A DNA stretch of 63,844 nt, counting the filler, from Globobulimina sp. (lineage: Eukaryota), in the NCBI GenBank assembly GCA_003354225.1. It is 23 parts of 23 records of this genome, joined end to end, with 100 filler letters (N's around TTAATTAATTAA, not from the genome) between each part and the next. Parts side by side here need not be neighbours in the genome. Positions count along the whole stretch, not along the records: positions 16,691 to 19,371 come from PIVH01005376.1; 22 more parts are not named here. One strand, given 5' to 3'. The notes under the pieces are model-generated. The model was given only the letters and a program-made list of their open reading frames with translations, made no database searches and was not told where the DNA came from. This document shows, piece by piece, positions 1-63,844 of the stretch. Made by a program: the position numbers and the translations under genes. The stretch's first letter is position 1. Each line of letters starts with the position of its first letter.

Positions 1-289
1 AGTCTTCTGAAATTGGGTGTCATTACGCCGCCGGGGATCTCAATCTGTGAACGGAAGCCAATTTGAAGCAAATTATTCTCAAATAATACACCAGACGAAG
101 ACAATAATAATTTTAATAAAGCAGAACTATCCTGCACTAATTTGATGCGATTGCTTGCATTTGCAGTTACATTTACATTTGCATTTACATTTAAATTTTC
201 ATTTGTTGCAAATAAATCGGTGATAAAGTCTTGTTCTTTTGGTGTCTCTTTTTCTTTTTCTTTTTCTTTTTTTTTTGGTTTTGCTTTTG

Positions 290-323
<34 letters not shown>

Positions 324-2276
324 TTCCTCAGAATCATCTGATTCCTCTTCATCAGAGTCTTCATCCTCATCCTCATCCTCCTCCTCGTCGTCATTATCGT
401 CGTCATTGTCATTATCAGAGAATGTGTCTTTAAAAACGGCATTTTTCTGTTCGTGCTTGGCGACGACGCGCATTAAAGGCGAGTCCCGCTCAGGAAAATC
501 GGGCATGGCCTCCCAAACTTGCGTAATTAACTCTTGATCGTTGTATTGAGCCATAATGGAGTATTCCACCGATCTTTGTTGGATTTCGGGGTCGATGGCG
601 GAGTGATGCTTTTTGAAGACAGTCAATATTTTCTCGTTTAGGTCGTCGTACATATTGATAAATTTCATGAAAGTGGACAAAAGCAAGGCTTTGGTGTTGG
701 AGTTGTTTGTCGATGAAATGAAGTGTTTATACAAAGTATCAAACTGTTCTTGTCCGGACGCCTTTGACTGTTCGATTAAATGCCCAAATTCGCCCAATAT
801 GTATCCAGCCACTTTGATCATGGACTCGTGCACCGGCGGCGACTGCAACAAAACAAGCACTTTCTCGGCGGCATACGACTGTAACTCCTCGTGGTTGGTC
901 ACAATTTGCACCACGCGATGCCATACATCCTCAGACACATAATCGCCGGCAACGGTCAATAGCTTTAATATCACATCGATATACCACTGGTAATCGGTCG
1001 CGTATTTCTCGGCAAGAATAGCTATTTTGAGCACCATTTCTTCGCGAATGCCATATTCCGCCTTGGTCAAATAGCGTAATAAATGCTCGATTATCTCCAC
1101 CACATTGTCTTCGTCGCAAATGCTATACAACAAATCCAAGGCCCTCTTCCTTATCGATATGTCGCTGTCATCCAAAGAGTATTGAATGGTTCGTAAATGT
1201 CGTTTAATTAATTTATGAGTGGCGCCAATTTTCGCTAATCTCGCCATGGCATCCAAGCCTAAATAGCGAATATTGCCCTCTTTCACATTGATAAAATGCA
1301 ATAATTTATGAATGGCGCGATCATGTAACATATCCTCGCCGTGTAAGTTCAAATGGATGATCACATTCATTGCTTCAAACAAAATGCTGTGATCCGCGTG
1401 ATTCTTATTTACAGATTGGGTCACTTCGGTTTTGGTCACAATGCGATCCAAAATGTCATGCAATTTATTTAATAAGTTCTTGTCTTTGGGAGGTTCGTAA
1501 TATTGTAAGATGCGCAATAGTTTGACTTGTAGCCATGGACACGGCGTCCGATAATAAATATATTCTTTGGAACATTCCCGATTAATAACAAACTGATGCA
1601 ATAAGCGAATGGCGACGGGAATGATGTTGACGTATTGCTGCGTGTCGTAGGTCGCCAAGCCAGTAAGCAATGAGAGGACAGAGGTCACCACGCCGACATT
1701 GCGGTGTTCCGCTAATTTGATGATTTGTGGGGCAACATTCGGTGAGGGACAGTTATCGGGATATTGTCGTAATAATCGTAGCAAGCAGAGGGCAGATTTC
1801 TTCCTCACGAAATTGCGACTCGTACCGCTAATTAACAGCGACTGTACATCGGGCACCAAAGACTCGGCGAATTCTGGACCACCGACGTTGGCGACGCAGG
1901 TCAAGGCCAAGCATTGAAATATTTCATTTCGCGATTTTAAATCATTTCGAATCGTATTGATGCACATTCGTAACATGTCCGTGTGTTCAATTAATAACAA
2001 AGACACACCAACATAGCCCACATTCTTTTCACTATATTTATCCGAACGAATTAAATCAACACATTGCATGTGGCCAAATTCCACTGTATATCCTAAGGTG
2101 TACATATACATTATCTTCCACATATATTTTTTTTTGGCATAAGCACCAACTGAGGCTTTACTAAAAGATGCACGGATTTTTGCTAATTCTTTATCTACTC
2201 TGCTTCGCTCTTCTTCCTCAGTCTTACAATTTCGAATATCTCCAATAAAATTCACTAAACCACGAATTTGAGACAT
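1..2276 (-). CDS. AP2A: AP-2 adaptor complex subunit alpha (3' partial, runs off the window)
   Basis: Missing from the ORF track because there is no stop. ATG at 2276 reads MSQIRGLVNFIGDIRNCKTEEEERSRVDKELAKIRASF, matching the alpha-adaptin N-terminus. Later motifs include PCPWLQVKLLRILQY and KIAILAEKYATDYQWYIDVIL. An acidic/basic low-complexity tract lies at about 240-420. Confidence 0.95.
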
Positions 2277-2682
2277 GCTATTCACTACTCACTACTCACT
2301 AAAGTTTAGTTTTTCAACAAAAACATAACTGAATGTTTATCCAAAAGGTGGTTTATATATGAAAACAAAACACAGTGTTTTGTTACTTGATTTGCAGCAT
2401 TATCTGAGAGGCCTAATTATTATAATTTAATTTGTATAATGCAATTTAACGTTATAAAGATGCAGTTTGATTATTTTTGATCTTGCTGAGGCAATTTTAT
2501 GAGGTGAGAACCCTGATGTTAAGATTTTCTTGAAGTGAGCTAGTTATCCTTAATGTCATGGGTCATTTCGTGTCTCGTTTGGATCCCCCACCTTTTGTTC
2601 TGACTTTGCAAACCGAAGACAAACTTTTAGAAAACCGTTTCTCAGATAATTGAATAAAATGTATACAACTTATCGACCAGAG

Positions 2683-2782
2683 NNNNNNNNNNNNNNNNNN
2701 NNNNNNNNNNNNNNNNNNNNNNNNNNTTAATTAATTAANNNNNNNNNNNNNNNNNNNNNNNNNNNNNNNNNNNNNNNNNNNN
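2683..2782. other. Artificial contig linker (first of 22 identical linkers)
   Basis: N44-TTAATTAATTAA-N44 gives stops in all six frames and recurs about every 2.78 kb. Contig lengths fall monotonically from 2682 to 2678 bp. Confidence 0.99.
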
Positions 2783-3733
2783 AATAGCTCCGCCTAAATG
2801 TCCGATGAAATCAACTTGATACAAATCACTGTGTAGTTTTAATATTTCATGTCCGCCCATTTCTTTTTGACCATATTTCCAAAATCGATGAAAATCTTTA
2901 AAAGCAATAGAAGCATAATATCCACAATAAAACATCCAAAATGTATCCTCAAATAATTTTATGGTATGATAGGTTACTTTTTGATGCGTTACTTCATCAA
3001 TATTGATATTACCAATTTCTTCTTCAGCTCCTTGCTCTTTTCCTTGCTGACCTGCAGTTGTTACACCTTCCGGAGTATCCAAATCATAGTCTAAAATGTC
3101 ATAATTTAAGTTAGCTTGATCCGTTATATCAAGTAATCCATCAGCTGAAAAATCCAAATACTGCAATAATACGTCATAAAAATGATGCAATCTTTTGAGT
3201 ATTAGTTCCATTGAAATTAAACAATTAAATGCATATAAACCAAGTACAGAAACAGATGCACCGAGAGACCCTGGATTTTCCCAGTTTAAATCATCGTATT
3301 TTTGCGTAATTTCCTGGCACATTTTAGCATTATTTTTGAAAACAAATAATAACAATTTCTTATAAGAATTTTCCAATACATTGGCGATAAAACTGCCAAT
3401 AAAACCAGAGGTAATGTATAATGACCAAAATATGCAAATACTTCGCTTTTTGTTTTTGTTATCAATGCAATAAATTGAGCGATAACAGTTTGGTATAAAT
3501 GCTAACATATTGGATTTTAGATGTCCAATATCAGAATGCAAAAAATTGCTTGTTAAAAAAGTATGATACTTTTTTTGTTTGATTGCATCTTTTGATCGTA
3601 CTAAAATTGAAATATTTTGGTGGCTCACACATATCTGAGCTCCAAATATTGCAGAATGAACTGCTATAAATGCAATAACATTTGGTGTGCCATAAAAAAA
3701 AAGACTCTTCAGGTCTTGTCTGAAACTGGTCAT
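2783..3733 (-). CDS. Rhomboid-family intramembrane serine protease (3' partial)
   Basis: FLHSDIGHLKSNM (HxxxN), GSLGAS (catalytic Ser) and DFIGHLGGA (catalytic His), with several hydrophobic helices. Confidence 0.85.
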
Positions 3734-3807
3734 TATATAACGTTTTCTTGTCTAAAGCTAGACTTTAATTAATATATACAATCACATTACAGTGTACAGT
3801 CTGGATA

Positions 3808-5464
3808 ATGGAAAACCCACTGAATCAATCAAGTACGGCTTCGTACAAACATTTTATTCCACAAAGTCCTGCTACAAACACAAAAAAGAAAGAAATATCA
3901 AGATGGCAACAGAGACAAAGTACGAACGCAAATCAAATGAGCTTATTATCAAATATTGAATCATATTTTGAACAGCAACAAGAACCACAAAATGTAAATG
4001 TAAATGCAAATATGGCCGAGGCAGAACAACCAGAAAAAACGACTAGATTTTTACGAAAAGGCGGAGGGACAGTAAACAAACGAAATAAATATCTAATTGA
4101 GCAAGAAAAGAGAGCGGAACGTAAACGAATCAAACAACTCGGTTTGACACAAAATAAACCAAAAACACAAAAAACAATATTAATGGAGCAATGGCGAGAA
4201 AAAATGAAAAAAAAAGACAAGTCTCGGAAAAAAAAAGAGCAAATAACTAAAACAGCTCCAATATATGTTGCTGATCATGCCGTCGATGTTTTTGTTGATG
4301 TTAATAATGTCAATAATTATAATAATGATAATGAACACAAACAAGCGTCAATAAACAATGACGAGTTAGCGTCAGCATCGAAATTTGAAGATTTGAGCCA
4401 ATTTGACCATATAAATCAAAATCAGATTGAAGAAAAACAGGAAAACCACACTATGGACACACAAGTTGGAGTATGGAGGGAACCAAAATTACCAAAAACT
4501 GTAATAATAGCACCTCCACAAAAAGGATACAATTTTGCGAGACAACGCATAGTATCAAATGATAGAAAACAAAGGAAAATACCAACATATTCTCATCATC
4601 ATCACACATCACTTTATGGCAATAATAAAAATAAAATTGCGACTGCTAACAGAATAAAAACAAAATATTTTACCGTAAATTCAATGTCAAAAAGGGATCG
4701 TTTAGCAGCAAAATCCAAAAATAGAAACAATTCCAATGCATCAGCAGCAAAAGAATATATTTCAAAAACAAATGAATTAAAAGAAACCATCTCGAAATAC
4801 GAAGGAAAATGTCATTCGGCAGAAGTTATGAAACAATCTTCGTTGGAATCATTCAGAAAATATCAATCTTTAATCCATGAAAAAGAAAGTGTGTTGGATG
4901 AAAAACAAAAAGTTTTTGAAAAATACAAAAAAAAACAAGAACGAATCTTATGTCAGAAAAGTGCGGAAATTGAAAAACGATCACGTGCTTTGTTGAATAT
5001 TCCCGATAGAAAACAAAGAACACAAATTGAAGGATTAAAAAAAGAAATAACTGATTTAAAAGCACAATTTATTGAAAAGGAGAAAAGATATAAATCCAAA
5101 ATTGAACGATTAAAAAAACAAAATAAGAAAATAAATTTCGAAAAAATTGAATTGCAAAATGAGATGAAAAAATTTGAAAAAGAAAGATTGGAACAAATGG
5201 AAAAAATTAAAAATATACAAACCACACAAACACGGAAAAAGAAAAAATATTCAATCTCCAAAATTCAAATCCGGCCAAAAACACAACAGCATCAAATGCA
5301 GCAAAAACCACAAAAACAACAACCAAAGACAATGATTAATAGATCTACAAATAATTTGTATCAAAGATATGAAAACCAGGCACAAACCCAATCTACGAAT
5401 AATATACAAATATTATCTCCCTACAATGTTACACATGACAATGAATATGATTCAACATCGTCAG
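3808..5464 (+). CDS. CENPJ: Centriole assembly protein SAS-4/CPAP-like coiled-coil protein (3' partial)
   Basis: FEKYKK...PDRKQRTQIEGLKKEITDLKAQFIEKEKRY...EMKKFEKERL resembles the CENPJ coiled coil ([21 protein letters not shown]). The C-terminal TCP domain would lie beyond the contig end. Confidence 0.7.
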
Positions 5465-6302
5465 NNNNNNNNNNNNNNNNNNNNNNNNNNNNNNNNNNNN
5501 NNNNNNNNTTAATTAATTAANNNNNNNNNNNNNNNNNNNNNNNNNNNNNNNNNNNNNNNNNNNNTTAGCACAACAATATGGATCACAGACAGCAGATAAA
5601 CACAACAAAAAAAGTCTCGAGTTATTGCAATTTATTGCAATTAAGGATATCTAGGTCCCAGGTCCAAATTTATATTGCGCAATATAAGAACAACCCCTAA
5701 TCGGAATTAACTAATGACCTTTGAGCCTCTTGGGCAATGGGTGGTGTCTGTTGTTGTTGGTTTTGTTGCCACAATACTAAAAGGCAATGATATTCTATGT
5801 ATCAAAATATTTAAAGATATTTCCTTTGTACCATCCGTTTCGGTGAAATTAATGGGATTAATCATCGGAATTAGCATCAGCAACAAAAAAATCAGAAAGC
5901 AGGTACTTTTTAATGCGAACAGTGTCAGGCTGAGACAGAAACGTTAGTTTTAAATAAAACAATCTGAATACCATTATTGCAACCAATCCTTTTCTACAAT
6001 ACATTGTGAATTAACTGGTAAAACAAATATTGAGTGATAACAAAACAAACAATGGTTTTGAATGAATTTATTAAAGTTTAAAAAACAAGATTTAACAAAC
6101 AATAACAATATTATTTCTTTTATTTTTTTTTTCTTCATCAAATGACAGAATCACATAAATTCTTTTTAATAAAACATCCACAGATAAAACTTATCCATGT
6201 ATCAGTTATTTATTATTTTCATCAAATGATGGTATACATTTATAATATCATATATTGATATTGTTTTTGTGATTGATTGCAAAAAATATATATATATAAA
6301 AC

Positions 6303-7728
6303 TTAGAATTCATATTTCTGTCTGACAACAGTATTATTTTTATTATTCAACGACAATCCGAATTCAAACTGTCCATCTTTACCGATGCGTGGATTTATAA
6401 AACCGTCGGGTTCAGACAGAGACACTTTTGATTGTTCCCGCGATTCAATATTAATATTCATATTTGCTTCGAATTCAGTGTCGATATCATCATTCATAGC
6501 GACATCCAAACCGCATATTATCGGATATGAAACCTGACTTTTTTCGTCATCATCAATGGCAACATTCATTTGATAATCACTCCAATTATCAGTTGTTGAC
6601 GAATCAGTTCGAATTCTCGATATTAATGATGGCGTCGGCGTGCATTCTGTAACATTTTCATGCATAAAATCATGATTATTCTCGATGAGAAAATATCTGT
6701 TCCGATTTAAAAATGGATGAACTAATAATTGTGTCATATCAATGCGGTTCGATTCAGTCACAAATATTTTATTCATTAAATCGAGCGCATCTTCGTTTAT
6801 TAACCTTTATTAAACACAAAAAAATGTACGTATATTCTGGTTAAAATGCAATACATTTTATATACCTTAATCTCCTCCAATTTTTTAACAATGGTTTGAC
6901 CCCTTTTTTGATCAAATAATAAAAGCGTTGGTCAGTGACACATGGCTTTGCCACCAAATGTGTGCCAATCAGCATAATGAAAAGGATAACGCCCATGGAC
7001 CAAATATCAGCTTTCCTCCCATCAAAACTGCCATTCTCCACAAATACTTCAGGTGCCATGTATGCCAATTTACCGCATCGCTCATTCAAAAGGAAATTAT
7101 TTGTCTTCTTAGCTAGGCCAAAATCGATGATTTTTATGGATGGATTATGGATGTGATTATTGTTGCTATTTTCGAGTCCGTTTAACATTATATTTTCCAG
7201 AGATAAATCTAAATGGACAATGTGCTTTGAATGCAAATAAGAAACGGCGTGGCCTAATTTTATGAATATGCGCTGTACATATTTTAAGAATGGATTTTGG
7301 AGACATTCCGTATGATTCATTGTGCGTTGCGGCAGTTTTTGCATTGTATCGCAGTACTTTTTCATGTGGCCCTTTTCATGAATTTTTTTGATGTAATTGA
7401 ATAGTGAGCAATGGCAATATTCCATGGCGTACATATAACATAATGGTTCCTCCCATGTACGCAATATACGGATGATCGACAGTGGGCAGTCTGGTAATGA
7501 TGATAAATAATTTAATATTGATATTTCATTTAAATGGTTTTCTTTAATTTTGGTTCCTTGCCGACACTGCGATAATTGTACCAATACTTTCCATGTTTCC
7601 TTTATTGCTACAAATTCATTGCTTAATGTGTCCATGCCGCGGTACATTCGACCTTGTAAAGTGTCGCCAATTACATCTTTGATGATAAATCTAGCCGAGG
7701 GAGACAACTCGCTAAGGGACAGAGACAT
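6303..7728 (-). CDS. Ser/Thr protein kinase, 2 exons (intron 6805-6865)
   Basis: VAIK, HLDLSLEN, DFGLA, YMAPE and DIWSMG motifs. Removing the GT-AG intron joins WRRLR to LINEDALDLMNKIF. Confidence 0.92.
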
Positions 7729-8400
7729 GATGCAAAAGGATTAATTTGCAATTAAGTGTGGTGTCGGACTAAGCAGTTGCATACTTTGCGTATAAATTGA
7801 TAAACGTATCTAAATTAAATGGTAAGTAGAAGAAGAAAGCAACGCAAGAATTTAAGCATTCACAAAGAAGCCCAAATCAAATAAAAGAACCATTAAAAGC
7901 ACCGCAGGATATTATCGACTGCATTGTGAATGATTGCTCATTGAATATTAACATATCAACGATAACGAAATAACAGAAATTGCATGGGATAAATTTGCCA
8001 GCAGTCAAGTTGCCAACGTAATATATTTAGATATAACGAAGAAAGCTGTTAGACAGAATAACAGGTTCTGGCATTACAAAACCACAACAATTATGGATAG
8101 AAAGCAGGAAAAAATATATCGATACACAAACAACAGAAACGAATTCCAAACCCAACAACAAAAATGACAGTCAATCAAAATATGGATTATAAACAAGAAA
8201 AGAAAATGAATAATATTGATTATACAACAAACACTGCAAAAAGAGGNNNNNNNNNNNNNNNNNNNNNNNNNNNNNNNNNNNNNNNNNNNNTTAATTAATT
8301 AANNNNNNNNNNNNNNNNNNNNNNNNNNNNNNNNNNNNNNNNNNNNTGATTATTAGTGATATAGCGCAAAATCGCAGAATATTATAGTTTTCTACTAAAC

Positions 8401-8832
8401 TAAGCCAGAGTTGTCATATAAGATGATCTCCGATGTATCGTTACTGACACCCAAGTGCTTAAACACTGAGTATACTTCGTCTTGCATAATACCGCCGTAT
8501 GTATCGATTAAACGGCAAAAATCAAACACTTCCAATGGGAGATTAACTGCGTGTTTTATATGTCCGCGTTTGTATCCTTGTTCGTGTGACAAATCAATCA
8601 CAATCTGTTTGCTTAAATCGCGGCGTTTTATATCTGCGGTGTGTCGGAATGTGACATAATGTTCCGGAGCTACCATGTCTTTGAATTCTTGCGCCACTGC
8701 GAGGTCCCCTACATTTGCTAAACGAAATGACCGGTCTGTTATATATCGCTTTGAGCTGATTGGATATAGTAATTGTTTTGATAATCGTTTCGCGTTGAAG
8801 GTGCGTGAAATACTTCGTAAGATTCGTGACAT
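8401..8832 (-). CDS. Rhodanese/sulfurtransferase, first exon, probable mitochondrial presequence
   Basis: YKRGHIKHAV...LGVSNDTSEIILYD is a rhodanese N-domain. The N-terminus is Arg/Ser-rich. Probable splice donor TTA|GTTTAGT at 8400. Confidence 0.8.
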
Positions 8833-9199
8833 TGTCTTATATTATTTTGAAAGTAGAGTTTTTTGTCACAAGCTTAAGCAGTACGATTGGCTCAAACTAC
8901 TTTGTCAAGTAGTTTCGCAGTTGTCCCAACATGCACACCGTCAGATTTGAAGAAAAAGTTGCATTTGTTATTCACAGTCTACAAGTTGCCATGTCTACAA
9001 CTACAAGTTGGGACAACGCTTTCACTTGTCAATTTTTCATCATTTCACAAACAGCTGATCAATTTTAAACATTCACATATTAAATAACAAACATAGAGTT
9101 GCCACACAATATAAATACAAACAATGTTATCATTACGACATACAAACTACAATAAATGGAATGGTTCAAATGAGTGATTGTTCCAATTTTTGACAATAA

Positions 9200-9670
9200 C
9201 TATTGGAACAATGCGAACACTGCAATTAAAAAGATGGAAATGATCATTGTCTTTTCACTGATATTTGCTGAGTTTGCAATGGGAATTCTTGGGGAAGGAA
9301 TATCTTCAATTTGCTGCGTGCACCACTTTGTGAAGGATTGACCTGTTTGACTGATAGTTTTTGCAGCATTACAATCATTCCCATAACACTCACATGTGCA
9401 AAATTTGTGTGACTTATACTTTGTTTTACTTTCATAATATGTCATACACTCTTCATGGCGAAATGAGCAGCCTGCTCCTGTAATTTTGCCAGAACCACAT
9501 CTACTTTCAATGGTTACAGTGTTTTTTTTCGCCTCCACAACTAACTCCCAAGTACAATGATCCCCTCCACAATCCTGAGATTCACCATTAACCAAACATG
9601 TTAAATTCCCTGCCTTAATGTTGTCAACAAAGATTGTACCCAATACTGCCAAAATGAATAATGCTAACAT
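9200..9670 (-). CDS. Secreted Cys-rich, probably GPI-anchored surface protein (Ly6/three-finger-like pattern)
   Basis: Signal peptide, ten Cys ending in CTCECYGNDCN, and a hydrophobic C-terminal tail after NSA. Confidence 0.7.
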   Translation of the reverse strand: MLALFILAVLGTIFVDNIKAGNLTCLVNGESQDCGGDHCTWELVVEAKKNTVTIESRCGSGKITGAGCSFRHEECMTYYESKTKYKSHKFCTCECYGNDCNAAKTISQTGQSFTKWCTQQIEDIPSPRIPIANSANISEKTMIISIFLIAVFALFQ

Positions 9671-9931
9671 TACAATGTATGAAGATGATAAGTTTTGGTT
9701 TTTATGTGTGAATTATGATGGTAATTAAACTATAAATAGTCAATTACGAACAGGATTCTATCATAATATTAAAGACATAAAATACTGCTTCCTTAACCAT
9801 TGATTGATTTATGGTATCTGCATATCTAAATTAACAGCCTAGACACAGTTTTCACTTGATCAGTGACATGGCAACCCTAATTTTTTATTGTACACAAGAA
9901 AAATCAGCGGACCTAAGTCATTAATTAAGGT

Positions 9932-10981
9932 TTAAGGAGAGTGAAATTCATAAAAATACCGACTGATGAGGTCAAATTGAAGTTTAATCTGTATCTTTCC
10001 AGATTTCTTACAAATTTGAAAAAAAGCGCAATATATATTCTTATCAATACCCCAAAAATAATACGTTTGAGGAAGCCAATCAACATATAAATAACATTTA
10101 CATTTTAATATTTTAGCATTTTCGTATTCAATTATCTCCGCCTTACAGTCGTTATGAATATCAAAATTAATATATTTGGAATCAATATCGGCAGATTGGA
10201 AAGCATCTTCCCTGTCGGACTCCATATCTTTAGTAATTTGTACAGGATGCAATATAATGACAGGGATTATGTTTCTACGAAAGTGCAATATAAATAAATA
10301 TTGAATTACTGTCCATATTTGTTGGTTCCACACTCCTCTCTCTTCATTATATAATCTATGAGTCACAAATAAATTCCATAAATTCTCTTCAAATTTCACC
10401 CATTTAGTCCATTTCCAATGCTCTTTAATATGGTTATCTGCGGCAGTAATAGCCAAATAAACATCTGTCGTGCTGACAGCATGTGGTTCCTCCGCGGGCT
10501 GGTCTTTTGCACCGTATTTGGGAACGTATACTCCCACAAAACGTTTCATTTTCCGTTCCAATGGTTCCGATATTGATAAATATAAAGAATTATTTATAGA
10601 TTTGTCAAGGTCATACTTTATTTGATGCAATTCCTTAGTTATTACATTAACACATAAAAACGTTAGATGTTTCCAAATCGAGTCCTGATCGTAAAATATT
10701 TGATACGTATCATCGATATATTGTGACCATGCAATAAATCGAAAGTCTTGGATATTATCTATGAACGTTTCGATTTTATATTTAACTGACTCAAATGCAC
10801 TGTTATGATCATAATAAAACACCAAATTATGTGAATAGTATCCGTAAAACATGATACATAATGAAACAATTTCATCAACACAATATGTTGAATTGCGTTT
10901 GATATATCCTGCCACTAACCACGGTGTCCAGTCTGATGCGGAATGAGAGAATTTACACAGACCCAGTGCCTTGGTTAGCAT
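9932..10981 (-). CDS. Hypothetical protein with N-terminal GY...EI..L..MFY motif
   Basis: 349-aa ORF in AT-rich DNA. The motif is shared with 27815-28990. Confidence 0.7.
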   Translation of the reverse strand: MLTKALGLCKFSHSASDWTPWLVAGYIKRNSTYCVDEIVSLCIMFYGYYSHNLVFYYDHNSAFESVKYKIETFIDNIQDFRFIAWSQYIDDTYQIFYDQDSIWKHLTFLCVNVITKELHQIKYDLDKSINNSLYLSISEPLERKMKRFVGVYVPKYGAKDQPAEEPHAVSTTDVYLAITAADNHIKEHWKWTKWVKFEENLWNLFVTHRLYNEERGVWNQQIWTVIQYLFILHFRRNIIPVIILHPVQITKDMESDREDAFQSADIDSKYINFDIHNDCKAEIIEYENAKILKCKCYLYVDWLPQTYYFWGIDKNIYCAFFQICKKSGKIQIKLQFDLISRYFYEFHSP

Positions 10982-11459
10982 GTGTTTATTTCGTATATTA
11001 CGAAAAGTTTTATTGTACTTGTTTTTGTNNNNNNNNNNNNNNNNNNNNNNNNNNNNNNNNNNNNNNNNNNNNTTAATTAATTAANNNNNNNNNNNNNNNN
11101 NNNNNNNNNNNNNNNNNNNNNNNNNNNNTAACAGTTTCAATTTTTCCATGATTTAAAGTTTATAATAGATTGTGAAAAACATTCACTTACCTCTTCCCCA
11201 CTGAATGTATTATCGCGAGACATGACAATTGTAATTGTAATTATTTACATAATAAAACAAATATTATTTTTGAAGTCACAAAATAAGAGTAAAAGAGCAA
11301 AGATAAGCAAGAACCCAACCGATCATTGACAATTATAAAAAAAAAGAAATAAAAATAATTAATTAAATTCATAATTATGTAATACTTAGCAATTAGAAAA
11401 AAAACAAAAATACAATCATTTATTAATTAACCATTCAAAATAAAAATAAAATTAAATAT

Positions 11460-12709
11460 TTATTCGTATCGTCCAGATTCTTTCATGGCATCAACCAATG
11501 TCCAAGCAAATGAACTAGTGTCTTCACTCTTATTTCTGCTCAATCCCAACATCACATGCAATCTCCTTACAATATCACTAAAATCTGGTCTATGGAGCGG
11601 AGATTGACTCCAACAGTCCTTCATTAAACCTGCATAAGTTCCCAATATATATGATGGAATATGTGGCCTTTTTCCATCTAAAACATATTTTTTTATATCG
11701 CGCAAATCATCCATGTCATCATATAATGTCTGTTCTGTACACAATTCCCATAAAATCAATCCAAAACTATAGACATCGATAGATTTTGTGTACAATACTA
11801 GGTTCTCTTTACCGTAGGTAAAATGCTTCAAAATCTCGATATGTTCCAATAATTCAGGTGCCATATAAGCCACTGTCCCGCATTCAGTGGTCAATGCATC
11901 CAAAGAATTGCCTGCTTCCACCATATTTAATGTGCCACCCAATGATGGTGCATCAAATGATATATTTGATTTATTTTCCCCATCAACCACATCCAACTCA
12001 GGTACTCCAAGAAATTTACTGTTGGTTGGTGGCGGTGGCGGCGGTGTCGGTGGTATGGCTGCACCGTTATTACAAGGCGACAAATTAAATGATGACGGAC
12101 TTTCATCACCTTCTTTTACATGTTTTTTCTTGTTTTTTTTGTGTTTTTTGCGTTTTTTACTTTTTTTATGTTTTTTATGCTTCTTTTTATGTTTTGAACT
12201 GTCTGATAATTCGTTGTTAATTTCAGTGGTCGACAATCCATTCTTATTCTCGGCACCAACCATTGAAATTGTTAATGAATCTGCAAAAAGCGGCGGCAAT
12301 GAATTATTTTTTTTGGCATGACTATGAATGGAATGACTGGATCCAACTGCATTATACTTATAGTTATTTTTTTTGGTACCAATTGCAAACGGTAATGTAT
12401 TTGGTAACGAATCCGGTGTCAACCACTGGTTTTTCATAGATGGTGTCAATAAAAAGGATGAATTGACCCGATCCTGATGATTTTTTCTCAGTTTACGCGC
12501 TAATCCGAAATCACAAATCTTTGCAACTAATCGGCCTTCTTCTTTCATGAAGGTCACCAACACATTATTCGTATTAAGATCGCGATGTATGATATCCTTA
12601 TGATGCAACACTTGCATTCCGGTGGCTATATCCAATGCAATCCATAACCTCTCTTGCGATGATAATGGTGAATTTTTATTGCTTTGTTTGCTTTTTTTTT
12701 TACGTAATG
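11460..12709 (-). CDS. TKL-type protein kinase C-lobe with a long activation-segment insertion; N-lobe not found
   Basis: RLWIALDIATGMQVLH, IIHRDLNTNN, KICDFGLAR, GTVAYMAPE, DVYSFG and CWSQSPLHRP. Probable splice acceptor at 12710-12711. Confidence 0.85.
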
Positions 12710-12779
12710 CTATGTATTAAATTCAATTATGATAATTATATTATAACGTTTTTTATAGCACAGATTTACATTTTACAAC

Positions 12780-13673
12780 ATGTCTACAAACGCAGCAAAA
12801 ACAAAAAAACAGATTTTATTGCAACCCATCAACTTAAATGAATTTACACAGGAAAAAAATGAGGTAAATTGCGTCAGGAAATGTATACTGTCCATGGCCT
12901 ATCCGATGGAATCTGTCGCACAAATTCCATCCGTTACATCCTATGGAGTTTGGTACATGGCGCCGGAATATTATTTATTTGAATCTCTCGTTATGAGTGT
13001 AATCGCAGTTATTATTATATTAATGGCAGATTCGTTGCTTATAGCAGACGAATGTTACACTCTCAACACACAACAATCGTTATTTGAATACATTTTAAAA
13101 TATTTATTGACCATTGATTTCGGTTTGCATATATATTATAAATCGGGCAATGCACCACACGGCAGAGGAGCATGGTGGTTATTACAACCATGTTCGGTCA
13201 ATCACATTTTAATGTTAATAGTATTATGGAATCCATCATTTCTTACAACCCAACGCTTACAATATTTATTAACATTGACCTGTGGTGCTTTGAACGCATT
13301 GCTATTTCCAGATCACTCTACAAACACTCAATACCTTTCCGCGTATCATTTTTGGTTTCAACATCTTGCCATATACTTATTACCTCATTTGTGGTTAATA
13401 AGAAATGCAAATCTCATACAAGAAACGCTATCTATTTTCAACGTACTCAAAGCGCACGCATTCATGATGATATATTGCTTCGTCATCGTACAAATCTGTG
13501 CGATTGCAAGCGGTGTCAATATAAATTATTGTTTATCTCCGCCCAAAACAAAGATATTAACTCAACATGGCAAAAAATATCGCATTGTTATGACCTGTCT
13601 GATGTTCGTAGGACATCTCATATGCGGATATATTATACCTACATCATTGTTATACATAGCTTCCTATTTCTAA
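12780..13673 (+). CDS. TMEM164-like integral membrane protein (true start may be ATG 12894)
   Basis: YYK...LLQPC, ALLFPD, FWFQH and VNINYCLSPP follow the TMEM164 pattern, with multiple TM helices. Confidence 0.7.
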   Translation: MSTNAAKTKKQILLQPINLNEFTQEKNEVNCVRKCILSMAYPMESVAQIPSVTSYGVWYMAPEYYLFESLVMSVIAVIIILMADSLLIADECYTLNTQQSLFEYILKYLLTIDFGLHIYYKSGNAPHGRGAWWLLQPCSVNHILMLIVLWNPSFLTTQRLQYLLTLTCGALNALLFPDHSTNTQYLSAYHFWFQHLAIYLLPHLWLIRNANLIQETLSIFNVLKAHAFMMIYCFVIVQICAIASGVNINYCLSPPKTKILTQHGKKYRIVMTCLMFVGHLICGYIIPTSLLYIASYF

Positions 13674-13936
13674 TGCACTTCAAAAAAAGGCAAACATATA
13701 CAAAATTTGTGCATGTTTGTCGCAACACTTTTTTTGTGTTAATATTTATTACAACTGTTTCTATAAAAATTCAAAAAACAATGTTCACCAAAAACAATTC
13801 AAACAAACCNNNNNNNNNNNNNNNNNNNNNNNNNNNNNNNNNNNNNNNNNNNNTTAATTAATTAANNNNNNNNNNNNNNNNNNNNNNNNNNNNNNNNNNN
13901 NNNNNNNNNGGATTTGGTGCATATGCTAAGCGAATA

Positions 13937-14120
13937 CCGTAGGGCATGTAATGTTCGCGCGCATGTAATGTTCGCGCCAGCATGTTGGCGCGAACAATAC
14001 ATGCGCGGACAATACATTCTATATCCAAAATGGAGCGCGCCTCTATCGAGGCGCGAACAATACCTGCGCGAACAAAACATTCCGCGAACATAAAGTGCGC
14101 GAACATTACATGCCCTACGG
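13937..14120. mobile_element. 184-bp MITE (Tc1/mariner/pogo-type)
   Basis: Perfect 24-bp TIRs (CCGTAGGGCATGTAATGTTCGCGC, 13937-13960 and 14097-14120) with TA on both sides. Internal ~16-bp GCGCGAACAATACAT-like repeats. Confidence 0.85.
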
Positions 14121-14130
14121 TATGCGAGTT

Positions 14131-14391
14131 TGTTGGATACCGTTTCTTGGACAGAACGAATGGTAGAGACTTGGTTGTTTCGCAGTTCATTTTTATTGAT
14201 ATTATTGCTCTGTTATATGGATATTAGATCATTCCACATGGCCCGCATAAGAAGATAATATTTTTATCTTTCAAAATATGCAATGGTATGAATGATGAAT
14301 GATATATAACAAGAGACAAATTGAGATGATGATGAATGGCGAATACGATTTGGCGCTGCGACGCGTAGTGTCCAAGAAACGGTATCCAACA
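14131..14391 (-). mobile_element. LTR-like unit (TG...CA) with 23-bp perfect inverted ends
   Basis: TGTTGGATACCGTTTCTTGGACA at 14131-14153 and its reverse complement at 14369-14391. Minus-strand AATAAA at 14192-14197. Lies directly 3' of the gypsy pol. Confidence 0.6.
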
Positions 14392-14420
14392 AAAACGTTC
14401 AGTTCAAGAGTCACGACACT

Positions 14421-16590
14421 TTAATATAAGTCCCGCATTGAAGGTAGATAGGTGTCTTTGATGGTGTGGGCATTGAGGCCCCGATAATCGACACACATTC
14501 GCCGTTCTTTCTTCCCATTCCGAGTGGGTTTTGGGACTACAATCAATGGTGAAGCCCATTCTGATTCAGCTTCTTCGATAAATCCAGCGTTTTTAAGCTC
14601 TTGAATCTGTCGATGCATTTCCTCACTGTGTGCGTAACAATGAGGGTAAGGTTTCTTTGAAATAGGCATAGTGCCTGGCTTTAGAGTGATAGCGAATTCT
14701 TCGCCAGGTAAGACTCCAATGTCGGTGGCATTCTTGGCATAGCTGGACCTGTGAGCATTGATTAATTCCGTGAATAGCGCGCGGGTGCCAAGGTCGTCGA
14801 TCTCACTGCAATGAACTTGACTCTGAAAGTCGGCTCCGTCATCTTTGGAGATATCTATATCTTGGATGCCTGGATTTTCTAAGGCAGTTTGCTGCACTAA
14901 TATTTCTTCGTGATATCTCTTTGAGAGGGAACGGTCGGAAGCGTTGATGTAGACGTATTTGGTGACCCCATAATCAGTGTCCAAATCGCGGAAATAGAAT
15001 AATTGTTTCTGTTTCGCTTTCAGACTTGCGAAGTGTTTCCTTTTTAAAGGATATTCCATGTGTTTCCACATGTCACCCATATAAGTCTTCGTTGAGCATT
15101 TCTTGGGTCGCAGTATTTGAGAAAATCTTCCCATTGGGGTCTATGATTTGATAGCCCATTTTGAGGAATAGACTGCGACTGATGATAAATTTATGCGGCG
15201 AATTGTGCAAAAGATAAAACTTGGTAATCAAGTCGGCGCCTTTTGTACGAATATGGAGCGGAATATATTCTGAGATCATTGACGGTCCTGACATAAAGAC
15301 TTATAAGCATAAGTTTTATCAATACAACAGATACTAGCACCAGAATCGAACATACCTCGGATTCGCCCAAATAAGCTGGTATGCAAATCCATGTCCGCGG
15401 TGGTATTAGTACTGCCGTACAGGTCTAAATAAATAGGGTCTAAGCTTAGACTGATCTTTTCGGCGCTTTGCGCAATCGCGATGTTTTCCATTTCGACATC
15501 ATCGAAATCTTATTCGGTGTCATAGGCGACGCGTGCTTCATACTCGTCGCAAATCATCTCGGTTTCGTGCATAGTATCACAGTCTTCCGGCTGTACGAGG
15601 TAGATACTATGAAAATCATAGTTTTTGAAACGGTTAGAGACGCCGGGGATACTGATAAGTATAGTCATTAGTACCCTGCTCAATGTCCTGCGCTTCGGCG
15701 CTATCTTGAGTGTCGACAGCGCTGACAGCCATAATAGATCGAGTTGGTTCAACCACAGGCTTTGGTTGTGGCTGCCAATCTTTGAATTCGATACGGCGTC
15801 GGTTGGCAAGAGTCATTTTCTCGGCGGTGCCCGCTTGAGGATGTGCCTTAAGCCATTCTTGATAGGCTAACTTCTCTTTGTAGGCATAACATGTTTCCTT
15901 CTTATGCCCGGGCGTATCATCTGGAATCAACTCAATCTCCGACTCGTCAATTTCGTGCTCAGGTCCATTTTGACAGAGGAGAAAAATTGAGGCTTTGCTT
16001 GTCTGGCTCTTGTAGCCAATGGGATCGCAATCTTCAGTGTCAATCTGTGTACAGACTAGGGCTAAGACTGCGAGATTCTCGACTTCAAAGAGGCGCTGCA
16101 TACGAATACGAATCTTCGATTTATTCAATTTGGCACCCAAATCACTATCCATTACGACTTGCAATAATTTCTTATATCGAAAGCCTAATGCCATATTATG
16201 TAACTCGCAGGCGTTTTTGTAGGATAATAACCATTTCGGCACATCAGCGGTGGCGCTTAACTTAGGTTCATACTTCTCACAGATAGGTACCATCATCCAA
16301 ATTCTCGCCGACTAACTGTCGGCCTTGACGATAAACGAGCGGAGTCGCAATGTCCACAAAAATATCGCGCAATTCGGCTCGTTGGACCTCCTCGCGACTG
16401 ACGGACTCGATGTTTACATCGGTATTTTGTTGAACGCGGGTTAATTGCGCGATTTGGTTCGCTTGGGTGGCCATATTCGCTGCGTTTTGTCCAATGATGG
16501 CATTCGCCTGTGCCATTGGCGCTGTGTTGTGTTCAATTCCAGGATTGGCACTGCGAAATCTGCTACGAATATTGCGCGGGTCGGGCGAGC
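14421..16590 (-). mobile_element. Degenerate Ty3/gypsy retrotransposon: gag-like region, aspartic protease, start of RT; frameshifted and truncated
   Basis: Protease FDSGASICCI. RT KKPYP...EWASPLIVVPKP...RMCVDYRGLN. Partial knuckle GHKKETC. Several frameshifts. No YxDD, RNase H or integrase. Confidence 0.9.
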
Positions 16591-16690
16591 NNNNNNNNNN
16601 NNNNNNNNNNNNNNNNNNNNNNNNNNNNNNNNNNTTAATTAATTAANNNNNNNNNNNNNNNNNNNNNNNNNNNNNNNNNNNNNNNNNNNN

Positions 16691-19101
16691 GCATTAGCTC
16701 TCAAACAAGAAAATACCGAATGTATGTTCTATAACTTACATTTTCAATGTCGTACATCGCTTACAATGCTTCTATATTTCCATCAAGTTTATCTTCGCAG
16801 ATTCGCACCACCAAAAAAATCATGCAACCCAAATTCGACTCAGTTTGAAACTTCCAAACATTTTTTGTGCGTAGTTTCAAACCAAAATCATTGCACTGAC
16901 CTTTTTTCTCAACATTTTGAGCCTAAAACCACCAAAAAAAATATACAGTGTTATATGAGCATGTCGCAGCTGTGTCGCACCCCAAAAATACCGACACTTT
17001 TCACAAATATTGGAGCGCAGAAAAAGTTCGCTCATATTTCAAGCCGAGCGCCACCGCCTTACTCGCCGTAACACAGTGGCTATCCGACAACGGCTTCGAT
17101 GCAGAAAATGGCAAAATATCCATGGTGAACGACTATGGAAATGTAATCCATGTCTCGTTAACGTGCGGCGATGCGAATAGGCTCTTAAATGCACAGTATA
17201 TCATTTACGAAAACACCAAGAATGGCAATACCCATTTACGCGTAAAAGACGGTGTATACAATATTCCAGATACGGTCCATGAACACATTGATTTTATGTC
17301 GCCCACCATACGTTTTCCAATCAGTAAACATTCGCTGCAGATACAAACTATGAGTGCAAAACAGATTGAATTTGTCAAATCGCATACAAAAGATTCCAAG
17401 AAAGAGTACAAAATCGGCGTACAAGACGACCAAGAAGCAGATGACGACGATACGGATGAGACTGATGACAGTGATACAACTCCAAATATACCGAGTCGGA
17501 TATTTGATTTGTATGATATGAATGATGCGGTGGCGGACATTATTGATGCGACGAGCAGCGATAGTTTGGATGATTCCATTTGTAGGCAATCCATTGCCTC
17601 ATTTATTCAGCAATATTATAGTGACAGTTCAGTGGAAATGCAATAAAATTTCTATTGTTTTTGCAGTTTCAAACGAATGTGATATTTTTTTTGTAGGTGA
17701 TATTGAGCTATTTCGTGAAAAATTGGACGTTTATCCAGAATCTGTCATGGAACGCGTGCCAATCACACAACCGCAGGGATTTGGATCCGAGGCAGAGTTG
17801 GATACTCAATATATTTCAGTTAAGTTTGAGTGACTTCAGTAAAAAAAAACTTCACTGTGCTTCATGATGGCTGCTTGCTTTTTGTTTGAAACGTGTCAAC
17901 GTAAACATTTTTTGTGTGTAGTCCACAGGCAAAGGAATATATACTTACGTGTATTACATCGATAGTGATGATATTTTTGTGAGCTTAGCCGAAGCAATAT
18001 TAGCTACTGACATACCGCCATTGGTCGTATCCATATCTTATGGCGCAGATGAATATGAATTAGGAGCAGATTGGGTGAGACGGTGTAACGAAGAATTTGG
18101 CAAATTAGCCTTAATTGGCACCACTGTATTAGCCTCATCTGGCGATTCTGGTATACGCGGCAATGACGATGATTGTCTATATGGTACCGGTGAATATAGC
18201 CAACAACAAGCAAATCACAACCCAAATCATAGAAATTTGTTGAAACAATCTGGCAAAGGTACAAAAAAAAGGCAATCCTCCGGTGAAAGTTATACATTTA
18301 TCGCTTCATTCCCTGCCTCAGCCCCTTATGTTACTGCAGTTGCGTAAAATTATTTTTTTATTTTTGTGTGAAATTTCCGGGAACCTATAAAAAAACACAC
18401 TTTTTTTCTTGAGTACAGTGATGCATGAATGTTCCCGGAAATTTTTGGGAACAACAAAATTAATCCAAATAAATAAAAATCTTTCAGGTTGGCGGCACAG
18501 AGGGCGGAATCGTGCAAGATTCCGTTACAGAGTGCACCGGAGAGACCGCATGGTTGTACAGCGGTGGTGGGTTTAGTGAGTTTTTTGAGGCTCCAGAATG
18601 GCAAACGGATGCTATAAATAATTATTTTTCGCAAGAAAGTGTTACTTTCCCTGATGAAGCTCGTTACACATCGACGGGAAGAGCCTATCCAGACATTTCC
18701 GCGCAATCTGTTGATTATGTCATTGCGTATGATTCTGAATTTTATTTAGTATCTGGAACGTCTGCGTCATCGCCGACCGTGGCGGGCATGATTTCGATGA
18801 TAAATTATGCGAGAATTAAGGCGGGGAAGTCTTCGTTGGGTTTCTTGAATCCATCGTTGTACGAATTGTACGATTCCGATCAAAGTTTAGTGGCAAACTC
18901 TATACTTTTTGGTGAAATACAACATATTTTGTTTCGATCGATGTAGGTTTGTATTTTAATGATGTGGTGGAAGGCTACAATATCGGTTGTGAGTGTGATG
19001 AGAATATTGGCTTTTATGCAGCAGAAGGTTGGGATCCTTTGTCTGGTGTTGGAACGCCAAAATTTTCACAATTATATGATGCTTTGTTGGATATGGATTA
19101 A
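16691..19101 (+). CDS. Tripeptidyl-peptidase I / sedolisin (S53), 5' partial; introns 16722-16948, 17627-17696, 17819-17921, 18339-18487, 18885-18946
   Basis: Prodomain, EAELDTQY, SISYG, SSGDSG, FPASAPYVTAVGGT, GRAYPDISA, GTSASSP and GWDPLSGVGTP. The five GT-AG introns restore one frame. Confidence 0.95.
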
Positions 19102-19532
19102 CTCAGAAATCAAACTATAGAAAACATAAAACTTTTTTTTGTTTTGTGTCATTTGCATTTTATGTTTGAACACTGTCTATATTTCTATTTGTTTCTTTTC
19201 TTCTCTTTCATGCATCGTCGCATCTGTTTGCTCAACAAAATAACTCTTGAAAGTGTTTCTGTTTTAATTTTCTTTTTTTTCTATTTTTTTTGAATCAAAC
19301 AAGTCTGAATTATAATCGATAAATAATCAAATTTAGACATTTTAAATATTTTTTTTTTTTTTTTTAATTATNNNNNNNNNNNNNNNNNNNNNNNNNNNNN
19401 NNNNNNNNNNNNNNNTTAATTAATTAANNNNNNNNNNNNNNNNNNNNNNNNNNNNNNNNNNNNNNNNNNNNAATTATATCATCGTTTCTGCTTTATTTTC
19501 GATTCACTGTATACATATAATATTAATTATAT

Positions 19533-21326
19533 TCACTCCGAAAGCAACTGAGTGGATCCTAAATAAAGCAGAAATGATGATAACTGTACAAAAGCAGAGT
19601 TTGGCGGCGCAAACACTGTAAACGGTCCATCGCCAGATAACACTTCGACTAATTCTTCCTGAACAACAGCAGCAACCAAAATACTAAATTTCTCAAAACT
19701 TGTAGCAATTTGCACTACCGTATCAAACAAAGGCAACAATACTCGATCAATCACGTGAGCCACACCATTTTTTGCTTGCACATTGGCTAAAATGATGGAG
19801 GCAATACCTGTCAAAGACTCTTGTTGATCCACAACATTTATCACATCCTGTTCATACAATATTATTTCCTGACTATCAGATTTCAATGTTTCTAATTCCG
19901 CGCTGACAATCCGACTCCGACCATAATTCCTTCTGTAACTGTAACCGTTAAAGAAATCGCCAGTTAATAAAAACTGCCCAATCACATGATACAACAAAAT
20001 ATCCCTTAAACTGGGAATATTTAACAAGTCCTCCACAGTGATATCCAAAGCACCTAACAATATCTCAAAGGCTGCGTTATTCGGCGCAAACACTGTAAAA
20101 GGACCATTACTCATTAATACCTCCACCAAGTCAGCCTTAATAACCGCAGCCACCAAAATACTGAAATCGTCAAAGGAAGTTGCAATGTCCACTACAGTTT
20201 GAAATAACGGCAACAACACTGAATCAATCACATGAACCACACCGTTTTGAGCCTGCACGTCGGACAAACCAATGTGCGCTACGCCATCTTGTTGATCAAT
20301 AATTTTTATTTGTGAGCTAGAACCAACATTAACTTTTACACTCTGACCATCAGAAATGAATGTTTCTATATACCTGCCATCCAATTGTAGCAAATCAGCC
20401 GTCAATAAAAAATTGCCAATCACATGATATAAAACAATATCTTGTAAGCTTGGAATGGCCAATAAATCCTCCACTGTTATACTCAAAGCATCCATCAATG
20501 CAATAAATGCTGTGTTTGTAGGAGCAAATACCGTAAATGGGCCTGGCCCGCGAACTGTATCAAGTAACGCAGTGTGGGAGACTGCGGCGACTAAAATACT
20601 GAAAGCATCAAAGCTCGCTGCAATATCTGCGATTGTATCAAATAATGGCAGTAACACAGCATCCACGGCATGAACAATGCCATTGCTGGCTTGTAAATCC
20701 TTGAGGATAATGTTGGAGGCCGCTCCTTGTTGGTCTGTCAATATAATGGATGAGTAGCCGCCGGAATCAATGTGGATAGATTGACCATTTAAGGTATTAA
20801 TAGTATGTGAGTTTAGTAAATGAGTGGTGGATAAGGAGCCACTCACCGCATGGTACAGCAATATCTGATCAAGCGAGGGTATGGCTAACAAGCCATCGAC
20901 TGTTATAGCTAAGGCTGCGAGTAGCGCTTCGAAGGCAGCATTGGTGGGCGCAAAGACTGTGAATGGCCCAGTTCCGGATAAGGCGTTGACTAAATTTTCT
21001 TGAGTTAGTGCAGTTACGAGAATACTGAAATCATCAGAACTTAATGCTATGTCAATAATAGTTGGTCCTTCAACAGCAGGCACGGGTACTGGTGCTGCGA
21101 CATTTTCGTTTCTGTGGTTGTCTCTGTCTGTTCCTTTTTCCTTTTCGGCATCTCGTTGTTGAGTGTTTTTAGCACCTCGGCCACCTCCTCTTTCTTTGTA
21201 TGGTTTATCGGCTCTTGCGGAGTGTGATAGGTTAGGTATTGTTGTATAAATTGCGATTATTGATAGGAGGACTGAGTATGTATTTATTTGTGTGTTTAGT
21301 ATATTATAATTCTGACATTCTGACAT
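19533..21326 (-). CDS. Secreted fasciclin (FAS1) repeat protein, at least 4 repeats; ends uncertain
   Basis: Four copies of FSILV...GPFTVFAP[TNP]N and three of ILLYH-like...A.NG.[VA]H.[IV]D.VLLP. Hydrophobic leader. Confidence 0.92.
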   Translation of the reverse strand: MSECQNYNILNTQINTYSVLLSIIAIYTTIPNLSHSARADKPYKERGGGRGAKNTQQRDAEKEKGTDRDNHRNENVAAPVPVPAVEGPTIIDIALSSDDFSILVTALTQENLVNALSGTGPFTVFAPTNAAFEALLAALAITVDGLLAIPSLDQILLYHAVSGSLSTTHLLNSHTINTLNGQSIHIDSGGYSSIILTDQQGAASNIILKDLQASNGIVHAVDAVLLPLFDTIADIAASFDAFSILVAAVSHTALLDTVRGPGPFTVFAPTNTAFIALMDALSITVEDLLAIPSLQDIVLYHVIGNFLLTADLLQLDGRYIETFISDGQSVKVNVGSSSQIKIIDQQDGVAHIGLSDVQAQNGVVHVIDSVLLPLFQTVVDIATSFDDFSILVAAVIKADLVEVLMSNGPFTVFAPNNAAFEILLGALDITVEDLLNIPSLRDILLYHVIGQFLLTGDFFNGYSYRRNYGRSRIVSAELETLKSDSQEIILYEQDVINVVDQQESLTGIASIILANVQAKNGVAHVIDRVLLPLFDTVVQIATSFEKFSILVAAVVQEELVEVLSGDGPFTVFAPPNSAFVQLSSFLLYLGSTQLLSE

Positions 21327-22549
21327 AAACTCGTATACAAATACGGTGATTTTAAAGGTGGTTTGTTTAGTATTGCTATTTGCAATAACTTGTGTTTGTT
21401 TGTAATCCTATTTGTAATGATAATAATTGTTGTTTCTGTTATTATTTCTTTCGGTTTTTATTCGATGTTTGTAGCATTATTATCATTCATCAGTTACATT
21501 AATTGTTAAACCATTATTATGCCGTGTTTTTGATTAATAATTTGGTTATATATTGATTAAATTCCATATAGATGCATCCCATTAATTCGGAATCAACAAA
21601 CCCCGTTAAAATCACCGGTCTTATTTGCATCGATGTTTGTAAACAAGCAGAAGAATATTCTTGTCAACTAAACGGAATTTATACGACATGATAAAGTGAT
21701 GTTTTTTGAAATGCTCGGAGTTTTTGAGAGAGGATTTAGTGTCACAGTTTTTTCTGTGACAGGAAAGTAGGTTCCAGATTTGCGTCAGAATTAAAATAAT
21801 CTCTTCAGTTTACAATTATTATTATTAATTTTCATATTATTTCAAGGTGAATTAGGTGATCCTGTCCAGAGATCATATTTTGTTTTTGTAATATTTATTT
21901 ATTTATCCCCTTGGGAAAAGCGATTTTTTTGAGCTTCCCATGGGTTTTGTTTACTTAATATGGAGCTAGTTGGATTTATTTGGAAAAAAAAGAAAGAAAA
22001 AAAGTTCCTTTAAACTGCTTTATATTTTTACACAAAGTACTTCACTAACATACATGCATGGAATTAGCATTATGAATTTGCCTGCTTATTTTTTAGCAAA
22101 GATAACAGCCATTCAATTTTGAAGTTTTTGAGTTAGTACTTACTTTCAGTTTNNNNNNNNNNNNNNNNNNNNNNNNNNNNNNNNNNNNNNNNNNNNTTAA
22201 TTAATTAANNNNNNNNNNNNNNNNNNNNNNNNNNNNNNNNNNNNNNNNNNNNATTTTTTTTATTTGAGGCAATTATATTCGTTGTTTTGTGAGTATTTGA
22301 TCTATAACATTTCCATATTGGTATTATTGGAAAGAATAATATTTGTTGAACTGTATTGATATAGCGAAGAGCGAATGGATAATGGCATTTGCCAATTGTG
22401 ACTTGCGTCACCTCGCTTAATACTATGGCGGGTACACAATAACCAATACACGTAATGTACGCTAATATATTTAGCGTGGACATGACAAATCAGCTGCAAC
22501 TAAACATAGATATAACAAAAACTAAAACTAAAAACTTGTAGTTCAAAGC

Positions 22550-23348
22550 ATGAGCAACAAAACTTACATTTTTAACAAAAAAACAGGCGCATTTGAATGT
22601 CTTCGTTGCAATTACCAATCAAAAACAAAATCTGGAATTTGCAAACATGTATTTGATGAAAAAAGGAAGGAAAATCGTTTGACTCCATTTGATCTGCATA
22701 GAACTAAACAATGTGGTCAAAATTCCAGAACGTGTCGTTATTGTCATCCTGAACAAGAAATACTGCAAAAGGATGTGGATGGAGCATCAAAGCATAATTT
22801 AAATAGTACAATCCAATTTGACTCAAAATCCATACCAAAATTATTATCCTTCGAATACCGATACCGGCATAAATTTAATGAAAAACATTTAAACCAATTA
22901 AAAACAGCAAATAAAAGGAAAAATGGTTTAAAGAAAATGATTAAGAATCGAATCGAGAAAAGAATTAAGTTTTATGACGAAAAGAATGACGGCAAACATT
23001 GATATCGCAATGCATAATTTAGGACTTTGTTGCCGATGGTGTTTGAACAGATGGTATAAAATATCATATTTGACAGCAATAAATGAGAAGACAATCAATC
23101 AAATAACAACATACACACATACTTATATCAATGATTTTATTTTAAATGGCAGTGATTCAATGAAACAATTTATGACAGAAATGCCAAAACAACATGCAAA
23201 TGATATGTTTTATCAACCGGGAAATTATGTATTCTTTGAGAAAAATGGGGTTTATCAAGTTACATTGGATAAAAATAACAACCCAAAGAAAAGAAAAAGC
23301 CATAACAATAAGTGTCAAAACAAAGCAAAACGTCGTAAATTAAATTAA
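22550..23348 (+). CDS. Two overlapping hypothetical ORFs (22550-23002, 22974-23348) with Cys/His motifs
   Basis: FECLRCNYQSKTKSGICKH (C2H2-like), CRYCH and CCRWC, with a basic C-terminus. May be one frameshifted gene. Confidence 0.45.
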
Positions 23349-23571
23349 TATGTTTCATATGGTGGTTTGTTTAATTATGGGATTATGAAATAATTATAGA
23401 ATTAGGAAATAATTTACTGTATTAATAGATTTATTTATCACTTTATTTATCACTTTAGTCGATAGTTTAAAGTGTACAGTTTTTGTATGTCAGTCCATGT
23501 CTTCGTCCTGCAGAGCCTCTAAACAATTTTCTCCATATACGCTTGCCACATCACGGCAAAAGCCACCACAA

Positions 23572-24933
23572 ATGTTCACTATCCTGCTATCATCCGTTGT
23601 GATTGCCGGCGGTACCTATTTTTTATACCAATATTTATTTGGAGAGAAAGATGACGAAGAACACTATGAAAATGAAATGCCGCACAACAACGATATAGAA
23701 GAAGAGGCAGAGGATGATTCCACTGGATATAAATTACGAATATTTTTCGGCTCACAATCCGGAACCGCGGAAGGATTCGCTTTCGATATGGAAAAAGAAG
23801 CGAAAAAATTTGGTTTCGGTGCCAAGGCCCTAGATTTGGAAGACTTTGACCCTGAAGATTTAGGCAGCGAATCCTTAGTAATATTTCTTGTCGCAACGTA
23901 TGGCGAAGGCGAACCAACCGATAATGCACAAGAATTTTACAATTGGTTATCGTCAGAATCTGATCGAAGCGATGACGAACTACCCAACCTCGAATATGCC
24001 GTCTTTGGTTTAGGTAACTCGCAGTACGAATTTTTTAATTCAATGGGAAAACAGTTTGATAAATTACTGGACCAATACGGTATGAAACGTGTATAAAATT
24101 TCTGGAATATTCTCTATGATTTAACATCGAAAACACTCTGACTTTGCATAATAAACAGGAGCAACACGTATATTTGAGCTAGGACTCGGCGACGATGACA
24201 TCGGATCCATTGAAGATCAATTTGGTGAATGGAAGGATGCATTGTATCCCTTTTTATGCAGTAAGTACTTAGGCATTGATGACATGATCGATGATAATTC
24301 ATTTGAGACCTCATTGCGAGTCGATATATTAACTGAATCGGACGCAAATTATGCCATTGCGGCCAATGTGAAATTGCCATATAATTTAACTAATTATAAA
24401 GGAGATAATGAAATGACTGGCGAGAGAATTGACAAATCGCTATTTGTGCCATCCAGAAATAAACCATATTTTGGACGCATTGGTATCTGTAAAGTGGTCA
24501 ATAAATATGAATTGCGACAGCATACAAAAGATGGCAGCACATTGCATATTGATTTTAATTTGAGCTCCGACGCCGAGCATAAATGCGATAATCCGATCAT
24601 AGGCTATCACACCGCGGATAACATGGGATTTATACCGCGGAATAACCATAAAATGGTGGATAAGTTCTGTCAGCGCTTACAGTTAAATAAGAAATCTGTG
24701 ATTCAAATACAACCCAAAGACGGCGGCGACGGATCCAGTACAAACTATACATTTCCCTCCATTGTATCCATCGAGAATTTATTTTTATGGTTTTTAGACA
24801 TAAACGGCGCTCCAAATAAGAAATTGTTGACCATTTTAGCCAATAATTTTACCGGTGATCAAGAGGAGAAAGAAGAGATTCTATCATTATGTGATAATTT
24901 GCAGCAGAATGTGACCACTAAACATTGGAAAAT
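23572..24933 (+). CDS. POR: NADPH-cytochrome P450 reductase (3' partial; intron 24080-24158)
   Basis: N-terminal membrane anchor, FFGSQSGTAE, ATYGEGEPTDNA, YAVFGLGNSQYEFFN, LGLGDDD, then the FAD domain (STLHIDF, YHTADN). Confidence 0.93.
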
Positions 24934-25758
24934 NNNNNNNNNNNNNNNNNNNNNNNNNNNNNNNNNNNNNNNNNNNNTTAATTAATTAANNNNNNNNNNN
25001 NNNNNNNNNNNNNNNNNNNNNNNNNNNNNNNNNCCAATTCAAATGGGATATGGACCTATGCCTTGTTATACGTTCATAAATTACATTTTGTTTGTAATCA
25101 AAACTATCATCTTTTATCTTTCATTTACAATGTATCTGAGTGTAATACTTTGTGTTTCGCGGATGATTCACAATGATTATTTTACAGTATTTTTTTTTAG
25201 TATATATATATTTTGATATGTGTTTTTTTTTACTATATTTTTGTTGTCAATGTGTTTGTAATTATTTATATATTAGTTTTAAGTCCTTTTGCTTTCAGTT
25301 GTGAAATATTTTTGCGTATCCTGGCACATTTGTATTATCAGATTGTTGTTTAAAAACGGAAACACGAAATGAACCTTGAGCCTTTACGTTCCAGTTCGAA
25401 TCAACAAACAAATCATCATAATGAAAGGAAGAAAAGCTAATTGATTTCTCAGTGCAATATTATCCAAATCCATTTATCCTCAAACATAGCATTAAAATTA
25501 GCCGGCATTAAAAGTTGCATTGTATTATGATATGGATTATAAACCACAATAAGAAGTCAAGTGCCACCCAGCCACTCCTATAATGTGACATATTTCTGTC
25601 TGTGAAAAACTTTTAAGAGTCTTCGTTTGGATAAAAAAAAGCAATAATAATTAAAGACGCACAACTGAAATTAAGAAACTTATAAACTAGCAAACAATGA
25701 CAATTGAAATAAAACAATATGAATGAATGAATTAATAAAAAACAAGTCCGAATTGAAT

Positions 25759-27714
25759 TTATTGTCTCTGCGAAGTCCGAATGTATTGCGACAATTTCTT
25801 GGAAATAATTTCCGCCAATTTGGCAGATTTCAGCGGCAGTCGCAGATCCTTTTGCGTTTTGTAAGAGTGGCTGTCAATATACGCCAAATTGCTCGTCAAT
25901 GAAGATTGCGTCTCAAATGTCGCTGTTTTTTTAATTGTCGTCGAATTGGAATTGGAATTGGAAAAAGAATGATTCTGATTCGGATTATTCGGATGATTAA
26001 TATTCTGACGATTATAATATCTTTGCTGCAGTTTGAAAGTGCAAATTAACATTTTCTTGCCCGGCCGGTTCGAAATGGAAAAGAAAGATTTCCACGGATA
26101 AAAACTGACAAACTTCAGCTTGTTTTGCTTGCTTTGCGACCACCGACAAAGCAACAAGCCGTTGCCCAAAATGATAAACAGTTCGTGCTGATGGTTCGGT
26201 TCCGTCTCAAACGAGCCTTCAAACGAAATAAACGACAACAACTTATTCTGGCGGTCGTCGCGATCGCGCCCATCCTCTTCATTCTGGCGGTTGTACTCAA
26301 TGTCCATTCGAGTCAGGTTCTCCTTAATCAGCGCATCCGAGTACTTGTACTCTTTCATGATATTCATGCGCGAATAAAACATCCTTGTTTTCCTTTTCCG
26401 CGTCGAATTGATCAGCAAAGTCTGGTTTGTCACCGAAGGCAAAGTATTCCCAATTCCAGACACTAAGTCCGAGCCCAAATCCATGACTCCCACCAACGGC
26501 TTGCACACTAAGCCCATGACTCCCTGACCGAACCCGGCGATGGCTCCCTTGACCCCGTCCTCCTGCCCGCCCTGGATGGGGTCCTTCCAAATCCCCGAAA
26601 TGCCGGCCCAAGAATGCGACGCCAACTTCTTGCCGCCTTTAAAGATGCCGTCCGCCATATTCTTCGGCTTACTGTCTTGTTTCCCCTTCAACATTGACCG
26701 ATGTTTCGCGAAGTCGGTGTCGCCGGAAGCGTACGCTAAGCCGGTGCCGAGTGCCGAGGTCAGCGAGGAGACGCTGTGCGTGATGCCCTGGATCGACTGC
26801 TGCAGCAAAGAGTAAGTTCCTTTGCCAAAGCCCCGGAAGACTTCGCCCGGCGTAGTGCCGGCTTGCGGCTCGAACCAGAAATCCTGCAAACCGCTGCGGA
26901 CACTGTTGGTCAAACCGGCGATGTTTCCCAAGATCTCCAAAGAACCGATGATGTTAAAAAAGCCGCGCAGTAATTCCCCGCTGTAATGCGACGACAATCT
27001 GTTGATCAACGTCAAAGAGTCGAAGACGCGGTCCCTTTCGGCGTAGCCAGACACGCGAATCACCGCACAATCAAAGTTCACCACAACCACTCCGAACTGG
27101 AACATGATGTCGTTTAACAGCGGCACGTTGCCATTGTTGCTGCTGTCGCGTTTGTCGTTTAGTAGCGGCGCCAAATGTTGCTTCGTCGACGAGTTTAAGG
27201 CGCAGTATTCGTCGTAGTTGCTATTCATGTCCGTGTCGGCTTTATTTTCATTAATGAAAGTTTCGTCCAAATCGCGAAAGGAAACAATAAATTCCATGGG
27301 CGCCAGAAATAACTGTCCGAAATACATCGGTTGCGGCTCGTCCTTACCATTATGGTCGTTGCTGCTGGAGCTGTTTTGATAGGAATTGATTGAGGTGAAG
27401 ACGTAGAAAAAGTTGATTAGTTTTTGCAATGTGGCGCCATCCAAAGACAGTGCGAATTTCTGCGGCCGGACATTCAATATTTGCACATATTTACTCGACG
27501 AAGTTTGCGAACATAAATTTAATTGAAAGTCGAGCCACGGCAACTTCTTATTGGTTTTGCTGTGCCTGGCCGGGACCGGAATGCCTACGAATAACACGGA
27601 GGAGATGGCGTTGTTCATTTGGTTGTCGATTTGGAAGGAATCCAATGTGAAACGTATGCGCTGTTCATTGCGCGATAATAATAAGTTAAATTGCAACTTA
27701 TCGCCTGCAATGTA
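25759..27714 (-). CDS. VPS13: VPS13-family lipid transfer protein, C-terminal part (5' partial)
   Basis: FQIDNQ, IIGSLEILGN and the ATG2_C-like PIQGGQEDGVKGAIAGFGQGVMGLVCKP. Confidence 0.9.
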   Translation of the reverse strand, partial: YIAGDKLQFNLLLSRNEQRIRFTLDSFQIDNQMNNAISSVLFVGIPVPARHSKTNKKLPWLDFQLNLCSQTSSSKYVQILNVRPQKFALSLDGATLQKLINFFYVFTSINSYQNSSSSNDHNGKDEPQPMYFGQLFLAPMEFIVSFRDLDETFINENKADTDMNSNYDEYCALNSSTKQHLAPLLNDKRDSSNNGNVPLLNDIMFQFGVVVVNFDCAVIRVSGYAERDRVFDSLTLINRLSSHYSGELLRGFFNIIGSLEILGNIAGLTNSVRSGLQDFWFEPQAGTTPGEVFRGFGKGTYSLLQQSIQGITHSVSSLTSALGTGLAYASGDTDFAKHRSMLKGKQDSKPKNMADGIFKGGKKLASHSWAGISGIWKDPIQGGQEDGVKGAIAGFGQGVMGLVCKPLVGVMDLGSDLVSGIGNTLPSVTNQTLLINSTRKRKTRMFYSRMNIMKEYKYSDALIKENLTRMDIEYNRQNEEDGRDRDDRQNKLLSFISFEGSFETEPNHQHELFIILGNGLLLCRWSQSKQNKLKFVSFYPWKSFFSISNRPGKKMLICTFKLQQRYYNRQNINHPNNPNQNHSFSNSNSNSTTIKKTATFETQSSLTSNLAYIDSHSYKTQKDLRLPLKSAKLAEIISKKLSQYIRTSQRQ

Positions 27715-27814
27715 NNNNNNNNNNNNNNNNNNNNNNNNNNNNNNNNNNNNNNNNNNNNTTAATTAATTAANNNNNNNNNNNNNNNNNNNNNNNNNNNNNN
27801 NNNNNNNNNNNNNN

Positions 27815-28990
27815 AAAATCGTGAAAAAATTGAATGTGGGATTATTTGATAAACTGTTACGACAAAAACAATTAATACTTTTTGATGGTTATTTTAGGTT
27901 AAATACTAATAACATGCAAATACCACAAGATATCATTGCTTTGTTTTATATGTTTTATGAGATTCACATTGCTTTATTACTACAAATAATCAAAGAAAGC
28001 GGACAGTGTATCCCCACATTACGCAACCAAACCATTCACAAAATGACAGAAAAAGATTGTACCGCACTAGCGCGGTTATTGCGGGATCAAAAAGAATATT
28101 TTGTAGCGCATGAAATGATGTCTTTTTTACTAAAATCCAATCCAAAGTGTGCCAAATTGCATAGTATAATGGCAACAATATTATCGAGATGGAGCTGTTA
28201 TTTTAGCGCAGAAAATGAATATCAACTTGCCATTAAACTCGAACCTGACAACAATGCGTTTAAATATAACCTTGGTTTATTATACGAAAAAGAGGAAAAA
28301 TACGATTTAGCATTACAAATGTTTTTAAGTGCCTCAACCAACGATCCCACAGAAGCTGAATATTTGTTTGAATCGGCGTATTGCTTCCAAATGTTGAAGG
28401 ATTTCCATAACGCAACTTTAAATTATTTGAAATGTATGCAAATGGACGCAAACAGAGCTATTTATTATGAATATTATGCACTATATTTATGCCAAGAATT
28501 TAGTGATTTAAAATTAGGGCAAAGATATTTTGAAAAATCCATTGAGTTAGAAACAAATCGGTGGCAAGTTTATTATTCGTATGGTCGATGCTTGCGAGAT
28601 TATTTTAAAGATTATGAGAAATCGAAAGAAATATATTTGAAGGCATTGGAATTGGATTCGAGTAAAGGTTTTATATATGGAAGTTATGGATATTTGTTGT
28701 ATTTAAACAAATTGTATGATGAAGCACAAATATATTTGGAGATAGGAATTGATTTAGATCCAGATAGGCCATTCACGCATTATTATAATTCCTTGTTGTT
28801 CAGGAAAATAAATTGCAAAGTTAAAGCAGAGAAATATTTATTGGACGCAGTGAGTGTTACAAGTATTCCTAAAGCAGTTATAAGAATTGTACAGAGGATG
28901 AAAAAAGAAAATCCTGCAGATATAGAGCATCATCTAAAGTTTGAAATATTGTTAAATGCAAAAGTTACTGCTATGGACATGAAAACATAA
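27815..28990 (+). CDS. TPR-repeat protein (5' partial)
   Basis: Repeats such as YQLAIKLEPDN..YNLG, YFEKSIELE and YLKALELD. N-terminal DGYFR...IPQDII motif. Confidence 0.85.
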   Translation, partial: KIVKKLNVGLFDKLLRQKQLILFDGYFRLNTNNMQIPQDIIALFYMFYEIHIALLLQIIKESGQCIPTLRNQTIHKMTEKDCTALARLLRDQKEYFVAHEMMSFLLKSNPKCAKLHSIMATILSRWSCYFSAENEYQLAIKLEPDNNAFKYNLGLLYEKEEKYDLALQMFLSASTNDPTEAEYLFESAYCFQMLKDFHNATLNYLKCMQMDANRAIYYEYYALYLCQEFSDLKLGQRYFEKSIELETNRWQVYYSYGRCLRDYFKDYEKSKEIYLKALELDSSKGFIYGSYGYLLYLNKLYDEAQIYLEIGIDLDPDRPFTHYYNSLLFRKINCKVKAEKYLLDAVSVTSIPKAVIRIVQRMKKENPADIEHHLKFEILLNAKVTAMDMKT

Positions 28991-29828
28991 GAATTACAAT
29001 ATTAATAAACATGTTTTTCATTTCGTTTTTTCCCGACAAAAACACTATTGCATACTTCCGAATAGTCTGGATGTTGGTGAAAAAATAATGCAGTCCGTAC
29101 AGTTATTAAAATGCAAATTAATAATAATAATAACGACCTTCTTCGTCGTTGTATGAACAAAATAAATATTAAGAGAAAAAAGTAAAACTTGTACCATGAT
29201 CATGCAACAAAAACAGTGATACTGTATATAAAAAATAATAAAAAAAAGCAAATCGGAAAAAAAATCATAACAAAATGAAAAATGTAGGTTATCCAAAAAA
29301 ATAAATGAAAAGGTGACATATTTACAAAAAAAAAATAAATATGACATACTATCACAATATTAAAATAAAAAAACACGAGTTACACAAACATTATTATTAT
29401 TATTTGATTGGTGATGATATGAGATAGAAAAAAGTAGAAATAAGTTACCAGAAAAAAAAGCAAAAAAAAACAAAAATAAAACAGATTATAGCAAAAACAA
29501 AAAACAAAATTGCAGATTAATTTGCATTCTCTATCAAATAATTGATGTCAGTATATATATATTCTTGAAAGCAACATTACAACATCCAAAACACAGTACA
29601 AATTAAAAAAAAACAAAAAAAACATCAAATAAATGGCTATCAATGTTGACCACAACAGAGCAGTTACACAGAGAAAGAAATTAAAAAATAATACGCTACG
29701 TTGAAGGTAAGGAGGTAAAAAAAATAATACATATAAAATATGTCAATAATGTCATGTTATTTCACAGTCAAAATCAGAAAACAAAAACAAAAACACTCAA
29801 ACAATATATATCAATCTGTGGCTACAAA

Positions 29829-30494
29829 TCACCAATTCCGATTTTTATAATACGCATCTGACTCATCAAATGGATACGAAAACTCCTTTGATTTGGATGA
29901 AGAACTGCTCGATGAACTAGACGAAGAACCAGACGATGAAGATGATGAACTGGATGAGGAAGACGATGAACTTGAGCTGGATGAAGATGATGAGCTGTAA
30001 CTGGATGAGGAAGATATTTTGGCCCACCATGATTTATGTGGCAACGGCTTAATAACTTTCGAATCATCGTCAGGTATCCGGATAGGTTTACTCGTAGGGC
30101 TCGCCACAGGTTTTCTGGTGGGATAATGTGTTGGACGCGGCGTCTGTTCAGTGGGTAATATTATAATCAACGGCGTTGGTGTTGGATTTCTCGTTGGTTT
30201 ATAAGTTGGATTCCCCGAAGGTCTGTACGTTGGACTTTTGCTAGGTTTGTATGTCGGTGTCGGTGTGGGTCGTACTGTTGGGTCAAATGTAGGCGGCGCA
30301 TGAGGCGGCAATATAGGATCAGGTGTGGGGCGATGAGTGGGTGTCTTACTTGGTTCATATGTTGGCTTTTCAGTGGGTTTATACGTAGGAACTATAGTTG
30401 GTTTATGTGGTGATTTACTTGGTCTGTCTGTAGGTTCTGGTGATGGCTGATCAGTAGGTCTCGCACTAGGCACTTTCGATGGCGATGCGGTAGG
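29829..30494 (-). CDS. Pro/Thr-rich (PTxxP repeat) extracellular protein, C-terminal part
   Basis: Tetrapeptide-period PTYK/PTEK/PSKS repeats followed by poly-Ser. The frame is open to the contig end. Confidence 0.75.
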   Translation of the reverse strand, partial: PTASPSKVPSARPTDQPSPEPTDRPSKSPHKPTIVPTYKPTEKPTYEPSKTPTHRPTPDPILPPHAPPTFDPTVRPTPTPTYKPSKSPTYRPSGNPTYKPTRNPTPTPLIIILPTEQTPRPTHYPTRKPVASPTSKPIRIPDDDSKVIKPLPHKSWWAKISSSSSYSSSSSSSSSSSSSSSSSSSSSSGSSSSSSSSSSSKSKEFSYPFDESDAYYKNRNW

Positions 30495-30623
30495 NNNNNN
30501 NNNNNNNNNNNNNNNNNNNNNNNNNNNNNNNNNNNNNNTTAATTAATTAANNNNNNNNNNNNNNNNNNNNNNNNNNNNNNNNNNNNNNNNNNNNTCATAT
30601 ACAAATATATTTTAATAAATAAG

Positions 30624-30983
30624 GTATATTGTTTTGGAGGGAATGGGCAGTATCAATGTGGTAATGGTTCAGATAAAACTGTATATTTACCACAACCAAA
30701 TGAAACATAAAAAAAGCAAACAATTATTGATATTAAATGTGGTGGACATCATAATATTATTAAAACAGCGGCTAAGAAATTTTTTTTATGGGGGAATAAT
30801 GAATATAATCAATGTTTATATGTTCATGATGCCAACCCACCAAACCGTATTAAGAAACCCTTATTATTTAATTCAAATTATTTTGATAAAGAAATACTAG
30901 ATATGTATCCTGGATATCGTGAAACACGAATAATAATTGATAATTGGAAAGAAAATAATGAAAATGAAAAAGATAATTTATGA
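30624..30983 (+). pseudogene. RCC1-repeat gene 3' end with an in-frame stop
   Basis: VYCFGGNGQYQCG...PNET*KKQTIIDIKCGGHHN...FLWGNNEYNQC, with TAA at 30708-30710 in frame. Confidence 0.65.
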
Positions 30984-31320
30984 TTCGACGGCATATTGTT
31001 TGATCTTAAAAATCTCTTAAACAGATTCCAAGTCTTTTTTGCTTCGCAGACGATATATCCAGATAGATCCCCCATAGCCTCAACTCCTGCTCATAAATCA
31101 TAATTATGTAAAAAAAAAATATCCGGAAGCTTAATTTCTGTTTTTCAGCAAATTATTAGTATACAGTACAAAGGATGACAATGATTATTACAAATATGTT
31201 GGAATAATGGAAAGGAATTGTTTAAGCTTCAAAATACGAATAGATTTAATATTAAATAAGAAACGAACATATTATTAGTCAAATTAGCAACAAATGCAAA
31301 AAAAAAAGTAGTCTCTTGTT

Positions 31321-33274
31321 CTATGATAAAAATTTAATAATAACTTTTTTATTTTTATCATATTTAAAGCCATTATTTTTAAATTTATTTGATTTTAAGA
31401 AGTGCGTTAAATTAACGCCGGTAATCGACATCGCAGTGCATTTCGTTTGGAAATCTTTTAACTGAATCACAACCTCCGTATCATCCCTTTCTTGCGCATC
31501 TTCAGTGTACGTCATCTGTTTCCATTTAATTTCTTCATCGACCTCTTGATTCAATAAATGTAGAATTAATTGATTGGTATCTTTCGAATAATTCAAATAT
31601 TGATTAAAATGTTTCTTCAAATTCAATTGGATGGACTTCTTTTGCGTTTTGATAAACGACTCCAACATTACACGAATAGCGATATCCACATCGTCAGACC
31701 GCACAAACTCACACAAATGCAATTTTGCGCGAGCCTCAGCGATACGTAATATCGATTCGATATGGCGCACTGCGATGGGTATACCGCCCGCGGAAGACAT
31801 CGATTTCTGTCTCAAATCACTGTAAAACTCTGCAATTTTGTCGCGATCAATGTTATCCAATTTGGGACGACAGGTTTGCTTTGCAAATAGAATATATTTT
31901 TTCAACTGTTCCTGCGTCAGATTCAATGAATTTATCTGCTCCGTTTCCAGCACCTCGTCCTCTTCGCGCACCGTGGCGGGATGGCATTTGATATGATTAT
32001 TCACCACGAACTTAGCCAACATCTCATCGTTCACTGCGTCCACTTTGTCTTTCACCACCGATAACACGTCAAATCGAGATAAAATCGGATCGGTTAAGTC
32101 CACATTTTCGATAAAAGTCAAGCTGGAATCATAGCGGCCGCGTAAAGGGTTCGCCGCTGCAATCACAGCACAGCGCGCTTGCAACGTGGCAATGATTCCA
32201 GCTTTGACACGGAAATGGTTTGTTGTTCCATGGCCTCATGGATAGAAACGCGATCTTTCTCGTTCATTTTGTCAAATTCATCAATTAAACAAATGCCACG
32301 GTCCGCCAATACCAACGCACCGCCTTCCAACGTCCATTCCCCGCTCATACGATCTCTCCGGACACTCGCAGTTAGACCGACGGCCGAGGCTCCTTTGCCG
32401 GTGCTGTACACCGAGCGGAATGCGATCTTATTGATATATTTCAAGAATTGCGATTTGCCCACGCCCGGATCGCCTAATATTAAAATGTTTATATCGCCGC
32501 GGACCCGATGCTTATTGCTATGGATCTTCTCTTGTCCGCCGAGTAAAGCGTATAATATCGATTGTTTGATATATTGGTAGCCGTAAATCGAAGGACACAC
32601 CACTTCATCAAGCAATATCTGCTCTAAATCTGGTATCTTACTAAGTGCATATAAAAAAAAAAGTTTTTTAGAGAAAAAACATTTTCCTTTTTTTTATTTA
32701 AAACAGGAAAGTAATATTCCAGTCATTATACCTTAGAGTATTGGTGAAATATAATTTCTCCTCATCGGAAATCTCAAACTGCGAATAATAATCACTTTCT
32801 TTTAAGATATTATTCGCTTCGATGATCGTAGAAAAAACCGGGAACGAATTCAGCGATTCAATCTGCGCCGAAAATATATTTTTATAAATGCCGGTCACTT
32901 GGATCTCCTCTCCCGGCCGTATACTATCACACAAATCATCGATTAATATCACATCTCTACTCCTCGGGATCCGGCCCGCCGGCACTGCGGAAGGCGACTC
33001 TTGTAACACAATCTTTTGATAGTTCCTGTATAATGTCTTGCTTTCATTCAATTTAAACGGTCCATTCCCTGTGCAATCCGGACACGATGCCGGTTTTACT
33101 AAATCGTCGCCTCTCTGCCCACCACCGTTAGTCTCCACATTCTGTGCGATGGGCGATGTGGTAAAGCCACATTTCATACAATCAAAGCGGACTAACTGTA
33201 ACTGCGGGAATATGTAAGTTCGCCGGGTGCAGACACCATTGACCTGGACGAAGGAATTTAAGTGTAATTGCCGC
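31321..33274 (-). CDS. MCM2: DNA replication licensing factor MCM2 (5' partial; intron 32641-32731; 1-nt frameshift near 32204)
   Basis: Zn finger, [45 protein letters not shown] and PIAVRHIES. Confidence 0.93.
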
Positions 33275-33374
33275 NNNNNNNNNNNNNNNNNNNNNNNNNN
33301 NNNNNNNNNNNNNNNNNNTTAATTAATTAANNNNNNNNNNNNNNNNNNNNNNNNNNNNNNNNNNNNNNNNNNNN

Positions 33375-33473
33375 TCTGCTGCTGTTGATTAACCTATTGT
33401 TATTGCTGATTGGCATGATCGTAGATGACATCTCGGGTAGTGTGCTGGCGGCCATTATTTTCTTGCCCATCGT
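33375..33473 (+). other. Fragment resembling a bacterial TRAP transporter large permease (DctM)
   Basis: LLLLINLLLLLIGMIVDDISGSVLAAIIFLPIV matches the DctM pattern. GC is higher than in the rest of the contig. Confidence 0.55.
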
Positions 33474-33673
33474 TAATTCATTTCTAGCGCCAATAGAATT
33501 GCTGACAAAAAATGCCGTATCCCAAGACCTAGCAACTCCGTTTAACCAGTTTTCATCTGTATGTTTTGAAGGATTATTGACCTGGTTATGGTTTTCTATT
33601 CCCACTGTTTTTATTGGGCACACATTATTCAACTCAAAAATACTGATAAAAGTTTGTCCCTCTTCAACCCTGT

Positions 33674-35281
33674 CTAATGTTTTATAACAGGCATTAAGAC
33701 GTTCCAAGGATTTCTGTATATAACCATTCTTTCTCTGACAGATTCCAATTTATCTGGATCAGATCTATCTTCAAAACCTCGCATTCTTTCGTGACGAACG
33801 AGATGTTTTCTATAAATCTAAAATTAAAATTATTAAAATATTTCTGTAAAATTTTTTATTATTGTTTAAAAAAATACCTCTGGTAATAATTCTGCAGCTG
33901 GTAATAGATATAGCAATTGATTTAAATTCATACCACGGTTTTCAATTAAACCATCACGAAATTGTATAAACCAATTATCATTACAAAATATCGGATACAT
34001 CCTAGATATCATTTCAACAGTAGTCTGAAACAATTTTAAGAATAAATAAGTAATGTAATGAAATTTAAATTCTAAAAATGTTACACGCCAAGGTCTAGGA
34101 TTTTCATAGTGTTGTAATGGTTCAGAAATATCAGAGAAAAAATTGTTGTCATACTCGTTAACAGTCAAATATTTTTGTTCCAAAAAACGTGTACGTATTA
34201 AAGCAGAAGGTGCTTTAATAAATATTTGACAATTATTTAAATTAATAAATTGACCACAAAAACCATGAGATCCTATTGGCTTAGTCATAAGTTCCATAGC
34301 AGCCACTGTGTCTGTTCTTTTTAAATTCAATTTTTTCTTTAACCTTAACAAGTAATCAACAGGAACAAACCAACATTTTGTTTCCAAAATTAATCTATAA
34401 ATAATAATATTTAAAGAATTATAATTAACATATAAAAATTAAAAGGATATACCTATCAATCGACTGTTCCTCCGATCTTTCTCTGATAATTCGGTCAGCC
34501 AATTCTCCATTAATATTATTAATAGTAAATCTTTCTAACGTATCTACAGTAAGATGAAGTTGTTGACGTTGTCTCTTGAATGCAAATAAAATGCTAATAG
34601 CTGCTGTTAAACTGTATTTCGTAATAACTTTTGAAAAACCGACGTTATCCATATAAAATGTACCACTTTCTCTAGATCTTTCATTGAATCGTGTTAATTT
34701 TTGAAAACATATCGCAATTTGACATAAAATGTTTTCATCCTATAAAAAATATTGTGAATAAAGTTTCTTCAAACAATATAAATTTTTAAGAACTATTGTT
34801 GACATATAATTGAATCGTAAAATTTAGTAATAATATATACAAATTTATAATTTACTTACCCTTGATTGATCTTCCCAATTATTATACATTATATCATTTG
34901 TTTCTTCTCCTTCTAACATACGAAAACGTTCATTAATAATATTTCTTTCTATTTCTTTATTTTCAGCCATGTAGGTTTTGAATAATTCAGCTGCATCATC
35001 ATCAAATGTGTATCTTCTGCTTCTATCCAATTTATCGCTATTCTAAAGTAAAAGTTAATCAATAATTTGTATATTTTATTAAAATAAAATAAACTTACAA
35101 CCATAGAATATGCTAAACCTTTTGTATAAACAGTTAAATCAGACATTTCCAATTTAGGTCCATAATCGCCAGACTCACTACTCAAAGGCATCATTATTAT
35201 TTTCAATCTGAAATTTAACGCTTTATTTATGTGTCTGCTATGTGGCCAAAAATTAAACAATGTATTAAACTTCGCATACAT
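33674..35281 (-). CDS. Multi-exon hypothetical protein (about 4 introns)
   Basis: ORF pieces 34949-35281, 34845-35030, 34425-34652 and 33866-34387 join in frame through GTA...AG introns. Confidence 0.6.
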
Positions 35282-35892
35282 GTCACATAAAGGGAGGTGT
35301 TGGAAGTTCTTTATTATTTGTCATCTACCTACAATATCGCTCACGTATAGGATCTCACATCAGATACAATCTACTCACAAAGTACTCGACCAAGGAACAA
35401 AACTTGACCAAGTGACCAAACGGCCCCCAAGTAGACATCTGTTGATCTGTTAAGTAGAAAAGTATCCTGAACATTAAATTTCAATCATGTGTAAAGTATA
35501 GACAAACGTATGGATACGTATATGTCTGACAGACATACCCTGAGCTGGAAAGTTGTAATTTGATTAGATACGCATAAGCACAGAAGTATCCTGGAGGTTC
35601 ATATGCGTATGTCTTGGGACACAGAGAGACAATATACATATAGGATATATATGTGTATGTATATTGTATGTGATCTTGTACGTGAGCGGTACTCTACTCT
35701 ATGTCTATGTGCACTCCTACTAACTACGCTCCTGCATCTCTGATCAGCACATAGATTATGTGAGGATACATGTATATTTAAAAATTTTCTTAGCAAAATG
35801 GTATAGCAAAATGGCAAAATGGCCGTCTCTGGTCAGTAGTTACGCAAGGAACCGGGTGCTGATTTTTTTCTTAGCATTTAGAATTTATTAAG

Positions 35893-36054
35893 AGTACAGT
35901 ACAGTGAAGTACAGTAAAGTACATCACAGTACAGCACAGTACAGTACGATACAATACGGTACAGTACAATAAAGTAAAATACACTATAGTACAGTAGACT
36001 ACGGTACAGTACAGTAGAATACATTAGTGTCCAGTACAGTATGGTAGAGTACAG
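35893..36054 (+). repeat. Degenerate (AGTAC)n pentanucleotide microsatellite
   Basis: 5-bp periodicity (agtac agtac agtga agtac...) continues to the contig end. Confidence 0.85.
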
Positions 36055-36154
36055 NNNNNNNNNNNNNNNNNNNNNNNNNNNNNNNNNNNNNNNNNNNNTT
36101 AATTAATTAANNNNNNNNNNNNNNNNNNNNNNNNNNNNNNNNNNNNNNNNNNNN

Positions 36155-37756
36155 AATGATGTCCATTGTCGGTTGATCCTGATGGTTGTGGATTTGAAGA
36201 AATTACGTGCTATATCGGCGGTGGCAGATCTAAATAATGGGCGTCTTGGGGGCGATTTGAAAGGTATGTAGACTTAGATAAATTGCGAATGTGCGCGGAA
36301 TTCCGCATATTTATTACATTCGCATATAGATAAATGAATAGTATATGAATAAATAGGACGGGCATTGAAAACTCTGTGGTCAAGGAAAGGAACACGCGAA
36401 CTTAAAAAAAAATATCTTTGGTTAAGAGGAGTTAGCGGACAGCATGCCCAAATCACTATGATGGGTGGTTTTTTGAATCAACATGTCGTGATTGTGGAAA
36501 AGCGCAACCCAGATATTACAGAAAATGCCAGTGCGTGTTATGTATATACTTCGGTGGTAAAATTGGTGATGGCTGAAGCTATGAATCGTAAAATGGAAAC
36601 ATTAGATTGGCTGTTTACAAAATTTATAGAAGAAACAAGCAACAATGCGAAATTTGAGGGACATTTATTAGACGCCAAATTAGCATTTCTGTCGTCTTTG
36701 TCTAATCAGGCGGGAGTATTGATGGAAGAAGTGGTAGAAGATGCCCGTCAAATTGAAGTAATTAAGGTAGACTGTTTAGTCCGGGAGCGGATACATCAAA
36801 TGAAAAGCGATGTGAAAAATAGTGCGATTAGGTGGGGTGCCAGATCGAAAAAGACGACACGAACTTCTTCGAACGGTGGTATAACCGAATACGGCTTCTT
36901 CGATAGTTGGTACAACCCTGAACAGAAAATGCAGCAAATATGTATGAACGGCCCAGAGAACGATAATAATAATAATAATGCATCGGCTATGGCTAATGAT
37001 GAGAATGAAAACAAGGTGGCGACAGGGAAGAGAAATGACGAGAACGACGATTTGCCCGATCGAGAAAATATGGAGGCGACAGGGAACAGAAATGTAGAGA
37101 ACGACGATATGCCCGATATAGAAAATATGGACATGGATGTGCCAGATTTACAAAATATGGTCTCAGATGAGAGCGATGTGCCACCATCGACGGAAAGTGA
37201 ATCGGAGGGGGCGATCCTGGTAATAAAAAAAAAAAAACCGAAGAAGGTACTGAGTAAAAAAGGAAGGAATAAGTCACACGGAAGTGATACAGATACGGTG
37301 ACAAGCAGGAAGCCGCGAGCGAGACGGGCGAAACGGGACGGGCGAAGAAGGTCTAGGGAAGCCGCGAGAAGAGAATTTGCAGAGGAAAAGGCAGAGAGGA
37401 AACGATTGCAAGATTTGCAAAAAATTGTAAAAAGGGGGCGGAAAAAAGAGAAGAAAAGGAGAATGATCAAAAGTAGGACGAAAAAACAGGCTGCGACCAA
37501 AGGGCCACGGATTAGAATGAATATGAAGAATACGGATAAAGGAAGGTTTGGTAAGTGGAGAAGACAAAAAAAAAAAGAATTGACACCGCCCAATACAAGT
37601 GGAGGATATAATAAGCGAAGGCAAAGTGCAGTCGAACATCATCAAGCGGTTAAGATGCAACAGAAACTTGGGAAACAATGTGATGATGACAGTATTAATT
37701 GGATTGGAAATGAAGAAGGAGGGGAATTGATAAATTTATGTTCAGCTTCAGACTAA
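36155..37756 (+). CDS. Hypothetical protein with acidic repeats and a basic region (intron 36264-36356)
   Basis: Long ORF with the duplicated segment ATG.RN.ENDD.PD.ENM and a C-terminal QSAVEHHQAV motif. Confidence 0.7.
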
Positions 37757-38032
37757 CTTTCTTTGGTGGACTTTTGTTTTTGATAAATTTATTGATGTAG
37801 ATTTAGACTAACTTTCTTGATGTAGACTTAGAAAAAAATAAATAAAGCAATCCACCCATAAATAAAGCAAATTAAGATAGTGATGTGAACTTAGAAAAAA
37901 ATAAAGATATAAATTGAGGTCGAAAAAACAAATTTATTAGAAAATAAACATGTAAAAAAACTGACTTAATTATAAATAAAGCAATCCACCCATAAAAAAA
38001 AGAAAAAAAACTAAATGTTTAAATATCGTCAA

Positions 38033-38834
38033 TTATTTTCCTTTTTTTGAATCAGGCTCGTTTTCCTGTGATTCATCATTTGATAGTTTCCTTTTGCGGT
38101 CTTGCGAGGATTCACTTTGATTCGAAATCGAATTATTTGCCAATAAGATGTGGCCATCATCATACTGTAAATTATTGACGTCCACCGCTCGGCCAATTTC
38201 ATGTTGGATCAAAACTGCTTGATGATGTTCCGCTGCACTTTGTGAATTCGGCTGCACTTTGTCATTGTCGCAGATATCTGGTGTGGCAGGTATGATGTTA
38301 GCATCTTGTACTAACTCTGATTCTTTCTCTTCCGGATCCCTATATGCGGGAGCTGGCGGCTCATAAGCGCTAACATAGGCATCTAATTTGGGGGCAGAAA
38401 TAAAAATATAATAATCTCCCCACTTGCTCACAGCATACCCCCTAAAATCACCGGTCTTAAAATTATATCGCCATCGTGCTAGCCAGTGAGAGCCCCGGGC
38501 GAACTGTAAAATTTTTGCTGGATGGTAAACGGGCGCATTATGGACAATAAGACTGACGCCGTATTTATTTGCCAAATATCTTAATTTGCCAAAATTCCTC
38601 CATATAAATCCATAGCATTTTGTTTCAAAAACTTTAATGAGATCGGGGGCGATATTATAATAACACGTGGTCTTTTTTATTTGTTGCCACATATATAGGT
38701 CTTGTGGGCTTAATTTCGTTTCATCGATCTGGTGAGTGAACCAAGGATGAAATAAACGGAAAAATTCTGAGATATAAAGTAACATCTGTTCATCTGTTTG
38801 CGGAGTAACAACGGATGCAGATCTACTGATGGCT
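38033..38834 (-). CDS. Hypothetical protein, aromatic-rich, with QSAAEHHQAV motif
   Basis: ORF of at least 250 aa, convergent with the previous gene. NLS-like RKRK...KKGK end. Confidence 0.7.
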
Positions 38835-38934
38835 NNNNNNNNNNNNNNNNNNNNNNNNNNNNNNNNNNNNNNNNNNNNTTAATTAATTAANNNNNNNNNN
38901 NNNNNNNNNNNNNNNNNNNNNNNNNNNNNNNNNN

Positions 38935-39528
38935 GGTATCATTTGGACAAATTGGAGTCAGTCCTACTTTAACTGCTGTCCATTTGTTCTGTGATTCATG
39001 TTTCAAATAATTGCTTTGATGCTGATCTGTCAAATGTTCATTGGAATTGACTTTAGACTCAGATTCTAAATCAAATGTATCTGCAGTATTGTTGGTTACA
39101 TTGGACTTTGTATATCCACCATTTATCAACGCATCACCAGCTACATTATGCAAACAAAATATATGTTGTGTGGAGAATCTGTACATAACATCATATGACA
39201 TATATATCATACATGTGCTGGTTGAATAAGATCCACCGCCTCCAAATAGATTATAACCCACTTTAACAGCAGCATTCATTGCTGAATTTATTCCACCTCC
39301 TGCTGACAGATTGATTTTGTTACTCTGATCATCAAAATTTGTGGATGAATCCTTGTTCAATTGGTGTTTGCCTATATTACTAAATTGCGCATTGGTGCAT
39401 TTATTTGCATTGATCATTGCTGATTCATGTTTGGAATATGATTCTTGGATCTTGGCGGCGTCTAATTTCACGTATATAATCTGATCGCATTGATTTGCGA
39501 AGCGAACCCTTCTTTGTGAGTGTTCCAT
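38935..39528 (-). CDS. Hypothetical protein (3' partial, probable in-frame intron)
   Basis: ATG-initiated ORF with an internal GTATGA...TGTAG segment that looks intronic. Confidence 0.55.
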
Positions 39529-39685
39529 TTTAATTCAAATAAAGCACACTGTAGAGTCTGAATTAATTTGCTGGCTTTAAAGGTCAGTAATAAATTTAAT
39601 TCAATTCCAAAGCAAGTATTAAAAAGTTATGTTTGTTGGATCAACATTGAAAGAAAGGAAAAACACTACAAACATATACAAAGAT

Positions 39686-41614
39686 TTATGATAAATGGAA
39701 TCCTTTGGCTTCTTTAATACATTTTAATAATTTATCTTTTAATATTTTTTTGGTAGTATACATTGGTAACTTTAATGTATTAAAACAAGTCGCAGAAGAT
39801 GGCAATGGGTCTTTTGTTGGTTTTTTACTAAAAATGGATTGAATCGTTGATGAAATTGGATTTGAACTTTGCGTCAAAGTCGAAACTGGCTGTATTTTAA
39901 ACGCAGGCTCCAAATTTCGAAAACCCATCAATGGCGGTCTTCTGTTTGAAGTGGTAAACTGTAATAATTGCTTTTTCTCGTCAGAACTCATTGATTTTAC
40001 AACATTCCAAAAATTCTTAATTATTCTATGTTTGGCATGATATGGACTATCATATTTTGTATATTTCCTCCAGTCATTCACATCAATCTCGTCATCGGTG
40101 CCGGATAACACCGTGATAAACTCACACACACTAAATATTTTAATCAATTTCTTGTTACAAATCGCATAAAACCCTTTAATAAAATAACTAGTTTGCCATT
40201 CGAACTGCTGATCCAATAAATATCGCGTCAACTTATAAATATACTGAATCCGATTTGTATTCGTCACATCAACATTGCGTCCATTATGCACCAAGTCAAT
40301 GATAATATTTTCATCTAATATTCGAATGCCTGTTGAAAAAGTCAATGCCAAATCTGCTATATCGCCTTCATAATGCTTGACAAACATTAAATTTTTATAT
40401 AATTCTGGATCTAAAATAAATAAATCTTCCACTTTGGACACGCGACCAAACAATTTACCAATAAAAAAAGGCGCAAATGGTATATCCACACAAATGCCAC
40501 ATAACATGGCTTTGCCTAATATCCGACCAATAAACTCCATCAAATCACCTTTTTGAACAGTGCACAAAAGTCAAATTAAACGTAACCTGCAACAAAAACA
40601 ATGTATAATACCTGCTTCGCCACCCAACAAACTCTGCGACACTGGATTCGGATAATAAAGTCCATCTTTCTCTGTTCGTTTGAACAAACCGTAATTATCA
40701 CTAAATATTTCCCGTGTCGACAATTCCAAAAACTCTTTAAAAACACCACCCAAATCAATGCCTGCTTCACTCGCTCCAAATTCATCCACAAAAGTCACTT
40801 TTATTGACTTTCTAAACGATGCGCCCAACTGATTGATGGCAGCAAATCCATCCTCAATCACGTGGTTCCTCCGAATCATTAAACGCGTCGCACCTTCATT
40901 TTCATATTGTTTCTTCTCATCGTTTATAACATTGCGCATAAAATTCACTCTCTCCATAAACGGTATGGAATACGGCATTTTATCCAATATATTAAATGCA
41001 AATTTATCCTTTTCAGCATTCATGTCATGTCTCCATAAAACTAGCTCCTTTTCTTCCAATATAAAAGTGTCGTCATTGCAATATTTGTGCTGCGTGTTTC
41101 TATCCAATGACTGATGAATAAATCTACGAATACTATTCACTAAATTTGGGTTCTTTGACAGCGAAGAATCTGTAATGCTTTTATTAGTTTGTGAGCAATG
41201 CTGGAAAAATAATGTTTTTAATAAGTTAATTAATGGCAGCAATTGTTGACACGTAAATGGTTGTTGTTGATTAATAAATTCTTCCCTTTCAATGACAAAT
41301 ACAAAATGATTATAGCACATTAAAAATAAATCTAATAATATGACCACGTACGGATTGAAAAATATCGAATCTTTCCATATCTCTGCATTGGAACCGCTGT
41401 TGGGTAATACACCAATCTCTGACAACAATAATTGCCATAATAAGGACAAACAGGGCGTAGCAAATGATAATGTGCTCAGATATTTACTTTTAACGTCAAC
41501 AATGGAATGGAGGGTTAAAATAATATGATGGATAAATTCAAAACGCGGTTGGATATTTTTGTTGTTTTTTACTGCATTTGATATTGCTTTGTGTATATCA
41601 TTGGGCAGTGTTTG
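39686..41614 (-). CDS. HECT E3 ubiquitin ligase, UBE3B/C-like (5' partial; intron 40549-40611)
   Basis: PYSIPFMERV, EAGIDLGGVFKEF, LLQFTTS.RPPLMGF, catalytic LPSSATCFNTLKLP, and terminal GFHLS. Confidence 0.93.
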
Positions 41615-41781
41615 NNNNNNNNNNNNNNNNNNNNNNNNNNNNNNNNNNNNNNNNNNNNTTAATTAATTAANNNNNNNNNNNNNNNNNNNNNNNNNNNNNN
41701 NNNNNNNNNNNNNNGGACAAGAAATTACAAAAGAAAAGGACAAGAATTAGCAATAAAATATATTTAAACAAATCTCAAGAT

Positions 41782-43134
41782 ATGAATGAAATATTACCAC
41801 ATCAAACGAATATGAAAAATAAAACCGCAAATTCCAGCAAAACTTATGAGAAGAAACGATTAAATTTCTTACAATCAATGCAGTATTTACGAAACAACAA
41901 AAAACGAACATTTATCTATCATACAGACGTTGGAGACATACAAATAGAGCCTTTTTCTGAGAATAAATATCCAAAATATCTGTTAAATGTAAATGTATCA
42001 TTGTCAATTGGAAGAAATAAATATTATCGAAAAAACATAAATGAATTTAATGAAATGCGAGAAAATAATATTGGTCGATTACATTCTAATTATCACGGAT
42101 GGTGTGATTTTGATGAAAGTTTCAAAAATGTTTATTATAAAGATTGGAGGGTTTGGTATTCATGGAATCTGCATTCAAAATCGAAGGAAAAATCATTTAA
42201 TGGTTGGAATTCAAAGTATTATGATTCAGTTTTAGCTGAAAATAATATTAATAATCATAAAATATACAATCAATTTGTAAGAGACCAAATAAAATGTCAT
42301 TATCATGAAATTACAAAACGATGCAAGGAAAACAGGAAACGAAATATAGAGAAACACACCCAAACTGAACAGCGTTTGGATAACATTGCAAATGATATTA
42401 TTCATGAAAATGAGGTTATGATCGCAGCTCAGAGTAAACATCAAATTGATGTTAAAGTTGTATTGTTATTCAGTGAAAGTAAGGAAAACAAAGCAATAAA
42501 TATTGCACAATTTCATAAGAATTGCATCATAAATAATTATTGTTACTTAATGAGGAAATTTAAATTAAATAATATTGATTTAAAAATAATGAATAAATGG
42601 AATAAAATTTATACTAATTTTGATGATAAACATCAAAGTAGTTATGTGCCAATATATTATTGTATTGATGAGGAGGATGGAGATGTATTGCATGATAATA
42701 AATTCTTATTTTATCATAATAATCATATTTTGTATTATATTGGACAAAAATCATTTGAATTATTAATGAAAAATAAAAATAAAAATAATAATAAAATTAA
42801 TATGAATCCAATTTGGAGAAATAACAGAAGGCCTCCCATTGCTGCAAAATATAAATTAAGTGATATATTGATTGGATTTATTGCATCATTTGATGTGATT
42901 AATAATATTTTGCTAAAATATATCGGTTATAATTGTTTTTATTATGTTGTTATTGATGGCAAAATTAATTTGAATGCAATGAATGAACGCAAACATTATT
43001 CCAATCTGAATAATAATCTATTTTTGGATTCTATCACATTGAGAAAAGCACAAATCGAATATGGATGCAAATTTGTTGATAGATTTGGAGTCAATAAAGT
43101 CGTCTCAATGCAAGATTGTAATCTTTTTTTGTAA
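41782..43134 (+). CDS. Hypothetical Asn/Lys-rich protein
   Basis: 450-aa ORF in very AT-rich DNA. No recognised domain. Confidence 0.65.
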   Translation: MNEILPHQTNMKNKTANSSKTYEKKRLNFLQSMQYLRNNKKRTFIYHTDVGDIQIEPFSENKYPKYLLNVNVSLSIGRNKYYRKNINEFNEMRENNIGRLHSNYHGWCDFDESFKNVYYKDWRVWYSWNLHSKSKEKSFNGWNSKYYDSVLAENNINNHKIYNQFVRDQIKCHYHEITKRCKENRKRNIEKHTQTEQRLDNIANDIIHENEVMIAAQSKHQIDVKVVLLFSESKENKAINIAQFHKNCIINNYCYLMRKFKLNNIDLKIMNKWNKIYTNFDDKHQSSYVPIYYCIDEEDGDVLHDNKFLFYHNNHILYYIGQKSFELLMKNKNKNNNKINMNPIWRNNRRPPIAAKYKLSDILIGFIASFDVINNILLKYIGYNCFYYVVIDGKINLNAMNERKHYSNLNNNLFLDSITLRKAQIEYGCKFVDRFGVNKVVSMQDCNLFL

Positions 43135-43156
43135 TGGTTATCTTTTTAAATCACAA

Positions 43157-43200
43157 TTTTCACTAACTTTTCACTAACTTTTCACTAACTTTTCACTAAC
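43157..43200 (+). repeat. Perfect tandem repeat (TTTTCACTAAC)x4
   Basis: Four exact 11-bp units, each containing the branch-point-like CTAAC. Confidence 0.95.
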
Positions 43201-43856
43201 AACAATACTCTCGCAATTTTTGTAAGCAGCAAAAGTCAATTAAAAACAAGAAAGTCAAGATTGATCTCCCAGTCAAAGGAATCAAATCGAATTTGCATTT
43301 ATATATCCCGGTAAAATATATTCGTAAAACAGACCAATTGTACACATTATCAAGTCGTAGAGACAGAGACCAAGTTTATAGATTACATCACCAAGATTTA
43401 GATTTTATTGATACATTTAGAATATATTTGATACCAAATAACCAAATCGTCGCAGAAGATCAAATATATAAAGAAAAACTATATTACATATTATTAGAAA
43501 CTACAGTATATTTCCATTATTTATTATTAACCTTCTACGCGGAATTTCATTTAAATAACTATAACTCAACACAAACTAATTTAATTTTAGACGTCGATTT
43601 TTATTTTAGTAAATTTAGCGGCATTTATACGCCAAGTAAAGACGGTGCGTATAATAAAAAAAGAGCGGAAAAAGTCGTTGAAAATTGTACCCGGCAATTT
43701 ATTACGCCCGTTAAAGTTATTACTAAATTAATTCAATCGTATTTATTTATTACACCGCGCCAAGCAAATACATTAGGAAATATATTTGATAGAATCAACG
43801 AAAAAGTAGCAACCCATTTTAATCGAAGAACAAGATATTTATTAGATCGATTATAA
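43200..43856 (+). CDS. Open frame of about 218 codons with no ATG
   Basis: Open from just after TAA 43197-43199 to TAA 43854-43856, with no Met codon. The stop overlaps the next ATG. Confidence 0.55.
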   Translation, partial: QQYSRNFCKQQKSIKNKKVKIDLPVKGIKSNLHLYIPVKYIRKTDQLYTLSSRRDRDQVYRLHHQDLDFIDTFRIYLIPNNQIVAEDQIYKEKLYYILLETTVYFHYLLLTFYAEFHLNNYNSTQTNLILDVDFYFSKFSGIYTPSKDGAYNKKRAEKVVENCTRQFITPVKVITKLIQSYLFITPRQANTLGNIFDRINEKVATHFNRRTRYLLDRL

Positions 43857-44394
43857 TGATTCCAAAACCAAAGAATTTAAAAGCGCTAAAAACAAACAAT
43901 TCGTATCAAACAAAGAATATTAAATCTGGCGCGATGTCTCGCAACAGAAATAATATTAATTTTACGTCCGAGGGTTCCATCGAACCAAATTTCCATCAAA
44001 CAGAGAAAAAGAACTTAGTATTTTTTATAAAGAATGCATTAAGAATCGATGAGTGGGAATTAGATAAAAAAATGTATAAAATCAATAAAAATGCATCAAA
44101 ATTATTACTATGTCAAATAATTGCAATTAAATCGCGAAGAGCAAATAAGTGCATTAAGAATGTGAATGCAATTAAAGACAATGTATTGCGTGAAATAATA
44201 CCATACAAACCAAAATATAACGAAAAACCGGTGATTTATAGTAATGAAATAATTAAAATGATAAACACCAAAAATATATCATCAAGCAACGATGTAAATG
44301 TATTAAGCGACCAATTTAAATTTACTTTCAATCAAAAAAATAATCGCAATAATTTAGATATACAATTAGATAACACCCAAGAATTAAGGGAAGA
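43856..44394 (+). CDS. Hypothetical basic protein (3' partial), TAATG-coupled to the upstream frame
   Basis: ATG at 43856 shares the last A of the upstream TAA. Open to the contig end. Confidence 0.55.
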
Positions 44395-44495
44395 NNNNNN
44401 NNNNNNNNNNNNNNNNNNNNNNNNNNNNNNNNNNNNNNTTAATTAATTAANNNNNNNNNNNNNNNNNNNNNNNNNNNNNNNNNNNNNNNNNNNNC

Positions 44496-44873
44496 AAATC
44501 GACTGGTGGCAAAGCACCAAGAAAACAGTTAGCAACCAAAGCAGCCAGAAAATCGGCGCCAGCAACCGGAGGAGTTAAGAAAACGCATAGATTCCGTCCA
44601 GGAACCGTTGCTTTGAGAGAGATCCGCAGATATCAGAAATCAACGGAATTATTATTGAGAAAATTGCCATTTCAAAGATTAGTAAGAGAGATTGCTGGTG
44701 ATTTTAAAAATGATTTACGCTTTCAAGCAACTGCTATCATTGCATTACAAGAAGCAACCGAGGCATATATGGTGTCAATGTTTGAAGATACCAATTTGGC
44801 CGCTATTCATGCCAAACGAGTTACTATTATGGGAAAAGATATTGCTTTGGCAAAACGATTAAGAGGAAATTAA
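44496..44873 (+). CDS. H3: Histone H3 (5' partial, from K9)
   Basis: [29 protein letters not shown]...[15 protein letters not shown]...AIHAKRVTI. Intronless in the part seen. Confidence 0.98.
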
Positions 44874-44926
44874 ATTATTAATCGCGTCTTATTTATCTTT
44901 GTAAATATTCTTTTTATTTTTTACCA

Positions 44927-44942
44927 GGTGTTTTTCAACACC
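44927..44942 (+). promoter_or_regulatory. Histone mRNA 3' stem-loop
   Basis: CCA-GGTGTT-TTTC-AACACC-ACCAA: 6-bp stem, 4-nt loop and canonical flanks, about 53 nt after the H3 stop. Confidence 0.85.
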
Positions 44943-45819
44943 ACCAATTTAATGTACAACGTTTAAGTTTTCAGATCGCATCTTTCTTGACATGCATTGT
45001 TTTGCAAAATCTTTTTTCATCTAACTGTTGTGGCTGGCAAGGATATGTTGTAGTTGGTTATGACTGGGTGTAATATATATATTATTTGAGATATTAAATA
45101 TATTAAAGAAATGGTGGACCTGTCAAGGGATAATATATTTATTCTTTGATAATATATAAAGTATTTTTTAGAATATATTATCCCTTGACAAATATTATTC
45201 GGAACACCACTGCATGCCATTAGAATAGCTTCTATAAAAAACAAAAAGCAAATATTGATGATCGAGGCAAATTTAGATGTAAACAACTCATTTCATCGCA
45301 TTAGGGAAAACTCCACATAGAAGTGAAAAAGTCCACTAAAAAAAACAAATGCCTACTTAACATGACAAATTCTTTTCTATGTTTCGTTTGCTCGTGAAAA
45401 TATCACTGAATTATAACGGTGCTTTTTCCCTATTTCAATAGTCTCATCATCATCCATTTTATGCACATGTACAAGTGCATAATTCATGTATTCTTCATTC
45501 ATGTTTTTGACTGAAGTTGACTGAAGTTTGACATTTGTTACATTTATTGTATTCTTGAGTTTCAAATCAAGTTTTGACATTATTGATGACAATTACTCAC
45601 ATAGATTAGGAAAATGTCCCCAAAAATATCGTCATATACCAGCAAAATTAAGGAAACATAGGCAGACTATTTCCCGGAAGTGTTTTGACATATTTGCAGT
45701 TCCCGAGCATTCACGAGCATTACCAGGGATTGGTTTGAAGTGATTTTCACCTAACTGTGTAGTAAATTTCCTTGCAAAAAAAGCTTTACTTCAAGTCTAC
45801 AAAAATCAGAAACTACTCA

Positions 45820-46090
45820 TGTCGTCCGCGAAAAAGATTGTCAAAAACAGAATGTCATCATTAGCGGGTTCGAATCCCACAGTTCGGGCGGAGCATACGC
45901 ACAGCCTATGGAGCAGTGAGCTTTGAGCACGAATGGTGGGACTGTCTCTCCGAGATACGGATCCCCTATTTCGGTTTGGCTGTGAGCGAATAGCTACTTG
46001 GCCAAGTTGGAATATCCGTACGGCTATATGAGACCCGAGCGTGGACTGAAGTGAAATGTCGAAGAGTTGCGACATTAGTAACACATGTAA
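45820..46090 (+). ncRNA. Candidate structured Pol III RNA or SINE with a tRNA-like T-arm
   Basis: B-box GGTTCGAATCC at 45867-45877, several stems, GC-rich island. No A-box or full cloverleaf. Confidence 0.4.
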
Positions 46091-46202
46091 ATGATTGCCA
46101 AGGCTATACAAAATATGCCAATAATGGGAGCTGTAAATTCTTGCAATTGGGAGCAATTAAATGATGAAAATTAAAGGAAATGTGATGTAATGAGTGAATT
46201 GA

Positions 46203-46622
46203 ATGTTAAATATGAGATTGAAGAGAAATATATTGACAAATTTCAACAAACCGATGCCTCCTCAAACAAAACAAGAGGAAGCACGGAGAAATGAAGTAGT
46301 TGCAGAATGGTTTGTTTTTGGTGGTGTTCCTTTCAATCAGATGAAACATCCGTTATTTATCCGCGCATTGAGATCATTACGGCCATCATACATACCACCA
46401 ACGCCACAAACAGCATCAACAACATATGTCGATGTTTTATATAAAAAAAGCGACATTAAATTGATTGTAATTGCTGTGTGTAAATTGAGAAAACATCATG
46501 CGCCTGGCACAAAATTAACAGCGAGTAAAATTATACACGATTTTCAATCAGTTCAAGATGATCTAAAACAAAATGAAGGAATAGTTGATAATATAGATAT
46601 GGCGCATATTTACATAAATTAG
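46203..46622 (+). mobile_element. hAT transposase remnant
   Basis: VAEWFVFGGVPFNQMKHPLFIRALRSLRPSYIPPT matches the hAT PF...HP.F......RP.Y.PP motif. No DDE core. Confidence 0.7.
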
Positions 46623-47669
46623 TTGGTAATATATTTGTGGCTGTATTTAACTGACAAGAGGTAGTGTGCGGACCACATGGAATGAATAAGAGATTTATTT
46701 TGTAGCCAACAGAGTTTATCGATGAATGTTTAGTGATTGTACACGAACAGGGATTAGTGATTGTGAGTGTACATTTTGCTGTTATCGGCGAGTGCGCGAT
46801 TGGAAATGTGCTAACAAAGGGGAAACATCAAAACAAATTATACATTAAGAAATTGCATGTTGACTTTTGTGAGTGGAGGAATTTCTATTTTGTTAATATT
46901 TAATATGTGGGTGTTATTCTATTATTTCATTTTTAAATTGGTTTCTATTCTTCTTTTTCCTGACTCCCAAGCTCCCGAGTTCCAGAGTTTTAAAATTTGT
47001 CTGGAAAATGGTGATTTGAGATGAACCAAGTGACTACTATTTTCATCATTGTTTTGCAAAATTGGAATTAGATCAGAATAAGGGTATATCGCTCCAATAA
47101 AATAATACCCAACATACAAAGCGGAACTAACAATATAAATATATACCAAAACATAATACTTGAATTACTTCGANNNNNNNNNNNNNNNNNNNNNNNNNNN
47201 NNNNNNNNNNNNNNNNNTTAATTAATTAANNNNNNNNNNNNNNNNNNNNNNNNNNNNNNNNNNNNNNNNNNNNTATCTGGTATTCCTACAAAAAAAATGC
47301 AGTTTGAAGAATAAAAGCTATTTTAAGAAGATATTTTTAGTATAAAATTTATCTATTTTTATAATTATGAATACATTCATAATCCTAATATCTGACAAAT
47401 AACACAGAGTATAAACACACTCTGTTTACATCAGTACATTCACAAAAGCAAATAAAATACCTAATCCGTGTAACTTTGTGTATTCCATAATTTCAAAAAA
47501 CATACAAAGACATCACGCAAAATGTCGCAACCTATAATGTAGCGCAGTATTATGGCATTAACTTGTTTTATGACATTAACGTGCATTTGAACTGATATAA
47601 ATACTGTTTTCTTATGGGATATATATTTGCGATCAAGTGATGTCAGTGTACAAAATATATATTAATGTG

Positions 47670-49952
47670 TCAATCAATGTTAACAAAGTGTTGTTTCTGT
47701 GCATGATAATAAACATCTTTCCCGATTTCAAATTGGTATTCCTTATCATCCACAAAAAATATTAATGTGGAACCATTTGGATATTGTTGCTTTAATGTTT
47801 GTATATCCTGAGATTGTAAATATTGCTCAATACCTTCTAGTTCCCCACCATTTAATTTTGATAACGTTTCTGATTTTTTATCAAAAAATAATTGCGGCAC
47901 ACATAGTGCTAATCGGACCTTTTTACCTTCCACGTTTGCGATATCTTCACAAATAGTTCCAATAAATGGCGATTTCAATGCATAGCCCATCACCGGAATC
48001 CGTGTGTGTTTCTCGATTAAATCACTAAAATCTTCAAATACGCCGCCTAATCCACACTCTTTCTCTTCATTGTCAAGTTTATAAAATACATTCACCACAT
48101 CCGCCGGCACCAATTTCCCCAATTTCCGCAATTTCTGTATCCGATTACAAATCTCCCGCGCCGTACCTTCATCGCGTAATGGTTTGGTCAGGCGCTGATC
48201 CATCAAAATTATGCCACCATCGCCTTCCTTAAACACCCATTTCTCAGTATCACCTTCAAAATTCCAAATCACTTTGACATCCTCGCAAGTCACGCTCTCA
48301 CCGCACGACTTCAACTCGATTTCGCCGCAATCCACCAACCGCTGCAACTCACTATGCGTTAATTTAGCAATGGCCTTTGAAACCGCACCAGTCTTCCTCT
48401 TAAACTTCGCGCCCAACGACGCATAGATTGGCTCGCCGGACAATGAAATATAATCCGCCATCTCATTGCTAAATGTTATTTGTTTCACGTTCAACTCCGA
48501 CAAAATATAATCTTTTAAGCCGCCCACATCGCTCAAAAATTGCTGGTCTTGATGTACAATCATCATCTCTGCCAACGGCAATTTCGTTTTTAAGTTATGT
48601 CTGTCCCGCACATAGCGGCCTAACTTGATGCTTTTGTGCAGATTTTGCACTCTCCGCTCGATATCCAAGTCAATGGCAGCCTCATTCGGCGTCGGTATTT
48701 GCATGAAATGCACAGATAACTCGGCTGTCTCTGCGGGCAGCGCGCCCCGCAAATTAATATACATCGTCTCCACAATGAAGGGACACAACGGCGCCATCAG
48801 CTGACACAGCGTCAGCAACACATGAAACAGTGCCTGCGTCGAACACAACGCGTCGTCCACGCTGCTCTGGCCCCGGATGCGGTTCCTGTTCATCCGCACG
48901 TACGTATTGCACAGCAAATCGATGAAATGCAACAAGCGCGGCAACACCGTATACAATCGGTAAGCCTCCATTTCCTGTCGAAAAAACTTAACCAACGACT
49001 GCAGCTCGGACAGTATCCATTTATCCATAATGTTGTTCATCATATCATGCGCCTCTGCCACATATTTAAATTGCGACCCGGTGCTCCGCTCAAACCGCGA
49101 CGCATTTTCTACAAAGAAATTGTACGCATTGTACCACGGCGACAACACCGACGTACAGATATATCCCACGCCGGACTCGCAAAACTTGAGCTTATCCCCG
49201 TGAACCACCGGCGACGAACACAAATATATCCGCAGCGCGTCGGCGCCGTACTCGTCGAAGATCTTTGCCGGCGGCGGGTAGTTTTTCTTGCGTTTGCTCA
49301 TTTTGGTGCCGTCCGCCGCCAACACCATGCCGTTGACAATCAGGTTCTGCCACGCCGGCTTATCAAACAACGCCGTGGAGAGCACCAACAGCGTATAGAA
49401 CCATCCCCGAGTTTGGTCCAAGCCCTCCGCGATGAAGTTGGCCGGGAATCGCTGTTCAAACTCCTTCTCGTCCTCAAACGCGAAGGGATAATGGCATTGG
49501 CCATACGGCATCGACCCGGACTCGAACCAACAGTCAAACACTTCGTCCACGCGGTGCAGCGTCTTGCCGCTGCTCAACGACGTTATCGTCAGATCGTCGA
49601 CATTCTCGCGATGCAGATCGTCGATTTTGGCGCCAGTGCGCCGCTCCAACTCCTCCACCGAGCCTATGACTTCCCACTCCGTCTCGTCCTCACTGATCCA
49701 GATCGGCAGCGGTGTGCCCCAATACCGGTTCCGCGACACTGCCCAGTCGCGCGCGTCCATGAGCCAGTTATGAAAGCGTTTCTCTTTCACATAGGCCGGC
49801 ACCCAGTACGTCTGCGCGTTGTTGGCCACCAACCTCTCCTTCAGCGCCGTCACGCGGATGAACCACGACGGGATGGCCCGATATAACAGCGGCGTATCGG
49901 AGCGCCAACAATGTGGGTATTCGTGGTCGCAATGCACTTCATTCCAGCGCCG
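47670..49952 (-). CDS. IARS: Isoleucyl-tRNA synthetase, cytosolic type (5' partial)
   Basis: YPHCWRSDTPL, DWAVSRNRYWGTP, FDCWFESGSMPY, EGLDQTRGWFY and KMSKRKKNYP. Confidence 0.97.
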   Translation of the reverse strand, partial: RRWNEVHCDHEYPHCWRSDTPLLYRAIPSWFIRVTALKERLVANNAQTYWVPAYVKEKRFHNWLMDARDWAVSRNRYWGTPLPIWISEDETEWEVIGSVEELERRTGAKIDDLHRENVDDLTITSLSSGKTLHRVDEVFDCWFESGSMPYGQCHYPFAFEDEKEFEQRFPANFIAEGLDQTRGWFYTLLVLSTALFDKPAWQNLIVNGMVLAADGTKMSKRKKNYPPPAKIFDEYGADALRIYLCSSPVVHGDKLKFCESGVGYICTSVLSPWYNAYNFFVENASRFERSTGSQFKYVAEAHDMMNNIMDKWILSELQSLVKFFRQEMEAYRLYTVLPRLLHFIDLLCNTYVRMNRNRIRGQSSVDDALCSTQALFHVLLTLCQLMAPLCPFIVETMYINLRGALPAETAELSVHFMQIPTPNEAAIDLDIERRVQNLHKSIKLGRYVRDRHNLKTKLPLAEMMIVHQDQQFLSDVGGLKDYILSELNVKQITFSNEMADYISLSGEPIYASLGAKFKRKTGAVSKAIAKLTHSELQRLVDCGEIELKSCGESVTCEDVKVIWNFEGDTEKWVFKEGDGGIILMDQRLTKPLRDEGTAREICNRIQKLRKLGKLVPADVVNVFYKLDNEEKECGLGGVFEDFSDLIEKHTRIPVMGYALKSPFIGTICEDIANVEGKKVRLALCVPQLFFDKKSETLSKLNGGELEGIEQYLQSQDIQTLKQQYPNGSTLIFFVDDKEYQFEIGKDVYYHAQKQHFVNID

Positions 49953-50052
49953 NNNNNNNNNNNNNNNNNNNNNNNNNNNNNNNNNNNNNNNNNNNNTTAA
50001 TTAATTAANNNNNNNNNNNNNNNNNNNNNNNNNNNNNNNNNNNNNNNNNNNN

Positions 50053-52377
50053 CCATACAAAGCGTAGTTCGACGTGCGAGTATTAGCAAAAAACGAATAA
50101 TAATCATAATCAGACGAATTTATATGATTTACATACTGAGGATGTGCCATCTACACAGATACCATCCTTTGCCGAAGGATATGATACGAACACTTTATCA
50201 AATCCAAAACATAGCGGCAGATTTGCGAAAAATGTTACATTGTCCTCTGCGGAATATATAAAACAAAGCGAGACAGCGGCTATAAATGCACATAAAAGTA
50301 AAGCTAAAATCACAGATTATACATCTATCCCCACACGAAATTATGACTCATCACAGGAGATTGAATACAGTGAATATGATGATATTGATTATGGCGACCC
50401 AGGTAAACAATCATTTGTTTTTTTGATTGGTTTATAATTTTTTTGTTATATACAGGTAATAATTATAATATCGGTGATGACGATGTATCCAAATTTGATG
50501 AATTTAAGAACAATCAAATCCAACAATTACAACTAACCTTCGGTCCGAGTATAAACAATAGCATTCCTCTGAGAACTATCCAAGTCACTACGCCTGGCAA
50601 TAAACACACGCAAGTTTTGTGTGACATTAATCACAACCACTCCACGCATAAAATAAACATACTGTCTCCCATCGATAGTACTAATGAGATGCACGAATAT
50701 GATGCATTCCGCCACCTCAACGATCCCGAATTCCCCTCTTATCCGTCCCTGACAGCCACTCATATCCATCCTATGCATCCTATGCGTCCACAATTAAATG
50801 ACTACAAATCCGACACAGACACTGAAGACAACGATGACATGGACGAAAAAAGTAAACCCCATCGCAGAATGCCTACATTGCAACGCAAAAATAGTGAGAA
50901 AAAACCGACTTTGTCCGCCTCCAAATCGCAAAGCATCCGCTCACGTTCCAATCGCACCATATCCGCCACGCCAAAATATACAAGAAAGCCCGCATTGAAT
51001 TTATCTATGCGTTCGCGCAAAAATCGCAACCGTGCGCGCTCGCAAACGTGCCTCAATTTTGAAAACGGCTTTTTTAATGATCATGTATTTGGTGGCAATG
51101 AACCGGATTTATATTCGTCCGTAGTCATTGATAACGGCTCATTTTTGTCCAACATCTCTATGATTTCGGCTTCGGACTATCGGCACAATAACAGCCGCGG
51201 AGATATTATAAAATTCGAAAAACCGTTTAACAAAATGGTGGCGGATGAAAATGGCAATATTTTCATTGGCACTGACAAATATATTCGATATATCACATAC
51301 AACCAATCCAAAACAAACAACAATAAATATGGCAAATTCCGCAAGCAAGAAAAGTTATTATATGAGCTGAAATATGACGAACATTTGGTATCGTTATGGA
51401 ACCAGGATGGAAAGATCTATTTTGTGACAATGCCGTATGCGTTGCAGGAGAACCAATACACCACAAACAAACTGATCGAAGAGTGGAGTCTCAATTTGTA
51501 TGTGGTCGAAAACAAAAACAATGTTCGCCAGCGCAGTATCAACAAATACGAATGGATCCCGCCCTCCGTTCGTGACAAATTACCATACCGTAAGTTGAAG
51601 ACGTTTCGATGGAAAGTCCGGGGCAGATTCATCGACAATTTCTTGTCGATGTGGTACGATGAAAAGTATGAGACATTGATCACGTTGGCGGAATGCGACC
51701 GGCTGAATGAGCCACAGATTATTTTCCTAAATAAGCGCAATAACAAAGGCTTGGTCAAGTTGAAAATCCGCAATAACACAATCTCCATTCATGGCAGTAC
51801 CAATGACCACGACGACACGAGCAATAATCAACATTTGTTGATCAGACACAAGCCCACCAAGACGTGGCTGTGTTGCATTTCGTGTGTGGATAAAAATGAG
51901 CAGAAACGCAAATTTAAGCGCAATTTTACGCGGAAGCATAGCGAGCGCGGTCAGGGCGCGGTGGATTATGAGTTATTTGGAATGAATGAGAAGTGTGCCA
52001 TGGACGAAGAGGACGAATGTTGGATTCAGTTTAAGTTAAATCGCGAGTGTAATAAGATAACCTCGTCGAAAATCGTCCATTTGCCCGAGGAGTTGAGGCG
52101 GAAGAAATGGTTAAGTTATGATGGGTACAGAGACTGTTTGATTGGGATCAATAGATTGGGCATTGAGAAGTTGTTGGAGTCTGGCTTTGAAAGGGACATC
52201 CAACTGACGATCGTGCCGAGATTGACCAAGTTGTTGCAGGAAAAGGCAAAGGACCACGTATTTAATGATAAAAGAATGTTTGTTAAGAGATCCGGGCGGA
52301 ATAAACGAGGGCGGTCTACTCCTTCTATAAATGGCCCGTTTTGCAGGAAACGGAGTCATTCTCAGAAACGAAAATAG
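50053..52377 (+). CDS. Hypothetical protein (5' partial; intron 50403-50455)
   Basis: Two long ORFs joined by G|GTAAAC...ACAG. Disordered N-half and beta-rich C-half. Confidence 0.7.
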
Positions 52378-52897
52378 TGACTTTTGTATGTGTTTTTGTT
52401 TTGAATTAATGTTTATTTTAATGATTTTATTTAATGTATTGTTATTTTCATATATTATATATTTAATGTATTGTTATTTTTTTCTTGTTTTTTTTTATAA
52501 ATTGTATTGTTTATGTGGTTGTGTTAAATAGTTTTATTTCATCGCAATATTTTTTCCATTCTCTCTCGGTTTAGATTTTTTTTGATTGAGATATATTTTT
52601 TTTTTGTCTTTCTGATCGATTGTTGTAAGTAGTAATTATTTTTTTTTATTATTGTTTTTTGTTAATTTTCTTTGAATTTTTGTTGTTTCTATAATTCATT
52701 TGGTTGTTGCTGTTTTCTTGTTGAACATGGANNNNNNNNNNNNNNNNNNNNNNNNNNNNNNNNNNNNNNNNNNNNTTAATTAATTAANNNNNNNNNNNNN
52801 NNNNNNNNNNNNNNNNNNNNNNNNNNNNNNNTTGCTTTTGTACTGGATTCAATTTAAACATGATGTTTCCCCGTTGGTTTATTAAGTCAGTAAATAT

Positions 52898-52926
52898 ATT
52901 ATAGGGCATCCCTTTCCCTAGTGCAA
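52898..52926 (-). promoter_or_regulatory. Sigma70 promoter with an operator in the spacer
   Basis: TTGCAC-17-TATAAT. TAGGGAA-N5-TGCCCTA covers 52902-52920. An RBS and ATG at 52861 (MFKLNPVQKQ...) follow. Confidence 0.8.
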
Positions 52927-52989
52927 GCTTTCATTTACTTTTCGGTCGATGCGGTGTTATGCTGGTTATTTAATCAAAGGGGATAGGCT

Positions 52990-53865
52990 ATGGCATCACG
53001 AATCGAGATCACTTTAGGGGGCAACGGGGGCGGCTCGTCCGCGTTAGTATTCGGGGGCGGCGGGAATGGTAATACGGACGTCGGCGAGGCCTGTGTGGGG
53101 TTCGTTAGTGCTGCGGCGGCTATTGCGGGATATAGCGAATTGTCTATACCCCAAGAGGAAAGCACGCCCCGGCTGTATCTTTGCGCGGACCGCTATTACG
53201 CGTGGAAAGTCGAAGATATAGGGCCGTTGGCTAATGTGAAAATTGAAGTCGAACAAGGCTCCGGGCTTGATTTATATCTTTACTATAACGACGGGGCGGA
53301 CCTGTATCTTTATCAATTGGATTGCTCAGACTCGGACGGCTTCACGCATTTGGGGGGCGTTGTTCCGGGAAACATGGGGAACGAATTAACCCCCATCGTC
53401 GATCAGTGGCTTGTCGTACATAATCCCGGGGCTAACTCTCAGGAGATTTATATTCACAATTGGACTTTGTCCGCTGTCGACTCGTGGCCCTCTGCGGTGC
53501 GTGCGTGCCAGTCGCCCCGGATCTTTAATTTTGAGGTGTGGAACCCCGACCAGAGAGACGCGTTTGTTACCGAACCCGGACATTTTCAAGCGTACAAATT
53601 TGTCCCTGAACAAGTATACGGGGACAGCGGGGCTTATTTCGATGTCGAAGACGGGGACGGGATCAATCTGTACATTTATTATAGGGACAAGGACGACAAC
53701 ATAGTCCTAGGGGAAGTCGTCGGAACCGCGGTGTCGCGGTGGACCACTTTTAATATAGGGGTAACATTGCCGTCCGGGACTGACGTTTGGATGGTCGCGG
53801 AGAACCCCGGACTCGCCGCCCAGCAAATCAACCTTGTGGAAGTGGACCAAAACAACGAGGGCTAA
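52990..53865 (+). CDS. Phage hypothetical protein with two internally repeated beta-rich domains
   Basis: GGGGA RBS and Gly-rich N-terminus. Repeats G.G[LI].LY[LI]YY.D...W[LM]V..NPG...Q.I. Confidence 0.85.
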   Translation: MASRIEITLGGNGGGSSALVFGGGGNGNTDVGEACVGFVSAAAAIAGYSELSIPQEESTPRLYLCADRYYAWKVEDIGPLANVKIEVEQGSGLDLYLYYNDGADLYLYQLDCSDSDGFTHLGGVVPGNMGNELTPIVDQWLVVHNPGANSQEIYIHNWTLSAVDSWPSAVRACQSPRIFNFEVWNPDQRDAFVTEPGHFQAYKFVPEQVYGDSGAYFDVEDGDGINLYIYYRDKDDNIVLGEVVGTAVSRWTTFNIGVTLPSGTDVWMVAENPGLAAQQINLVEVDQNNEG

Positions 53866-54488
53866 AATTTTACGACCCCGAGCTTGTATTTATGCTCGAA
53901 GATACGCTTAAATCGGCTCGGGTCTGGCCCCATGTACGCGACTACTGATCCTTTAGTCACATCGCCCGCGAGTGTCCCGTCTGGCCTATAATATCCGGTT
54001 CTGGGTGTTAGAAAGCATAACGGGACATCGAGGAGGGGCCGGAACCATGTCTCCGAGGTTGAGGAAAAACAGATATTAATTATCGATTTCGCCCGGCCGC
54101 TCTGATATTCCGCCACCGCTTTATTAATCCAATCAGAATTCGAGGGGATCCCCTCGTCGATATGTCCCCGGGGTGGACCTTTCCGGTCTTTCCCTGTCGG
54201 TTTAACACATATATTTTTAGTGCATTTCTTCCGGTCTTTTGGACAGGGGTTCTCGCCCCGGTGGAAAGGATGATTTAACCAGATATTCCCGAACCAGTCA
54301 TGATCGAGTCCGTTGTCTTCTCTCGTAAAGATTTGATCAGCGAATACCCCGAAAGCGTTCGCGAGGACGGAGGTCGCCGGGTCAAGGCTTATACTATACA
54401 TTACGTCCCGGGCGGCTTGCACGATGCGGGGATCTGTGTAGTATTCCACGGTCCCGGATGATTGATTAACTAGCTGGTGGCTTTCCAT
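53862..54488 (-). CDS. Phage-type DNA N6-adenine methyltransferase (Dam-like), NHPF variant
   Basis: EYYTD...ISLDPAT...FTREDNGLDHDWFGNIWLNHPF...WINKAVAEY...TSETWF. Likely start is ATG 54488. Confidence 0.85.
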   Translation of the reverse strand: MESHQLVNQSSGTVEYYTDPRIVQAARDVMYSISLDPATSVLANAFGVFADQIFTREDNGLDHDWFGNIWLNHPFHRGENPCPKDRKKCTKNICVKPTGKDRKGPPRGHIDEGIPSNSDWINKAVAEYQSGRAKSIINICFSSTSETWFRPLLDVPLCFLTPRTGYYRPDGTLAGDVTKGSVVAYMGPDPSRFKRIFEHKYKLGVVKF

Positions 54489-54639
54489 TGAGTTTCCCGT
54501 CAATATGATTAATGATTAAAAAAATTATTATTGCAACTGCAGCGCCGGGTCCGTTTCCGATTAGTGGAGCCAGTGACCCCCACACGATGGCGCAAAGATA
54601 AAGCACGACTGCGAAAGCCGCCACCCTAAGCGATGCCAT
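54466..54639 (-). CDS. 57-aa two-helix membrane protein (not in the ORF track)
   Basis: MASLRVAAFAVVLYLCAIVWGSLAPLIGNGPGAAVAIIIFLIINHIDGKLNGKPPAS. TAATG overlap with the upstream gene. Confidence 0.7.
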   Translation of the reverse strand: MASLRVAAFAVVLYLCAIVWGSLAPLIGNGPGAAVAIIIFLIINHIDGKLNGKPPAS

Positions 54640-54971
54640 TAGTTGACCGCTATGTCGACAACGGACAAACGTTTGCCGGTGGTGGCGTCATAGTGCCCCC
54701 GGTAGCCGACAAGGCTCCCGGTTATCGTGTCTTTGTAACGGGCCACTATATAAAGCTCGTCCCCTAAATCGGTGATCGACGGCTCTAGCGGTTCGTATCG
54801 GTCCGAGTCTTTGTATCGGTTAGATCGGGCCAATATTTTTAAATCTAAGGTCTTGTCGGCGATCCATTCTTTGCGCGGATTATCGGCGGCCGCTTGCTCG
54901 CTTTGTGGTTCTTCCGGAATTAATCGAACTAAAACCGCGAGGGCCATTAATATGTATAAAAAATTTTTCAT
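54639..54971 (-). CDS. Phage exported or membrane-anchored hypothetical protein
   Basis: AGGA RBS and N-terminal hydrophobic helix. Confidence 0.8.
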   Translation of the reverse strand: MKNFLYILMALAVLVRLIPEEPQSEQAAADNPRKEWIADKTLDLKILARSNRYKDSDRYEPLEPSITDLGDELYIVARYKDTITGSLVGYRGHYDATTGKRLSVVDIAVN

Positions 54972-55071
54972 TGGATTATCCTAATTAAGTTACGTTATAT
55001 TCGAGAGCGTAGAGTTTCCACGACTCACGCGAAACGGCCGGCGCCTCCACAGCACGTCGGCTTTTTTGTGG

Positions 55072-55257
55072 CTATTGGTCAGGCTGTCCGCCGTCCCATT
55101 GCCCGCATAGATAAACCTCGAGAACTTTCCCGTCTTCTTTGGAGGAGTCCCCGAACAGCATTTTAGTAGCCTTGACTATTTCCTGACAGGTGCCGCGGCG
55201 TCTTTTGCCGGGCTTGAAGTGGATACAATTCCCGCATTTTTTACTGACTGAGGTCAC
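55072..55257 (-). CDS. Small Cys-rich phage protein
   Basis: GGAG RBS, GTG start, CGNC...C...C pattern. Confidence 0.75.
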   Translation of the reverse strand: MTSVSKKCGNCIHFKPGKRRRGTCQEIVKATKMLFGDSSKEDGKVLEVYLCGQWDGGQPDQ

Positions 55258-55420
55258 GGATCTTCTCCTTTGCTATCTTAATTAGATGTTCTTTTTCGTA
55301 GGCTTCCGCAATTTTTCGGGTCTCGCATTTGACCTCTACCGGGACCGCGTCCGGCTGCCAATACTCCGGGACCATTATCCCGGTCTTGATGTCTCGGTGT
55401 TTCTTTACTCGATAGGCCAT
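55241..55420 (-). CDS. 59-aa phage protein (not in the ORF track)
   Basis: GGGGG RBS then MAYRVKKHRDIKTG...KEKIRDLSQ. First gene after the promoter. Confidence 0.75.
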   Translation of the reverse strand: MAYRVKKHRDIKTGIMVPEYWQPDAVPVEVKCETRKIAEAYEKEHLIKIAKEKIRDLSQ

Positions 55421-55453
55421 AGTTTCCCCCTGATGGCTGTTTGATTTACATAC

Positions 55454-55482
55454 AGTATAGGGAAGCGTTTGCCCTATGTCAA
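55454..55482 (-). promoter_or_regulatory. Sigma70 promoter with an operator in the spacer
   Basis: TTGACA-17-TATACT. TAGGGCA-N5-TTCCCTA covers 55458-55476. Confidence 0.85.
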
Positions 55483-55492
55483 CCTTACAGGC

Positions 55493-55510
55493 AAAAAAAA
55501 GCCCCAGAGG
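55493..55510 (-). terminator. 3' half of an intrinsic terminator
   Basis: The minus strand reads GGGGC followed by T8 just upstream of the promoter. The 5' arm is cut by the contig end. Confidence 0.55.
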
Positions 55511-56049
55511 NNNNNNNNNNNNNNNNNNNNNNNNNNNNNNNNNNNNNNNNNNNNTTAATTAATTAANNNNNNNNNNNNNNNNNNNNNNNNNNNNNNNNNN
55601 NNNNNNNNNNATCATTGAATAAATATTTTTCATTCAACATATCCATAACGGAATATATTGCAGATCACATCCCGCCGAGTAAAGTATGGAAATTAAGAAG
55701 AAAAAAGCAAATATTTTTGCCACAATGCCAACAATGTTCCAGTAAACAAGCAAATTCCGTGAAATTGCAACAAACAACATTGGTGTTACATAATTTAACC
55801 AAAAATATACGTTTGTTTCATTTATGGATCCCGTTCCCGTGGATATTTAACTATTTTATGAGGGATCACTATTAATCATGATTGTGATGACAAAACGCCG
55901 ACGCGAAACTCAGCCAAAAAAGTTAATAATAACATAAAAAGCATAATATTAGAATATATAATAAAAAAAATGTTTTCAAAAACAAAAGTAACATCAGAAA
56001 AACTTTTGACGAGCATAAAAAACACACACATGCACATAATAAAAATCAT

Positions 56050-57336
56050 TTAAAATGCCAAAACATTCGATTGTTTATATCCAATTTGTTGACATAATTC
56101 CTTCATACTTCGATTAAACTCTCTCGAGCCACATAACACGACTCCAACATCATCATTTGGTGCAAATATATTCTTTTTAATCATTTCAATATTAATTCTC
56201 CCAATTCCTCCTTTCCAATTTTTTTCAACGCCATTTAAATTGGAAACTGTATGAAATATATTTATATTTTCATTTTCTTGATTAATTGCATTCAATTCTT
56301 CTTTGAGTAAGATATCATTTTCTGTTTTATTTGAAAATATTAATGAAATCTTGGTATTATCTGTTTTTTTATTTTTATCGATATGTTTAATAATTTGATA
56401 AATTGGATTTATCCCCGTTCCACCGGCTAACATTCCAATTTTTGTCACATTTAAATAATGCTCCACATCTCGCATGGTATCAAAATCAAATTTTTTAATT
56501 TTTAAATAATTGGCTTTCTCATAACAAATCATTCCGAGCGGTCCTTCAAATGCAACAAATTCATTTACTTTTATTTTGCTCAAATACTGCGACATTTCGC
56601 CATCGGGATATATTTTAATTAATAAGTCAAAATATCCTAAATCTGAATCATCCGAAATTGGAGTATATGCCCTGGAAATGGGCAAAGCGCCGCTGTCGTC
56701 TTCATATTTAATGCGGAGATGATTTCCGGTCCGTAATCCTAACCTGGTTTGTTTTGTTTGCAACGCAAATCGAAATATTATGCAATTATGGTTATATTGC
56801 GTTTTTTGTATTAATTTAAACTGTGTATATTCGTCTGTTAAAGCTATTGGGATCTCATTAGTATCAGGCATAATATCCGCTTTTTCATCGCCAGATTCGT
56901 CACAATGTACAAGTTTCATTTGTTTGGAATATCTTTGGATATCACAGACCATAAAAGCACTGTTGTTATTACACTTTGTCGAATATTTAATTTTTAGCCA
57001 TTCACCTTCTGAGTCATGGAATATGTCAATAACTTCTCCATCGCACCATGTTGACGACATTTCTGAATATATTTTACATTTTGATCCTAATTGGTAAGAA
57101 TACGCATTATTTGCTTTGATATCTATGCAATTTCTTTGAATTTTTTTTCTTTTTTTGGCGCTATTCGCATCACCATATTTTACCATCAACCATTCATCTT
57201 TTCCCGTACCTTCAATTCCTGTAATTTCTGCTTCCACCCAGTTGGACTTGCTACGGGAATATATCATACACAGTGAACCTACGTTCCATGACGAGCGTTG
57301 ATGGGTTTCTGCGTCGGCTTCATTGGGATGTGACAT
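56050..57336 (-). CDS. NADH-cytochrome b5 reductase fused to two Tudor/Agenet-like repeats
   Basis: RAYTPIS, LLIKIYPDGEMSQYL, AGGTGINP and VLCG. The N-terminus has two GS.C.IYS..S..W repeats. Confidence 0.9.
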   Translation of the reverse strand: MSHPNEADAETHQRSSWNVGSLCMIYSRSKSNWVEAEITGIEGTGKDEWLMVKYGDANSAKKRKKIQRNCIDIKANNAYSYQLGSKCKIYSEMSSTWCDGEVIDIFHDSEGEWLKIKYSTKCNNNSAFMVCDIQRYSKQMKLVHCDESGDEKADIMPDTNEIPIALTDEYTQFKLIQKTQYNHNCIIFRFALQTKQTRLGLRTGNHLRIKYEDDSGALPISRAYTPISDDSDLGYFDLLIKIYPDGEMSQYLSKIKVNEFVAFEGPLGMICYEKANYLKIKKFDFDTMRDVEHYLNVTKIGMLAGGTGINPIYQIIKHIDKNKKTDNTKISLIFSNKTENDILLKEELNAINQENENINIFHTVSNLNGVEKNWKGGIGRINIEMIKKNIFAPNDDVGVVLCGSREFNRSMKELCQQIGYKQSNVLAF

Positions 57337-57395
57337 GTTCCTTAATTTTAGATTATAAAAACGGCTAAGTTTTGGTTTGAAGTACTAGTGAAAGC

Positions 57396-58288
57396 ATGGG
57401 CGACATTGAAGAAAATCCACGGCGAGAGTCTTCACTGGATTATTATCGAACGATTTCATTGTTTAGTTCATTTTGTGTCGGCTTATGTATGTTTGGCATG
57501 ATTGTCGGATTTGTATCTAATTCCGCCGCAAACAAGCAATTATGGGGTGTTTTATCTGTAATATTTCTAATATCACAATCATTATTACACTTTGTCGACA
57601 AATTCACTCGCGATGAATTATCTCTTTTACCCGTATATTTATTAAACGCAACACGTCCGATCCTGCTGTTACGTCTGTATTATATCGGATTATTTGTCGA
57701 TATCATCACATTAATGTTAACCTTAATTATCTCATATTTCTTCAAGTTCCCACAGCCGATCATTGCCACTCTTTGGTTCGTATTATTAACGACTTCATGG
57801 TATAACACAAACGAACTACGCACTTATTTCATAAAGTCATTAGAAGATGTTCCGGCGTGTTCTGATGCGGACTGTATATTTCATACAAAATTATATGACC
57901 ACAACAATAATGACAATAATAATAATAATGAGGATATGGCCAATAAAAAGCAAGCAAACGAAACCTTCACAAAATTAAAACAAACGATGAAAATCGGCAA
58001 ATCAAAAACTATTGTTTTAAGCAACAAATACGAGAAAATTGTATACTGCCTCAACAGGCAAATACATTATCATTACAACTCAGGCCAACACGTATTGACC
58101 TCCTTAGACGCCATCAAGTCGTGGAGCTGTGTCTATATTATGATATATTGCATTTGGTCCATCTCATTCGTAATACACTCCGTCTCTTACACCGCAGCCA
58201 ACATTCACCATAACTGGGGATTCATTTTATTATTAATTATGACCATCATGCAATTGATTCGCGTCGCTTTTCAAGTTTGGGCCTTATC
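57396..58288 (+). CDS. Multi-pass membrane protein (3' partial)
   Basis: About six hydrophobic segments. Divergent from the reductase with a 59-bp spacer. Confidence 0.7.
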
Positions 58289-58388
58289 NNNNNNNNNNNN
58301 NNNNNNNNNNNNNNNNNNNNNNNNNNNNNNNNTTAATTAATTAANNNNNNNNNNNNNNNNNNNNNNNNNNNNNNNNNNNNNNNNNNNN

Positions 58389-58590
58389 AATAGCATTCAT
58401 ATTCTCATCGTTGTTCTCTTTATTCTCAGCAACCTCGTCATCAATGCCAAACATCGCAATCTCACAATCCTTTTCAGCCAATTTACTGAAATCAAACGCA
58501 TTTAATCCAAACCATACTGCCGCAGCCGCTCCACGTACCTTTGTATTGCCATTATTATGCTTTATAATATTTGCATTAAACTCTTTATGT
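58389..58590. repeat. 202-bp inverted copy of 59957-60158
   Basis: Reverse-complement match with one mismatch (58477 vs 60070), starting at the contig edge. Confidence 0.92.
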
Positions 58591-58756
58591 AAATTTATTT
58601 CATGAATATTATTGAATCATTGCTGCGGAAGACATAGGGTTCGCGGCCGAGCAAATCAATGAAGCACAACAGAGATTATCTGCAATATTTGAGACTGGAG
58701 TTCAAGACTGTGGTCCTCCGCATTACTTTTATGAACAGAATAAGGGCCTGCTTTGC

Positions 58757-60392
58757 ATGATTTTATGGGAAATGATAACACAGAATGCCAGAAATCCACA
58801 GAGTGGACAGAATAGGTTCCAGGCCCTACGATATATCCTTCAACGCGATGATGAATATCTCACTCGTAAATGTGCCGAGGCATTTAACCACGAAACTGCA
58901 TCTTCCGGCGACGTCGATGGAGCAACACGCCATTACGGTATGCTCACACTGCAAATGGTCGAAACTATATTGGTATAATGCCAATAAAATGTTATTTTGG
59001 AAGCTTATCGGTGAAGCAAATGAAAAGAGAGCAACATATAAAAACCGTGCAAATGGTCTCTATAACAATTGGAGGAAAAATGCGATGATATGTCGCTATT
59101 TTTGAATGTATTTGCGGTATGGTATCAAAGTAAGTGGTTGCCAATGAATCCACGGTTAATTGATAAGTTTTTGTGTATTGTGAAAGATTTCTATTACAAT
59201 GCATTTCGAACTGATGAAAACATTGAACGCTTGAAGAAAATTTTGAAAATATTTGCGTTTTTAATGCAAACCTGTTATGATAATGTGACTAATAAGAAAC
59301 CGCTATTTATATTACCGTTGTACAATTTGTTCGCATGGACTTTGTGTATTTTATGTGATGAATGGGAGAGAGCAATGAAGTCAGAACAAAATGTTATAAT
59401 TCAGGTATTTTCATCGACAAAGATATGGATCAAAATTATTTTAGATGAAGGTAACAATATTGATATCTCTGCGGATATGAAAAATAGAGTTATGGGAATT
59501 GCGGTGTTTTTATTCAACAAAATAAGCGCAGAGAAAAGTGAATGCCGATCATTTGAAAAGAGAATCAGCGGCGCTTTATCCAGCATTATCATTATGGGCG
59601 GAATGGAGAAAGCGAAATGGCCGGAATTGTGTAACAATGCAGAAACAAATCAACAAATAAATGAAAAACGCACGGATATAATGGCTGCGTGTAATGATAT
59701 GTGCGATGAAAAAAAGGTATTAATATTGATATTTTGTAAAATAAACAGTTTTTTTAATATTGATTATAAAACTTAGAAACGGAGTATTTGTAAACATGCG
59801 GTCGGAAACAATATTAATAAATTGGAGTGCAGCAATAATTAATGTATTAATGCGTGCGATTAGTCATATTTTTGCACAAAATGCGAATAAACGGCGAATA
59901 AACGGCGAATTTTTTGAAAAAAATAATATCGATGGAAAATCGTTGCGAAATGTTGGACATAAAGAGTTTAATGCAAATATTATAAAGCATAATAATGGCA
60001 ATACAAAGGTACGTGGAGCGGCTGCGGCAGTATGGTTTGGATTAAATGCGTTTGATTTCAGTAAATTGGATGAAAAGGATTGTGAGATTGCGATGTTTGG
60101 CATTGATGACGAGGTTGCTGAGAATAAAGAGAACAACGATGAGAATATGAATGCTATTATTAATGAGATGGATACTATGAATTTAGATGAAATAAACCGT
60201 TTATGTGCACAGTTTGATTCCTATGATAATGATATAAAAATGAGTTCTAACCCAAATACGGAAAACAATGATTTGGAGGAGAACAATGATTCGGAATACA
60301 ATGATTTGGAGATCAAAGACAATGATATGTCGAACACGAATGTGAGCTCGAGATATAGTCTCTGGTCTGATTATAATCCAAATAACAGTTGA
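58757..60392 (+). pseudogene. Fragmented hypothetical gene
   Basis: Four overlapping ORFs in different frames that I cannot join cleanly by splicing. Confidence 0.45.
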
Positions 60393-61240
60393 GTTATCAT
60401 AGCAAGCTTTTGGAAATCATTTGTTTTTGTGTCAGATTGCATCAATATCAAAACGGACTTAACCTATAAACACTTTTCATAAACATAAATTACCACAGAA
60501 AGATCACGTCCAATATCAGAAAAACAACAACATTGGCTTTATGCGACCGAGGGGCCGTGATACTATGATTAGAGGATAGGGAACTTTACGCAGTCTCTGG
60601 ACCAACCCACGTCCCATGAAAAACATAGGTATTATGGGAGCGAGGGTTCAAACACAAAGTTCAATGCACCAAATCATCGGATCCGCCATTTCTTTTAATT
60701 AAAATCGAATGTTCCTTGTGATGCCAATTGCTTGTTCAACATTGTTGTAATCAGTGGTATTAATTGGTATTTGGTATCGTATCTTTGTTATAAGTTGTCT
60801 ATGAAAAAAGAGCAAGAAATAAATAAGTATATTAATTAATTATTAATGAGTCAAACACGACATTGGAACAATCGGGAAAAAATAAATAATAATAAAATAA
60901 AGCAAATAGAATTTATTTTAATAAATACTATTTGATAAAGCCCGATTGCCCGCGTGTAACGTGAATGTAATTTAATGAGCCTAGAATGTGTAAATTGCAT
61001 TGAAGGCAAACTGATTTCACACAGGAGAATTTAATATGAATTTGTGAAGTTAATTTGTATGTATATNNNNNNNNNNNNNNNNNNNNNNNNNNNNNNNNNN
61101 NNNNNNNNNNTTAATTAATTAANNNNNNNNNNNNNNNNNNNNNNNNNNNNNNNNNNNNNNNNNNNNGGGTAAACGGGTCAAAAGGAGTGGAGTAATTCCA
61201 CTTTTACTGGCCTTTTTTGGGTAAAATATAAAATAACGAG

Positions 61241-62406
61241 TCAGTACCAAAAACCACCTAAAATAACGAAAGTGACAGAAAATACAATACAAAGCAATGA
61301 GCACCATAAAGCCCGTTTATTTTTTGATAATTGCATAGAATGATCTGTTGTTTTTACACTCAATTCAATGTCAAAATCACTATCTGATAAAATCATATTT
61401 TGTGCTATAAACAACGAATATGCCCAATCATCAACTTCAAGAATAAAAAAAACACTAATTGCTACCTCCAATTTGTTCACAAGATGATTGTGACTGTTTA
61501 TTTGAATTAATGCATATAACATCAATCCAAAATGCATAATAAAAACACATATTATTTGCAACTTAAATGCACAAAATTGAACCCACATTTTTGATTCGTC
61601 CATTGTCATTTTGGTTGTGTGACTTGTGTCTATGTCTATGTCAATGTTTGTATTCTCTTTATCTTTCTGCAATTTACTTAAATAATACCATGTTGATTTT
61701 AATAACGCAATGCTTTTATCGAGAATATATATAAACAATATGGTCAATGAACAAACAGTGAAAACTATTTGTTCTTTTGATGTGTCTATCTTCATTTTAC
61801 TGAATCTCACTTCGCTCATTAATGATATTGTGACAATTATCTGTACACCAAATGGTATAACATATGCTAAAAATACACCAGATTTACCACAACAACCGTA
61901 TAGTTCCCAATCATCCTCGTTTTTTAAACATAATAGAATATAGGCCTGTATTTTTTAAACATGATCAGAATCAGAAATAATGGAAATCAGAAATTAAACA
62001 AACATCTTAACGTACTGTCAACATTTCTCTTGGTAATTGCAAAACAATTATTTTTCTCTCTTCTTCTGCTTCTTCTTCATCGAGTGGATCATGTTCAGTC
62101 TCTTCAATTTCCAGTTTTATATCGTCAATATTTATTCCTAATTCATTTTCAATCTGTATACAACAATTATGGTCAAATTGATTCGTTTTTAGAAAAACAA
62201 ACACGTACATTATCCGCTGGTTGATGTTTTTGTGAGGTATATATATTTTTTCCCTTGAAACGTTGTGATTTCACTGCATCTGGTAATTGCAATAGTGATT
62301 TCGAGTCAAATATACCATCTAAACTGTCTAAAAGTCTCCTTGAGATGTTGATGGTATCCTCATCATCATATGCATGCTTTCTTGTAGCTGTAGCTGTATC
62401 TGCCAT
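61241..62406 (-). CDS. Membrane protein, 3 exons (introns 62154-62208, 61946-62015)
   Basis: ATG 62406 (MADTATAT). Both GT-AG introns keep the frame. TM helices and an ISVFFILEVDDW motif. Confidence 0.7.
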
Positions 62407-62872
62407 GTTGACAGCAGGTCTGTGTTTGTTATAAAAAGCTAGAGCGGGGCTGTTGGTATACAAACCATTTGTATATAAAAGCTATTGTCCGATAGATGGT
62501 TATAAAAAGCGTTGAAAACGAAACAAATAATTTAATTGCAGAAAAATTAAAAAGTTACAATTAAAATGACACAAAGGAATCAACAAAATACAATCTGGTT
62601 AAATACAATCTGGTTAAATGTGTTGAAAGATTAAAAGATAACAACATGTAACCAAAATGAAAAAAATGAGGCAAAAAAAAAGAAATGAAATGAAATGAAA
62701 TGAAAATTTAAGAAAAAAAAAGAACACAAAAAACACGCTAAAATAAACAAATGGAAAAAAAACTTAATAAGGAAAGCAAATAAATACATGGAGGAAAAAA
62801 AAAGTGAGAAAAAGAAAATCTACAGAAATTAAACAAACTTAATGCAATTTAACTTACTTATAATTTATTGAT

Positions 62873-63678
62873 TTATTCAGCTGCGGACAAATTATCATCA
62901 ATTAAACTATGAATATGTTTACTTAAATATCCATTTATTATATACGTTTTATCATTGTTTGGGACATCCCAATTAAATCTCTTTTCAGTTGCAATTGGTT
63001 CATGATTGCTTTTTAATTTTCCATTAACTGTAAATTTGTAGGTTTTCATACAAATGTAAATTAATATTACACAAAAGCACAGATCGGGATCGAAAAACGT
63101 TAACTGTGTGGTGTCGACGTCACATCATAGCAAATATTGGTAGGTGTTACATTGTTGCATATTTCAAATATGGTACATCGATCTCGATCTCTCTCTTTTT
63201 GCTCATCAATTGGCGATGCATTGGATAAATTTAATGACGGTATATCAATGGATAAATTATAAAAGGTACACTCTTCGTCATCAACATATTCATCATATTC
63301 GAATTCATCGTATTCATCATCTGATGAAGTGAGTAAATGATTTATAAACAAAGGAGGAGGGGGTGTTAAACGCTCAATTAATGGAATTGAATCAATATCA
63401 TCTTCATTATCGTCTGTATCATAGTCATTGTTATTAACTGATAATTCAATGACATTGAGATCATCGTTACTGTCTGAATTGGAACCATATAAAACTGATG
63501 AATGTGTAATTATTAATAATGTACTTGGAGTTGATGCATAGGATGCATAGGATGCTGAATCTGGTGTTGATACTTTACTTATCTCTTCTTTTGGTTTAAT
63601 TGTGATAATTCGCGACTTATTTTGTTCAACATTGTTAGGAATTGTGCTTTCGATTGGTGTTGATTGGTTTTTCATCAT
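62873..63678 (-). CDS. Acidic low-complexity hypothetical protein (intron 63028-63104)
   Basis: ACA|GTTAAC...TACAG joins in frame to a second exon of about 50 codons. The 3' end is uncertain. Confidence 0.55.
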
Positions 63679-63844
63679 TAATTTTTAGACAGAGATGATC
63701 TCAACTAGTACTTTAATAGAAAAGAGTAAAGTAAAATGTAAATTATCTTTGACAAATGGACTCCTTTTATCTGCAGTTCCCTTCCACATTACGCTATTCT
63801 ACAGTATTTCTGCTGTTTATATTAACAGCCTTTATAGTGTGGTT

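What the first reader, a model, noticed from the sequence alone, without database searches (positions are those of the whole stretch)
17624..18946. Frequent A|GTTNNGT 5' splice sites: the rare shifted U1 register used as a main donor class
Seen: four consecutive introns of the S53 peptidase start ACA|GTTCAGT (17627), TCA|GTTAAGT (17819), GCA|GTTGCGT (18339) and AAA|GTTTAGT (18885). Reading frame and conserved motifs (YYSDSD, LDTQYIS, PYVTA|VGGT) fix these positions. TTA|GTTTAGT (8400, minus, donor only) and ACA|GTTAACG (63104, minus) fit too. Of about 20 donors I could place, all 6 GTT donors have A at -1, and 5 of the 6 have GT at +6/+7 instead of +5/+6. Every donor with G at -1 is GTA. One donor with A at -1 is ordinary (ACA|GTACGT, 62015). 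Known: human atypical sites of the form ACA/GUUAAGU pair with U1 shifted by one nucleotide (Roca and Krainer 2009) and are rare. Inference: this lineage may use the shifted register routinely, or may have variant U1 or U6 snRNAs. The sample is small and four cases come from one gene.
Basis: partly seen in the sequence, partly recalled or inferred. Interest (0 to 1): 0.8.

Follow-up and report, generated by a model that had tools for sequence, protein, structure and literature searches.

The report
Shifted-type GTT splice donors in a foraminifer
In a foraminiferal genome, several real introns start with A|GTTNNGT, a form that fits the splicing RNA U1 only when it pairs one base out of step, which is a rarity in humans but looks common here.

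Summary
This is shown by homology to foraminiferal transcript proteins and by spliced, RNA-like contigs of run X4. A low-depth DNA-like run reads through all four introns. A fifth donor of the same form (8400, minus strand) lies in an unlinked sulfurtransferase gene and is supported by 9 of 9 homologues.

All 5 verified GTT donors have A at -1, G+6/T+7 and no G+5. None of the 4 verified GTA donors has A at -1 or G+6/T+7.

With the standard U1 5' end, every GTT donor pairs best in the +1 shifted register. The canonical register gives no stable duplex, and a bulged-U register is weaker.

Some things remain unshown. How common the class is genome-wide is unknown: no genome is held, the window is 23 pasted 2.7-kb pieces, and 4 of the 5 cases come from one gene. 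The organism's U1 and U6 sequences are also unknown, since none is in the window, so a variant U1 cannot be excluded. Donors 63104 and 62015 could not be verified.

Verdict: a real donor subclass, a new variant of a known rare mechanism, with the mechanism inferred.

The parts
16691..16721 (+). S53 peptidase, end of an upstream exon (the contig piece starts at 16691)
   Evidence: Reads ALALKQENTE, matching the homologues' LALKQQNTE; joint 16721>16949 in runs X1 and X4
16722..16948 (+). Intron 0, 227 nt, ordinary donor AAT|GTATGT
   Evidence: Spliced contigs in X1 and X4, GT..AG; sequence
16949..17626 (+). S53 exon (pro-kumamolisin activation domain, ends ..QQYYSD)
   Evidence: Pfam PF09286, E 1.2e-24; tblastn to homologues
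17627..17696 (+). Intron 1, 70 nt, donor ACA|GTTCAGTGG
   Evidence: Best homology pair; X4 joint 17626>17697, GT..AG, 2 nt of positional ambiguity; X3 DNA contig 17574-17792 runs through it
17697..17818 (+). S53 exon (..SDIELF..LDTQYIS)
   Evidence: tblastn 65-80% identity to homologues
17819..17921 (+). Intron 2, 103 nt, donor TCA|GTTAAGTTT
   Evidence: Best homology pair; X4 joint 17818>17922 with 114 nt on the shorter side and no ambiguity; X3 contig 17798-18331 runs through it
17922..18338 (+). S53 exon (STGKG..PYVTA)
   Evidence: tblastn; alignment
18339..18487 (+). Intron 3, 149 nt, donor GCA|GTTGCGTAA; holds an inverted repeat at 18356-18384 / 18431-18459
   Evidence: Best homology pair; X4 joint 18338>18488 (4 nt ambiguity, GTTG on both sides); X3 contig 18324-18498 runs through it; inverted repeat I1
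18488..18884 (+). S53 exon (VGGTE..GTSASSP..YDSDQ)
   Evidence: 84% identity to P0001; tblastn
18885..18946 (+). Intron 4, 62 nt, donor AAA|GTTTAGTGG
   Evidence: Best homology pair; joint 18884>18947 in X1, X2 and X4 (4 nt ambiguity, GTTT on both sides); X3 contig 18619-19051 runs through it
18947..19101 (+). Last S53 coding exon, stop TAA at 19099-19101
   Evidence: Translation ends ..LYDALLDMD* like the homologues
8392..8403 (-). Donor TTA|GTTTAGTAG (G+1 at 8400) of a thiosulfate/3-mercaptopyruvate sulfurtransferase-like gene; the acceptor lies beyond the end of the contig piece (8347)
   Evidence: Rhodanese domain cut at profile position 71 of 102; 9 of 9 homologues continue GL|LACR/LASR where the window reads GLV**
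60388..60435 (+). Candidate 48-nt intron, donor ACA|GTTGAGTTA, acceptor TTTGTTTTTGTGTCAG|A; unverified (the ORF could instead simply end at TGA, 60390-60392)
   Evidence: Found in the scan of all AGTTNNGT sites at ORF ends; sequence; no informative homologue
63028..63104 (-).
   Evidence: Third-ranked ORF-bridging candidate; no homologues

Best explanation
These are ordinary GT-AG introns of the major spliceosome in a foraminifer, but with a second, distinct kind of 5' splice site, (C)A|GUUNAGU(R). Its conserved letters are those of the usual (C)AG|GUAAGU moved one base to the right, with U in place of the first G. The most likely mechanism is that the standard 5' end of U1 snRNA binds one base out of register. 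In that register G+1 lies opposite C9, A-1 opposite U10, C-2 opposite G11, U+3 opposite A7, and A+5, G+6 and U+7 opposite psi5, C4 and A3. U+2 is left as a single mismatch opposite C8. The cut is still made in front of the GU when U6, U5 and Prp8 take over. Shown: where the introns begin and end, and the linked sequence pattern. Inferred: the pairing register, that this organism's U1 is standard, and that the class is common in the lineage.
For: (1) Splice junctions are fixed by RNA-like contigs and by homology.
(2) 5 of 5 verified GTT donors have A-1 and G+6/T+7, and 0 of 5 have G+5. Of the 4 verified GTA donors, 0 have A-1 or G+6/T+7 (Fisher p = 0.008 for each). With 9 probable donors added, the counts are 5/5 against 1/13 for A-1 (p = 0.0007) and 5/5 against 0/13 for G+6/T+7 (p = 0.0001).
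(3) Only 24 of 6130 GT sites in the window carry the pattern, so 5 of 9 verified donors is far from chance.
(4) Against AUACUUACCUG, the unconstrained lowest-energy duplex of all 5 verified and 2 candidate GTT donors is the +1 shifted register: 7-9 pairs, -1.9 to -5.5 kcal/mol for the verified five. The canonical register gives 0. All 13 GTA donors pair best in the canonical register, apart from a near tie at 62015.
(5) The shifted register beats a bulged-U register for 5 of 5, by 0.4 to 3.7 kcal/mol. The exon letters CA fit the shift, not the bulge.
(6) Canonical donors such as AGG|GTAAGT (34859) in the same window suggest that a standard U1 exists.
(7) The case at 8400 is in a different gene on a different contig piece.
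(8) The shifted register is an experimentally proven way of 5' splice-site recognition in human cells, as cited and summarised in PMC4856993 (passages read).
Against: The U1 and U6 sequences of this organism are unknown. Pairing energies in the shifted register are modest, -1.9 to -5.5 kcal/mol. The position that should match the invariant A+3 of the canonical class (here +4) is C, A, G, T, T, so it is not conserved. Four of the five cases sit in one gene. The three genes I chose for their conservation alone gave 0 of 3 GTT donors. The 9 'probable' donors were picked by ORF bridging, and I may have favoured canonical-looking sites. The kind of run X4 is not on record, and that it is RNA is inferred from its depth and joints.
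Confidence: 0.55

Rival explanations
1. A second, variant U1 snRNA serves this donor class. For example, with A in place of C8 the 5' end would pair with CA|GUUNAGU without any mismatch. The standard U1 would then serve AG|GUA donors.
For: A hypothetical C8>A 5' end gives -5.4 to -9.8 kcal/mol for the five verified GTT donors, against -1.9 to -5.5 for the standard end. The two donor classes are sharply separated, with no intermediates among 20 donors. Variant U1 5' ends exist in other protists, for example a diplonemid (PMC12621601, passages read), and variant U1s are expressed in humans (PMC3561869, abstract seen in the listing).
Against: No snRNA gene is in the window, so there is no direct evidence at all. 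One standard U1 in a shifted register already accounts for the pattern.
Confidence: 0.2
2. Standard U1 pairs in the normal register for G+1 and U+2 and bulges out U+3 (the known bulge +2/+3 register), so that A+5, G+6 and U+7 reach psi5, C4 and A3.
For: It explains the intron letters G+6/U+7 as well as the shift does. Single-nucleotide bulge registers are validated in human cells, with 68 predicted +2/+3 cases (PMC4856993, Table 3 passage).
Against: It predicts G at -1 and A at -2, as in canonical sites. Observed are A at -1 in 5 of 5 and C at -2 in 3 of 5. It gives no reason for +3 to be always U. Its computed energies are weaker than the shifted register in 5 of 5.
Confidence: 0.1
3. There is no special recognition class. 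These are weak donors tolerated in short introns through intron definition or other factors. Their likeness reflects a shared origin of the introns of one gene plus small-sample luck.
For: Four of five cases lie in one gene. Introns 3 and 4 have 4-nt direct repeats at their two ends (GTTG, GTTT; 'both = 4'). Introns 0, 1 and 2 share short motifs (D5, D20, I7, I9), which could point to related origins.
Against: The fifth case is in an unrelated gene on another contig piece. The four introns differ in length (62-149 nt) and show no overall similarity. The shared letters lie exactly where U1 would pair. The chance of 5 of 5 GTT sites having A-1 and G+6/T+7 is about 2e-10 from window frequencies.
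Confidence: 0.15

Closest known systems
Shifted-register 5' splice sites of human genes (Roca and Krainer 2009, as cited and summarised in PMC4856993)
   Same: A GU is used as the cut site. There is almost no complementarity to U1 in the normal register and good complementarity when every pair is moved by one base.
   Different: In humans these sites are a rare oddity. Here they are 5 of 9 verified donors and 5-7 of 20 donors in a 64-kb sample, though that sample was flagged for this very feature. No experimental test of the register exists for this organism. I could not read the 2009 paper itself (not held); I read only passages of later papers that cite it.
Bulge +2/+3 and asymmetric-loop registers of human 5' splice sites (Roca et al. 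2012; Tan et al. 2016, PMC4856993)
   Same: GUU-type donors whose G and U lie one place further into the intron than usual, with non-canonical U1 pairing.
   Different: Those sites keep AG at -2/-1 (for example CAG/GUUUAGU). The foraminiferal sites have CA there, and the bulge register is computed to be weaker.
Canonical U2-type GT-AG introns of foraminifera
   Same: GT..AG ends, short length (48-227 nt here), T-rich 3' ends. Papers on foraminiferal genes call their introns canonical (PMC3079666 and PMC6783311, passages read).
   Different: Those papers do not describe the extended donor sequence. My searches found no report of a GTT donor class in foraminifera. Supplements, which are closed, may hold intron sequences that bear on this.
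Entamoeba-type GUUUGU donors (recalled from memory, not checked in any call)
   Same: U at +3 as the rule.
   Different: As I recall them, those have G+5/U+6 in the normal register. Here G+5 is absent in 5 of 5 cases, and G and U sit at +6/+7.

Membership tests
U2-type (major) GT-AG spliceosomal introns | Intron begins with GT and ends with AG and is removed from the transcript | tested here: met
   All five S53 joints are GT..AG in RNA-like contigs, and a DNA-like run reads through the introns
Shifted-register 5' splice sites | Poor pairing to the U1 5' end in the canonical register and clearly better pairing with all pairs moved by +1 | tested here: met
   Canonical register 0 kcal/mol with 2-5 scattered pairs; shifted register 7-9 pairs and -1.9 to -5.5 kcal/mol for 5 of 5 verified donors, assuming the standard U1 end
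Shifted-register 5' splice sites | Exon end reads CA, so that CAG spans the junction and pairs with U1 C9-U10-G11 | tested here: met
   A-1 in 5 of 5, C-2 in 3 of 5
Shifted-register 5' splice sites | The organism's U1 has the standard 5' end | not testable with these tools
   No U1 in the window at gathering or E<=1 thresholds; no genome held
Shifted-register 5' splice sites | Register proven by compensatory (suppressor) U1 mutations | not testable with these tools
   Needs an experiment
Bulge +2/+3 register sites | AG kept at -2/-1, with one U of GUU bulged | tested here: not met
   A at -1 in 5 of 5 and A at -2 in 1 of 5; bulge energy weaker than shifted in 5 of 5
U12-type (minor) introns | Donor /RTATCCTT (consensus recalled from memory) | tested here: not met
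   None of the donors reads so
Peptidase S53 (sedolisin / tripeptidyl-peptidase I) for the host gene | Pro-kumamolisin activation domain plus a catalytic domain with the GTSASSP serine motif | tested here: met
   PF09286, E 1.2e-24; full-length alignment to S53 homologues, GTSASSP present

The most novel reading that the evidence does not exclude
Foraminifera run two U1-defined donor classes side by side in the major spliceosome: AG|GUA sites read by the standard U1, and CA|GUUNAGU sites read by a dedicated variant U1 (for example A for C8), perhaps with a matching shift in U6 pairing. That would be a lineage-specific split of 5' splice-site recognition.
Probability: 0.2. Interest if true: 0.85.

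Novelty: new variant of a known kind. Interest (0 to 1): 0.62.

Why it matters
Shifted U1 pairing is known as a rare exception in humans. A lineage in which it, or a variant U1 that mimics it, serves a sizeable share of introns would show that the register of 5' splice-site recognition can itself evolve. It would give a natural system for asking how the cut site is fixed independently of U1. It would also matter in practice: gene finders trained on GTA/GTG donors would mis-annotate such genes in foraminiferal assemblies.

Tried and rejected
**Genome and snRNA genes**
- Whole genome: none is held, so no genome-wide donor census and no U1 or U6 search could be run.
- Rfam on the window found no snRNA at gathering thresholds or at E<=1.

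**Sequencing runs**
- The RNA run search listed no RNA holder.
Only the S53 piece could be laid, so no other gene has read evidence.

**Homology searches**
- For the gene holding 63104 and 62015: no homologue.
- For the ORF ending at 60388: only 7 weak, partial hits, uninformative.
- Metagenome scan for genomic S53 relatives with introns: it returned only the intronless contig of P0001 itself.

**Gene-model attempts**
- Ab initio ORF bridging by coding score alone is too ambiguous to fix donors. Several junctions have GTA and GTT alternatives within 1-2 score units: 6865 vs 6889, 35098 vs 35101, 62208 vs 62202.
- The ORF junctions of piece 6 (13910-16590) gave no intron-like candidates.
- PDB alignments could not decide the kinase intron at 6865.

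**Other checks**
- The candidate at 2329 (minus strand) was rejected: it lies upstream of the adaptin start codon, and the nearest AG would make a 38-nt intron.
- The idea that the S53 introns belong to one repeat family was rejected: they share only short motifs.
- Earlier notes of this scan held nothing relevant.
- The Roca and Krainer 2009 and Roca 2012 papers are not held.

Full report
**What the window is.** The 63,844-base window is not one stretch of chromosome. It consists of 23 pieces of 2,679-2,682 bases joined by 100-base spacers (44 N, TTAATTAATTAA, 44 N). ORFs that cross a spacer are therefore artefacts, and the pieces may be unlinked contigs. No whole genome is held. The S53 peptidase gene of the finding lies wholly in piece 16691-19371.

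The organism is a foraminifer. The best relatives of two of its proteins are transcript-derived proteins, 74-84% identical. Their sources label them as MMETSP or EukProt entries, one of them with an organism name beginning 'Ammon'. The Reticulomyxa filosa rhodanese protein is only 41% identical, so the window is not from that species.

**Check of the observation.** Pfam finds the pro-kumamolisin activation domain in the first long exon. tblastn of 11 full-length relatives gives five collinear blocks.

I then tried every GT, GC or AT start with every AG or AC end within 45 nt of each boundary. I kept only in-frame, stop-free models and scored them against 9 relatives.

One read-laying run was available. 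Three sets of runs gave results:
- Run X4 (kind not on record) has 143 of 169 laid contigs at least 99% alike and depths of hundreds to thousands over exons. Its contigs join 16721>16949, 17626>17697, 17818>17922, 18338>18488 and 18884>18947, all GT..AG.
- Run X3 has a depth of about 5, and its contigs cross every intron.
- Runs X1 and X2 hold a 90-95% similar transcript, collinear with the same exons.

Joint 17818>17922 has no positional freedom. The other three can slide by 2, 4 and 4 bases because GT, GTTG and GTTT recur after the acceptor, but only the leftmost position gives GT-AG. The gene thus has five introns in this piece. Four begin A|GTTNNGT and one (16722) begins AAT|GTATGT.

**Other donors in the window.** I spent the remaining homology searches as follows.
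- **Rhodanese-type gene ending at 8400 (minus strand).** It has close foraminiferal relatives. All 9 that I aligned read ..ILYDNSGL and then LACRLWF or LASRLWF, whereas the window frame reads GLV and two stops. A donor at 8400 (TTA|GTTTAGTAG) fits this exactly. The alternative GT five bases on would force V and Y at two positions where the 9 relatives read L and then A. The acceptor lies beyond the end of the piece.
- **Gene with 63104 and 62015.** It gave no homologue. The ORF ending at 60388 gave none of use.
- **Three conserved genes, placed with solved-structure sequences.** I chose these without regard to donor type. NADPH-P450 reductase has ACG|GTATGA at 24080, giving QYGATRIFELG against human QLGAQRIFELG. 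MCM2 has AAG|GTATAA at 32731. A UBE3C-like HECT ligase has CAG|GTATTA at 40611, which keeps the spacing of the homologue.
- **ORF bridging alone.** Nine further donors rest only on this and are 'probable'. The kinase intron at 6865 could not be settled.
- **Scan of all 24 AGTTNNGT sites.** It turned up one more candidate at the end of a 214-codon ORF: ACA|GTTGAGTTA at 60388, followed 48 nt later by TTTGTTTTTGTGTCAG.

**The pattern.** Among the 9 verified donors, the 5 GTT donors all have A at -1, G+6/T+7 and no G+5. The 4 GTA donors have none of A-1 or G+6/T+7 (Fisher p = 0.008 for each). Adding the 9 probable donors gives 5/5 against 1/13 for A-1 (p = 0.0007) and 5/5 against 0/13 for G+6/T+7 (p = 0.0001). 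All 9 donors with G at -1 are GTA.

The word AGTTNNGT is not enriched in the window as a whole (24 found, 25.5 expected). It marks only 0.39% of GT sites, against 5 of 9 verified donors. The further letters also fit: C at -2 in 3 of 5, A at +5 in 4 of 5, and a purine at +8 in 4 of 5.

**Mechanism.** Read one base to the right, (C)A G|U U N A G U (R) is the usual (C)AG|GUAAGU(A) with U for the first G. I used the standard U1 5' end (sequence taken from PMC4856993). The unconstrained best duplex of every GTT donor is then the +1 shifted register, with 7-9 pairs. The canonical register forms no stable duplex. All 13 GTA-type donors pair canonically, with one near tie. A register that keeps G+1/U+2 in place and bulges U+3 is weaker in 5 of 5. 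That register also predicts AG, not CA, at the exon end.

The shifted register was proven for rare human sites by Roca and Krainer 2009. I could read this only through later papers that cite it (the paper itself is not held). Tan et al. 2016 note that U6 need not follow the shift, which fits a cut that stays at the GU. Canonical donors such as AGG|GTAAGT in the same window suggest that a standard U1 is present.

**What weakens this reading.**
- The organism's U1 and U6 are unknown.
- A hypothetical U1 with A for C8 would pair much better, at -5.4 to -9.8 kcal/mol, so a dedicated variant U1 is a live rival.
- The position corresponding to the invariant A+3 of canonical donors is not conserved in the GTT class.
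- The frequency estimate is biased. The window was flagged for this feature, four cases share one gene, the fifth was tested because it had been flagged, and the three genes chosen blind gave no GTT donor.
- Outside the S53 gene the class is 1 verified and 2 candidate donors among about 15.

**Comparison and novelty.** These are members of the GT-AG major-intron class. They match the sequence definition of shifted-register sites. They fail the bulge-register and U12 definitions. Papers on foraminiferal genes speak only of canonical introns. My full-text searches for foraminifera or Reticulomyxa with introns or splice sites found no description of this donor class. Supplements, which are closed, might hold relevant intron sequences.

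I rate the finding as a new variant of a known kind. The donors and their linked pattern are real. The shifted-pairing mechanism is the best-fitting inference (about 0.55). The lineage-wide scale is still to be shown.

Noticed in passing
whole window; spacers at 2683-2782, 5465-5564, and so on, every ~2782 bases: The window is 23 equal pieces (2679-2682 nt) joined by 44 N + TTAATTAATTAA + 44 N. Neighbouring pieces need not be linked, and ORFs across spacers (for example 2735-3751, 25759-27762) are partly artefacts.
   Followed up: yes
window 44496-44870 (+) and 44922-44967 (+): A core histone gene (PF00125, E 1e-41) is followed by a histone 3' UTR stem-loop (RF00032, 32.6 bits, just under the gathering score of 34, E 1.6e-05). 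This suggests stem-loop rather than poly(A) processing of histone mRNA in this foraminifer.
   Followed up: partly
window ~32199-32205 (-): The two MCM2 ORFs 32166-32693 and 31324-32235 overlap in different frames, and their matches to the MCM P-loop profile meet at profile position 154 with no genomic gap. This is an apparent 1-base frameshift: either an assembly error in a low-coverage draft or a broken copy.
   Followed up: partly
window 18356-18384 and 18431-18459 (+), inside S53 intron 3: Inverted repeat with 29-nt arms (76% complementary, with a perfect core AAATTTCCGGGAAC / GTTCCCGGAAATTT), 46 nt apart. It could fold the 149-nt intron or be a small inserted element.
   Followed up: no
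window 18339-18342 / 18488-18491 and 18885-18888 / 18947-18950: Introns 3 and 4 start with the same four bases as the exon after them (GTTG, GTTT; 'both = 4'), and intron 1 shares GT. This could be a trace of how the introns arose (target-site-like duplication) or chance. Intron 2 has no such repeat.
   Followed up: partly
window 16856-16885, 17659-17677, 17876-17922: S53 introns 0, 1 and 2 share short motifs. AAACATTTTTTGTG(C/T)GTAGT occurs inside intron 0 and at the 3' end of intron 2 (95% over 20 nt). GTTTCAAAC or its complement GTTTGAAAC occurs 25-45 nt before the acceptors of introns 1 and 2. These may be branch-site regions or pseudo-acceptors.
   Followed up: no
window 35098-35101 (-): Tandem donor ATG|GTT|GTAAGT: two in-frame GTs 3 nt apart before one acceptor at 35043. 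Either could be used, and the choice would add or drop one codon.
   Followed up: no
window 16949-19332, runs X1 and X2: Two runs of another coded organism hold transcript contigs 90-95% alike to the S53 exons, with differences mostly at scattered single positions. This is a close relative's orthologue or a paralogue, collinear across the same junctions.
   Followed up: no
window 11463-12716 (-) and 12759-13670 (+): The kinase ORF starts in the middle of the kinase domain (profile position 95 at residue 14), while the DNA upstream of it is occupied by a TMEM164-family ORF on the other strand. The kinase may be truncated, or its 5' exons may lie beyond the piece.
   Followed up: no
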